Of a stretch of DNA of 64,000 bases, positions 1 through 64,000 are shown piece after piece. The notes below the pieces were generated by a model that saw only the letters and a list, made by a program, of their open reading frames with translations, did not search any database and was not told the origin of the DNA. The translations under genes were made by a program, and so were the position numbers. Every line of letters starts with the position of its first letter. Positions within the stretch are counted from its first letter, which is position 1. The stretch is from Hydrolagus colliei (lineage: Eukaryota): positions 126,480,001 to 126,544,000 of the forward strand of contig CM068742.1 in assembly GCA_035084275.1 (NCBI GenBank), written 5' to 3'.

Positions 1-460
1 GAACGAGCAAGTGCATTAACCATATTGCTGAAATTGACAGATTTTCCAAAAGGATATAGCACATTTATGTTTTTTCCCTGAAATGTAAAATAAACATGTA
101 AAATAACATGCAAATTGCTTGGATAATTTACATAAATAGTAAAGCACCGAATTACAAGTACTGTATGCAGGAAGAACCATGGAATATTAAAATGACATTT
201 AAAAAAATGTTAATATGGAAAGACACCGACTTATTGAACCTCCTGCTGTAAGCAAGATAATTCATCGTAACTCCTGCAGTGTGTATCCTGCTCAAATGGA
301 AATTTTAAAGGTACAATGTCTTCCTGATAAAGTGTTTGCAAACCATTTTTCCTTGTCTTGTGAGCAGCATTGTTATATAATTCACATCAAAATGGAAGTG
401 GGTCACCTTTGCTGCAATCTCAATCCTCTTCTGTTGTCACCAAAACAAAAAAAAAGGACC

Positions 461-593
461 CAAAACGCAAAATACTGCAGATACTGGAAATCTGAAACCG
501 AAACAGAAATCACTGAGGAAACTCAACAGGACTGGCAGCATCCATGCAGAAAGGAAAGTGAGTCAACGTTTATTCACTTTCCTTTCGTCGAAA
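461..593 (-). mobile_element. Penelope-like terminal-repeat fragment with degenerate hammerhead core
   Basis: Same sequence family as 5355-5496 and 27415-27557 (aaaatactgcagat.ctggaaatctgaaac...ggcagcatc...agtcaacgttt); minus-strand core reads tCGACGA...tAAAcgTTgact, i.e. mutated. Confidence 0.7.
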
Positions 594-970
594 AAATTAC
601 CAACCACATTTCTCATAAAGATTTTTCCTTTTAAAATTTCTTCCAAATACTTATTAACTGACCAAATCTATCCAAAATAAAAATAAAGCGTTTTAAAAAT
701 TGTCCCAAAGCTGATCACCTCTATAGGTTAAAGGGGAGTGGGGATTATGTCTTTAAGAGCTGCAGAAGGCATTTAAATGTTTTAAGACATTCTCCTGAGG
801 AGATAGGCAGTATGTAAATTGTACTCTGTTCCTTGACACAAGGGCAAATTTGTTGCATGGTTTATTCCTGAACATTAGGGAAGATGAGTATCTATCAAAA
901 AAAGTTTATTCCAATTCAAAGTAGCCTTAAACATTATGTATTTATTTGTTTTTGAATTATTTGGATTATT

Positions 971-1273
971 GTGGAGTCCTGTAGCTCAATGGGTAGAGCA
1001 CTTGTCTCCCAAACAAGTGACCTGTGTTTGATTCCTATCAGGGTGAGAACTTGGAAAAGTTTCCTCACTCCACATACTTGATAATAATCCCTCGAAAGAA
1101 AAACAATAATAAATTTGTTGCTTCAATCCATCACTTTTTATGGCACACTGCTGTGCACAATTGGTTGCCACGCTTCGCCCACAAATATACAGTTAATTCA
1201 CTGTACAGTATATTCTGAGAAGTGCTCTGAGACATCTAGTAGCCATGATGCTATATCAAATGCAAGGATTATT
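971..1273 (+). mobile_element. tRNA-headed SINE, short subfamily (Deu-like core, L2-type tail)
   Basis: Head gtggagtcctgtagctcaatgggtagagc with A-box and B-box-like gtttgattcc; core ggcacactgctgtgcacaattggttgcc; tail gctatatcaaatgcaaggattatta; many copies in window. Confidence 0.9.
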
Positions 1274-1372
1274 ACAACAACAACAGCAAAAACAAAATTA
1301 CATTTGTGTAGCGCCTTTCATGTCAGGAGGACATCCCAAGGTGCTGGACAGTTACGCTTCAGACCCGAGCTG
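1274..1372 (-). mobile_element. L2 LINE 3' terminal fragment
   Basis: (CAA)n tail followed by aattacattt...agcgcctttcatgtcaggaggacatcccaaggtgctg, the reverse complement of the L2 3' stem-loop. Confidence 0.8.
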
Positions 1373-1494
1373 ATGATTACTTGATGATTATTTGATGAAG
1401 GATTATTATCATCTTTGTTCAATAGTTTAGCATTTTAAACTAAGCAGAAATATATCTTTGAATTTCTTTGGATGCATTATTCAATTATAAACAT

Positions 1495-2560
1495 TACAAC
1501 AAACTACATAGCACCTTTCACATCATTAGCACATTTCAGTGAACTGGACAGTGAAGGATTTGGATGAGAGCATGAGTTTGGGATCAGGAGAGGTGGAGGG
1601 CAGGGAGGATAAGCATAGGAGGATAACCAAAGGTGTGGTCAAAGAGGATTGTCTTGAGATGTGCCTTGAAAGAGGCAAAGGAGGGAGCGAGTTAAAGGAA
1701 CTGTAGAATGGAGTTCCAAAGCGTGGGAGCAGAGAGGCTCAAGGCCTCACCGCCAATGGCTTCATGTGGAAGTTGATCCCACCTGTGGATAATGTCACCA
1801 GGAGACAGCATATACAAGTTGAAAAGGAGGGGACCAAGGACAGCATCCAGAGAAATATCGCATGAGACAATGAGAGAGCTGGAGGAGAATCTGTTTGTGG
1901 AGACAAATTGGTGCCTATATGAGAGGTAGGATCTGAACTATTCAAAGACAGAATCATGAAGGTTGAGGTAAGAGGAGAGGTGGAGAAGGACAGAGTAGTC
2001 AAGAGTGTCAAAGCCAGCAGAGAGGTCAAGGAAGATGAGGAGACAGAGGGAATCCCAGTCATAGATGGACAAAATGTCATTCATCACTTTGACCAAAGCT
2101 GTTTCTGTGCTGCAGGGTTGATGCAAGGAATGGTGGGAGAGCAAGGAGCAAAACCGGGAAGCAATAACTTGTTCCAGGATCTTGGCAAGGAAAGAGAGGT
2201 TTGAAATGAGGCAGTAATTGGAGATCAAGGATGGTCTAAGGAAATGTTTTGAGGATGGGTGTGATTATGGCTATTTATTAGGGAATGGCAATGGTGCCAA
2301 TGGACCAGGAAAGATTGATGATATTTGAGAATAGACGGACAAGGAGGTGAACTGGGAGGTAAGGAGAAGGGTTGGGATGGGGTTAAGGGAGCAGGTGGTT
2401 GATTTCTTATGGACTACAATGGTGATGAGAGTGGAGTGGGAGACAAGGTTTGAAAGTGTGGACGGAGGGATAAGTAGGAGCAGGAGTATGAAGGGGAGAT
2501 GGGTGGGCTAACAGTTGGAAGGGCAGAGGCAGCTGAGTGGATTCCCTTGAAATTGGTTTT
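1495..2560 (-). mobile_element. Degraded L2 LINE (3' end plus RT region)
   Basis: Minus-strand translation ISNLSFLAKILE...STETALVKVMNDIL...LIFLDLSAGFDTLDYSVLL is typical L2 reverse transcriptase; L2 tail near 1500. Confidence 0.85.
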
Positions 2561-2894
2561 GAGAAACTAAAAAGCAGTTCCTCGCAGTTAGAGTTGGAAG
2601 GATTACAGGGAGTTTTATTCAAATCCTCAGTAAATCTATTGACTAAATATTTGTTGATGCAAGCCAAAGTGTTAGACAAAAATCAATGGAATAAAGTTAA
2701 CCAGCATTGCAGCAGGAGCAATTGATTTGGACTTTTTCATGTTTTCTCTTTGGAGACATAAACTGGTTTATTCATGAAACTAATATCAAAGGCTGCTGAT
2801 GCTGTAAAATTGTGCACACAAGACTCCCCCTATAAACACAAAATGTTGGACATGTACCTTAGTTATAGGTTCCTCCATGATAAAAAAAAACATC

Positions 2895-3330
2895 AAAAGA
2901 GGGAGGTTGGCCATCAGCATGGTTGAAGAGGAAGGTTTTCAGGTGGGATTTGAACAAGTGGAGAAGGACTAAGGCACAGTGACTGAGGGTGAGTGTTCCA
3001 GAGTTTGGGAGCATGGTAGCTGAAAGCACAAACTGCAATGGTGGGGTGGAGATGCAAGGGACAAGCTGGAGGCCAGTGCCAGTTGAGCGGATAAACCAAG
3101 TGGTGGATTGGGGAGTGAGATGGTCAGAGGTAGGGAGATGCCAGTAAATTTGAACACGAGTGGGGGATCTTGAAGTCAATCCATTCAGCGATGGGAAGCT
3201 GTGGAGCCAGACCAGAACTGGTGAGATGTGGGTATGGAATTTGGTTAGTGTGCAGTTTGCAAAATTTGGAATGAGCTGGATATTTTGAATGGTGAAGCTG
3301 GGGACACAGTGATGAATGCATGTGAAACGA
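2895..3330 (-). mobile_element. Degraded L2 ORF2 C-terminal fragment
   Basis: HISPVLVWLH, AFSYHAPKLWN and FKSHLKTFLF motifs in minus frames. Confidence 0.8.
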
Positions 3331-3789
3331 ATTGGCAGGGGCTTTCTCCCTTCCCCTGGAATATAGATTAAGCAGTTAAATATCACTAATACGCAGAATG
3401 TTTTTTCAAAAACATTTCTCAGTTCATCTGGAATCATACGCTGACTAGGTTGAGGACATGTCAACACAACCTTATTTAATTGATGAGACAATGCAGGATC
3501 GATCAAGCATGAAAATATTTGAGGATTACAATGGAGTTGTCTAGACATGCCATGAATGGCCCTGCAGTTGTGTATCAAATGTAAGTATTATTATTATGAA
3601 TTGAAATGACTGTTTCAGGTTGAAGTCAAGTTTATAGTCTGGTACGCTTGCTTGCTATTGTTGAATTTGTTTGCTCTGAAAAAGATAGTCGATTGTCATC
3701 CCATGGCCTGCTATTATTGATCTATGTCAGATATGCCAATGTTCACTGACTTTTTATAAGTGACATTAGCCAGGAATCCACCTTTGATC

Positions 3790-3895
3790 TCTTACCTCTG
3801 CATGAAAGTCGATGTGAGGCAGACCAGAATACTGTTTGGATTCCCCATTCACCATTTGGGTGCAAGCAGAGAGATATAATTGGTTGTCATCCGCA
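3790..3895 (-). mobile_element. L2 RT fragment
   Basis: Minus strand encodes ADDNQLYLSA, matching L2 [10 protein letters not shown]. Confidence 0.6.
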
Positions 3896-3919
3896 CCATT
3901 CCCTGTCACAAGCTTAAAA

Positions 3920-5070
3920 AGGCACACTACTCTAACATCATTCTGGAGGCCAAAAATAATTCCAAAATCCTATTCTCCACTGCCACCACCTCTGCCATGT
4001 GCCCCCTCAAACACCCTCTATCATAATATCCAACAGTAAATGTGAAGAGGTCATGGACTTTCTTCTCTCCAAAATTGACAACATTCAAAAAGCATCAACT
4101 TTTTGCCCCACCGTGTCACCCACCACAACTACTATTCTGTCTCCCTGATTCTCCCCATACTCAGTTCCTTCCATGGCCCCCATCCTACATTCATTTAACC
4201 CCATCTCTCTTCCCTCCTTCTCATCCACCTTTTCCACAATGAAACCTGCCACCTCTTGCCTCGACCATTGTCATCACCCACTTCGTTAAAAAACCTACCC
4301 CCAATCCCTCTAACCTCAGCCACTACCTATTTCAAAGTGCCTATATAATAATAATCCTTGCATTTGATATAGCACTTTTCATGACTCCTAGACGTCTCAA
4401 AGTGCTTCACAGAATATACTGTAAAGCAAGTTGAGTGTGTTTTCGTGAGTGAAATGCAGCAGCCAATTGCATACAGCAGTGTCCCACAAACAGTCATGGA
4501 TTCAACATGACCAATTTATTATAGGTTTGTTTTGGATGGATTATTATTAGGCATGTCGAGTAAGGAAACTTGCCTAAGGTTTCGCCCTGACCTGCCGGGA
4601 TTTGAAACACAAGTCTCACGCTTGTAAGGCGAGTGCTCTAACCACTGATCTATAGGATTCCACTTTGTGGAGTCCTGTAGCTCAGCCCTTTCTCACAAAG
4701 GTTCTGGAACACATTGTTTCCAACAAACTTTGTGCACACCTCTCCCTCCACACCCTACTCCAATCCCTTCAGTGCAGATTTCCCTGCCCACGGAATAGAG
4801 AGTACTTGTGAAAGCCACAAATGATGTCCTGTGTGACCAGGGCTGCATCTGCCCACTCATGTTCCTGGTCCCCTCCGTTGCATTCAACACAGTTGATCAT
4901 GCCATTCTCCTCCACCGTCTGTCCTCCATCATCCACCTCAGTGAGACAATATTTGGTTTGAGGCCTACATTACAAATGGCCAGCACTACATTTCTGCTAA
5001 TTGTTTTGCCTCTCATTTCTGTGGGGTGCCCCAAGTTTCCATTCTTGGCACCCTTCTCTTCATCTTCTTT
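3920..5070 (+). mobile_element. Fragmented L2 ORF2 interrupted by a SINE
   Basis: C-rich L2-like sequence; KATNDVLCDQG...AFNTVDHAILLHRL resembles the L2 RT. Confidence 0.7.
4346..4663 (-). mobile_element. tRNA-headed SINE, full length, short subfamily
   Basis: Reverse complement of the SINE from the ataatccttgcatttgatatagc tail to the ctaaccactgatctataggattccac head. Confidence 0.9.
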
Positions 5071-5255
5071 GTGGAGTCCTGTAGATCAGTGGTTAGAGCA
5101 TTTGCTTTACAAGCAAGAGACTTGGGTTGATTCCCAGCAGGTCAGGGCAAAACCTTGGATCTTGGAGAAGTTTCCGTACTCCACATGCCAGATAATAATC
5201 CCTCAAAACAAATGATAATCAATTGGTTATTTTTCACGACTGTTTGTGGGACACT
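5071..5255 (+). mobile_element. tRNA-headed SINE, 5' half
   Basis: gtggagtcctgtagatcagtggttagagc...gactgtttgtgggacac. Confidence 0.85.
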
Positions 5256-5354
5256 TTTGTATCCTTCAAGACACTCCTTTTTGACTGTGCCTTCAGCCTC
5301 CCTGCTTGTAATTTTGCAGCGAAAACCCCAAAACATGAACGCCCATGTTACTCT

Positions 5355-5393
5355 GAGTTCTGACGAAGGGTTGTGGACTTGAAATGTTGACTT
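5355..5393 (+). ncRNA. Minimal type I hammerhead ribozyme motif (possibly decayed)
   Basis: CUGAnGA and GAAA boxes, UH site, stem I gagtt/gactt, short stem II, and 2-nt stem III with CpG decay (cg to tg). Confidence 0.65.
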
Positions 5394-5496
5394 ATTTTTC
5401 CTTTCTCCATAGATGCTGTCTGACCCTCTGAGTGTTCCCAACGATTTCTGTTTTTGTTTCAGTTTTCCGGCATCTGCAGTATTTTACGATTTTGAT
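5355..5496 (+). mobile_element. Penelope-like terminal-repeat fragment carrying a hammerhead motif
   Basis: gagttCTGACGAagggttgtggacttGAAAtgTTgactt followed by ...agatgctgtctgacc...gcatctgcagtatttt; three copies in window. Confidence 0.75.
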
Positions 5497-7009
5497 AGTG
5501 CCTTATCATGTCATTAACTCATCCCAAAGCATTTCACAGAATAATTCTGTAATATAAATGGACTGTATTCTGTGGGCAAAACGCGCAAGCCAATTGCACA
5601 CAATGTGCACCAAACTGTCATGATAATTATTACAGAGGTAATTATTTATGACCTTGATAATCTCCCTATTTGCATTACTGATTTTTGACCTGCTTTCAAC
5701 TTCAATTGATAAGCTGTGGGTTTGCTAAACCAACAGCCATTGACGTTTGATCCTGAGGTTCAGATCTTTTTAGATAATGAGATGAATATCTCCTCTTTTT
5801 CTTAGCTTCAAAGGAACCTGAATAAGTTTGTAAGGTCTAACCCTTTCTGAGCAGCAAAAAGATAACTATTAAAGCAACCCAATCTCCTTCACACTACTTC
5901 ATCTCACTGGGTTCACAATAGCAATTTAGAATAAAGGCTGCTGTGCTGCACAGCATCACTTTGCATTAATAAATGCCAATTTAAATACACACTTAGTCAT
6001 CTCAAAAATAGAAAACTATGAACACTTAGAAAAATAAATCTAATCTGAGTACATTTTAAAATAATTTTCATTTCCATGCATTTTCTATAAGATTCTCTAT
6101 TCTCGATTTGATCAATTCATTTCACTTTGAAAGCTGCATCTCTTTTGTTCTCTTCCAATTTGCATGTCTGCTTATGGCATCCCCCTCCCCCACACGTCAT
6201 GTTTACTGATTCCCATGCCATTTCTCTGATGATTATGGTTCCAGTGAAAAATCGGTGTCACTACGTACATCAATGAAAAGTGAATGTCAGGAAGGAAACA
6301 ACATCTAAACCTATCCCATCATAAAGAAGAATAATTTTGTATCCAGTCTCCTCAGCATTTCCTGTTTCAGTGAGTTATCCTAATTAATTGTCTTTTATTT
6401 ACCTCCTGCAGATTAATACTGATCACATATTGTATAATCCTTTTGTACTTTACATATTCTATTTCATTCTCATTTTATTTATTACAACCATATATTTCAA
6501 GCAATATTTGATGTTTTGCATCAGTCTGTGATTCATAATTCATTCAGATTCTGTCTTACATTTTGCCTCTATCCAGCTCTCATTTACATTCATATTTTTA
6601 GCACATTACGTTTTAAAAATTTATTTTCATATTCTACCTTCAGCTTAATACATTTGAAATGTGTGTTGAAGAAAAATAGTAAAACTTGTATTTGTTATGG
6701 TTCCTTATCACAGTATTTAGACATCTCAAAACAGGATTTTACTGTGAAATGTAGTGACTATGTGCTTGTAGGTGAACACAGCAGCCAATTTGCACATCAT
6801 AATATTCCACAAACAGTCATGGAAAGAGTGATCATTTAAAAATAATGAGGTGAATGGACAAACTGGATCTCTTTAATTGTTAACTCATACAATCAGTCCA
6901 TCAGGATCCAATTCTCTAATCTTATTGGTGCCTTCCTCCCTACCCTTGCCCTATATCCCTTTTTCCTTTTTATTCTGTTATGTGGATATACTTATCCCAT
7001 TTAAAAATC

Positions 7010-7195
7010 AGTAATGGCAAGCTATAAAGTTTCAGCTGGTTAGATTCCAGCAGTACCCTAATGCATGAGGTAGGAAGTCCAATTTTAACAATCTCCAGAA
7101 TTAGGTAAGCATGCATCCCTCCAGAGAGAGATTGCACATCCAATTCTAACAATCTATCTCTGGAGTTTCCATATGTAGGTGCAATACATTCTCAT
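7010..7195 (-). repeat. Unclassified dispersed repeat, copy 1
   Basis: Reverse complement aligns by eye to 59600-59790 (e.g. gggtactg.tg.a.tctaaccagct.aaact..atagcttg). Confidence 0.7.
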
Positions 7196-7549
7196 TTTGA
7201 TTCTCATTTTGATTTAGATACTCTTAAAGCATGTTGATGGTTTTCTGAATGTGTCAGACAATCATCTGAACAATGAAAAGTATTCTTCTTCAATCAATGT
7301 TTCTAGTAAGGTATGCCCATATTTTAATAATTCTCTTGGAAACAAAAGAAAACCTAACCACTTCCTTTGTGTTCTTTCTGGTAATGATCTTTAATTTATA
7401 TTTTCCTGTTGCCAACTGACAGTTGAAATAAATTCTCCCTATTTACCTAATTAAAACGCCTGCTAATTTTCAATGTCTTATATCAAGTTTTCTCTCAATC
7501 TTGCCTGTTCTAATGGAAAAACGTTTTGTGTTTTTTCCCCAGTTCAAGC

Positions 7550-8037
7550 TTTAAGTTGATCCTCGTCCTCACTTTCAAGGCCATTCTTCCCCTGCCAATC
7601 TCTCTGACCTGCAGTCTCTCTGTCAGCCTGCCCATCCCCTCCGTTCAGCGGGCTCTGGCCTGCTCCATGGGTCCCGCCTGAACCACCCTACCATCGGTGC
7701 TGAAAGCCTTCAGCGTCTCTGCCTGCACACTCTGGAACTCCATCCTGCGATCCGTTCGCCTCACTTCCTCCTTCAAGGCCGGTCTCAAGATCTTCCTCTT
7801 CGACCGTGCCTCCTGCTGCCCTCCTAACTTTCCCCCCTTTCCTACTTTCTGTCGCCCTGTCCCTACCCCAACCCAAGATTGGGTCCCAATCTACAACAAC
7901 AACAACTTTGATTTATATAGCGCCCTCCATGCCAGACGGCATCTCAGAGCACTTGGGTCCCAAACTAACTGTTCAGCGCTTTGGGACATCCTCCCAACGT
8001 GAAAGGCAGTCTATAAATTTAATTTTATTGTTGTTGT
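7550..8037 (+). mobile_element. L2 LINE 3' end with nested 59-bp insertion
   Basis: AFSVSACTLWNSI...FKAGLKIFLFDRA; 3' stem-loop and ttgttg tail at about 8030. Confidence 0.9.
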
Positions 8038-8519
8038 CATTTCTCATTAAGAATACCTGTATTCCTCTTTAAAATCCCATCTTTCTCCGATCATATTGAT
8101 ATAACACTTTGGCTTAACTTTTATAACATTCAGGAGAACATAATGCTCCATTCTATGGACAGAGATAGTCACACTGAGACAAACAGGTTACATAATAAAC
8201 ACTAAATTACTTTTCTTCTTTATTAGGTATTTTAATTGTACTTACTCTAACCTCATTTATCCATGATTTAGTGTCTGCTGCTTATTGAGATTCCTCACTT
8301 TCTCCCATCCTAAGATCTCACATTTCACACACCAGCAAGTGACTGATTACAAGGCCTGACAGCATTGTACTTGAACTGGCTGTTGGCGATTTGAGAGCAG
8401 CACAGATTGACTCGTCCCTTTTCTAAAGACATTCTTGACCTTTCCTCAGTACAGCACATTTTTCTCAATACCAGTGTTTACCCAGCTTACTTGCTTGCCT
8501 CTGGGTCCGGAGTTTGTGT

Positions 8520-8700
8520 GTTCAAATCTTGCATCGGAAATTATAGTCTGGCTGTCACTTCAGTGCGAAGTGAGATGAGCACTGCATTGTCAGAGGTCCT
8601 GTTAAGCAAATGAAATGTTAAACGTATGTCCCATTTGCAAATCTATATGTGATCACAAAAGATCCAAGGACTCTTATTTCAAAATAGAATTGTGGCTTCC
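8520..8700 (+). mobile_element. Old DeuSINE/SacSINE-like fragment
   Basis: gcactgcattgtcagagg...tgaaatgttaaac...aaaagatcc resembles the copy at 52875-53300. Confidence 0.5.
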
Positions 8701-10855
8701 ATAGATACCTCCAAAAGCACCCAATAGTTTAAGGTGTTTCAACATGATGATTCAGCGTAAAAAGAAAGTTCCTTCTTTAGTTATAAAATCAATTATAATC
8801 CTTGCAATTTTTATAGCCCCTTTCACATCAGAAGATCATAGTAAAACCGATCATAAGATTTACTGTAAACTCAGAAGCAAAAGTGAACCAACTCAAGCAA
8901 GCTGACACTTTGCATATTGTGTACTCTTGAATCTGGACAATCTGTGGGCTGTTACCCTTGTAACTGGGCAGGTATGTGGAAATAAATCTAACCTTGTTAT
9001 TGATGGTTGATGGGGCCACAAATTCAACTAACTGGTATCAGTCTTGTTTTAATCTTTCCATGAATGGACAATGCTGTAGGCAGATTGGCTGTTGGGTTTC
9101 TCCAAAATGCACACAGTCACTCCACTTTACAATTACCTCCTGTGAAGTGCTTTGGGACGCTCTCCAGATATAAAAGGCTCTATACCAAATGAGGTCTAAT
9201 AATATTATTTATTATTTAGTTCATCAACACTCAAAGAAAAGGTGAATCACCAAAACATAATATGGTTTCGCCTTGATAACTTCCATGCTTTGTACTCAAT
9301 TTCATCAGTTTATACGTCTCTTGGCATTTGCTCAGTGACATGATGCACTTGGAGTTGACTTATCACTGCATCCATGATGAAATCAGCTGTAACAGCAAGT
9401 AAGAAGAATGTAACGATGTATATGAAGTCTGGTCCATTTAATTCTGCCAAGAGTGCTGAGGCAATCAATACACATTCGCTGGGACAGGGACACTAATCTT
9501 GTGCAGAGCCCAGTGACATTGCAGCTGAAAACAAACTCCCAATAGAGTCCTTGAAGCTCAACACTAGCTTTATTGTGCTGTTGTAGTCCTACACCTTGTG
9601 CAGAATTATCCTAAACAAACACCATCCTAAGCAAGCAATTAAAATGATACAATGTACATCCTCAAAGCGAGGGGAATGGGAATATGATTTTTTAGTTTTG
9701 GGGGGGATTGGAGTCATGGTTATCGTTTCCCACAATAGATTAAAAAAACAGGTAACATGAAGCATCCCCAAATAGATTAGAAGTTATCAAAGGATACAGC
9801 ACAATTTTAGGTTTTCACTGTGAGCCCAATCCAAATTTTCAAATCAGATCATCAAACCCCAATATAAGGGAAGTTTATTACATTTGTTAGGCAGTGACTT
9901 CCCTTTTTTCTAAACTTTTACATTTAAAGGTATAAAATATTGGATAGAAACAGTACTATACATTCAATTGATTCAGTTTTAGTTTGGATTTTGTCCAATG
10001 TGTTGAGCTTATACAAAAGAACTCCACTAATTGGTTGTTAGTCAATAGGCGGAGTATGTATCCAGTGGTAATAAGCCCTTTAAAAAATTCATTTTAAAAC
10101 ATAATAATAATTTTGTAGCTCACACATGTCTGCCTAACACATGTAGTACACTGCTGTGTGAAATTGGCTAATACATTTCGCTACAAAATATATAGTTAAT
10201 TCACTTTACAGTGTATTCTATGAAGCACTTTGTCTCGGAGATGTGATAAAGCGCTATATCAAATACATACCTTATTAGAATGATAATTAAGTTTACTTTG
10301 TATAACACAGCTGCTATGCTCCCGATCTCTGGAACTCCTTCCCTTTATGCCTTTGTCTCACTCTGCTTTATCTTTATTTCAGTCATCTTTCCCCTCCCCT
10401 GAGTCCCATCCACTCTTGGGTACCTAAATAGCATTGTGAAATGCTTTGAGGTGGCATCCCAACAGGGCAGGCACTGTAAATATAAGTTGTAAAGATTATT
10501 TATCATTTATTTATCATTTATTGAAATAAAATGATCAATAATATTAAACTGAACTCGGGCAATTGGTTTATTTTCTGAAAAATATATAATGTGAAGTGAA
10601 ATGCTGAGGCACCCTCAAAAATCTTTGATTTCGACACTGTGTTCAAATTGGCAGAACTATAACAGTAGTGAAATAGGTAATATTATATGACTGAGAATCT
10701 TGATGAATCCATCAACTGGTCTTTATTTTTTTTTAAAACACAGCCTTTTGTGGTGGCTAATGTGGTTTAGTACAGTGCTGTGCTATACAGTAATACAATA
10801 CAGTTTAACCATTGATTCTTTCAATGGTGAGTTTCTAATCAGTATGTTAGATGCC

Positions 10856-11604
10856 TAGGGTCCGGCGATATATCGATATATCGCTAAAATCCGATATAAT
10901 TTTCATATCGATACGCCGATATAGGCATTTGAAAAATATCGATATATCGAAAAGTGGAAAATCGGAATGCGCGCACACCGAACTGCAAGACCCAGAATGC
11001 TCCTCTCTACACACAATGCACAGACCGAGGTGCAAAGCCGCCATATTGTATTCATAGTCCTCGAATACAATATACAGGTATGCAAGGGGTGGGGGGGGGG
11101 GGGGGGAGAGACGTCTGGGTGGGGGGTGAGTGGTGAGGGGGAGAGAGATAGCTGGGGGGTGGGGGGAGGGAGACAGCAGTGGTGGGGGGAGAGAGACGGC
11201 TGGGGAGAGGGGGAGAGAGACGACGGGGGTGGGGGTTGCGAGAGAGGGACGGCGGTGGGCGGGGGGGTGGGGGGAGAGACGGGGTGGATGTGATAATATA
11301 CAGATAGATAGAGATGGGGGGGATGTGAGAGAGACACAGACAGAAAAACACACAGATGGAGAGAGTGAGAGACACAGAGAGAGAAAGATATTTACCTCAT
11401 GAGGAGATAGGCCCCAGGGTGCACGCGCACCCTGAATGCGCGCGCACCCTGAATGCGCACACACCTGGAACGCGCGCACACCCCGAATGTGCGCGCACGC
11501 GCATGCTCAGTACGAAAAACCCGAAGATATCGAAATTTCAGTATATCCTGATATGAGCCCATCGATATATCTAAATCGGAAAATTTCCATATCGACGGAC
11601 CCTA
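10856..11604. mobile_element. Non-autonomous hAT DNA transposon (749 bp)
   Basis: 16-bp TIR tagggtccggcgatat / atatcgacggacccta (1 mismatch); perfect 8-bp TSD tagatgcc at 10848-10855 and 11605-11612; CpG-rich subterminal atatcgat repeats; no transposase. Confidence 0.95.
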
Positions 11605-11629
11605 TAGATGCCCAATACATTTTTGAAAT

Positions 11630-11850
11630 ACAGTGCTTGAATTGGTGCTGGACAACAAGCCAGGGTAAGTAAGTGACTTACAGGTCAGAGTTTATCAAGA
11701 AACTAGTGACTGTAAGAGGTTAAATGCTGAAATGGAGAGAGAAAAGGAGTTTACCAATAGCAAGGTATAGATCAAAAATGGAAAATATTTACCAGTTATT
11801 TTGGAAGGTTAAAAACAGATTAGCCAATTGGTTCTCTTTATCTGAATCAG
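11630..11850 (+). mobile_element. Old CR1 endonuclease-region fragment
   Basis: Translates VLELVLDNKPG*VSDLQVR, matching the CR1 ORF2 motif LDLVLxNEPGQVSD. Confidence 0.55.
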
Positions 11851-12530
11851 TGTTGGGATCCTCAAATTTTTTTCAATGGAAAGCAATTTTAGTAGTAAGC
11901 TGCTTTAAGCACAAATGATACTCAGCTGTGCATATCCCCAAAGTAATCACAAGTGCTGGTATTGCTCCTTAATTATTCTTTGTGATAATAATAAATATAT
12001 GTCACCCATAGACAAATGTGTGAGGGTTTAGGCATGTGCAATGACTGAAATGATGAGGAAACCCTTGTTGTTTCCTCTCCTTCCTGAGTCATCTCATTAA
12101 GTGATCTCTGGAGTCTGAATTCAGTAAATCTAAACCATTTCATTAGCTGTATTGAATTGTGAGCTAAGCAAATACACCATGCTCTTAGATATTTATAACA
12201 CAATATAAGAAGGGAGGCTTTCTGGAGTTACATGTGAAATCTGAAGTTTATTGGACCAAATGAGAATGTTTTCATACTTAAAATGCAGCAGATTGTATAA
12301 TTTACTTAAGCAGTACAAATATCCAGTTTAATGATAGACGGATATAAGACAAACAACCTTAATCATGCTACACTGACAAATTTTATTAGATGATTAAAAA
12401 AAAAATTTAAAGATAGCTTTTTATCCTTGGCTAAGATTATTAGAGGGTTACTATGAGTTGTGTTCTCCATGGCATTCAGGCTGGTCATATACAATATATA
12501 TTATCACAGCCGAGCCTGATCTACTCATCC

Positions 12531-12835
12531 TGGAGCTCTTGCAGCTCAGTGGTTAGAGCACTCGCCTTACAGTGCGCCTCGTGAGACCTATGTTTGAATC
12601 CAGACGGATCAGGGCAAAACCTTGAGCGAGTTTCCTTACTCCACGTGCCTAATAATAATCCGTCCAGAAAATACAACAATAATAAAAATTGGGCATTTTC
12701 AATCTACAACTGTTGTGGAACACTGCTGTGTGCAATTGGTTGCCATGTTTTGCCCACAAATATACAGTCAATTCACTTTACAGTATATTCTGCAAAGTGC
12801 TTTGAGACGTCGATAAGTGATTTTTATAAACTGCA
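12531..12835 (+). mobile_element. tRNA-headed SINE, short subfamily
   Basis: ggagctcttgcagctcagtggttagagcactcgcc...gctttgagacgtc. Confidence 0.9.
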
Positions 12836-13879
12836 GCTATAACTGTTTCACCATTGTGTCTGTTCTCGATATAACATCTTCTAGCATTTCTCACAAGGCT
12901 TACAAGAAGGCTTGTCTGTCACCTGATAAGATACCCTTCATGCACACCTGCCTTTCTCTTGCAAACCTTTTGCTGACATTTCTGGGATTTATAATTGTTA
13001 CATGTAAATAATAATCCCAATTTGCTGAATATCACACAGAGAGAACTTATTGTATTTTCAATCTAATATTTGGGACAGATCACCTCTCTCCCTCCTCCTC
13101 CTTATGCAGAATCATACTCCTGCCATTATTTTCTCAGCTCGATCGTACCATTCTTTTTCATTGTGAGTGAATTCGTAATTTAAATTGTAGCCAATGGATT
13201 TTTTTTAACTTAACCAAATCATTTGCATAATCTTATCTCTGAAAGTGTTTGGATGAATCATTTCCTTGGCATAAAAAACAACTGTTAATCAAACAATGTG
13301 AAGCCAAATGATTGCAAATTCTACCCAGGTGATAGTAATCTCATATTTTTTAATTTTCAAGCAGTGAATATATCAGAACATGAGTAACCGTACACTGAAT
13401 ATTCATTTCAGATGCCAAGCAAGTCAGGTTTAAAGATTAGGAATGGTTGATAGGTAGTGTGTCAGTAATGGTCATTTTAAACTCATTCAAATCCCTCACT
13501 TCCTAACACCTCCCTATCCTCCAACCTACTTGTACCCAACTCCTCTGACCAGCTAATACAGATCAGCTAAGTGCTCCTGGCTTCATTGCGCCACCATCAG
13601 CCACTTTCAGCCACTATGTCCCTAAACTCTGGAAACACTTGCTTCAATCTCTCCACCTCACCTCCCCTTTCATCTATCATTAAATTCCATATCACCGTTC
13701 TACCTGCGAGTTTAACTCAACAGGCACAGGCCTGCCACTGCCTCAGCCTCTATCCCAAATTCTCTGAAATTTTCTGTTGGGTGCCAATCCAGGGAATGAC
13801 AACCACAACAACAAAATTAAATTCATAGAGCACCTTTCACCTCGGGAGGTCATCCCAAGGTGCTGAAGTGTAAGACTCG

Positions 13880-14020
13880 AAACACACACACCCAAACAAC
13901 ATAGACACAAACATTTAGAGTTGCAGAAATGCCCACGCTCAGAGGCAGTTAGAGAGGCATGCATGAATGCACGTGCACAAAGACACACAGAAACTCACAC
14001 ACATACTCACAGTTACCCAC
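13880..14020. repeat. Degenerate (CA)n-rich low-complexity tract
   Basis: acacacacaca...acacacagaaactcacacacatactcac. Confidence 0.6.
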
Positions 14021-17000
14021 CCTATCTACAGGGCTGACTTCAAACAGTGTGTATATTAGCCTGTCTACTGTGAAGATTTTGGGCACTCAGTGCTGAATGC
14101 TTTCAATTAAAATTAATAAATCGATTAAAATGCAGCTTTTAGCTCCATTTAAAATACATTATGACTACAGCTAATGCCTGCAGCTGCTTCCTAATAAATA
14201 GGAGTGTTTCTGTTTCAATGTCCGGTATAAGTATGCTCCAAGTATCTTCAAATTACTCTTACATCATTACATCTTCTTCCACACAGTGTCTGCAATTAAA
14301 TTCTGATTTCATGATTGAAACAAATTACAGTAGTTTGTAATGTAGGATTGCAGCACCTGGAAATGTCCCATCAATGTTCAAAGCAGAGAGTTGGAAATTA
14401 TGGATGTGGGGATTTAAAAAGGCTATAAAAAATGACTTTGTCTACCTGGCGAATAGGATATCATTTAGGTGTACATTTTTCAAGGTCCAATATCCATAGA
14501 ATGATTGTTAAAATAAATTCTGCAAGAACAAGTTTGGAAAGATTGAGCATATCACAAAGGAATGGAGTCCATTCAAAGCTGCTAATATATTTTGCTGCCT
14601 ACTCTTTATTATTGAAAATGAATGGTCCCCAGCTGTAACATGATCCTCATTGTGCAGTGAGTTTGAGATATTTCTCACACACCGGGTTGCAGCTGAGATA
14701 TACTATAAATGGAAATAACCCTAGGCCTGTCACAAATATAAATACACATTTGCTGACACAATCTGCTTCCTTGGGTGGCATAACCAATTACACTTAAATC
14801 GTCAGATCACCTGGATTGGTTCACTCCTTCCTTGGAACTTGTTCAATTCTTTCAATCATTTCAATCATTGTTCCAAGCCTGAAAGATCATAGAACAAAAG
14901 ATAAGATCACACAGACTCAGGCTGAATCTGACAGGTCCTCATTCAATGTTGTGCTTGTGGACATGTGTCAGCCTGGCTCAGTGGTAGCACTCTCCCTTTG
15001 AGTCAGAAGTTTGTGGGTTCAATCCTGTTATCAGGACATGCAATATTTTCCTTCTCTGGTTCAAGAAGAAGGCAGTAAAGCTAATTCCCAATTTTGAAAC
15101 AATGAACTTTTAGAAACATATAGTTTCATACATTCTATGAATCCTCAGAAACAGATCATTTGTCCCTAATAATCCATGCCAGTGTTCATATTCCCACAAG
15201 AGAACTCACCGCTCCCTCCTATTCCTTTATGAGGTTACACAGAATTAATGTTTAGTCGCAAAAAGACTGACATTTCTTGGCATTTGCAGATTTGGTGATG
15301 GGCATTTTCTACCAATATTTTCCCCTTTTGTATAAATTTCATAATTAATCCTATTATTCAAGGAAGATGGTGGTAATGGGTGCCAGAATCTGGCTATGAT
15401 GGCAATATAAAGAAACATATCTTATGCATGTACTCAGTTTGTGCTGGAATAAAATAACTTACTATTAAATGAAGCAACAGTCATCTCTCCTATTCGTGTA
15501 AGGAAAGGAACTTAAGGTTCTCAATTATGGTCATCACATTGATTCTTGCTTTGAGAAATGTGTAGCACAGAAACTGATTTGCGACACATTATTTCTGCTA
15601 CATCTGCTTTACGAATGGACATTTTCAAAATCATCATCTCTGATTGCTGATGATACATGGTTATGCATGCATGCTTGATGAGATGAATTTACTTCCTCCT
15701 GCCCCCACAGCCTTGGCACAGTGCTAGTCTGAGAGAATCTATGTTCTAATTTAGGACTTCATTTCTCTCAACATGACAGAGTCATTATCATGAAACCACC
15801 TGCACTTGGAAGGTATAGTGATTACTTGTCCCTGCCTTAGTCTCTGTTTCAGTAGTGTTTTGGATCCGTTTGGAACACCTTGACTTTTGGCTTTTTTACC
15901 CGCAATCCACTTTACATGATATTCTGAGAAGCTCTTTGACACTTTATGAAGATGTAATAAGGCACTATATCAAATGCAAGAATAATTTTGTAAAATACTG
16001 AGAGTCTTAATATGTCAACACTTAACATGTTAATGCCTGTGTGCCTTGGTATATCTGCTCGTCAATGGAATTGCAACCAAGGAAATGGGGCAGAATAACC
16101 CCATTATACTTGGGTTGAATTGTTGGTTGACTTTACACATAGAAGTACTGATAATATCAGCTGCTGATGGGATATCCCTTTCATAATTGCACATCGCCAA
16201 ATGCTCTACTTATATGGCTAAAACAAACATCCGCTCAACAATTTGCACCATTAGCACTAACTTTATTAGAAGGCACCACATCACATACTGCCAGTATTGG
16301 GCGCAGTGGAATAAATATTACAGAGATTGAGTGATAAATGAATTAGTGCAAATGAACAAAGGGAGAATTAGATAAGACCTCCGTGCAGGGAGGTGGCTCT
16401 GTTCAGTGTATATTCAACCTAAGGGGTATATGAGAGTTCAGTGACAATGCAATGAAAAGGAATGCCAAAGCTTTCTCTCAGGTTAAATTTATTTATGCTG
16501 GGTAGTGTAGATAGTGTTAATAGAAATCAACATATAGGGTATGTGAAATCACATGACCAGTTAGTAGGGACATGTTGATGAAGATGTTATCAATGGAGAG
16601 TTCCATGTACAGGCCATTGATCACTGTGCTTATAGGAGAAGTACAGCATTACTGTAGTATCACTGACTAAGATGGGTGTACAGTTGTACGCATAGCCTTT
16701 TCTATACCAGCCTCTCAGCTGGAAATAAAATCGCAAATATACCAGAAGAAAGAGTCGTTGCAGCCTGACCACTTAGCAGTCACAAAACTTTCTACAAAGC
16801 AATAAATTATTGAGATTACAACTCCTGAACTTGTTCTGCCAAGCCTTTTGTTTTAACAGTGTATTAAAGAACCTTTCTTAATTCCACTTTAATAATGTAT
16901 TGAATGTAATTGTTTGTTACGGAAATGCACATCAGCTAAATGAAATGCAGAGAAAACATTTGACAAGATACATAAATTCAATTACTTTAGTTTAGTTTAG

Positions 17001-17452
17001 GGAAAACATTGCACAATTATTTTCCGGTGCAACTTTCTTCTAACCTCCAGTAGATTCAATGCATGTACATTTTGTGCCTTTTCCTCCATTAGCTCATTTT
17101 ATTTGGGTAACCTAGCATCTGGCACATGCAAAAGCCCATCACCATGCTTAAGTGTATACAAACCAAACTCACAGTTCCACATATGTGTGCTACCACACAG
17201 AAATTTCCATGTGCTTGGAATGGTATGTACATTATCTGGAGGAACAATGTTTACTTCATTCCAAGTATTTGAATCAGGTTGGCAGACCCAAGATATGGGA
17301 TTCCTTTCCCTGATGACTAGTCTACCTTTCCAAGTCCTGCCAATTAGCTACTAAATACTATTATCTGTCAGAAGGCAGGCTGCTAGTAATAATAATAATA
17401 ACTATTATTATTATTGGTGGACTGCCTTCTGACAGTTAGTTGCCAGAGGTCT

Positions 17453-17840
17453 GTGGAGATCTGTAGCTGAGTGGTTGGAGCGCTTGACTCACAAGCGAGA
17501 GGACCTGGGTTTGATTCCCGGGCAGGGCAAGATGTTGGGCACATTTTCTTACTCTATACACCGCTATTTACCTAGCAGTAAATAGGAACTCAATTGTTAG
17601 TCGATTGGAGGATTGCTTTTCCGGGTATACTAATCCCTTCAAAACAAAAATAAATTTAATTTTTTTTTAAATGGAGTTGCTCAATACACAAATGTTTGTG
17701 GCACACTGCTTAATTGGCTGCTGCATTTCGCCCACAAAATATATAATCAATTCATGTTACAACATATTCTGTCAAGTCTTTGAAATTTTGTCTCAAAGAT
17801 GTGATAAGGTATTATATCAAATGAAAAGATTATAGTTATT
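17453..17840 (+). mobile_element. tRNA-headed SINE, long subfamily
   Basis: Same head and tail as the short SINE plus an extra central segment ctatttacctagcagtaaataggaac...ttttccggg. Confidence 0.85.
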
Positions 17841-20800
17841 GCTAGTCATTTCACCTTGGAGCCACTTTAGTTTGTCATACGTACAATCAGTTCATGTTCA
17901 ATTTTCTTACTGACCCCAACCTGCAGCTAAATAATGGAACATAATAAAAATAGAGAAGCACTATATTTTGTGTTTTCAGTATTCGAGTGTCCAAGGCTTT
18001 GGGACACCTTCCCAACATGAAAAGCATTATAGAAAGGTAATTTCTAGTTGTTGTGGTTGTCCATTTTGAGGAATTAAATTATAGGAAAGACTATGTAATT
18101 AGGATTACAATCATGATTGACCGACACAATCCACAGTCACTCCATTTTGCAGTGAATCCTATGAAGAACTTTTAGATGTCTTCCTATTGTGAAGGTGTTA
18201 AATCAAATGTAAGGTATTATTTTACTTTATGTAAAATGGGGTATGTTCACGACTCAAAAGATGAGCTCCCAGGCATGATGATCTTTTGTGTTAAAATTTC
18301 AAAGAAGCTAAACATGTCTTGCCTTGATGTGATAATTACCGCTGGTAGCAAACGGTTTGACCCCAATTTTTAGCAATGTGAAAAAAATCAGCAATGGTAA
18401 TTATCACGTTATATTTTTTCATCCCTTAACTTTTTTTAAAAAAATCTGTGATTGGTTATTGCAACCCCCATCCCAACCTGTTAAGATGCTTTGCTTCAGT
18501 ATTTGAATTTTGTTTTGATATATACATGTGGGTGGTCACTGGTACTTAGCTGTAGGGAATCTAAAAAAATTGCATTAGTAATTTTAGCCATTAGCAATCA
18601 TTAATATTGGTGATTTGATCATATTGCTGAAATTTGTGGTTATGTCATTTGCCATCAATAATAATTATCACATTGAGGAATGATATTTTATGCCTCATTG
18701 AAATTTCAATATTTAAGTCATGATCTAGTAGAATGGTCGAACAAGCTTAAGGTGCTAAATGGCCTACTCTTGTACCTGCTCGGGTCCCTACCTAATTGTT
18801 CAGCACCTTGGGACATCCTCCCGACGTGAAAGGTGCTCTATAAATGTAATTTTGTTGTTGTTGTTGTTGATTCTATAATGGATATACAGTCATAGGTGAT
18901 GAATTGCGCATTTGTATGAATACAATCTAATACATGCAATAGGTTGCGTGGTATGTGCTTATTGTGCAAATCTCTTTTCCAAAATGTATAATGTGGGTTA
19001 GGCTCAACTTTTATTATGGGTCAACTTTACATTTAGCAAATGTTCTAACTGTTACACAAAAGAGGGTTCCTGCTGGGTCTACTTATCATGTGGATCATGT
19101 TTCAGCCAATGGCCCCTCAGGCACTGCTTCAGTTGCTCCTTATGGTTGAAGGGAAAGTGAATGAATATTGGTCTGTGATTTTCTCAGAACAGCGGCATGC
19201 AGCTGGTTGATCGATTGGTCCCTTTATCCACAGCAGGTGCCTAGAATGTATTTGTGCCACAGAACTTTCAAGCCACAGGGAAACTGGCACAGCAGCCTTG
19301 TGCTGAAATTTGAATTTTGTATCAGGTCAAATCACATAGGATATGTTCACGACTGCTTCGCCAGTCATTTAATTACACTGCTCCCCCTATTCTGCCGATA
19401 TGTTCTAAATATAGCTTTTGATGCTTCTGCCATCATGATACAGCATTATCGTTGTTGTGCATCCATACAGAACCTGCAAGTTTTTCCATCTCCCACGTTA
19501 ACCATGCTGTTTAAGGCTGCTAATGTAACAGCTATCATGGCTGAATTCTTGCAGAGCTATGCTGGTGATTTGTACCAACTAGTAATTGAATTGGCTCCAT
19601 CACTTAGGGCCACACAGTCATCACACAGAGAGAGAGAGAGAAAAGAGCAAGAGACAGTGAGGAGTATTGCATCCTGTCACTACGAGTTGCATTCAAACCC
19701 CAGTCCCCGAGGAGAAAATATAGTTGTGGAAATTGTAATGTGTAAATTGACATCAATAGCCCTAATTAACGCATCATTTGCAAAAAAAACTTATTGTAAT
19801 GAACAAATCAACTGGTCCCCAGTGAGCTATAGGATGGTGCATTCTTTCTCAACACCAATGACAATGGCTGTGTACCAGAGACTTTGTGCGGCTGGCTCAA
19901 ATATGCTGTTGCATTGGCTGACAAATACACAGTCATTATAATTCATAGTAATTGCTGTGCTTCGAGACATCTCAACAATGTGAAAAGACGATATATCAAA
20001 TGCAAAGTTATTTTTATTATTGGACTGATGGTTAGTCGGTTAACGTGGGATACCATAGGATTAACAAGATAAAACATTCAATGCGTTGAATATTATAACT
20101 TCATCAAGTTTAATACATTTGATAATTTAGCACATCACAATTGTACCCATTGTGCCACCACCACTAGGAAACTGCACAGCCACTTCCTCTCTAATAATTC
20201 TTCAACCACTATAAGAAATGCTGCTATCAAGGTTTTAATAAAGTTGTTTTTGCTTGTTGGTGAATGCACAAGGTGGGCAAGAATAATATAAAATAGCTAG
20301 TGACAGATCTACTTGCTTCTAGAAGCTGTGGTTGAAGCAATAGTTTTAATATAGTTAAGAAGAAATTTGATGTATCATTGAGGAGGAGGGCAGGGTGGAA
20401 GCTGATATGGAGTATATACACTGATATGGACATACTGAGCTGAATGGCCTGTTTCTGTGCTGTATTATTCTTTGTAATTCTAAATGACAATTCTATATGA
20501 ACGTGCTCTTATCCATCCGTCTATATAATTCACATCTCTAGCCATGAATACGTTCCATGGCACTTAAAAATGTGCATCCATCTTACTGTGCGCTGTACCT
20601 ACATAATATTAAATAATACCATTTACTTTTAGGTTCAATAGCAATTATAATTCATGTGGAACAATGAATAACGTCTTAATTTTATGTAAAATAGCTTTGC
20701 ACTGGAGGGCAGCAACAGCACCAGCTTTTCATATGAACTATGTCCCAATTTGAGTTTAGTTGCATGCATGAGTGTTGGTATGGTAATTGCAAAATCAGGC

Positions 20801-20914
20801 AGTTTGCTTTTGGCAAACTGGAAAGAATGAAATTGAAGCTGAATTTTGAATGAAGCAATGTAGTGAAGAATTTCAGCCACTTGGAGTTAAAAAAGACAGA
20901 GATGCGGAACATAA

Positions 20915-21335
20915 TAAACTAGGGCTGTATTCTCTAGAGTACAGAAGAATTAGGGGGGATCTTATTGAAACATATAAGATTCTTAAAGGGCTAGATAAAG
21001 TAGACACTGGGGGACTGTTTCCCCTGGTAGGAGAATCTATAACTAGGGGTCACAGTCTTAAAATTAAGGGTCAGCCTTTTAGAAGAGTTGAGGAAACATT
21101 TCTTCACTCAGAGGGTAGTGAATTTATGGAATTCACTACCCCAGAAGGCTGTATGATGCTCAGTCCTTGAACATTTTCAAGGCTGAGACTGATAGATTTT
21201 TGAAAAATAGAGGGATTAGGGGATATGGGTTTAGGGCAGGTAATCAGAGTTAGGTGAGAAGAGCAGCCATGATCTTATTGAATGGCAGAGCAGGCTCGAA
21301 GGGCCGAATGGTCTACTCCTGCTCCTAATTCTAAA
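20915..21335 (+). mobile_element. CR1 LINE 3' end
   Basis: LGLYSLEYRRIRGDLIETYKILKG...TRGHSLKI; 3' UTR gcaggctcgaagggccgaatggtctactcctgctcctaattc. Confidence 0.93.
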
Positions 21336-21609
21336 AAAAAATAATAAGTGAGACTGGCTTAGTTGGGAGTAGATTCACTTTGGAATCAGAAGATTGTTGC
21401 TGCAAAATTTACTTCTGGACTTGGTATCCATATAGCTTATGCTGACCGTCTAATGCAGTGCAGAGACATCAAACCAACGTCTCATCTGTCTGTTCAGGGG
21501 ATGTTAAAGATCTTTTGTAGTCCCTGAAGTCTGTACAAAATGAAAATGAGGTAAAACTCAGTAACCTGGCCATGAATGGCACTTCTATGGCTGTTTGTAG
21601 GACATCTCT

Positions 21610-21640
21610 ATAATAATAATAATAATAATAATAATAGTAG
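21610..21640. repeat. (TAA)n microsatellite
   Basis: taataataataataataataataatagtag. Confidence 0.9.
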
Positions 21641-21669
21641 TAAATAATTGCAGCATCAACTTCCATGGT

Positions 21670-22383
21670 TAATCACTCTACCTCACCGAATCAGTCAGGA
21701 ACCTAGGTGTCTTGTTCAATCCTCAACTCTCTTTTCTCCCCCATATCCAAGCAATGACTCCCTCTGCCTTCCCTCACCTCTCTAATATTGCTTGACTCCA
21801 CCAATACCTTACCCTCAAGGCTGCTGAAACCCTCATTCATGTTTTCATTACATCCCGGCCGGACCGCGCTTGTTGGCCTTCCCAATTCCACCCTCCACAG
21901 ATTGCAGATAATCCAGAGCTCTGCGGCCCATGCTCCATGACCCCATCTCCCTCATCCATGCCCGATTCTGCTGCTCCCCATCATTCAGAGAATCCAATTC
22001 AAGATCATGGTCCTCACATTCAAAGCCCTCCACAGCCTCGCTGCACCTTACAACCTCTACCAATTTGCCCGCGCCCCTCTGCTCAGCAGGCTCTGGCTTG
22101 CTCCATGTGCCCCGCCTCTGCATTGGTGGGTGAGCTTTTAGCTACTCTGCCCTCAACCTCTGGAACTCTATCCTGCAGTACCTCTGCCTTGCCCCCTCCC
22201 TGGCCTCCTTCAAATCTCACCTCAAGACCCTCTTCGATGGTGCCATCGGTCGACCCAAATCCCCCACTTTCCCTCCACCCTCTGTTTCCCCAGCTCGGAT
22301 TTGGAACAATGACTGTCCAGTGCCTTGGGATGTCCTCCTGACATGAAAGGCGCTATACATATGTAATTTTGTTGTTGTTGTTG
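21670..22383 (+). mobile_element. L2 LINE 3' portion
   Basis: L2 ORF2 C-terminal motifs with frameshifts; stem-loop and (ttg)n tail at 22320-22383. Confidence 0.9.
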
Positions 22384-22662
22384 TAATAATAATAATAATC
22401 CTTGCATTTGATATCGCGCTTTTCATGTCTCTAGATGTCTCAAAGCGCTTCACAGAATATAATGTAAAGTGAACTGACTATATATATGTGGGCGAAGCAC
22501 GACCGCCAATTGTGCACAGCTGTGTCCCACAAAGTCATAGATTGAAATAACCAATTCCTTCTTTTTTTAGGGATTATTATTAGGAGTGTGGAGTAAGGAA
22601 TCTTGTCCAAGGTTTTGCCCTGCCTCACGTAAGGCAAGTCCTCTAACCACTGAGTTACTCCA
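22384..22662 (-). mobile_element. tRNA-headed SINE, tail-to-tail with L2
   Basis: taataataatccttgcatttgatatcgcgc...ctctaaccactgag. Confidence 0.9.
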
Positions 22663-22860
22663 CCATGTTAGATCATGGTCATCTACATGATAAGGTGCTA
22701 TATCAAATATGAGGGTGATTATTATTTTATTATTCTTAATATAGCATTTCAGAGTGTGCAGAATTTGGCAACTTGTTTAATCTGATTTTTTACTTTAAAG
22801 CTTGCCGCATGTTTCGCCTTGCTGGAATCCAACCCAGGTTTCTTACGTGCGAGGTGAGTG

Positions 22861-23160
22861 CCCGAACCGCCCCACCATCGGAGGCCGGGCCTTCAGTTTC
22901 TCCGCTCCCACCCTGTGGAATTCCATCCCCCAATCCCTCCGCCTTGTTTCTTCCCTTTCCTCTTTCAAGGCCGGTTTGAAGACTTTCCTCTTCGACCGTG
23001 CCTTTTGTTCCCCCAAAATTATTCGACCTCCCCTACGTGTTTCACCCCTTCCCGAACACTCCCCTCCCAGCTCGGGTCACACGTCTCCTATGCAGCGCCT
23101 TGGGACGTCCTCCCGACGTGAAAGGCGCTTTATAAGTTTAAGTTGTTGTTGTTGTTGTTG
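22861..23160 (+). mobile_element. Young 5'-truncated L2 inserted in a SINE head
   Basis: PNRPTIGGRAFSFSAPTLWNSIPQSLR...; intact CpGs; (gtt)n tail; flanks rejoin as the SINE head gagtg|ttctaatcactgagctacaggactcc. Confidence 0.93.
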
Positions 23161-24667
23161 TTCTAATCACTGAGCTACAGGACTCCTTGGAAACTGCCAG
23201 ATGTCAAGAAAATGCTTTAGCTTACTTCTCGTACAAATTAAGAGCTGAGGGGAGAAATTTCCCCTCTATATTGTTGGTCTTCTCCGTTATTTTCTATCCT
23301 GTAGCTACAAAAGCCTAATTCTCACCTTTAACTCCTTTACCATTCAATATCACTGCAAACCTTCTGGAGCCTCTCTCTCCTGCTCACCCGAATGCTTAGC
23401 AAGCTGAGATCAGCAGTGTGTTCCTCCCTTTACCACCCAGCTGTGCCAAGATTCTCTAAAATTCCCCCCTTAACAACCATCACCATCTTTATTTAAAAGG
23501 CTCATGACAACTCTCCTCTTTGACTATACATACAGTCACCTTCCAACCACCCCACCCCCACCCCACTCGAACCCCAACTTGGAGTCTGACATTTTTTCTA
23601 AATGCAACATTGTTAACAGCAGAATTATTGAAGAGTTTTACAGATTTACAAAAAATATATGCTTCTACTATGTTTCCCCAATTTGAATACATGTGGAATA
23701 TTTTGTTATGTGTGAATGGTTTGCATTCATCATTAATTGAACCATGTCACATGCATTTCCTTATTGTACATTACATATTATATAATATTACTGTACCACT
23801 TGTGAGTAGCAATTTCTCACCAGTTGCAAAATGAATTATGGAGTTTGTTACCATCAGTACTGATAATTATGTGCTTACATAACCATTCTGTAGGGAGCAA
23901 AACTCATTTAAACTTTTAAGTAACGCAAGCTGCTGCTGTTTAATTCTCCCTTAAGACATTATCTTCAACAGTACTGAATTGAGGAAGGCATCACCAACAT
24001 AGAGCTCAAATCACTTGGTTTATCTCTTAATTCGCACTGGCAGTGATTTAAAGCTTCTTCTTTGGATTGTTCGGCTATGCAGGGACTCTTGATTGTTGCT
24101 GCTCTGATCTTCTCAGCTGTCATTCTTGCAGAAGTACTTGTTTAGCAAGAAAGAGAGCAGTAACAATGTTGAAATCGGTTAGTCCTAAGGGGCATGTTGA
24201 ACGTGCCATGTCAGGAACCTCTTGAAGTAATGATTTAATGACCCTTTGCTCTAGGCTCTGTTTAAAAGTCAGCTCACGTCTGACCATCGAAGGCGTGAGA
24301 TTCATGGTGTTATCTGGTCCAGGGTGAAGTTCATCTCTACACAAGGTCAGATAACAATCATACCGATGATCTTTATTTGTAATGTTATTTGTAATTGAAC
24401 CAGTATGTTTAACAGAAAGTGAAAAGTACCATGATTTTTTTTGAGAGAACATTGCAGATAACACAAAACACATCTGAGTTCTTTGTCTGTGGTATATGGC
24501 ATGGAATACTCCTTTAGTACAACAATGAATTTATATTGAATTATTGAGAACATTTGATACAGTGCCTTTCATTTTGGCAGGACTGTATATTCGTAGGCGA
24601 ACTTGGCAACCCATATGCGCTCCACAATGTCCCACAAACAGCAATGAGATGAATGATCTGAGAGTTT

Positions 24668-24955
24668 GGAGTACTGTAGCAAAGTGGTTAGAACGCTTAT
24701 GTCATAAGCGAGAGACCTGGGTCCAAATTCCCAGCAGGGCAAAACTTTGGATACTCCACACGCCTCTGTTTACCTAGCTTTAAGTAGGAACCCGGTTCTT
24801 AGTGAATTGGAAGATCACTTTTCCCGAGGATAATATTTCCTTCAAAAATGTAAACCCACAAAATATACAGTCAGTTTACTTTAAGGTATATTCTGTGCAG
24901 CGCTTTGAGATGTCTCAAAGATGTGATAAGGCATTGTATTAAATTCAAGGATTCT
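24668..24955 (+). mobile_element. tRNA-headed SINE, long subfamily
   Basis: ggagtactgtagcaaagtggttagaacgc...gcctctgtttacctagc...gcgctttgagatgtc. Confidence 0.85.
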
Positions 24956-24964
24956 TGTATATTA

Positions 24965-25160
24965 TTTGGCCTGGACACTGAAAAATACTCTTTATTTAAT
25001 GTTCACCTGACCACGTAGACGGGACCTCAGATTAAATACGTTATCTAAAGGACAGCACCTCCAACAATACAGCACATCCCCTGCACTGTATTATCAATCT
25101 AGATTATATGAGTTCCAAGTTCTGACATGGGGCTTGAACCCACAATCTTCTGATTCAGAT
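24965..25160 (-). mobile_element. Old DeuSINE/SacSINE-like fragment
   Basis: ggccTggacac...gacgggacctcag...ggcttgaacccacaatcttctgattcag is the reverse complement of a tRNA head plus Deu core. Confidence 0.6.
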
Positions 25161-27414
25161 AGTACCAATTTCATAATTTAGTATTTGTTTGTTTGGGACT
25201 GAACCAGAATAGGCTGCCATATTCACCTACAAAATACACAGGCAATGAAAAAATTAAAGAATATAATTAAATATAATTAATTCCAAGTTATAAATAGCAA
25301 TAATCTATTCACTCCCTGTCTATTTTGTAGGTAAATGTAACAGCCAGTTTGCACACAACTATCCATAGATTATCCAGTATGTCTCACAAATAATCCAGCA
25401 TCCAGAGCAATACCTCTCTAGCCATTTTGATTTGATTTGCCACTATCTTTGTCTTTAATATACCGAGTATTTTTATGATTATAAACAACAGCTGCACTGC
25501 CTTGTAATTCAAGATTTCCCTGACTGATACTGACAGACTGGAGTGTGAAAGCATTCTTCACAAATTAAGGGAGAAGAAAGTGTTCACTCGCCAAAACCTG
25601 TCAATAGGGACATTGTACAAACCAACTGCATTTTCTCTCCTTGTGATAATTAGCACCAGCGATCACATGTATTGTGAGTAAAGTTGATATAGGAAAAACC
25701 CAGTTGTTGCTTTCAAAAAAATATGAACATTTCTCAGAGTTATATAGAGCAATATTTTTTTCACTACCTGTGAATTTTGTAGGCAAGCATGGAAGGCAGT
25801 TTGCATACAGTCATACATAGAGTATCCAGTAATAACAATGAAGTGAAAGACTTGTATTTTTACCTGGGGGATTGTTGGCATAAGAAACTTTTAAGTTTTC
25901 CACCTGAAAAAGCACAAGCAGAACTTTGGTTTTGTGCCTCATTTGAAGGACCAGTGTCTCCAACAATGTAACAAGCCCTAACCCCTGAGTGGTCTATATC
26001 TGATATCTTAGGCCTGGTCAATAAAAGATTTTACCGAGAAGAACGTGAATTTCCACCCTTCCAGCGCAGATCAAACTTAGAAAAATAAATTTGAATCGCA
26101 AAACACCCTACAAAGCACTCTAAGGCCTACAATTGAAACACAAACGTACGTCCCTTCAGCCCCTCCACCTCACCCTTCTTTATCTACTTTTAAGTCCCAA
26201 TTTAAGACTTACATCTTCAATTGCATCTATAATCATCTCCCCCTCCCCTTTTTCTCTTGCTCCATGTCCAACACTGCTAATATGTAGTGCTCCAAAACGC
26301 TATCCAGTGAACATTTGTAGTAATGTAAATCAACATGAGTAATTATGCTTTAAACATTGCAGAGTTTGCTCCATTAGGGGCTTAATAGCAAAGGCTGTAC
26401 TCAGTGAGCTATTGCAATGCAGAATTAATAGATATTTGAATGGATGCAAAATTAGAGTTTGCTCAATTAAGAGAATCTCAAAACAATTGGATTAATTTCT
26501 GGCTTGGAGCTACAGTATAACTACTGGGTATAGTAGTGTGAGAGTATTTTAAGATACAATGATGAAAAAACACAGAGCTCCCTTAAAAATTCATCAACAA
26601 TACAATCCCTGTACTGATGCTTCGTAAATACTCTAGAGAGAATGACAAGAATTACATTAACTGAGTATAAACAGCGCCTTGTCCACATCAATTATTGAGT
26701 CTCGCTGGGGAAATGAAGATATCATAATCCATCAAATATGGTGACTGAGAGGCCTTTTACTTAAAGAAATGTTGCACTTTAGTTGGTATTATAGTAATCC
26801 TTGCATTTGATGTACCACCTTTTACATCAGGAAGACATCTCATAGCTTTCGCAGAATTTACCATGAAGTAACGTCATGAATAGTTATCAGGAAACTGGGA
26901 GAAACAGCATATTTCCAGCGCTACATTTGAGCAACATTTTGGACCAGAGATGTTCAATTGACAGGTGTGTGAACTTGAAACCCACTCATCCTCCAAAGTC
27001 TCCCAGATATTCAAAATTCTCTTTGACTATACCTCTGGAGAATAGTCAGAAATAACCCAGTTTGAAACTAATTAATATTATGATTATTGATAATAAACAT
27101 AATTATAACATAAGTACACTAATGAAATATGTTTGAAAGAATGAAAAGTACAAATGTAAGGCTTGCATAAGCTGAAGAAGATACATTGGAAGGTTGTACA
27201 AAAGCCCTGATGACAATTTCACAAATATGAAAGCAGATTCAGATAAAGATGATGTATATAGATTGTTGGTGCATGGGGATTTATACAAAATTCTGTTTGT
27301 GTCCCTTTGCTTCTCCCCTAACTCTTCCATTTCCTTTCACTTCCTTTGTTCTCCACTTTCATTCCGACGTTTTGTTATCCGTGCTTCTTTGATAGCCAAA
27401 CCTGGCATAATCGT

Positions 27415-27557
27415 ATCAAAAAACCGCAAAATACTGCAGATGCTGGAAATCTGAAACAAAAACAGAAAACGCTAGGAACACTTAGCAGGTCAGGCAGCAT
27501 CTATGGAGAAAGAAAAAGTTAGTCAATGTTTCGGGTCCTCGCCAGCTTCGTCAGAAC
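27415..27557 (-). mobile_element. Penelope-like terminal-repeat fragment carrying a hammerhead motif
   Basis: Minus strand of 27521-27557 reads gttCTGACGAagctggcgaggacccGAAAcaTTgact. Confidence 0.75.
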
Positions 27558-28621
27558 ATGTTTGAGGGCTCTGAGACACCGTCCAGGATGGAGGGCACTA
27601 TATAAATCCAAGTTGTTGTTTTTTTGAGCTATAAAAAATGGCTATTAAATCACAATGTTACTTTGCCTCCTGATATTAGCTTTTCCTTACGTGAATTGGG
27701 CTCACATCAACCCAGCCCTCTGAGATCCACAACTAAATAAAATTTTGATTTTGATTCTGATGGAAAGGGAGAGTACTGGCTCCATGATATACTCTGTGCA
27801 TGTTGTTGAATTTTGCGGCGCTTTGGGATGTCCTCCCGACGTGGAAGGCACTTTCTAAGTGCAATTTTGTGTTGTTGTTGTTGTTGAATGTAAAAGTGAT
27901 CTGTTCAGCCTGATCGAACAGTTTAGACGGCAGAGAAGCAGAGTGGATACTGGTCAGTTAATTTCACCATAGCCGGTCCCTATGACAATCCTGAATCCTA
28001 AATCCTAAAGTAAGTCTGAAGAAAGGGGGAAAATATCTTCCACTGACTAATTAGCATTTTTTTTTGTTACAATGTTTACACATTCTAAAAGGTTTTCAAA
28101 CTGATTGGAACATGTTGCTTATATATCGCTGCATGAAGAATAGCTGCCATCAATTTAGGGGTTTGTACTTTTTCCTCAGCAAACCATAATTGGTTGTAAT
28201 GACCTCAGAAGTTATGAGGGATATTGGTAGTGTCTGGTGTTGTTTGAACCCAGGGACCAGTTAAGTTTTGTACATGTTCATTGGGGTTTATCTTACATGA
28301 AAGTGGAAGCCCTTAAAGCTTGCTTTGGCTGTTAAATACAGAATGAAACATGCACTCGATGTTTGAATCAATGCCTTATATAGATAGGGTAATTAACAGG
28401 TATTCTTGCCTGACTTGGGAAAAACGTTATCTTGTGCCAATTACTTAACCCAGATTTTGCAATGAGTGACTAGTGCTGCACTCAGATCCCTCACTGCTCT
28501 ATCTGAACCAGAATCATAACTGGTAGAACACAAATTTCACAAATGATTAGTTATATCAACAAATAAAGTCCAAGGTAATATTTCCCAATACAATTATATT
28601 ATTTGAACACAGTACTTGGAA

Positions 28622-28912
28622 GAATCCTTGCATTGCATGGGAGCTATTCATGTCTTCTAGATGTCTCAAAGTGCTTCACAGATTATTCTGTAAAGTGAAT
28701 TGACTGCATATATGTGGGCGAAATGCGGCAGCCAAATGCGCACAGTGGTGTCCCGCAAACAGTCGTTGATTTAAATTATCAATTTTATTTTTGAGGGATT
28801 GTTAATAGGCATGTGGAGTAAGGAAACTTGCCCAAGATTTTGCCCTGCTTGGAATCGAACTCAGGTCTCTCACTTATAAAGCGAGAGCTCTAACCACTGA
28901 GCTGCAGGACTC
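28622..28912 (-). mobile_element. tRNA-headed SINE, full length, short subfamily
   Basis: aatccttgcatt...ctctaaccactgagctgcaggactcc. Confidence 0.92.
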
Positions 28913-29104
28913 CATTATAATGAAGTGTAAAGATTATTAATGTTGATAAGAGTCCATGAATCACTCAGTGGCCCTTTGCTTTCCTAATCAAGATGAAATC
29001 AGAATAAATATACAATTTTGTAAATTAGGAGTGGAACAAAGTTACTCTCATTCCAGCCTGAATACAAAGGAGAAAGAACTACCACTTTTTTTTCAAATGG
29101 AACC

Positions 29105-29245
29105 TTAACAGCAACCAGAAGTGGGAATCTTAGCCATTTTCCGCATCCCAAGCCCAATTACACTGAGGTCAATTATAATGTTTTAACCGTTGACTTAACT
29201 GAGAGCAGCTAACTCAGCACAAATCAAGAATTATACCTGGGAATT
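29105..29245 (-). mobile_element. Old SINE-like fragment of a different family
   Basis: Minus strand ccaggtataattc...tgtgctgagttagctgctctcag resembles a tRNA B-box followed by a repeat I recall from shark genomes; not verified. Confidence 0.35.
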
Positions 29246-32207
29246 TTAGATGAGAGCAATCAGTTCTTGATATGTGTGTTGCCTACAATCCCATCAAGCT
29301 CGCTATGAAGTGAAATACTGGAAAGAACTCAGTTGACAAAAGTAAATATGATGGATACATCTTATTCTCTCATGTCCTGGCATAAACTTGTGTTCTAACC
29401 TAATGGAACATTGTTATTTTGCATGTTGTTGCTTCTGCCCATCCTTCTTATATCTATCCTTGTTTAATATAAACCTAATAAAAAGGTAAATTTTTTAGCG
29501 AACACAAAATGACACATATATTTATATGTCTCATTTCCTTATGTCTCATTGTCTTAACCAGCAAGCTAAATGCCCCCTACAACCACCCACTCCCCTCAAA
29601 CCACCTGCACCCACGCCCCCCCACACACACTTACAAAACTAATTTTACTAAATTAAAACTAAAGGGAAGATGTTTAAAAAGTTAGGTACTGTATAATGTT
29701 AACTTTTAATGGAATATTCTTAAATCTAAGATCTTGGATTAAATCTGATCTGGGGAGAGGGAACAAACTTAACGAAGTGTAACATCCCTTTACAATTCAG
29801 GTTGTTTTCCTCCCAAATCCACATAGGGATTAATTATCCACTTGACATTGATGGCAGTGCTTTGTAAATGTTTCACTTCTCCAGCTGTTGCTGACACAGA
29901 GACGCAAGCCAGTAGTAATTCCAGAGCAACTCTGGCCTTTACGCTCTGCCCAATGCTTCTAATGGGCCTGTGTGATTTTTGGCGTTCAAAATTAAAGAGA
30001 GGGACTTTTTGCTTTTGGGGAAAGAAATGATCTAATTTGTGTGATGCTATTGAACTGTTTTCGGAGATGATCTCTGTTATAATTTACAACAGGCTTCTCT
30101 TCTGTAAAGCAGAAGGAAGTCTTTTATTTTATTGCATTTAAGTGGGTATGATAAAGAGCTCCCTCTCACCCTCTAACTCTCTATCACTTCCAACCAGACC
30201 TTTCAGAGTGATGAGGCTCCTGTGAAGTGGCAGACACTAGGGAACCGGGGAAGCTATTTGTGGAGGCCAAAATGCTTAATGAATGCGGTAGAAGACCCAA
30301 AAGAGAAAAGATGCAGGCTGAAATAAATGGGCCCAAGGGAAACGAGAAGGTTGGCTGCTCTGTAGTTTGGAGAAATAAAGGGAAAACTGCAGACATTGAA
30401 AATTTTAAACATAAAACAAACCACAGAGGTCAATGGACATCAGACACTGCCCTTTATCGAAACTGAGGATTCAATATTATTAGAAGGCACTTGTATTAAC
30501 AAGTTGGGGAGTAGCTATATGACATTTCATAACTAATTTAATCAGCTAATTTAATGCAGCTGTCAAGATGGTGATCAACAAATGTGGATTTTGAGCAAAG
30601 GATGATGTGGCTCATTCAGTGGCCAACTGTAGGGATAAAATTAAAAGTTTGATATTTCATGAAAGTTACTATGTGATGATTATTGTATTGACATATTATA
30701 TCTGTTATAACCCATCAACTTTTTTCATCATCAATGAAATGAATGGGTGAGTGGGTTTCTGTGTTAAATCAGCTCCAGTGAGTCACTACGCGTCCAGATC
30801 CATATAAAGTTCCCTTTTTTGCAGGAAAGAGGAACACTTGAGTGGTGTGAACTCCAGGTAAAACTGCAAAAAGTGCTTCAAAAAGTCATTTTGGTTATCC
30901 AAAGACAAAATGTGTTTGCGCTCTTCTGTGTAGTAAAGTTTCCATCAGTTACTTGTGCAACTCAAATGAAAAACAGTGATGATAGTAACATAAAGTAGTT
31001 GCAATTGACAAATCACCTCTGTCCAGTATTTCTACAATGTGCTTTATTATTGCTTTTGGTGTCATCATACTTTCTGCTGTTATGATAGTGTTATGTAGAA
31101 AGTACAGTACTTGTATTATCATTAATATTCACTTTAATATGTTTGAATGACTAATTGTTGCATCTTTGCACACTGTTTAGCACATAAATTGCTATTATTG
31201 TTACATTAAGTCAACAACAGCAGCAACTTATGTTTATAAATTATTTCACTGCGCCTTCAGCACCCTCCTACCCTCCCTGCCTTCCACTCTCCTTGAACGC
31301 CTCCCTCCCCCGTTCTCAGGTCCAAATCCCTGACTGTCCAGCACCTTAGGATATCCTCCTGATATGAAAAGCGCTATACAAATATAATTTTGTATTGAAT
31401 ATAGCACCAACAATTTACATTCTCAGATACATTCTGCTCTTCTCTGCCCCCTCCACTCAATTAATCCGGGATTGATTCCAGCTTCTGTCCTCTGCACAAC
31501 ACCTTTCATGGCTGTGATAGTGGAGCCAAGTGATGTTGGGGGTGATGGTAAAGGCCACAGGCTGCAGAGTTCCAGATATTCTGCAGCATATGTAGACATG
31601 ATGGAAATGATGAAGATAAAATTATTTAAATGCAGGTTGTTGTTGTTTTATTGAATGTATGGATGAGGGGTTTGGCAGCCTGGAGAAGCATCTATCTCAA
31701 AAACAGTGTTCAGAGATGATGTTGTATGCCAAGTAGAGAGGATGGGCAAGAGGGGAGCTGACTTTAGACATAGTTGAAAAAGTGGATTTTAAACAGAGGT
31801 AGAAAGGGGGTCAAGATAGAAGGATTTAGGGAAGTAGTTTCACAAGACATTTATATCTTGAGTGGGCCATCGATGGCGTGGACGGGGTGAGTAATTTGCA
31901 TCGAAAAAATTTGATGAGCAAGAGAGTAAATTTAGACTAGGTCCCACAGATAAGGCAGAGAATGTGTGATGTTCTGAAGGTTCTATAAATTATAATAAAA
32001 TGTTTACATTACTAGCAGAGAAATGATGCTTAGCTGCCTTATTTCCTATGCTTTGCCAGGTGACATAAAAGTTTCAAGTGCATTGGATTGATATTAAAAG
32101 GTGCAGTGGAATAGAAACATATACTAATTTTCTGCTTTTTCTCAAAATTGCACTTGCAAAACATTTTTGTCTAATGCATAGTACAGCTTGGCACATTCCC
32201 ATGGATA

Positions 32208-32505
32208 AACAACAACAACAACAAAATTGTTTATAGAGTGCCTTTCACGTCAGCAGGACGTCCAATGGTGCTGAACAATTAGGTCAGGACCTGAGCAAGT
32301 GGGGAAGGGTCGGGGTAGGGGCAAGTGGATGAAGAGTAGGAAAGGAGGAAGAGTTAGGAGGACAGCAGAAGGCACGGTCGAAGAGGAAGGTCTCAAGACT
32401 GGCCTTGAAGGAGGAAAGGGAGGAAGTGAGGTGGAGGATTGCGGGATGGAGTTCCAGAGTGTGGGGGCAGAGAGGCTGAAAGCCCGGCCACCGATGGTAG
32501 GGCGG
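32208..32505 (-). mobile_element. L2 LINE 3' end
   Basis: (caa)n tail; RPTIGGRAFSLSAPTLWNSIPQS. Confidence 0.9.
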
Positions 32506-33579
32506 AGTTTATGTAGTAACAAACACTGTTCCCATCTAACAACATCGTAATGTGCTATACACCATGTGCTGGAGAATCTGTTTACAGCTGGGGATGTGAA
32601 TTTTACATCTGTTGAATTTGTCAACTTATGTTGGTCACAATTCCATCACGTTCTTCCTCAATGTCTGCTAATATCTTTTCTTTACCTTATGGACTGCGAT
32701 ATTCTTCATTATCATTTGTATAATTAATTAATATCGGGTTAGGAATGAGATTAAGGGTTGAACGAATACATAAAGATAATTAAATGCTATCAGAGCTGTA
32801 ATGCCTATCAAATGTTGGAGAAATCAAACCAATAATAATAATATTATTCCAGTGCATTTGATATAGCATCTTTCTAGCACTTTGGGACACTGCCCTGTGT
32901 GAAGGGCCTTATTTATATCAAGCTGTTGTAGTCATGTCAGTGGGAGATCTCAAATGCTTAACAGGATTTACTGTAAAATGTAGTGAACTAATGTTTTTTT
33001 TGTATTTTCATCCGAAGCAAGGAAGCTAATTATTAAACATATTTAAAGTGGACAATAAGTATTTAGAAAGTTTGCTAGATTTACCACTGAAAGCGAAAAG
33101 CAACATTGCAGTAGCACTTTTTTAGAAGATTGAATGAGTTGAATGACAAATGAGATCAAACATGGTGTGTGAAAGGAATGGCCTTGGTGGGTTGAATCAC
33201 TAATTATTGTTTGCTTTCTTTAATTTGTCAATACAAAGTGAAGTAAAGCACGCAGAAAGAAAGTGTTTTGAGTGAACAGTTGAATGAGAAACAAAACAAA
33301 TCTTGCTGAATGCACAGAAATCCATGGCGAAGGAAAGCATTAATGCAAATACAAAAGTAACAAAAGGATATGGAATTCATAGTCAGTGCACACAAAATCA
33401 AGACAAATGTGTGAAATGTAAATTCAAATGAGCTGAAACCATGTTAAATTCGTAATGAAATATAACGGACCGAACACGGAATTAAATGAAGTACAGTACT
33501 GTAAATTGATATGATGTCATACACAAAAGAAGAACAATCGTGAGGATTGTTGAGTATAGGAGCTGAATCCTATGTTAAC

Positions 33580-34055
33580 TGCACTGACTCCCTGTCATAG
33601 AACAGATCGACTTCAAGATCCTCACTCTCGTGTTTAAATTCCTCTGTTCCTCAGCAAACCCCAACAACAACAACAATAAAATTACACTTGTATAGCGCCT
33701 TTCACTTCAGGAGGACATCCCAAGGCGCTGGACAGTTACTGCTAAACTCCTCTCTCCTCACAGCAGTACCCAAACCTTCTGGGTCCGGCCTCCTCCAGTT
33801 CCACAAAACCTCTACTCCACCATCGGCGGCCGAGCTTTCAGCCACTACATCCCAAAACTGTAAAACTTCCTCCCGCAACATCTTTGCCTCACTCCCTCCT
33901 TTCCCATCTTCAGGTCATGCCTGAAGACTGACCTTTTTCTTTGACCACGCCTTCCCCCTCCCACTGGCTTGGCTTTGGGCTCCGCCATTATGAAGCGCTC
34001 TGAGATGCCGCACGGTGTGGAGGACAGTATATAAATGCAAATTGTTGTTGTTGTT
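33580..34055 (+). mobile_element. L2 3' fragment with nested opposite-strand L2 tail (33662-33737)
   Basis: gatcgacttcaagatcctc... with tail ttgttgttgttg at 34042-34055; internal caacaacaac...gcgctggacag. Confidence 0.75.
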
Positions 34056-36169
34056 AAATAAAATATGCTGAACTATTAAGAAATGCAAAGCCAAACAAAC
34101 AAGCACTTACAACTTCAGATGTTTCTTGTGCCTGAAGTAGATTTAGCCATAAATTGTAAACTAGTTGGAGAGAGATATTGTTTCCGGCTCCATAGTTCTT
34201 GCAAGTCATGTAACTAATTAGAATTAAGTAATAAAAAAAATTGATGCTTTAACGGCAAGGAAATGAAAGATGTATAGAGCTGACTGTTCCGATGAGATGA
34301 AAGTAAATATGATAATGCCGTATCTTCAGCAGTGTACAAACAAAGAAAATGAATGCTAGCTTCATAAAATGTTTCTGGGCGAGTAATTACAGCAGAGGCA
34401 ATATAAGATCAAGAGAAGTCAAGCAAACAAGGGATAAAGATATCATCATCGGTATAGGCACCTGTTAATTGCCTTATAGACAATCCCAATGCTACCCCGC
34501 ATCCCAGTCCCCACTACACCCCTCTCAAAGGATGGTAAATGTTACTTACTGACACATCGTATAATGAAACTGTTTCATCTGTACGATATTTCCTGGAGGA
34601 ACTAAATACTGTAATTAGAAACATTTTACAATAATCTAACATTACCTGATAATTTTCTAGACGGTTATTGTACTGTTTTAATCCAAAAGGTATTTTTATT
34701 GGAACAGTAATGGTTCATTGGGGAGGGGAGAGGGGAAAGGGGAATTGCTCAGATTTCCAATGCAAGGTATTGGTGTTCATTCAGTTCTCTCACAATGGCA
34801 AACAGACAGTTGTCAATTATATTGATAACACATTTATTAAATTTGGACAGTGTAAAGAAGAAGTTTAGATCACAGCCAGTACTAATCTCACAATAGTGTT
34901 AAGGCCCAGGTGAATCAGAATTTAATTCAAAAGCACAGTGTTAAAGAACATAAGAAACAAAACCATCCCTTCATCAAATAATATTAGTCCTTGCATTTGA
35001 TATAACGCTTTTCACGTCTTCTTGATGTTTCAAAGCGCTTCACAGAATATACTGTAAAGTATATTATTTACAATACTTCTAACTATAGTTCACTTGCCCT
35101 ACTGTTGTGGTTCAATCTGGAAAACATTTTGGGATAACAGTTTTGATACCATTGAATATTTTAAATATTTCAAAGAGGCCTCTTCTCAGATATCATCTTT
35201 CTGGATCATAAAGGTTTGCTGGAATATTAGCTGAGCTCATATTTCCACTAAGTACATCCTTATTCTCTGTACATCCTTGTTACAATGGTAGGAGGCATTC
35301 TTCAAATGAAAAATAATTTTGAGCATAATACATTGGGATTTACTGTTAGGTGGAATGGCTGTGTGTTTTTGTTGGTGAATGCCATAGAAAAACATGGAGA
35401 TGACCGATCATTGATTCTTTTGTGCGTGATTGGTTCAGATAAACTAATTGTCTGCTCTTTCCTGAAAATTTTATTTCTTAATAAAAATCTTTACATTCGT
35501 TATAATGCCATATCATATCTTTTGGATGTCTCAAAGTACTTCGCAGAATATACTGTAAAATATTGTATAAAAATGCGCTATATATTTTGTGGGCAAAACA
35601 TTACCTTGTCAGAAAGTTGGCCAATGAATATTTCTCACTCTGGTGAATAAATTTGACCCCACCATATCAAAACTCACCCTGTGTACTCTTCCACTAGTAC
35701 TCGTATTCAAGCAAGATCTTCGAGCCTATTGATCTCCCTTGGTTAACTATCTTTATACAATCTAGCAAATATGAAGTTAACTTCCTCAGCAGTTACTCAG
35801 CAGTTAAAGCTCATGATGATTTTACTGGAAGTCAGCCAGTGCTACTAACTGAATCCATCCTTTGTAATTGCTTAATGGGAGCTTTCTAAATGCAGTATCT
35901 TTAGGAACTAACTATTTCTCCTCAGTATGACAGATGTACTCTTTCTAAAACAGATAATAATATAAGAAGAATGTTTTAAGAACACTTGGTAATTAGTTTT
36001 CAAGAACCTGCCAGTTTAGCCACTTCACACAAGCTAATTGGCTTTATATTTTAGGAATTTAACTTATCTATTGTTCATCGTTGGTTATGCTATTAATATG
36101 TGATTTGAAACAGTTTCAAGAGGGTAAATTTCTTCATGTTGTTAAATATAGTAACAGTGTTAAAAGGGT

Positions 36170-36670
36170 CATAAACTAGGTCATAAACCCTCATCCACAC
36201 ATTCATCACATTTAGGCTCAACTATGCCAACTTCCTACCTGTCAGCCTTCACAAGTTCTCTCTACAAGCTGCAGATCATCCTGAACTCTGCAGCTCTTGT
36301 CCTTCCCTGCACTCGACTCCATAACCCTATCACCTCCACTCTCACCTGGCTCTATGGCTTCCTATCCCTCAGAAGATAAAGTTCAAAATTCTCGTCCTCC
36401 CCTTTAGGCACTCCATAGCCTTGATGTTTCCTACCTCTGTGACCTGCTGACCCCATATCAACCTGACTGCTCCCTTTGCTCAGCAGGCTCCAAGACCCCG
36501 TCCGGCTCGTTCCACCACCAAGGGTTGGGCCTTGAGTCTCTCTATGCCCATGCTATGGAACTCCATCCCATATTCCCTTCGCCTCAAACGCTCCATTGCC
36601 ACCTTCAAGACAAGTCTCAAAACCTGCCTCTACACCCGAGCTTTTGGCCACCCTCCTACCTTCCCAATCT
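36170..36670 (+). mobile_element. Degraded L2 ORF2 C-terminal fragment
   Basis: aagctgcagatcatcctgaactctgcagc...ctatggaactccatccc. Confidence 0.8.
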
Positions 36671-37196
36671 GGGATTTTATTGCATTTTTTTAAGGGTGAA
36701 TTTGAAATCAGAGACGGAGGTTTGTGAGTTGAAGAAGTTTAGAGAAAGTCTTCCAGAGTGTCAAGTCAGGGTGCCTGAAGGCTCACCCACTGATGGTGGG
36801 ACAGGGGCACAGAAAGCAGATCTGAGTTGACATAGCAGAGAGAATGGGTATGCTGAGGGAGTGGCCTTTGACATTACTAGCTCAGAAAATGACATTAAGC
36901 ACAAGATTTCAGCTTCTGTATGCAAAAGTGTGCTTGCATATGGTCAGATTGTGTGAGAGAGACCTCCACATGCACAACAATGTGAGTGAAGGTTTATGAC
37001 TAGCATCTGCGTGGGTGTTTTGTACAAACAGAGAACATTGAGCTGCTGCTCGAACAGATCCTCTTCTCCTCTCATAAGCATGGTTTTAGTGTGAGTGTTG
37101 TTTCCTCAGTCGTGATTTTCTAGAGATCTGAGAGCACAGCCACTTAAAAATAACATCCTTGATGTTGTTGAAAAGCGGGGAGGGGGAGATTCAAAT

Positions 37197-38060
37197 ACAA
37201 CAACAACAACAACAACAAATTACATTTATAGAGCGCCTTTCACGTCGGGAGGACGTCCCAAGGCGCAGCACAGGAGGCTTGTGACCCGAGCTGAGAGGGG
37301 AGTGGTTGGGAAGGGGTGAAACACGAAGGGGAGGTAAAAAAGTTTGGGTGGAACAAAAGGCACGATCGAAGAGGAAAGTCTTCAGACCGGCCTTGAAAGA
37401 GGAAAGGGAAGAAACGAAACGGAGGGATTGAGGGATGGCATTCCATAGGGTGGGAGCGGAGAAACTGAAGGCCCGGCCTCCGATGGTGGGGCGGTTTGGG
37501 CGGGGGGCTTGGAGCAGGCCAAGTCCTGTTGAACGGAGGGTCCGGGTGGGCGTGTAGGGGGAGAGTAAATTGGTTAGATAGGGCGGGGCAAGGCCGTGTA
37601 AGGCCTTGTAAGTGAGGACGAGGATCTTGAACTCGATCCTCTGGAGGATGGGGAGCCAGTGGAGATGGGCGAGGGTGGGGGTTATGTGGTCGCGGAGGCG
37701 AGTGCGGGATAGTACACGGGCTGCAGAGTTTTGGATGACCTGCAGCCTGTGAATGGAGGAACTGGGGAGGCCGACGAGGAGAGAGTTTCCGTAGTCCAGC
37801 CGTGAGGTGATGTATGCATGCACGAGTGTTTCGGCAGCGCGGGGGGTGAGATAGTTGCGGAGCCTGGCAATGTTGCGCAGGTGGAAATAAGCAGTGCCTG
37901 TCAAGGCGCAGATGTGAGGGAGGAAGGAAAGTTTTTGATCGAACATGATGCCGAGGTTCCTGATTGGCTTTGTGAGGTGGAGAGTGCAGCCTTGGATATT
38001 GAGGCTGGCAGCGCCCGATGTGCGGAGGCGCTGGCTTGAACCAATCAGGAGGGCCTCGGT
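37197..38060 (-). mobile_element. Young 5'-truncated L2 LINE with open ORF2 C-terminus
   Basis: Uninterrupted frame TEALLIG...RNLGIMFDQKLSF...SRLDYGNSLL...LHWLPI...RAFSFSAPTLWN...LKTFLF; high GC and CpG; (caa)n tail. Confidence 0.97.
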
Positions 38061-40964
38061 ACGTATTAAATAATTTTCCTACCCCATTTCCTCAGCTCCC
38101 CTCAACACAGGCTCCTGGCCGATTTTGGGAAGTGCTCTAGGACGTTGTCTTGACATAAAAGGAGATAGATAAATGTAAATTTGTTGCAATTGTTCAAAGA
38201 CACTATATAAATGTACTGTTTGGTGTTGTGACGTGTACCATTGGATGAACAAATTGCAATTCTCAGCAAATTAAAGACCCCAAAATCACCTGCTCAACAG
38301 GTACAGTCCCAGGCTCCCATATTGCCAACTTCTTCCCTATACTTCTGTTCTGTCTATGTTTCATCAGCTTCAGTTGCTCAAAATGGAGCCCAGCCAAAAC
38401 CTCAGAGGAGGTGATGTAACAAATTAATTGACAGTATTCAACCCCTGAAGGATTTTTCTTAAAATTAAATTGATCACTGGTCAGAATTTGTGTGAAACGA
38501 GTGTGGTTTAAAACTGGTTCCCACCTACTTATTGAAAAGACTGTTTTGATTACAATCAATTATAGGACTCGTAACCATGTCGTGGGTAAAGAGTCTCATT
38601 CAGACTCACTACAAATCAAACTTTCTTAAACTCCAAGTCACATTCCCGAGAGAGAGGAGCATATTAAACTGTAATACAAACAGAAGCCCTAATAAAGGCA
38701 TAGATGCTAAGTGTTTGTAATGAAGAGTTCTTGTGGCACCTGCATTAAACCCCGCTTATTGCAGAGACTGAAATGAGGATATCTATGAAGTTGTTGAAAC
38801 CTATAGCAGTTACTTTGATAACTGTTGGTTAGATATAGCGTATTATTAACAAATTACTATTTAGTACCTTCAGTTGTAATTGGTTTACCAGACAATCCAT
38901 TACAATTGATGGAGGAACTGAAATCTCTGACTATAAATGGATCCTAATATGAGAATAGGAGGGAAGATGGGTGTTTGCCCTTTATTACTCTAGTCACCAG
39001 GAGTGGAAAATACAGCTTCATCTACACTTCAACAACAACACTCACATTTATATATAGCACCCTTCTCGTAGAGTAATGACTTGGAACAGATTACAAGGAC
39101 AAGGTTGGACACTAAGCGAGTGTGGGTAGGGGGTGGGGGGGAGTATAGGTGGGAGGACAGGGATGGGAGGCCATAGATGTGATCAAATAGATAGGAATTG
39201 TGGCATGGTGTAAAGACAGAAAGCAAAGAAGCTAGAGAGAGTGACTTGAAGAATTGTGTGACCGTTCTGACCAATGGGCTGTAACCTTGAGCCAGGCTTT
39301 GCTTCTTTGTCAGCACCAGGCAATACTGCCTGTGCCCCCAAAACAAAGTACGATTCCAATGACTCGAGTGCCTGCTGCCGATTAGCTCCTTTTCCGCGAC
39401 ACATCTGTTGGTGAAATGGGCTGTTTGAGAAACTTCCATGTAACTAGTGTCAAAATAAAATGTGAAACCTACAGAGACTAACACTCACATGCTGCAATAT
39501 TGTGCTGCTGTTTCCTGGAAAAATATATTGCAGCACTAACGATCAACATACCTTGATAATAGTTATGTTTCTTTCACATAATTACCACTCTAGTCACTGG
39601 TTTGTTGGTGCGCTTTGGTCGACCACTCCAAATCCATTTCAATGACTGCAGCCAGAAGCCAATCATAGTTGATAGCGCCATTCACATGAGGATTGCCCAC
39701 AAAATATACGTTCACTCCACTTTACAGTATACCTATGAAGCACTTTGAAATGTCCTCCTGACGAGAAAGGCCATATACCAAATCAAGGATTATTATTTTT
39801 CCTGGAGGACATCTCAAATTGCTTCACATGCTTCACTGTAAAATGTAGGGACTGGTTATTTTTGTGGGAGTATATGAGAGCCAACTTGCACATAGCAATA
39901 TATCACAAACAGCAACATAGTGAATGATAAATCTTATATTTTTAAAGCAGAAACTTATTTGCAGTTACAATTCAGAGCTTCTCTTTACCAAGGGTAAATA
40001 GGAAGCCAATTGTTAGTTGATTTTTTCCAGTGTTGATAATCTTTTAGAAACATTTAAAATATAATAATTTAGTAATTAAATGCAGAAGTGTTTGTGGGAC
40101 ACTATTGTACACAATTAGCTACTGTGTTTCTCCCACAAAATGTACAGTTAATTGTCTTTACGGTATAGTCTGTGAAGCTCTTTGAGATGACCACAAAAAC
40201 ATGATATCAAATACAGGGATTATTATTATTAATTTAGGAGCTGGTAAAAATAAAATATTTAGTAGTACCAAAAGCATTGAATGGTACTGGAGCTCTGTTC
40301 TTTCATCTTTAGAATGGGCTACAATCCAGGTCTCGCAGATGGGATGAAAGGTCTTTGGTTGCCCTTTTTAACAGCTGTAAAAGAGTGCAAGTGAATGGAG
40401 TTTGGATAGTTCCCAGTAAACTGTGCTCATGATTGACTTCTGGCACACATTCAGCATACACAGCGTCACAAACAAAACAAAAATAGTCTATGTCACATTT
40501 TTTCCTCATATAATAAATTTCTACATAGCTTAAAATGTGTTTAGTATGCAGTTTATTAAAATACTTGTAAATAAGTGTCATTTTCCTGACTCGGATTCCT
40601 GGCTCAGAATTGATAATCTGGAAGAGATTTTGCCAGATATCGGTATATTTAGTGTTGTGTTTGTCAATTGCCAATCTTTTACCAGAATAGATAATCAGCT
40701 ATAATCATAGATACCTGGTGAAACTATTCTTTGGGAGTGGGAGATCTTACACAGATAACCTTTGGCTTGACTGACAGGTCCATTGGCTGATCAGAGCCAA
40801 GGAATCCCTGATGAGAGCCCAATGGACTGGAAGCAGGTAGGTACCTACAACAAATTTGGAGAGGGGCAAGAGCAGGCCTGTGCTTATCATTGGTTGGGGC
40901 TGCTTGGGAGACTGGTCTTTCTCAAGCTTCAAGATTTTTCCTCCCAACTTCCCTTAAAGAGGGA

Positions 40965-41110
40965 ATGGTTATTTGGGGAAGACGGGTTTGCGGGGTTATG
41001 GGGAGAGAGCCAGGGAGTGGGATTGACTTTGAATAGCTCTTTTCAAAAAGCCGACACAGACTGGATGGGCCGAGTGGTCTCCTTTTGCATTGTAAAATTC
41101 TATATTCTAA
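40965..41110 (+). mobile_element. CR1 3' UTR fragment
   Basis: ggggttatggggagagagc...gctcttttcaaaaagccgacacagactggatgggccgagtggtctcc, similar to 54835-54925. Confidence 0.75.
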
Positions 41111-42244
41111 AAGATGATCTGTAGATAGAGTGGGGATTGAGTCCTCTCTAGCCAAACTCTGCCTATGCCTGTAATCTGAACTATCCTGGAGGGATGAGAA
41201 GGTGACTTGTGTTGATGTTTTGCTGCCACAGCTATCTTTAGGGAGTGCTGCTGACAACATTATTGATACATCGACATGGTGATCAAGAACTTTACATGCC
41301 CTACTGAAAGGTTTGATTTGGGTTTGCTCTTATGGCTCATGCTGGACTATGATCCCAGGAACACTATTCACCATCCTTTAGGGTTAGCATATCAGTTGGA
41401 AACATTCATTCCTCAAAGTCAAACATTTGCAGGCTACAGTCCCACATTGGTACTTGTGGCTCAAAGTCCAGGTTTGCACTCCATGCGATACTTGAAGAAG
41501 GGTGCATTGTTTGAGTTGTTGTCCTTTGGGTTAGAAGTTAAACTGTGGTCTTGTCTGTCAGTTCAGGTGGAAGTTGGAGACCTTAGTTGAAGAGGTGCTT
41601 TATGTTTTGGTTCTGAAATACTGATTGTCCAGCACCTTGGCATGTTCTCCCAACGTGAAAGGCGCTTTATAAATCTAATTTTGTTGTTGTGATTGTTATA
41701 AGGAATCATGCAATTCACGTCATGGCTGTTTGTAGGATACTGCTGTGTTCAAATTTTTTGCATCTACCTAGAAATACATAGAAGCTACAGGAATAATCTG
41801 CGAGATGTTTCAGTCTTAGAGGCACTTGCAAGATTTATTATTATTATTACATAGTGAGTGTCAACATGCTCTTTCATGTGAGGACATTGTATTCAAGATT
41901 TGTTTTATCTTCATCCACCACGCAATACAAAACAAATTTATATTTATATAGCACCTTCCATGTCAGGAAATCCCCAAGTGCCTAACATTGCTACTTAGTT
42001 ACTCAAACTTCGGCTGGGAGCTGATAAGATCTACAGTGCCTTGGCTTCTGTCAATCCCAATCAGATGTTTGTTCCATAGGCAGACTCCTTCTTGGCTGTT
42101 GACTGAAATTGTTTCAAATGGTATTCCAACACACTTCTATCTTCCTCCAGCATAATCTCAAAATACTGCAAACACAAAAACCATCTTTAAGAATATATTT
42201 ATTAATATTTCAAAATATTTATGAACAAAAACCTTGAGTATATA

Positions 42245-43264
42245 CCGTAAATACCCGCGTATAAGACGCACTTTTTTTTCACGTCGGAAGATCTCGAAAG
42301 TTGGGGGTGCGCCCTATACGCAGGAACAAGAAATTTTGAGCCTCGGAAATACGGCAAACAGGAGGGGCGGCCGGCGCTGTCAGCCGGGGTTTGGACACTG
42401 TGTCCGGTGGGGGTTGGGGGGAGCGGGTGATGGGGCTTCAGCCTCGGCCGCCCGGGCAGTGGCAGCAGCAGCGGACTTCAGTGCTGTGCCTGCTGCCTGC
42501 CTTCTGGCTAACCCAGTCTGCCTCCTTCCCTGCCTGCCTGCCTCCCTCCCCCTCTCCCTCCCTGCCNNNNNNNNNNNNNNNNNNNNNNNNNNNNNNNNNN
42601 NNNNNNNNNNNNNNNNNNNNNNNNNNNNNNNNNNNNNNNNNNNNNNNNNNNNNNNNNNNNNNNNNNNNNNNNNNNNNNNNNNNNNNNNNNNNNNNNNNNN
42701 NNNNNNNNNNNNNNNNNNNNNNNNNNNNNNNNNNNNNNNNNNNNNNNNNNNNNNNNNNNNNNNNNNNNNNNNNNNNNNCTCTCTCCCTGCCTGCCTGCCT
42801 GCCTGCATCCCCACTGCCTNNNNNNNNNNNNNNNNNNNNNNNNNNNNNNNNNNNNNNNNNNNNNNNNNNNNNNNNNNNNNNNNNNNNNNNNNNNNNNNNN
42901 NNNNNNNNNNNNNNNNNNNNNNNNNNNNNNNNNNNNNNNNNNNNNNNNNNNNNNNNNNNNNNNNNNNNNNNNNNNNNNNNNNNNNNNNCCCCCCTCTCTC
43001 CCTCCCTGCCTGCCTGCCTGCCTCCCTCCCTCCCTCCCTGCCTGCCTGCCTGCCTGCCTCCCTCCCTCTCTCCCCCCTTCACTGCCTGCCTGCTTCCTTT
43101 CCTGCCTGCCTGCCGTGCCTGCCTGCCTACCTCCCTCTCTCCCTCCCTACCTGTCTCTCCTGCCTCCCTCCCTTCTGCCGGCAATATCATTGAAAATGCT
43201 TCCTTTTGTTTCACCAAGAAAAGGTCAAAAGTGGAGGGTGCTCCTTATACGCGGGTATTTTCGG
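42245..43264. mobile_element. Non-autonomous Tc1/mariner-superfamily (Tc2/pogo-like) element
   Basis: TIR ccgtaaatacccgcgtataag / cttatacgcgggtattttcgg (21 bp, 1 mismatch), flanked by TA on both sides; interior (GCCT/CCCT)n with assembly gaps. Confidence 0.9.
42567..42988. other. Assembly gaps (42567-42778, 42820-42988) within a (GCCT/CCCT)n tract
   Basis: N runs flanked by pyrimidine-rich microsatellite. Confidence 0.99.
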
Positions 43265-44379
43265 TACTCTAAGCAGTATACAGGTGGCAGTGATTCTTCA
43301 TGCTGTGTTCATGGCAGCCTTATCAGGTAACATTGTCCTGGCTGGAAAGGCATTGGGAAATCTTGACGTACATTGCTTTCAATGGTAAGCTTTAGGATTC
43401 CAGCTAAACTCCAGCAATTTGCCCCAAGGCAAATTCTGGAGTTCACAAGCGTTGCATCTTGCCAGCCTGTGCCTGATACTCTGCCTCTGTGGAGAAAGTG
43501 AATCGCTCCAGGAAGGGACTCGTGTGCATTCTATTCACATTCCTGTATCCATATCTGTAAAGGTGGGATACGCTTCTTTCTGCAGGTGTGAGACAACAGA
43601 CTAACAAAAGAGCTCGGAAACACAGTCGGGTGGATATCAGGAGACAATCCACATGAGGAGAAAAGATGTGACTGTGGTGGATCTCAGTCATCCTGGTTAC
43701 AATACTGGGAGTTCTTAACCTCCTTGATAGCTGCCTGGTCTGGAAACCACAGGTGGCATCGTAAATGCATGACAAAAGTTGGAATTTGTAAAATGAATTA
43801 ACGCTTTCAGAAAGTTACACCATTGTGAGGGATGGAAATGGCGCGGTTCATTGAGTATTGTGCCAGATTTTTTTTAATGTCCCCAAGAAGGCTTTTCACA
43901 ATTTGAAATAAAAATTTGCAAATGTTCAAACACTGGAGTTTTTGTGCAAAATAGAAAGCTGGCCTGCAATGGAGAATGTGAAAGATACAGATTTAATGAG
44001 GTAAGTGTGAAGCAGTTTTTTTTTCCAAATATAGTTAGTTTGTATTGAACTTCCGAAAGCATTTTGCAGTAATTATTACCAACCACAGTGTCTGTTTATG
44101 TGAGCAAGTTGGTGTGCTGTGCAACTGTGACAAGTTTGTTTCCTGCGAAAGTTCTTTGAGAAGATTTTTCAAGCAGCTAAAATATGGTGGAACACAGCAT
44201 TATCGTTCAGATGAGATGTTAAACTGAGGTCCTATCAATCTCATCATCATTCATGGCCTTGACCAGCTTCTACTTACTGAATTCCCATTCCTCTTTGCAC
44301 TGCTTTTGTACTACAAAAGTTTGTTGTAGTTGCATGTTGACGCAATCAACGAGTCCCTTTTCTCAGGCTTTGTCCGATT

Positions 44380-45799
44380 CCTCTTCAAAACCATTGTCAG
44401 CAATCGATCTCTTCAACCTGACAAATTTCAGACCCATTCCTAGCTTTGTAACCCTGAATGACCATTCAGCTATTTTTCCTGGCCAAAGTTTTGAAACATG
44501 TCATTGGAAATCAGTTTTGCTCACAGCTCTCTGTCCAATCCCTACTCGTTTTATGCCCTGCCCATAGCAATGAGACTAAATTTAACTTGCAAAATATCAA
44601 ATGACACCATCTCTCTCTGTGACCAGGGCTCTTTCTGCCACCTCATTATCTTGGATCTCTCCACCCTATTCAACTGTCAAACACACCATCCACCTCCACC
44701 TGTCTACTTCTTCATTCATCTTTGGGGGACCTCACTCACTTGGATCGAGTCCTATCTGAACAACCGCCAACAATACATTTTGGTAAAAAAAATCCTGCTT
44801 CCACTCGATACCATAAGACTCTACTCTCGGCCCTCTTCTTCTCCTTATCTATTTGGTTCCTCTGAGCAATGTCATCCATTGACATGGGGTCAACTTCCAC
44901 ATTTATGCAGTTGATACACAAATCTACTTCTCTTCCTCCAGTTGCCACTTCTAATCTGTTGATGTCTTGTCAGCTTGTTTGACAGACATCAAGGCATGGA
45001 TGAGCACAAATTTCCTGCAGCTGAATGTCAACGAGATGGAAGCCATACTCGTTGACTTTCATCAACATCTTCTCTCCTGCTGGTCGGAAGTCTTCAACCT
45101 CCCTGCATTCTCCCTCAGAGTCACACTTGCGCAACTTCAGGCATTTGGTTTGATCCCTAGCTTTCCTCACTATCCCATATCCATATCCTTATCAGAATCA
45201 CTTTCTTTACTTCTACCCATCTCCGCTCGTACCTCACAGCAAAAGCAACCAAAACCTTTGTCCATGGTTTTGGCACTTCCTGGTTGGCCTATTCCAATGC
45301 TTTCTCACTGGTCTCTCCACCATACACAAAATTCAACTAATTTGAAACTCTGCTGACTGGATACTCAGCAGTACAAAACTGTACACACCCATCACACCAG
45401 TCCTTGCCAGGTTCTAGTGTCTCCCAATTATCAAACAGATTGATATCAAGAACCTCCAACTCGTTTTCAAATCCCTTGGTTCCATCATACCTCCCCATCT
45501 GTCTGATCTGCTTTCCGCCTCACCTTCTGCTTCCATTCCTCTGGCTCTGACCTCCTGTTTTTCCCTCATCCCCTGCACTGCACCATTAGTTTTGTGTCTT
45601 CATTTGCCCTGAAACTCTGGAAATCTCACCCTCAATTTTTCCACTTTACCCCCCTTCTGTTGCCCACTTTCATATCCCACATAAAGACATACGTTTTTGA
45701 TAGTGCTTACGTTCATCTGCCTCCTCCCTCTCCCCGTAACTCTTGTCAAACTCCACCACTGTCAAGCACTCTGGGGTGCTACCCTGCATGAAGGGTGCT
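44380..45799 (+). mobile_element. Old fragmented L2 LINE
   Basis: NLTNFRPI, LIILDLS, ACLTDIKAWMSTNFLQLNVNE motifs; degraded 3' stem at 45760-45799. Confidence 0.85.
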
Positions 45800-46453
45800 A
45801 ACAACAACAACAAATTAGATTTATAGAGCGCCTTTCACATCGGGAGGATGTCCCAAGGCGCTGCACAGGAGGCATGTGACCCGAGCTGAGAGGGGAGTGT
45901 TTGGGAAGGGGTGAGACACAAAGGGGAGGTCAAAAAATTCGGGGTGGAACAAAAGGCACGGTCGAAGAGGAAAGTCTTCAAACCAGCCTTGAAAGAGGAA
46001 AGGGAAGAAACGAGACAGAGGGATTGAGGGATGGCATTCCATAGGGTGGGAGCGGAGAAACTGAAGGCCCTGCCTCCGATGGTGGGGCGGTTCGGGCGGG
46101 GGGCTTGGAGCAGGCCAAGTCCTGTTGAACGGAGGGTCCGGGTGGGCTTGTAGGGGGAAAGTAGATTGGTTAACTAGGGCGGGGCAAGGCCGTGTAAGGC
46201 CTTGAAGGTGAGGATGAGGATCTTGAACTCGATCCTCTGGAGAATGGGGAGCCAATGGAGACGGGCGAGGGTGGGGGTTATATGGTCGCGGAGGCAGGTG
46301 CGGGATAATACACGGGCTGCAGAGTTTTGGATGACCTGCAGCCTGTGAATGGAGGAACTGGGGAGGCCGACAAGGAGAGAGTTTCCGTAGTCCAGCCTCG
46401 AGGTGATGTATGCGTGCACGAGTGTTTCGGCAGCGCGGGGGGTAAGATAGTTG
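45800..46453 (-). mobile_element. Young 5'-truncated L2 LINE
   Basis: Very similar to 37197-37857 (NYLTPRAAETLVHAYITSRLDYGNSLL...); (caa)n tail. Confidence 0.96.
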
Positions 46454-47582
46454 CTATAAAAATGCAAGTTGTGTTTGCTTACAAATACTTCACAGTAAAC
46501 GCCTTTGATGCACTTTGAAATATAATGACAATATGATAAAGCACCACATCAAAATCAAGGATTATTTTATATGATTAACTATATACAATATTGCAATTAA
46601 TGTTTGTTTGTGAGAACTCAGTAACATTTTTCATCTTGCCTTATATTAACCTCAGAAGCAAAATAAGTTTAAGGTAGGCAGAGTGGCATCTAGATCTTGG
46701 TTAGATTGAAAAATAAAGAAAGTGGACCTCATCTGAATATAATAGAAAGTCCCTTTTCCAGATTATGATCTGAAGATGCTTTTTCTCCTTTAAGATGTTT
46801 CTCTTCCAAATTTCACGGTCAGATCATATTCCGATTTCTTAACCTCTCTAGTTTTAGCACTCAGAGATGTTACTTGCCAGTAATGATCTCTATGTAGTGA
46901 AAATTTACTTCCAGCTGTGTTCGAAATATTCTATAGTCAGTTGTCTGACTAATAGTTTGCTGGCCTATGGCTGTTCAGATGCTTTGAACTTCAGTGGCTG
47001 AATCTACCCCTCACTAGCTACATATGCTTCAGATCTGAATGATCTGTGCACTACCCAGCTTTAGACAAGCTACAGAATTTGCAAGATTTGTCTGAAAATC
47101 AAAGCACCTGAACAGCAGTCTGGCATTCTGCTGGACCAACCAGGTATGACAATTTTGTTTAAAAGATTAAGCTTGTGCAGAGCTTGCTGCAAAGTCTAGA
47201 ATTTTCCCTCAATTTTCAATGTGATTTCTCGACAGTTTTTAAACCAAGATAGGTTTCTGATCCCTGCTTAAAGTATGACTGAATTTAAATTCTACACAAT
47301 CTTAAATGGTAAAGTCTTACAGGCTAAGACAATGTTTTGGTCGCACATACTGCTGACAGTGCTAGTAATAATTGTTAAACAATTATTCTTTTGTTCATAT
47401 TTTTCTCCAAATCTTCAATATTTCTGTTTGCCCTACCTCAGCACGTTTATGTACACACATCAACTGTATGTTACCAGTTTTTTTGAGTTGTCACGTCATG
47501 TTGTGACCTGGACTGAGTCACTGTATCTCACAAGCAATTTCTGTGAACTGTGAACATTGATTGATGGAAAGTCTTTGTCTCA

Positions 47583-48090
47583 AACAACAAGATCAACAAC
47601 AAAATTACATTTATAGAGCGCTTTTCACGTCTGGAGGACGTCCCAAGGCGCTGAACAGTCAGGTGTGGACTCGAGCAAGGGGGAGGGGCAGGGGGTGGGT
47701 AGTGGGGAGGGGAGGGAGAAAGTTTGGAGGGCGGCAGAAGGCTCGATCGAAGAGGAGGGTCTTGAGACCAGCCTTAAAGTGGGCAAGGAGAAAGGACTGT
47801 GAGATAGAATTTCAGAGTGTGGGAGAGGAGAGGCTGAAAGCCAGTCCACCAATGGTAGGGCAGGTCAGGCGGGAGACATGGAGCAGACCGGAGTCTGCTG
47901 AATGGACGGGGTGGGCAGGTTCATATGGAGTCAGCAGGTTGGAGAGATAGGGGGCAAGGCCGTGAATGGCCTTCATAGTGAGGATGAAGATCTTGAATTT
48001 CATTCTCTGAGGGATGGGGAGCCAATGAAGCCAGGCAAGTGTGAAAGTGATGTGGTCGCGGAGCTGTGGTCTAGCAAAGCAGCTGAATTT
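47583..48090 (-). mobile_element. L2 LINE 3' portion
   Basis: LRDHITFTLAWLHWLPIPQRMKFKI...; tail at 47583-47605. Confidence 0.9.
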
Positions 48091-48747
48091 CAGCAAGCAT
48101 TCTTGTTTCACCTATGAAGATAACTTGAGGTAATTATCATTGGAAATAGTTGAAGATTTAAACTGAGCTCTGACAAGTGGCCAGCAAAGTTGCAAAGTTA
48201 ATTCATCATTGATCATCTGAGAATAAATTAATTTGAGCCAGTTGGAAATACATTATATGTAATAAAAAATATAATCTTAATTTGGTGTCCCCTGTTAAAT
48301 AGAATTTGTAACATTCTACATTTTTCGATTAAGATACTAAGGAGTTGAAAGTCTGTGCACTACATAGCAAACTTGAATTTAGATTGGAAAGATTGGGCAT
48401 GTAATTTGGAAGTGCATAAAGATACGGTAGTTTAAATTTGCATTGCTGCAGACTGTTTGCATAGGTTTTGTGGAGTTATGGTTGTGCTGTCAAACTAAAA
48501 GGAAATAGCCTCTGATTTCTACCTGCTCTGGGACACATTAATTGCATAGAGAATTGTCTTGCATTGTAAGCAACATAGGCACTGTAAAAAGATGTCTGTT
48601 TTAAACAACATAGAATGAACATTTACTTGGTGGTGGATATTTATGGACTGGATCAAAATTTACTTGTGACCAGAAACAGCAGCTCCCTTGAGGCAGTGTG
48701 TATGTGTGTGTGAGGGATGGGAGGCTGCCAGGAGACTGGTCCTGTTT

Positions 48748-48960
48748 GTAATGGGGTTGAAGTAATTGTGTTTGTTTCTGTTATGGGTGTGTTTTTACAT
48801 TAAGTGGAATATATTTTTAATATAATAATTAAGATATTTTCTTGGGGAAACAAGAGGACAGAACCTGTGTGAATTATAATGGGGTTGAAGTTGTTTTCCG
48901 TGTTTTTTTTCTATCATGGGTGTTATTTTTCACCAGGAAAGTGAAATATATATTTTAAAC
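48748..48960. repeat. Degenerate tandem duplication (~128-bp period)
   Basis: taatggggttgaagt...tgggtgt...aagtg.aatatat.ttttaa occurs at about 48749 and 48877. Confidence 0.7.
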
Positions 48961-50053
48961 AAGTATATATATTTTTTAAAAGATAGACTCGTGAACGAGA
49001 TTGAAGCCCTCTGGTATTCAGGATAACAGGTATTAAGGTTGAGCATTAAGCTAGACATCTATACATAGATTTACCATCAGTGAGTACTTACAATACAGTA
49101 CAAATGTACATTTATATAGCGCCTCTCATGTCAGGCAAGCCTCCCAGGGTGCTTTATTGTCCTTAACTTGGGGTGGAAGCCAAGGGGATTTAGAGAGGAA
49201 GATTGAATCAATTCACCTTTTCAAGCCCAATACACTGCCCTTGACCCATATCATGAATACCCAGACCTAACAAATATTAATCTTTATTGTTAGGACTGGA
49301 TATTTAGGATATGGGGCAAGGGTAGATATTTGGACTTGAAATATAGGTGAGCCATAATCATATAAAACAGCCTCAAGTAGTTCAATAGCCTACAACTGTT
49401 TCTATATTTCTGTCAAAATTGATGGCTCTGCCCTCGCCTCCGCTAAATCATCCTTCCACTCCAAGACAATCTTGGAGGCCAAGATACAACCGTTTCAGGC
49501 TCCTCTTGCATCACCAATTGGCTACATCGCCCACCTTCTCTCACGTCGCCTATGCTCTCCTCCAATGCCAACTGCGAGGAGATGTTGGACTTCCTCAAAA
49601 CCAAAGTCAAGGAGTTCCACTTAGCTGTCAGTGCCCTTACTACAACTACTCCCTCCCCATCTCTCCTGCACACCCCGGTTACTACCCATCCATCTCTCCA
49701 CACCTGTCTCCCCGTTTTCTCTCACCACCACCATCACCCACATGAAACCCAACATCTGCCCCATCTCCAATCTCCCATTGCAAGGTCCTGGAATGAGTTG
49801 TTGTATCCCAGCTTCACTCTTTTCTTTCTCGCCATTCCCTCTTTGAAATCCTCCAACCTGGCTTCACAGCACAGACACTGCTCTGGTCAAAGTCTCTAAT
49901 GACATTCTAAACATCTGCATTCAGGACTCTCTCTGCTCCTTGTACTCCTCGACTTCTCTGCCACCTTTGACACTGTCAAGCACTCCATCCACTACACCGC
50001 TTCCCCTCTTAGCTCAATCATTGCGGACTTGCTATTGCCTGGTTCAAATCTTA

Positions 50054-50260
50054 CTCCACACTCCTAATAATAATCCCTCAAAAAATCAACAATAAATTGG
50101 TCATTTTCATTCCATTACTGTTTGCTATGAGCCATTTGGCTGCTGCATTTTTCCCACAATGAATACAGTGAATTTACTTTACAGTATATTCTGTGAAGCG
50201 CTTTGAGACATCTAGAAGACTTGAAAAGGGCTATATCAAATGCAACGATTATTATTATTA
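50054..50260 (+). mobile_element. SINE 3' two-thirds inserted in L2
   Basis: actccacactcctaataataatccctc...gctatatcaaatgcaacgattattatt. Confidence 0.85.
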
Positions 50261-50699
50261 CCTTTCTTACCATGTCCACTTTGTTGCCACTAATGGCTTC
50301 TCCTCCAGTCCCGCAACACTATGTGTGGCAACCCCCAAGGCTCCATCCTTGGCCCTCTCCTTTTCAACATTTATATGCTCCCACTTAGGGGCATCATTCG
50401 CAGACATGGGGTCAACTACCCTATGTTTGTGGATGACACCCAACTCTATCTTTCTGCCTCCAACCTCAATTCCAGATGTTGTTCTAATAGACTGCCTGTC
50501 AGACATGAAGTTGTGGATGAGAGCTAACTCTCTACAGTTGAATGTCAATCAGAGGCTCTTCTGATTGGCTTGTGCCAACGCCTCTACACCTCGGGCACTG
50601 ACAGCTTCAACCTCCATGGTTGTACAATCCACCACAACAGGGCAGTCAGGAATCTAGGTGTCTTGTTCGATCCTCACCTGTCCTTTCTACCCCACATCT

Positions 50700-51002
50700 T
50701 ATAATCCTTGCATTTGGTATAACACTTTACACAACTTCTAGATGTCTCAAAGTGCTTCACGGAATGTACTGCAAAGTGAATTGACTATTATATTTGTGGG
50801 TGAAATGCAGCAGCCAATTGCGCACAGCAGTGTCCCACAAAGAGTCGTGGATTGAAAAGACCAATTTATTTTTTTTTTTCTTGAAGGTTTATTATCAGGC
50901 ATAAGAAGTAAAATTGTCCAAGGTCTTGCCCTGCCTGGAAACAAACCCAGGCCTTTCGCTTGTAAAGCAAGTACTCTAACCACTGAGCTACAGGACTCCA
51001 CA
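50700..51002 (-). mobile_element. Full-length SINE inserted in L2
   Basis: ataatccttgcatttgg...ctctaaccactgagctacaggactccac. Confidence 0.92.
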
Positions 51003-52874
51003 GTCTTTTCAGATAGATGATCTTGTTCAAAGATCACTGTATTTTAATAACATTCTCAAATGTCAGGCAAGTAAATTGAATACAAAGCCATGACGCGCTC
51101 TGCCTTCCCTCACCTCCACAACGTTGCCCAACTCCACCACGACCTCACCTCTCAGGTCACTAAAACCCTCATTCATGACGTCAGACTCGATTATGCCAAT
51201 GCTTGCTTTCAGCTTCCCCATCTCCTCCCTCCCACAGGCTGCAGATCATCCAGAACACTGCAGCCTGTATCCTCTCCCACACTGGTCTCAGCGGCCCTAT
51301 CACCCCCATTCAGAATGGACTCCACTGGCTTCTCATCACCCAGAGGATTCAATTCAAGATCCTAGTACTCACCTTTAAAGCCCTCCACGTCCTCACCCCA
51401 TCCTATTTCTGCGACCTCCTAACCCTCTACCAACCTGCCCGCTTCCTCCACTCAGTGGGTTCTGGCCTACTCCATGTCCCCCGATCTACCAGCCCCACCA
51501 TCAGCGAACGAGCTTTCAGCCATTCTGCCCCTCTGGAATTCCATCCCGCGATCCCTCTGCTTCGCCAGCTCCCTAGCCTCCTTCAAGTCCCACCTCAAGA
51601 CCCTTCTTTTTGATGGTTCCATCAGTCACCACAAATCCCCTCCTTTCCCTCTACCCTTCCCGATCCCAGCTCAGGTCTGAAACATTCACTGTCCAGAGCC
51701 TTGGGACGTCCTCCTGACGTGAAAGACACTATACAAATGTTGTTGTAATTTTGTTGTTGTTGTTGAATCAGAAATTTGATCTGGAAATGATGTCTGATTG
51801 ACTTGGGTGAGCTGACGCATTGGGAAGCTTCCATGGCTTATAGTCTGAACTCTGCGCCAGTTTTGATGCAACCAAATATATGGCAGCACAGTGCAGACTC
51901 TTTTTGGCATCCATGTTCATGTAATGGTATTTCAACCCCTAAGTCTGCATTTTTTAGCTGTTGAAGCCTATTGATGAAAACACAAAAAGAAGGTTTTCTG
52001 AAATGCCTCTGAACATTTCTCAGTTGTATGTACAAATGTAATGTTGTTGTTGTAGAGGCATAACTTTAAGCCCATTGATTTTGGGACTTATATACTGAGG
52101 AATAAGAATATGTTCTGTGGCGTATAGTAGCAGTGAGTGATGAGCCCAGAGATCTGAGGCATTTCAGACAATATAAACTTATATCAGTGTCAAGGGCAAA
52201 ACTAGCTGGATGACCTAACATACAAAATCTTCTGAAGGATAACTGCTTGAGAAGAGTGTTTAAGTGTGTCAAGTTTTTTGATGCAGATTGGCAGAGATGT
52301 TCCAGTAAACTGATGTAAATTTCACCTCTTTGGGACCTGAACTCTGGCTAAAGGTATTAATCTTTATCATGTATAATTAAGAGTGCTGTCATGATAAATT
52401 AACAAGGTTCTTACTTTACATACATATGCTCTCTATTTGTTCATACTCTGAAGCAAATGTGCACAAAGCTATTCTTTTCCAAGATCCTTTTTCCCTTTAT
52501 TGATTTCAAGATCCTCCCACTCATCTTCAAATATCTTCATGCACTCCATATCGTTGACGTGCTTACTCCCGAATCTACTAGCCACCGAGCAAGAAAGACT
52601 ATCTTGTTTAAAAGCATACCTGGCAATTTGATCCCTGTTAATTTCTCATTTTGTTTATTTTTTGCTTGATCCCCATCATTATTTTTTCCCCTTCAGCAAC
52701 TTATTTTCAGCTAGAAGACCACTTCTGCATTTGCACCATGGAATTTGTTTGTGTCCATCAGCAATGGAATCAATTCAGCATCATTGACATGGAAGATAAT
52801 ATCAATCTACAATATGGGCTCTCACCACTGAACTAGTTTCCGAATATAAAGTTATGAATTTGGCTTTATTCTAC

Positions 52875-53300
52875 ATATCTTGGTTCAGTGATAGCCACTC
52901 TCGCCACTGTTTCAGAAGCTTGTTATTAGCCCCACGTTGGGACTCAAAATTACAGTCTAAGCTGACAGTCCAGTGAGTGCTGGGGTGGGGGAAAGAGATT
53001 CCAATGTCAAGGTGCCGTCTTTGGATGAGATGATAACTGAGGTCCCATCTGCCCGTTCAGTTGGATGTTAAATGTTTCATGGTACTATTTTAAAATAGAA
53101 GGACGTTTCTCCTGGTGTCCTTGCCAACAATAACCTCAAATAAGATTGGTCAAGCATTTCATGGCTGTCTGTGAGAAATTGCTGTGTGGAACTGGCTGAA
53201 GCGTTTTGCTCAAAAAATACACAGTCAATCTACTTCACATTATATCCCGTGAAGCTCTTTGAGGCAACTCAATAAGGTGATAAGCTGCAAGGATTAATAT
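52875..53300 (+). mobile_element. Older DeuSINE (SacSINE1/AmnSINE1-like) near full-length copy
   Basis: tRNA-like head, then ggtgccgtctttggatgagatg...gaggtcccatctgccc...ggatgttaaa...ctcctggtgtccttgccaac, matching the Deu domain as I recall it. Confidence 0.75.
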
Positions 53301-53896
53301 TAATAATAATTATAATAATCCTTGCATTTGATATAGCACTTTTCACATCTTCTAGATGTCTCAAACACTTCACAGATTATACTGTATTATATTACAAGAT
53401 GTGATTGCCTTCCTAGCTAAAACTAGATAAAATTTTGAACCTTGGTGCCCTACTTTTCCTCTTTTGCCTTCCAGCGTTCTCAAACCAAAATTGCAACTGT
53501 GTAATTTATTTTCAAATTTCTCATGCTAAAGACAGGAAGATGCTTGCAAGAAAACTTAGTATCTGTAGTTACTGATCATCATTCTTGTATCTACCCCTTG
53601 GATCAGTGTTTTTTTCCTTTGATGTGATATAGATTCCAGTCTATAGTAATTCAGTAATTCTATGTTTTTATTAAAGTAAGAGAATCTATCTACAGATTCT
53701 TTCTATTCCTCCTTCACAGGACAGAAGTAATAACTAATACTTAGAATTTCTCTCCTCCTCAACGATCTCAAACATCTTTTAGAAATCTCCAGTTTAGCCT
53801 TTCCATAATGAGTTTCTTTGAAGTATAGTGACTGAGTTATTTGCAAACACAGCTTGAATGTCCACTAATAATAATAACTCTGCAAGACAGAAAGCA

Positions 53897-54925
53897 AAGT
53901 TGTGGTGAGTGGCTGTTTTTCAGACTGGAGGGAAATGTGCAGTGGCGTCCCCCAGGGATCGGTTTTTGGACCACTGCTCTTTTTAATATATATTAATGAT
54001 CTGGACTTGGGTGTAGGGAGCACAGTTTCCAAGTTTGCAGATGATATTAAGTTAGGGAGAATAGTAAATAGTGAGGAGGATAGTAACCATCTGCAAGAAG
54101 ATCTAGATAAAATGGTAAAGTGGGCAGACACATGGCAAATGAAGTTTAATGCAGAGAAGTGTAAGGTGATACATTTTGGGAAAAGAAATGAGGGGAGGCA
54201 ATATAGGCTAGATAGTATAATTTTATGGGGTGTGAGGGAACAGAGAGACCTGGGGATTTGTGTTAGTGACTCTTTGAAGGCGGCAGGACAGGTAGACAAA
54301 ACTGTTAAGAAGGCAAATGGGATGCTAGGCCTTATGAATAGGGGTATAGAAAACAAAAATCAGGAAGTGCTGACTAACCTCTATAAAACTTTGGTTAGGC
54401 CTCAGCTGGAGTATTGTGTCCAATTCTGGTCACCACACTATAGAAAGGATGTTAAGGCATTGGAAAGGGTGCAAAGAAGGTTTATTAGAATGGTACCAGA
54501 ATTGAGGGACTTCAGTTATGGGGAAAGGCTAGTTAGGCTAGGTTTATTCTCTTTGGAACAGAGAAGGTTGAGAGGGGACATAATAGAGGTTTATAAAATT
54601 ATGAGGGGATTCGACAGGGTGAATAAGAAAAAACTGTTTCCACTGGTGAGAGAATCTGTGACTCTCGGTCACAGATTTAAAATAGTTTCAAAATGAAGCA
54701 GAGGGGAGCTGATGAGAAATATTTTCACTCAGCGGGTTGTTCAAATCTGGAATGCATTGCCTGAAAAGGTGGTGGAGGCTGATTCGATAACAGCTTTTAA
54801 AAGAGAATTAGATCTTTATTTAGGGAGAACAGGTATAGGGAGAGAGCTGGCGAATGGGATTGAGTTGCTCTTTTCAAAGAGCCGGCACAGACTAGATGGG
54901 CTGAATGGTCTCCTTTTGTGTCATT
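53897..54925 (+). mobile_element. CR1 LINE, RT to 3' UTR, largely open frame
   Basis: SGVPQGSVFGPLLFLIYINDL...SKFADDIKL...WQMKFNAEKCKVIHFG...LVRPQLEYCVQFWSP...LERVQRR. Confidence 0.97.
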
Positions 54926-56059
54926 AAAAAAAAATGCAATGAATGGCTACAGATTCCTTTTTATCTTTGATAAGGCAGATGTGCACTGACGAGAACAAGA
55001 AGTCCTTGTTTTCACTGAAATAAATTAGTAGCACAGGATCTTTAAAATTCAGATACATTACTGGGTCAGGCAAATGGGACCTGAACACCTCAGCTGAGAG
55101 ATGGCGCATTCAACAAAGTAGCTTTTCCTCGGTTCTACAGTGGAGTGTCACCTTAGTTCCCAATGTTGGGTTCACATCCATAGCCTCTTCCACTTACAAC
55201 AAGAATGATGCCAAGCTGACACCAGTGGAAGCTCAACTGCTGAACACATGATAAGTGATTCATGATGCTCTTTCTCTTGGATGAAAGAAAGTTTGGAGTT
55301 CTCTGTTACTGCTTAAGATGGTGTGGCTGCCAAAGAAGTGGATGATCCCTGAAATCATTTAATGCAGTTTTTAAATTGATTTTGTAAAGCTGTGCCTGAC
55401 TGGTGCCGTGTGATAACATTTGTAATAAATATGTGCAGATTCTTTTTGTTCCTGTGCTGCTTATCATTTCACTTGCTATTCAGCATATCATTCACACTTG
55501 TGGAATTCATTCATTCTTTTCAGAAGCGCAGAAACTAACGGTACTGTATATTGATATATTTCTACTCTTATCAGTGAGAAAAGTTTTGTTGGCTCAGTGG
55601 GTAGATTTTCAACATATTAAGTCCAGGAATAAACAGTGATAGACAAGTCTATCCTGAAATTAATCATTAGAATACCTGCATTTGATAAAGCACCTAAACC
55701 ATTTTAAAAAAAGCTTCATGGGGAATTGCTTTAAAATGAACAGACAATATATTTATTGGCAAACACAGCAGCCAATTACAGATCTTGTGATAATATTCAG
55801 AAAGAGAATGGAAAACATTCCCTGATGTCCTAGCCAACAGGCCCCCAAATAAAATTGGTTAATCACTGCATGACTAAAGGACTTTGAAGTTTGTATATTA
55901 GATGCTGTGTTTGCCTACAATTTTACAGCAGCACAAAGATGTGGAAATACAATGATGGAAACATCCCACACAAATTATAATCCAGGCAGAAGATCTTGTT
56001 CACCCTTCACCATGCTTGTTCTGCATCTTTAAGACAGATCTGATCTCAAACCCACTCAT

Positions 56060-56445
56060 ACCCACACTTCACCAGTTCTGGCCAGGCTCCATTGGCTTCC
56101 CATCACAGAATGGATCGACTTCAAGATCATTCCCTGGCACGTCACTACCTGTCCAATCTCCTCACTCCCCAATCCACCACCTGGCGTATCTGCTCAACTA
56201 GTTCCGGCTTCATGCTCGTCACTTACAGCTTCCGCCCCACCATCGGAGGTTGTGCTTTCAACTACTACACCCCAACACTCTGGAACACTCACTTTCAATC
56301 ACTCTGCCTTGCCCTCTTTCTCCCCCTTTGAAGTCCCAACTGAAAACCTTCCAATTTGATCTTGCTTACAGACATGTCCCCTGAAATCCCCTGGCTCAGA
56401 GTCACTGATACGTGCTCTGAGATGTTCCCCGGGGTGGAGGGCGAC
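56060..56445 (+). mobile_element. Degraded L2 3' fragment
   Basis: RPTIGGCAFNYYTPTLWN; second-type 3' stem gctctgagatg...ggagggcg. Confidence 0.75.
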
Positions 56446-56742
56446 ATTGCCCAGAGGGAGTATATAACAAGGAAATGAAGAGGGCCAAGCATGGAGCCCT
56501 GGGGTATCGGGCAGGTGTGGGAGGAGAAACAATTTGCTGAGATGAAATGGAGGAGGTTTGTTACATAGGTCTCAAACCATGTGTGAGCGGTCCCTCTAAG
56601 GGAGATGAGGAAGGAGAGGCAGTGTAGAAGGATATGTTGAACATGGAAGTGAGATCCAGGAGGATGAGGAGGCAGAGATATTATTATTTGGTCTCAACAC
56701 TGCAGCAGAAAACTTTATTGATTTAACCGGGCAGAAAATTGT

Positions 56743-57750
56743 AACAAAATTACATTTGTATAGCACTTTTCACTTTGAGAGGACATCCAAAGGTACTGGA
56801 CAGTCCATGTTTCGGACCCGAGCTCGGGTCAGGATCGTGGATGGTGGAGGGAAGGGACAGAAAGGGGTGACTGATGGCACTGTCGAAGAGGACTCTTTTG
56901 AGGCGGGACTTGAAGGAGGCTGGGGAGGGGTTGAGGTGGAGGGATTGTGAGATGGAATTCTCAAAGTAGAGGGCAGAGTGGCTGAAAGCTCGTGCGGTGC
57001 GTGGGTCGATGGACATGTAGCAGGCCTGCTGAGCTGAGGAAGCAGAGAGGTTGGTAAGGAGTTAGGAGGTCAGAGAGATAGGGTGGGGCAAGGCCATAAA
57101 GGGTTTTGAAAGTGAGGATTAGTGTCCGGCGATATATCGATATATCGGTTATATTGGTATAATTTTTCATATCGATATGCCGATATTGGAAATTTTAATA
57201 TATCGGTATATCTAAAAATTCGCTATAAAAAAAAATATCGGTATATCGCAAATATCGGTATATCGTGTCCGGCGATATATTGATATGTCGGTTATATCGG
57301 TATAATGCAAACTTTTTCAACTTACCTCGTCACTGGCATTGCAAACCTCCTGGGCCTAGAGCACAGAATGCGCGCACATATCGGAATGCGCGCGCACGCC
57401 GGAATGCGTGCGCACCTCCGAATGTGTGCGCACCTCCGAATACCTCCGCATACACTGGATAAAAAAACCCGGCTATATTCATATATCAGTATATATCGAT
57501 ATGAGCCCACCAATATATCGATAGCGAAAATTTCTATATCGATGGACCCTAGTAAGGACCAGGACCTTGAATTGAATCCTCTGTATGATGGGGAGCCCAT
57601 GGAGTCTGGCAAGAATGGGGGCGATGGGGTTGCAGAGCTTGATGTGGGAAAGGACATAGGCTGCAGGTTTCTGGATAATCAGCAGCCAATGAAGGGAGGA
57701 GTTGGGAAGGCCGACAAGCAGGGCTTTGGCATAGTTGAGCCAATTTAACG
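56743..57750 (-). mobile_element. L2 3' portion split by a hAT insertion
   Basis: LHGLPIIQRIQFKVLVLT on one side of the insertion continues as LILTFKTLYGLAPPYLSDLL on the other. Confidence 0.9.
57120..57551. mobile_element. Non-autonomous hAT element, second copy (432 bp)
   Basis: TIR tagtgtccggcgatat / atatcgatggacccta; degenerate 8-bp TSD gtgaggat / gtaaggac; shares aatgcgcgcac repeats with 10856-11604. Confidence 0.92.
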
Positions 57751-59214
57751 TCAGAACGCTGCCACATTTCGCCCACAAATATACAGTCAATTCACTTTCC
57801 AGTATATTCTATGAAGCGCTTTGAGACGTCGATAAGATGTGAAAAGCGCGATATCAAATGCAAGGATTATTAGTATTAATATGACATCTACAATAAAGTA
57901 ACCTGAAAACTAATGATGGATGAGCTATAGTCATCTCCTCTTTCTTCACGGTGTCAAGCTTCTCAATTGCGCCGAGATACTACCCCAATGATCAGCGATA
58001 TAAATGCTGTCTTAAATCACTTTGGTCAACATCTAGCATGAATCCAAATACAATGATAGATGATTAGCACGTTTCTAAAATAGCTTTATTATGCACTTTA
58101 GAAACTTGGGAATTACAATGTTATTTGCATCAGCTGAGGCTTTGGAGAACATTTACCTTCAGCTCTATTGCCTCTTCAGTGCTTCCTTTGCATTTCTCAA
58201 TCTCAGATCTTCCCTATCTTTAACATAGATGATATTAGAATAGGTTTATGTTGTTCATTACTCACAGTCCTTGCAACTACAATTATTTTCCATAGCAGCG
58301 CTAAAGAAGGAAGATGGGCCACAGACCATTTAGAGTTTCTTGACCTATTTATGCTGTGCTCCCTCCTCAACTGGTACTTTTAAAATAATTGATTTTTGCA
58401 TGGTTCAGAATCTCACTTGCTGTGTCCTCTCTTTAATCTTAATTACCTATCTATTCTATTGGTTTGTATTACACAGGCTTTGTTCTTTGATCACCATAGA
58501 CAATTTGACTCATCACCCTGCACAGGGCAGAATTTTCGCATCACTAATTAGTCTGACTGCATCTTTAATCTGAGGAAAGTGTAACATTTGTGGTGTTTCT
58601 TAACTAATGCATGCATTAAGCTCCCCTCACCAAGTGGCAGCACACTCCCTCTGGTAATGATGCAGCATCCACTGTGTTATATTAATAATCTTTGCATTTG
58701 GTATAAAATCTTATGATGTCATAGAGACATGAGAAACTGCTGCATGGATGTATTGTAAGTAGTGTGACTATGTTTTGTTGGTGAACAATTTTGTTGTTAA
58801 AATTTAAAGCAAGTTATTTTTATTTTACTGTCATGGCCCTTACACTGGCTGCTAAACCGTCTCTTTTATTTCATATTCAATTCTAATGCTTGATCAGCAC
58901 AGGTGAGGTGAAACCCCAACTCTCCCCCTCACTAAGTATTACAGATTTAGCAATCAGTATAGCTCACTTAATTGTGCATTATTGGCTGGGCAAAGAGAAA
59001 GCAGACATTTCTACTGCTCCTCCACAGATCAAGCATAGAAATAAATATAAAACAATTACAAATGATGTATCTAAAAAGGAAGAAACTACTTACATAGAGG
59101 GATGTCATGCCACCTTCTGGGCACTTATAGTTAACAGTGACAGTAGATAAGAAACCGTGCAAATGTAACCCGTATATATCAAACTTGCAAGTGTGGCATT
59201 TTTATTAGCTGCAG

Positions 59215-59370
59215 GTCTGGGTTGGTGCTACAATGTGTAGATACATACTTTGGATTAGATGTTAAACCACTGTCCCATATGCCTATCGAAGGGGATGTTA
59301 AAGTTCCCCTGACACTATTTGAAAAGCAATATGAGGTTGCTTGGTGTTCTGGCCAACAATCCATCAAATA
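59215..59370 (+). mobile_element. Old DeuSINE-like fragment
   Basis: ggattagatgttaaacc...ggatgttaaagttccc...cactatttgaa...ggtgttctggccaaca. Confidence 0.6.
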
Positions 59371-59599
59371 AAACTTGTTTATTCAATAACAACTTATATT
59401 TATATGGAGGCCCATATCCAGTCTTGGAATGCCTAACAGTGGCACAGCCTGACACTGAGATCAGGGAATGGGGGAAGTCAATGTAGGCACTGTCGAAGAG
59501 GAAGATCTTCAGGCATGATCTGTGGAATTATTTTTCGGTCAGCTGGGTGTCTGAGACATGTGGAAACCCATCATCATGCTTAAGAGTATCAAAACAATA

Positions 59600-59790
59600 C
59601 TGAGAATTCCAAGCATCCTACATATACATGAAAATTCCACAGATAAATTGTTGGAATGGAATGCAGACTCTCTCCCTGGAGAGACGCATCCTGTTTACCT
59701 AATTCAGGAAAGTGTTAGGTTGGCAAGAGTGTGTATTGGGGTACTGATGAAGTCTAACCAGCTAAAACTGCATAGCTTGTGATTGCTAGT
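59600..59790 (+). repeat. Unclassified dispersed repeat, copy 2
   Basis: Aligns by eye to the reverse complement of 7010-7195. Confidence 0.7.
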
Positions 59791-60180
59791 ATTGTCTGAA
59801 AATGGGAAAGAAGGGCGTAAGGCAGAGGGAATGAAGGAAGGTGTTCCAAAATGTCAGGGAATAAAGGCTGAAAGCCACCAATGGTGAAGAGGAGAGGACG
59901 AGGGATAAGTAGGAGGCCAAGCAGGCTGACTAGTAGTGATGGGTTGTGAAATGGGAAGTAGGCAGATTGAAGAAGTAGTAAGATCCAGGGCATGAAGGGA
60001 TTTGTACATAAATGTGAGGACCTTCAATTTGATCCATTCAATGAAAGAAAAACAATGGAGCCTTGCAAGGGCTGGTGTGATTGGGTGCAGAGTTTACTAT
60101 GGATCGTGGAGCTGGAAAGACCAGTGAGGATGATATTCGAATATTCGAGGCAGGAGATGACGGAAACATGGATGAGAGTT
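59790..60180 (-). mobile_element. Old L2 C-terminal fragment
   Basis: ggctgaaagccaccaatggtg; gaggaccttcaatttgatcc; gatgacggaaacatggatgagagtt, reverse complements of L2 motifs. Confidence 0.7.
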
Positions 60181-61234
60181 ATAGCTAATGTGCACAGTAG
60201 TGGAAATTTGCTACCACAGATTAGCAGCCAATTAGCAGATAGCTATGTTCAACAAGCAGTCATTCACTCCATGGCTTCTTGTGGAGCACTAGTATGCACA
60301 AATTGGCTGCAGATGCATTATTTCCAGTGCCTTGGAATGTTCTCCCAATGTGAAAGGCGCACTAGACATGTAATTTTGTTGTATTATTATGAATTATTAA
60401 ATTTGGTTTCAAATAAATTTTGCAGCAAACTAAAAATCCGCAAACCCAAATTGTCACAAATAGAAAGACAGTGAAAGATTTTCAAGTGAAAGTGATGCAA
60501 AGGGTTTAAGATGGCTATAAAAATACAACACAAAATTACATTTGTACAGCGTCCTTCACATCAGTAGGACATGCAAAATCAGGGTACTACTCCAAACTCA
60601 TTCTGGAGGCCAAGAACAACCCCAAGGTCCTTTTCTCCACCACCCACCACCTCCTCCATGCGCCTCCTAAAGCAATCTCAATCTTTAGATCCATCAACAA
60701 GTCTTCAGTCCCATGGCTCTCACCTCCTTGGCCTCCCCAACCTGTCCCTAAAACTCTCTGAACCCATACGCAACCTGGGCATCAGGTTTGAACTCCCTAT
60801 TATCCTTCCTCCCCCACATCTGTCCCTCAATAGCACTACCTTCTTCCATATCTGCCACATTGCCCGTCCATGGCTTTGTCACCTCTGGGTTGGACTACTC
60901 CAATGCCCTCCACTGCTCTGAGTCTCACCCACCCCCATCTCTCTAACTTCCTCTCTTCTCACAGCAGTAGTTGCTGCCTCCGTTCTACTGGGTCTGGCCT
61001 CCTCCTGGTGAAGTTTTATTTATTGAATAATTAGAGGTTAATATTCAAATAGTGCAGCTAATACAGGTAACAATAAAAGTAATTATTGCGTTTGATCTAG
61101 CATTTTCCATGTCAGAAGAATATCCTGAACCTCTTCTTAGGATATTATGTAAAGTGCGCTGACTGTTTTTGTGGGCAAATGTGGCAGCCAAATTGGGATT
61201 GTTGGAATTATAGATTGGTATAATAATACAATAT

Positions 61235-62950
61235 TTCAGCACAGAAGGATGCTATTCAGCCCATTGTGCCTGTGTGTGCCTCTTTGGAAGAGCTATCCAA
61301 ACAATTCCACTGTGCTGCTCTTTCCCCATATCCTTGCAAATTTTCCTCTTGAAGTACCTATCCAATTCCCTTTTGAAAGTTGTTATTGAATCTGTTTCCA
61401 TGACCCATTCAGGTAGTGCATTCCAGACTGTAACAACTTTCTGCGTGTAATTTGTTTTTACCAATTATCTTGAATCAATGTCCCCTGGATACCGATCCAC
61501 CGGCCACAGGAAACGGTTTATCCCAATCTACTATTTAAAAAAACTTTTTAACACTTCTATTGAATCTTCCTGTTAAAATATAAATAAGAATCCCTGCAGT
61601 TAATATGGTGCCTATCACATCTTCGAGACATCACAAAGTGCTTCACAGGATATACTGTAAAGTGAATTGACTGTATACAGTACTTTGTGGACAAAACATA
61701 GAACAATCCCAGCTTCTGTAGTTTCTCCACGTAATTAAAGTTCCTCATCCATGATACCATTCTGGTAAATCTCCTCTGCACCCTCTCCAATGCCTTGATA
61801 TCTCCCCTAAAGTGTGTTGCCCAGAATTAGATAATCTAATCTTTTTAATTTTTTGAGGATATGTCAAGTAGATCAGATAGGGGGAAATCAGTGGATGTAG
61901 TGTATTTGGATTTCCAAAAGGCATTCGATAAGGTGCCACGCAAAAGGTTCATCCCCAAAAAGTTGGGGGCCCATGGAATTGGGGGAAATATATTAACATG
62001 GATTGAAGAATGGCTAACGGGAAGGAAACAAAGAGTGGGGATAAACGAGTCCTTCTCAGATTGGCAGGATGTGACTAGTGGAGTGCCACAAGGATCAGTG
62101 CTTGGGCCTCAGCTATTTAAAATCTACATCAGATGAGGACATTGAAGTTAAAATATCCAAATTCACGGGTGACACTAAATTATGAGGGAGAGTAAACACT
62201 GAGGATAACATTAATAAAATGCAATGCGATATAGATAGGCTAGTGAGTGAGCAAGTAGGTTCACTCGGTTGGTACCTGGGATGAGGGGGATGAGTTATGA
62301 GGATAGGTTGAGCAATCTAGGCCTATATTCTCTAGAATATACAAGAATTGAAGGTGATCTTATAGAAACCTATGAGATTATTAAGAGGCAAAACAGTGAT
62401 AGTGGGAGACTATTTCCCCTTGTTGGGGAAGCTATAACCAGGGGTCACACTCTTAAAATTAAGGGTCAGCCCTTTCGCACTGAGTTGAGAAAAAACTTCT
62501 TCACTCAGAGGTTAGTGAATTTATGGAATTCTCTACCCCAAAGGGGTGTAGATGCTCAGTCGTTGAACATATTCAAGACTGAGATTGATAGATTTCTTGT
62601 GGATAAAAGCATTAAGGGATATGGGGATAAGGTAGGTGGAGTTAGAATAGATCAGCCATGATCTTATTGAGTGGCAGAGCAGGCTCAAGGGGCCAAATGG
62701 CCTACTCCTGCTCCTAATTCTTATGTCCTTATGTTCTTATAAAACTCCACCTGAGGTGTAACCAGTGATTTATAAAGATCTATCAGAACTTCTTTGTTTT
62801 TGTACTCTATACCTCTATTTATAAAGCCAATGATCCCATATGATTAATTATCAGCTCCACAATCTGTCCTGCAAACCCCAGGTCTTTCTATAAACATTAC
62901 AGTTAATCTGCCATGTGTCTGCCCATTTCACCAGTCTGTCTATGTTACTG
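61235..62950 (-). mobile_element. CR1 (minus) split by an inserted plus-strand CR1 and a SINE tail
   Basis: VWNALPE...FKRELD and LERVQRRFTRMV on minus; resumes at 62743 (actccacctgagg...) and includes DRLVKWADTWQ. Confidence 0.85.
61840..62740 (+). mobile_element. CR1 LINE with internal deletion and intact 3' tail
   Basis: VDVVYLDFQKAFDKVP...SGVPQGSVLGPQLF; LGLYSLE...NFFTQRLVNLWNSLP; tail ttcttatgtccttatgttcttat. Confidence 0.95.
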
Positions 62951-64000
62951 TTGGAGGTGGGGGGTGGGTGGCAGTGGGTGGGATGTGCAACATAACATGA
63001 TGTGTGCTGAATATTTACAGAGCTTCTCAGCCAGGGTGAAAAAACCTTCTGTAGACCTGACACTTAGATTTGATATTTTGCATTTCTCTTGTATCTGTTG
63101 GCAAATGATTGAATAAAACAATGGAATGAAACACATGATATTTTGAACAGAATCATTTCAATAAATGTTGCATTTTTCACTTCTATATTTGATACATAGG
63201 TTTTTTTAAAAGGTAAAAGGGGATTTTATGCAGCGAAAAGTTTATTTCAGTGCAAGGGAATTCAAAGCTTAAATTCCATGTTTTCATTTTCATTGGTGAG
63301 ACTATCTGTATTCAGGTTCAAAGTAGAGATGAATGGTTCTCTAATTCTGGCGAGGCTCAAAAAAAAACTTGTCTTGTAGTTGATTTTTGTCAGCTCAATG
63401 TGCACAGAATTATATGTTCAATTCCCAAAAGGCAGGTTACTGTTTTGACAAGGATAAGACCAACAAACAAAAACTTGATGCTTCTTAACAAAAAAATATT
63501 ATTTTCTTCCTTTCATCAAAAAATGTAGCAGATGAATTACAGAAGCTTCTAATTACATCTGCTGTGACTGTCTCCAAGGATGGAATCTACAAGGTAATGG
63601 ATGTTCGTGCCCCAGAAATGTTTTATTGGGCTGTGACTGAATGGTTCACTAGGGACAATGTATACGTCATCTTTAGGCTCAGAGTGAGTGTTGATACAGC
63701 ACTACCGATGTTCTCTGGGAAGATGTATTGTATTGTGGTATGGTACGGTTACAATATTTGGACAAGACTAACTTAAAACACCATTAAAATAATTTATTGG
63801 AATGCAACAACAACAATTTATGCTTTTGTGGTACTATTCACGTTGGGGAGAAACAAATCTCAAGGCTATTTATACAGAATGGGCAGGCATCCGAACTGAA
63901 AGGGAGCATGTAGAAAGGACAAGGTTAAAAATACAGGCAAGCTAGGTCAACGCGGAGATGAGAAACGTATTTTTGTATTAATCTTGTTTTCAAATAGTGA

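Follow-up and report, generated by a model that had tools for sequence, protein, structure and literature searches.

Metazoan Penelope-like elements (PLEs), including Xena, Poseidon, and Neptune of fishes, carry minimal hammerhead ribozymes (min-HHRs) in their pseudo-LTRs (pLTRs), and solitary min-HHRs left by truncated PLEs occur by the thousand per genome in fishes, the coelacanth, and Xenopus, with 4,000–9,000 motifs reported for the latter two (Cervera and De la Pena 2014, PMC4209133). The insertions of these elements have a characteristic form: the copies are truncated at the 5′ end, may adjoin an inverted truncated copy, and optionally bear a tail of 30–40 bp (PMC8557442). For a PLE of Anolis, AT-rich targets, the use of uncut RNA as substrate, and protein-assisted cleavage have been described, with reverse transcription beginning 85–92 nt past the hammerhead cut (PMC11167929). 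What role the hammerheads play in PLEs is described as still unsettled (PMC8557442, PMC11167929).

Here we consider a hammerhead-like motif at 5355–5393 of a 64-kb stretch of DNA, which we call the window. We regard it, with good confidence, as a worn min-HHR lying in the 5′-truncated 3′ end (a pseudo-LTR piece) of an old Penelope-like element, in a copy that is probably dead and is one member of a large repeat family; the coordinates of all features are collected in Table 1.

Table 1. Features of the motif, the repeat copies, and their neighbours in the 64-kb window.
Feature	Position	Strand	Basis and remarks
Stem I, 5′ strand	5354..5359	+	6 pairs here, 2 of 6 G-U
CUGANGA box (5360-5366) and extra A (5367)	5360..5367	+	Sequence; consensus of PMC4209133 Fig. 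S3
Stem II	5368-5372/5376-5380 (5368..5380)	+	3-nt loop; 3 of 5 pairs G-U in copy 1
GAAA (5381-5384), U-G (5385-5386), UH (5387-5388)	5381..5388	+	Stemless stem III
Predicted cut	between 5388 and 5389	+	Placed by hammerhead convention
Stem I, 3′ strand	5389..5394	+	Descriptor parse
Predicted downstream helix, 8 bp	5411-5418/5468-5475 (5411..5475)	+	Kept in all 3 copies
Copy 1	5356..5492	+	BLAST to copies 2 and 3; likely 3′-terminal pLTR fragment of a Penelope-like element
Copy 2	27420..27557	-	BLAST; fails descriptor
Copy 3	462..592	-	BLAST; end at about 592
Fold-back in copy 3	549..586	.	19-nt arms, 17/19 complementary, no spacer
Left neighbour: tRNA-headed SINE fragment	5069-5262	+	Rfam, BLAST; outside element
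Left neighbour: short piece of another window repeat	5265-5303	+	BLAST; outside element
Right neighbour: 3′ part of the left neighbour's SINE family	5491..5621	-	Abuts the repeat's 3′ end

A worn minimal hammerhead and its chance expectation

The letters at 5355–5393 agree with a preliminary description that had placed a minimal hammerhead there, and, judged on those letters, the motif is a real minimal type I hammerhead that mutation has worn in this copy (copy 1). Both min-HHR cores, CUGANGAH and GAAAN-N-UH, are present in that order, and the closing stem I, for which at least 3 pairs are required, has 6 pairs in copy 1 and 4 in the family majority. The boxes, their order, and the pairing given in the preliminary description thus stand, but the stem III of copy 1 is without its palindrome (U at 5385), and stem I, given as gagtt/gactt, pairs as stated in copy 1 but comprises 4 bp only in the family. 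Only the inner four pairs (5′ side 5356–5359) belong to the family; the outer pairs are private to copy 1, as indicated by the C carried at 5393 in 95% of the depth of family contigs and by the loose contig ends before 5356, which end in C.

To gauge how readily such a motif arises, we turned the min-HHR consensus of PMC4209133 (Fig. S3) into a descriptor and ran it over both strands of the 64 kb, where it matched once, at the motif itself. When at least 3 pairs were required in stem I and at least 4 in stem II, any match at all appeared in 1 of 400 dinucleotide shuffles; there were none in 400 at stricter settings, 5 in 400 with at least 3 pairs in stem II, and 57 in 400 once the stem I requirement was dropped. 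The two boxes alone occur 9 times in the window against 5.4 expected, a number reached by 12 of 100 shuffles and not significant. The covariance-model check suggested earlier gave no match: an Rfam search returned no hammerhead family in the whole window at E ≤ 5, nor did two narrow searches at E ≤ 10, a silence that may reflect the absence of stem III.

The wear on copy 1 is directly visible. Compared with the family majority, its motif has four C-to-T changes, three of which (5372, 5380, and 5385) fall at CpG sites of the majority, in a window with a GC content of 40% and a CpG observed/expected ratio of 0.33. Positions 10.1–11.1 form a G-U pair in copy 1 versus G-C in the majority, the predicted energy of its stem II is +0.3 kcal/mol, and its minimum-energy fold and predicted folds are not those of a hammerhead. 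C-to-T decay after insertion would have left G-U pairs in stem II and at the palindrome, and on these fold predictions copy 1 is probably no longer able to cut; unlike the substitutions, the loss of activity is a prediction.

An abundant repeat family with a better-preserved majority

The motif sits at the 5′ end of a dispersed repeat of about 135 bp, of which self-BLAST finds three copies in the 64-kb window, as had been stated before. These are 78.5–85.3% alike over their 3′ part, and copy 1 alone passes the min-HHR descriptor. In copy 2 both boxes are kept, with the 5′ strand of stem II, the palindrome, and stem I disrupted; in copy 3 an inverted copy of downstream sequence sits in place of the stem II region. 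The stem III palindrome is kept in copy 3 and lost in copies 1 and 2. The fold-back in copy 3, centred on that palindrome, is the sole structure of its kind in the window and has no counterpart in 20 mononucleotide shuffles; it is either an inversion made at insertion or a later template switch. Across the three full copies (n = 3 only), differences in the stems amount to decay, with no compensatory changes seen. Farther downstream, the predicted 8-bp helix is a candidate protein-binding or priming element; shuffling gives it no significance (best z-score −1.04), and none of 22 predicted pairs shows a double change.

The surroundings of copy 1 are themselves built of repeats. We discounted a 12/14 direct repeat at 5280/5491 as a possible target-site duplication, since both halves lie inside other repeats. 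The window is rich in fragments of tRNA-headed SINEs and LINE-like elements; the longer LINE ORF relics, at 37191–38078 (−), 53878–54696 (+), and 61849–62661 (+), belong to a set that we take to be L2-like and CR1-like. tRNA-like SINE heads (Rfam tRNA, 28–44 bits) lie at 975–1046, 5075–5145, 17464–17521, 28840–28911, and 50926–50997, and 3′ parts of this SINE family, possibly akin to CmiSINE/SacSINE1 of PMC5499810, occur many times. Long hairpins at 49234–49326 and 17356–17441 gave weak scores to miRNA families, below the gathering thresholds.

A broader view of the family comes from four of seven listed sequencing runs, whose contigs were placed on 5200–5620 at 80% likeness (8678, 9433, 7955, and 2221 contigs per run, SINE flanks included). 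The runs represent the source organism and a relative (organism B), and one of those carrying the family is labelled a fish gut metagenome, which indicates a fish as host; the repeat types would suit a cartilaginous fish. In three runs the ratio of the depth summed over the repeat to that of the locus-specific contig comes to about 34,000–36,000 at 5411 and 4,200–5,300 at 5379, a figure that is not a copy number and can be read only as thousands to tens of thousands. At this rough estimate, the high copy number proposed in the preliminary description is borne out.

Majorities drawn from these contigs are biased toward copies resembling copy 1. They depart from it precisely at the positions where copy 1 is weak. 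Majority C is found at 5379 (95% of the depth in run X1), 5380 (71%), and 5385 (69%), all positions at which copy 1 differs, and the consensus of loose contig ends has C at 5372. That loose-end consensus (158, 165, 111, and 46 contigs in the four runs; all loose-end figures given here are from among 24 entries listed, with 1153 further ones) has the stem II GGGUC/GACCC and an intact palindrome. The family majority accordingly shows five Watson-Crick pairs in stem II, a 4-bp stem I, G10.1-C11.1, and a C-G palindrome at 15.2-16.2; these last two min-HHR features are lacking in copy 1. All of these family features are ones that Cervera and De la Pena (PMC4209133) name as emerging from outside their own descriptor. 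As a sequence, the majority is a textbook min-HHR, and it fits the published PLE min-HHR better than copy 1 does. Its stem II folds at −7.2 kcal/mol, accounting for 78% of the ensemble; as a whole the majority 30-mer is no more stable than shuffles (z −0.26; 63 of 200 shuffles fold as well).

Contigs of organism B also reach both junctions of copy 1. One spans the 3′ junction (5456–5620) with 3 differences, and another enters the 5′ end by only 23 letters, against the 31 that the tool demands; because both junctions are thus represented, the insertion would predate the split of organisms A and B. In addition, 89, 76, and 23 contigs (X5, X6, and X7) run at loose ends behind 5440 into a shorter 3′ variant, which suggests a subfamily with an internal deletion.

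Insertion signatures and the origin of the repeat

The boundaries of the family are observed directly in the contigs. Around copy 1, family depth rises at 5350–5364 and drops about 15-fold after 5485–5499, and loose contig ends accumulate ahead of 5356 and after 5485. A fixed 3′ end lies near 5485–5492, beyond which 415, 404, 319, and 95 contigs continue into mutually unrelated T-rich flanks (agreement 0.48–0.49); a second 3′ end, about 26–33 nt before the main one, appears at 5459 in 106 contigs of X1 among the entries listed. Measured from the predicted cut, the two insertion 3′ ends are about 70 and 100 nt downstream, and copies span the cut site. At the other end, part of the copies share upstream sequence (122, 140, 104, and 33 contigs in the four runs, agreement 0.41–0.51), whose motif shows no enrichment in the window (6 occurrences against 4.9 expected). 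With such an extension beyond 5356 common to some copies, the unit is probably an incomplete element; the family of about 140 bp announced in the preliminary description is abundant and non-coding, but probably not the whole element.

Contig depth and loose ends together display a fixed 3′ end with 5′ truncation, the first signature of PLE insertion. The second, an inverted 5′-truncated copy adjoining the 5′ end, appears among the joints: of 27 in all, 15 are listed, each resting on 1–2 contigs per run, and 9 of these 15 change strand. Eight of the nine link 5352–5358 to varied sites within 5389–5452, and no letters are listed between the joined parts. Here the sequence before 5356 lies outside the family; on that ground we infer the direction of these joints and read them as head-to-head inverted truncated arms.

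From these signatures and the majority min-HHR we infer a Penelope-like parent whose copies arose by target-primed insertion with an early stop. The parent's RT/GIY-YIG protein would have nicked AT-rich DNA and started reverse transcription at either of two points, some 70 and 100 nt past the place of ribozyme cleavage; synthesis would often have ended early, and at times an inverted truncated arm would have been added. For copies that run across the cut site, the template would have been RNA that was uncut or had been re-joined. Within the parent itself, two hammerheads of a tandem transcript may have paired through their palindromes to form a stem III, and such dimers may have cut weakly or with the help of protein.

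The Penelope derivation proposed earlier is thereby upheld by the min-HHR consensus and the insertion signatures, but an RT/GIY-YIG ORF near the copies was not found. Such an ORF is not expected beside the copies, because they are truncated. Six-frame Pfam scans of 1–14402 and 20001–34402 (28.8 of the 64 kb; an insensitive scan with no positive control) gave no family in any of the 12 frames, and a scan for PLE protein motifs gave no match over the whole window and 38 metagenome loci. Behind copy 2, at about 27130–27410 (−), a frame interrupted by one stop opens with an ATG shortly after the 3′ end of the repeat; its middle loosely resembles what we take to be a motif of PLE ORF N-termini, and a loose likeness to CxxC/YIG is present on the other strand. 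This frame has no Pfam match and occurs once in the window, and its PLE-like resemblance may well be chance.

Of all the features, only the clustering of strand-switch joints at the stem I edge seems to us to merit a follow-up. One idea, which we hold to be unlikely, is that a hammerhead still uncut and folded on the template RNA determines the points at which reverse transcription halts or changes strand. Were this true, insertions and inverted arms would begin no more than about 3 nt from the 5′ edge of stem I, the fold of the ribozyme would be a boundary signal with a role other than self-cleavage, and that signal would have spawned a non-autonomous PLE mini-element of about 135 nt with tens of thousands of copies. 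Such a mini-element can also be considered in its own right: a unit that descends from the end of a PLE, has a 5′ start of its own at the stem I edge, and is copied in trans by PLE protein in the manner of a SINE. The joints starting at 5352–5358 and the very high abundance of the repeat would fit this, and non-autonomous PLE derivatives have been described (PMC8557442; bioRxiv 10.64898/2026.07.22.740005). Nevertheless, we think it unlikely: an upstream extension is common to copies in all four runs, the unit is without a promoter or tRNA head (the Rfam tRNA matches lie elsewhere), and the start of the reference copy, at 5356, biases the places at which boundaries appear, so that the clustering at the stem I edge may partly reflect that start. 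A mini-element can coexist, as a subfamily, with the Penelope fragments that we favour.

A type I hammerhead inside a non-coding repeat also recalls the non-LTR retrozymes, and copy 1 could be a solitary monomer of a tandem retrozyme that spreads by self-cleaved circular RNA; monomers of this kind are dispersed genome-wide in Xenopus, and retrozymes are present in the sole cartilaginous fish sampled (bioRxiv 10.64898/2026.07.22.740005). The retrozyme-like character raised in the preliminary description, together with the search for tandem copies that it suggested, found no backing: there is no tandem unit in the 64-kb window, and among the 15 of 27 joints listed none runs from a 3′ end to a 5′ end. 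Moreover, the flanks behind the 3′ end are mutually unrelated, and the motif is minimal, as opposed to the canonical hammerheads in the retrozymes of PMC7229834. We therefore consider this origin very unlikely.

It is still harder to credit that copy 1 has been maintained as a functional ribozyme, for instance by exaptation to the processing of a host transcript. Both boxes and the UH are intact, every stem change still permits G-U pairing, and organism B shares the insertion; yet a C-to-T change opposite G inevitably yields G-U, copy 1 no longer has G10.1-C11.1 or the palindrome, its stem II is unstable, there is no partner hammerhead nearby, and among thousands of copies many retain the boxes by chance. 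Finally, the notion that the repeat represents the tail of some unrelated LINE or SINE, its hammerhead likeness being coincidental, for which the missing Rfam match, the chance occurrence of the boxes alone, and the missing PLE ORF could be cited, is highly improbable in view of the rarity of full descriptor matches in shuffles, a family majority closer to the ribozyme than copy 1 even in features outside the two boxes, and a 3′ end without poly(A) or simple-repeat tail.

Comparison with described elements

Searches of viral, prokaryote, and metagenome collections brought up no member of the family. A literature search found no paper on a PLE hammerhead of cartilaginous fishes, although the supplements of bioRxiv 10.64898/2026.07.22.740005 may list the family, and a search on four short family motifs found no publication. 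A pattern scan of metagenomes yielded 38 loci, none similar to the repeat beyond the pattern. Four of the 38 (L008 and L017 at 3001, L024 at 18, and L036 at 898) pair over 4–5 bp in stem I and are apparently unrelated min-HHRs, and a good stem II or stem I is seen in further min-HHR-like loci (L003, L007, L010, L019–L022, L031, and L033–L035). These motifs probably come from animal or other eukaryote DNA; no PLE ORF was found beside them, and the two ORFs upstream of the motif in L017 have no RT or GIY-YIG Pfam match. Two pattern scans of viral collections gave 0 matches each. Of two scans of prokaryote genomes, one gave none and the other 73 matches, all in prokaryote records by title, which we judged from those titles to be chance.

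Copy 1 alone carries little weight, being one worn relic of a known kind; the family, by contrast, documents on a large natural scale the way in which a Penelope-like element inserts. The kind of element was described in 2014 (PMC4209133), and the family itself is outside the 56 examples of Fig. S3 in that work, from which the decayed copy 1 also departs. Its abundance may exceed the motif numbers given there for coelacanth and Xenopus, a comparison that rests on our rough estimate only. With the animal non-LTR retrozymes the family shares a type I hammerhead and a non-coding repeat linked to PLEs, whereas the definition of retrozymes calls for tandem units and circular RNA (PMC7229834, bioRxiv 10.64898/2026.07.22.740005), and tandem units are not seen here.

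The likeness to the PLE min-HHRs of PMC4209133 extends through the whole motif: a short stem I, CUGANGA with one extra base, a stem II of about 5 bp closed by G-C, GAAA, two palindromic bases and UH, in numerous and mostly solitary copies. Closest in its insertions is PAc, the Poseidon element of Anolis carolinensis (Frangieh et al. 2024, PMC11167929). The ORF of PAc starts inside stem II, whereas for the repeat no such start is established, and the 3′ ends of PAc lie 85–92 nt past the hammerhead cut, as compared with about 70 and 100 nt here. At the same time, both have two end sites and AT-rich flanks, and in both the copies span the cut site.
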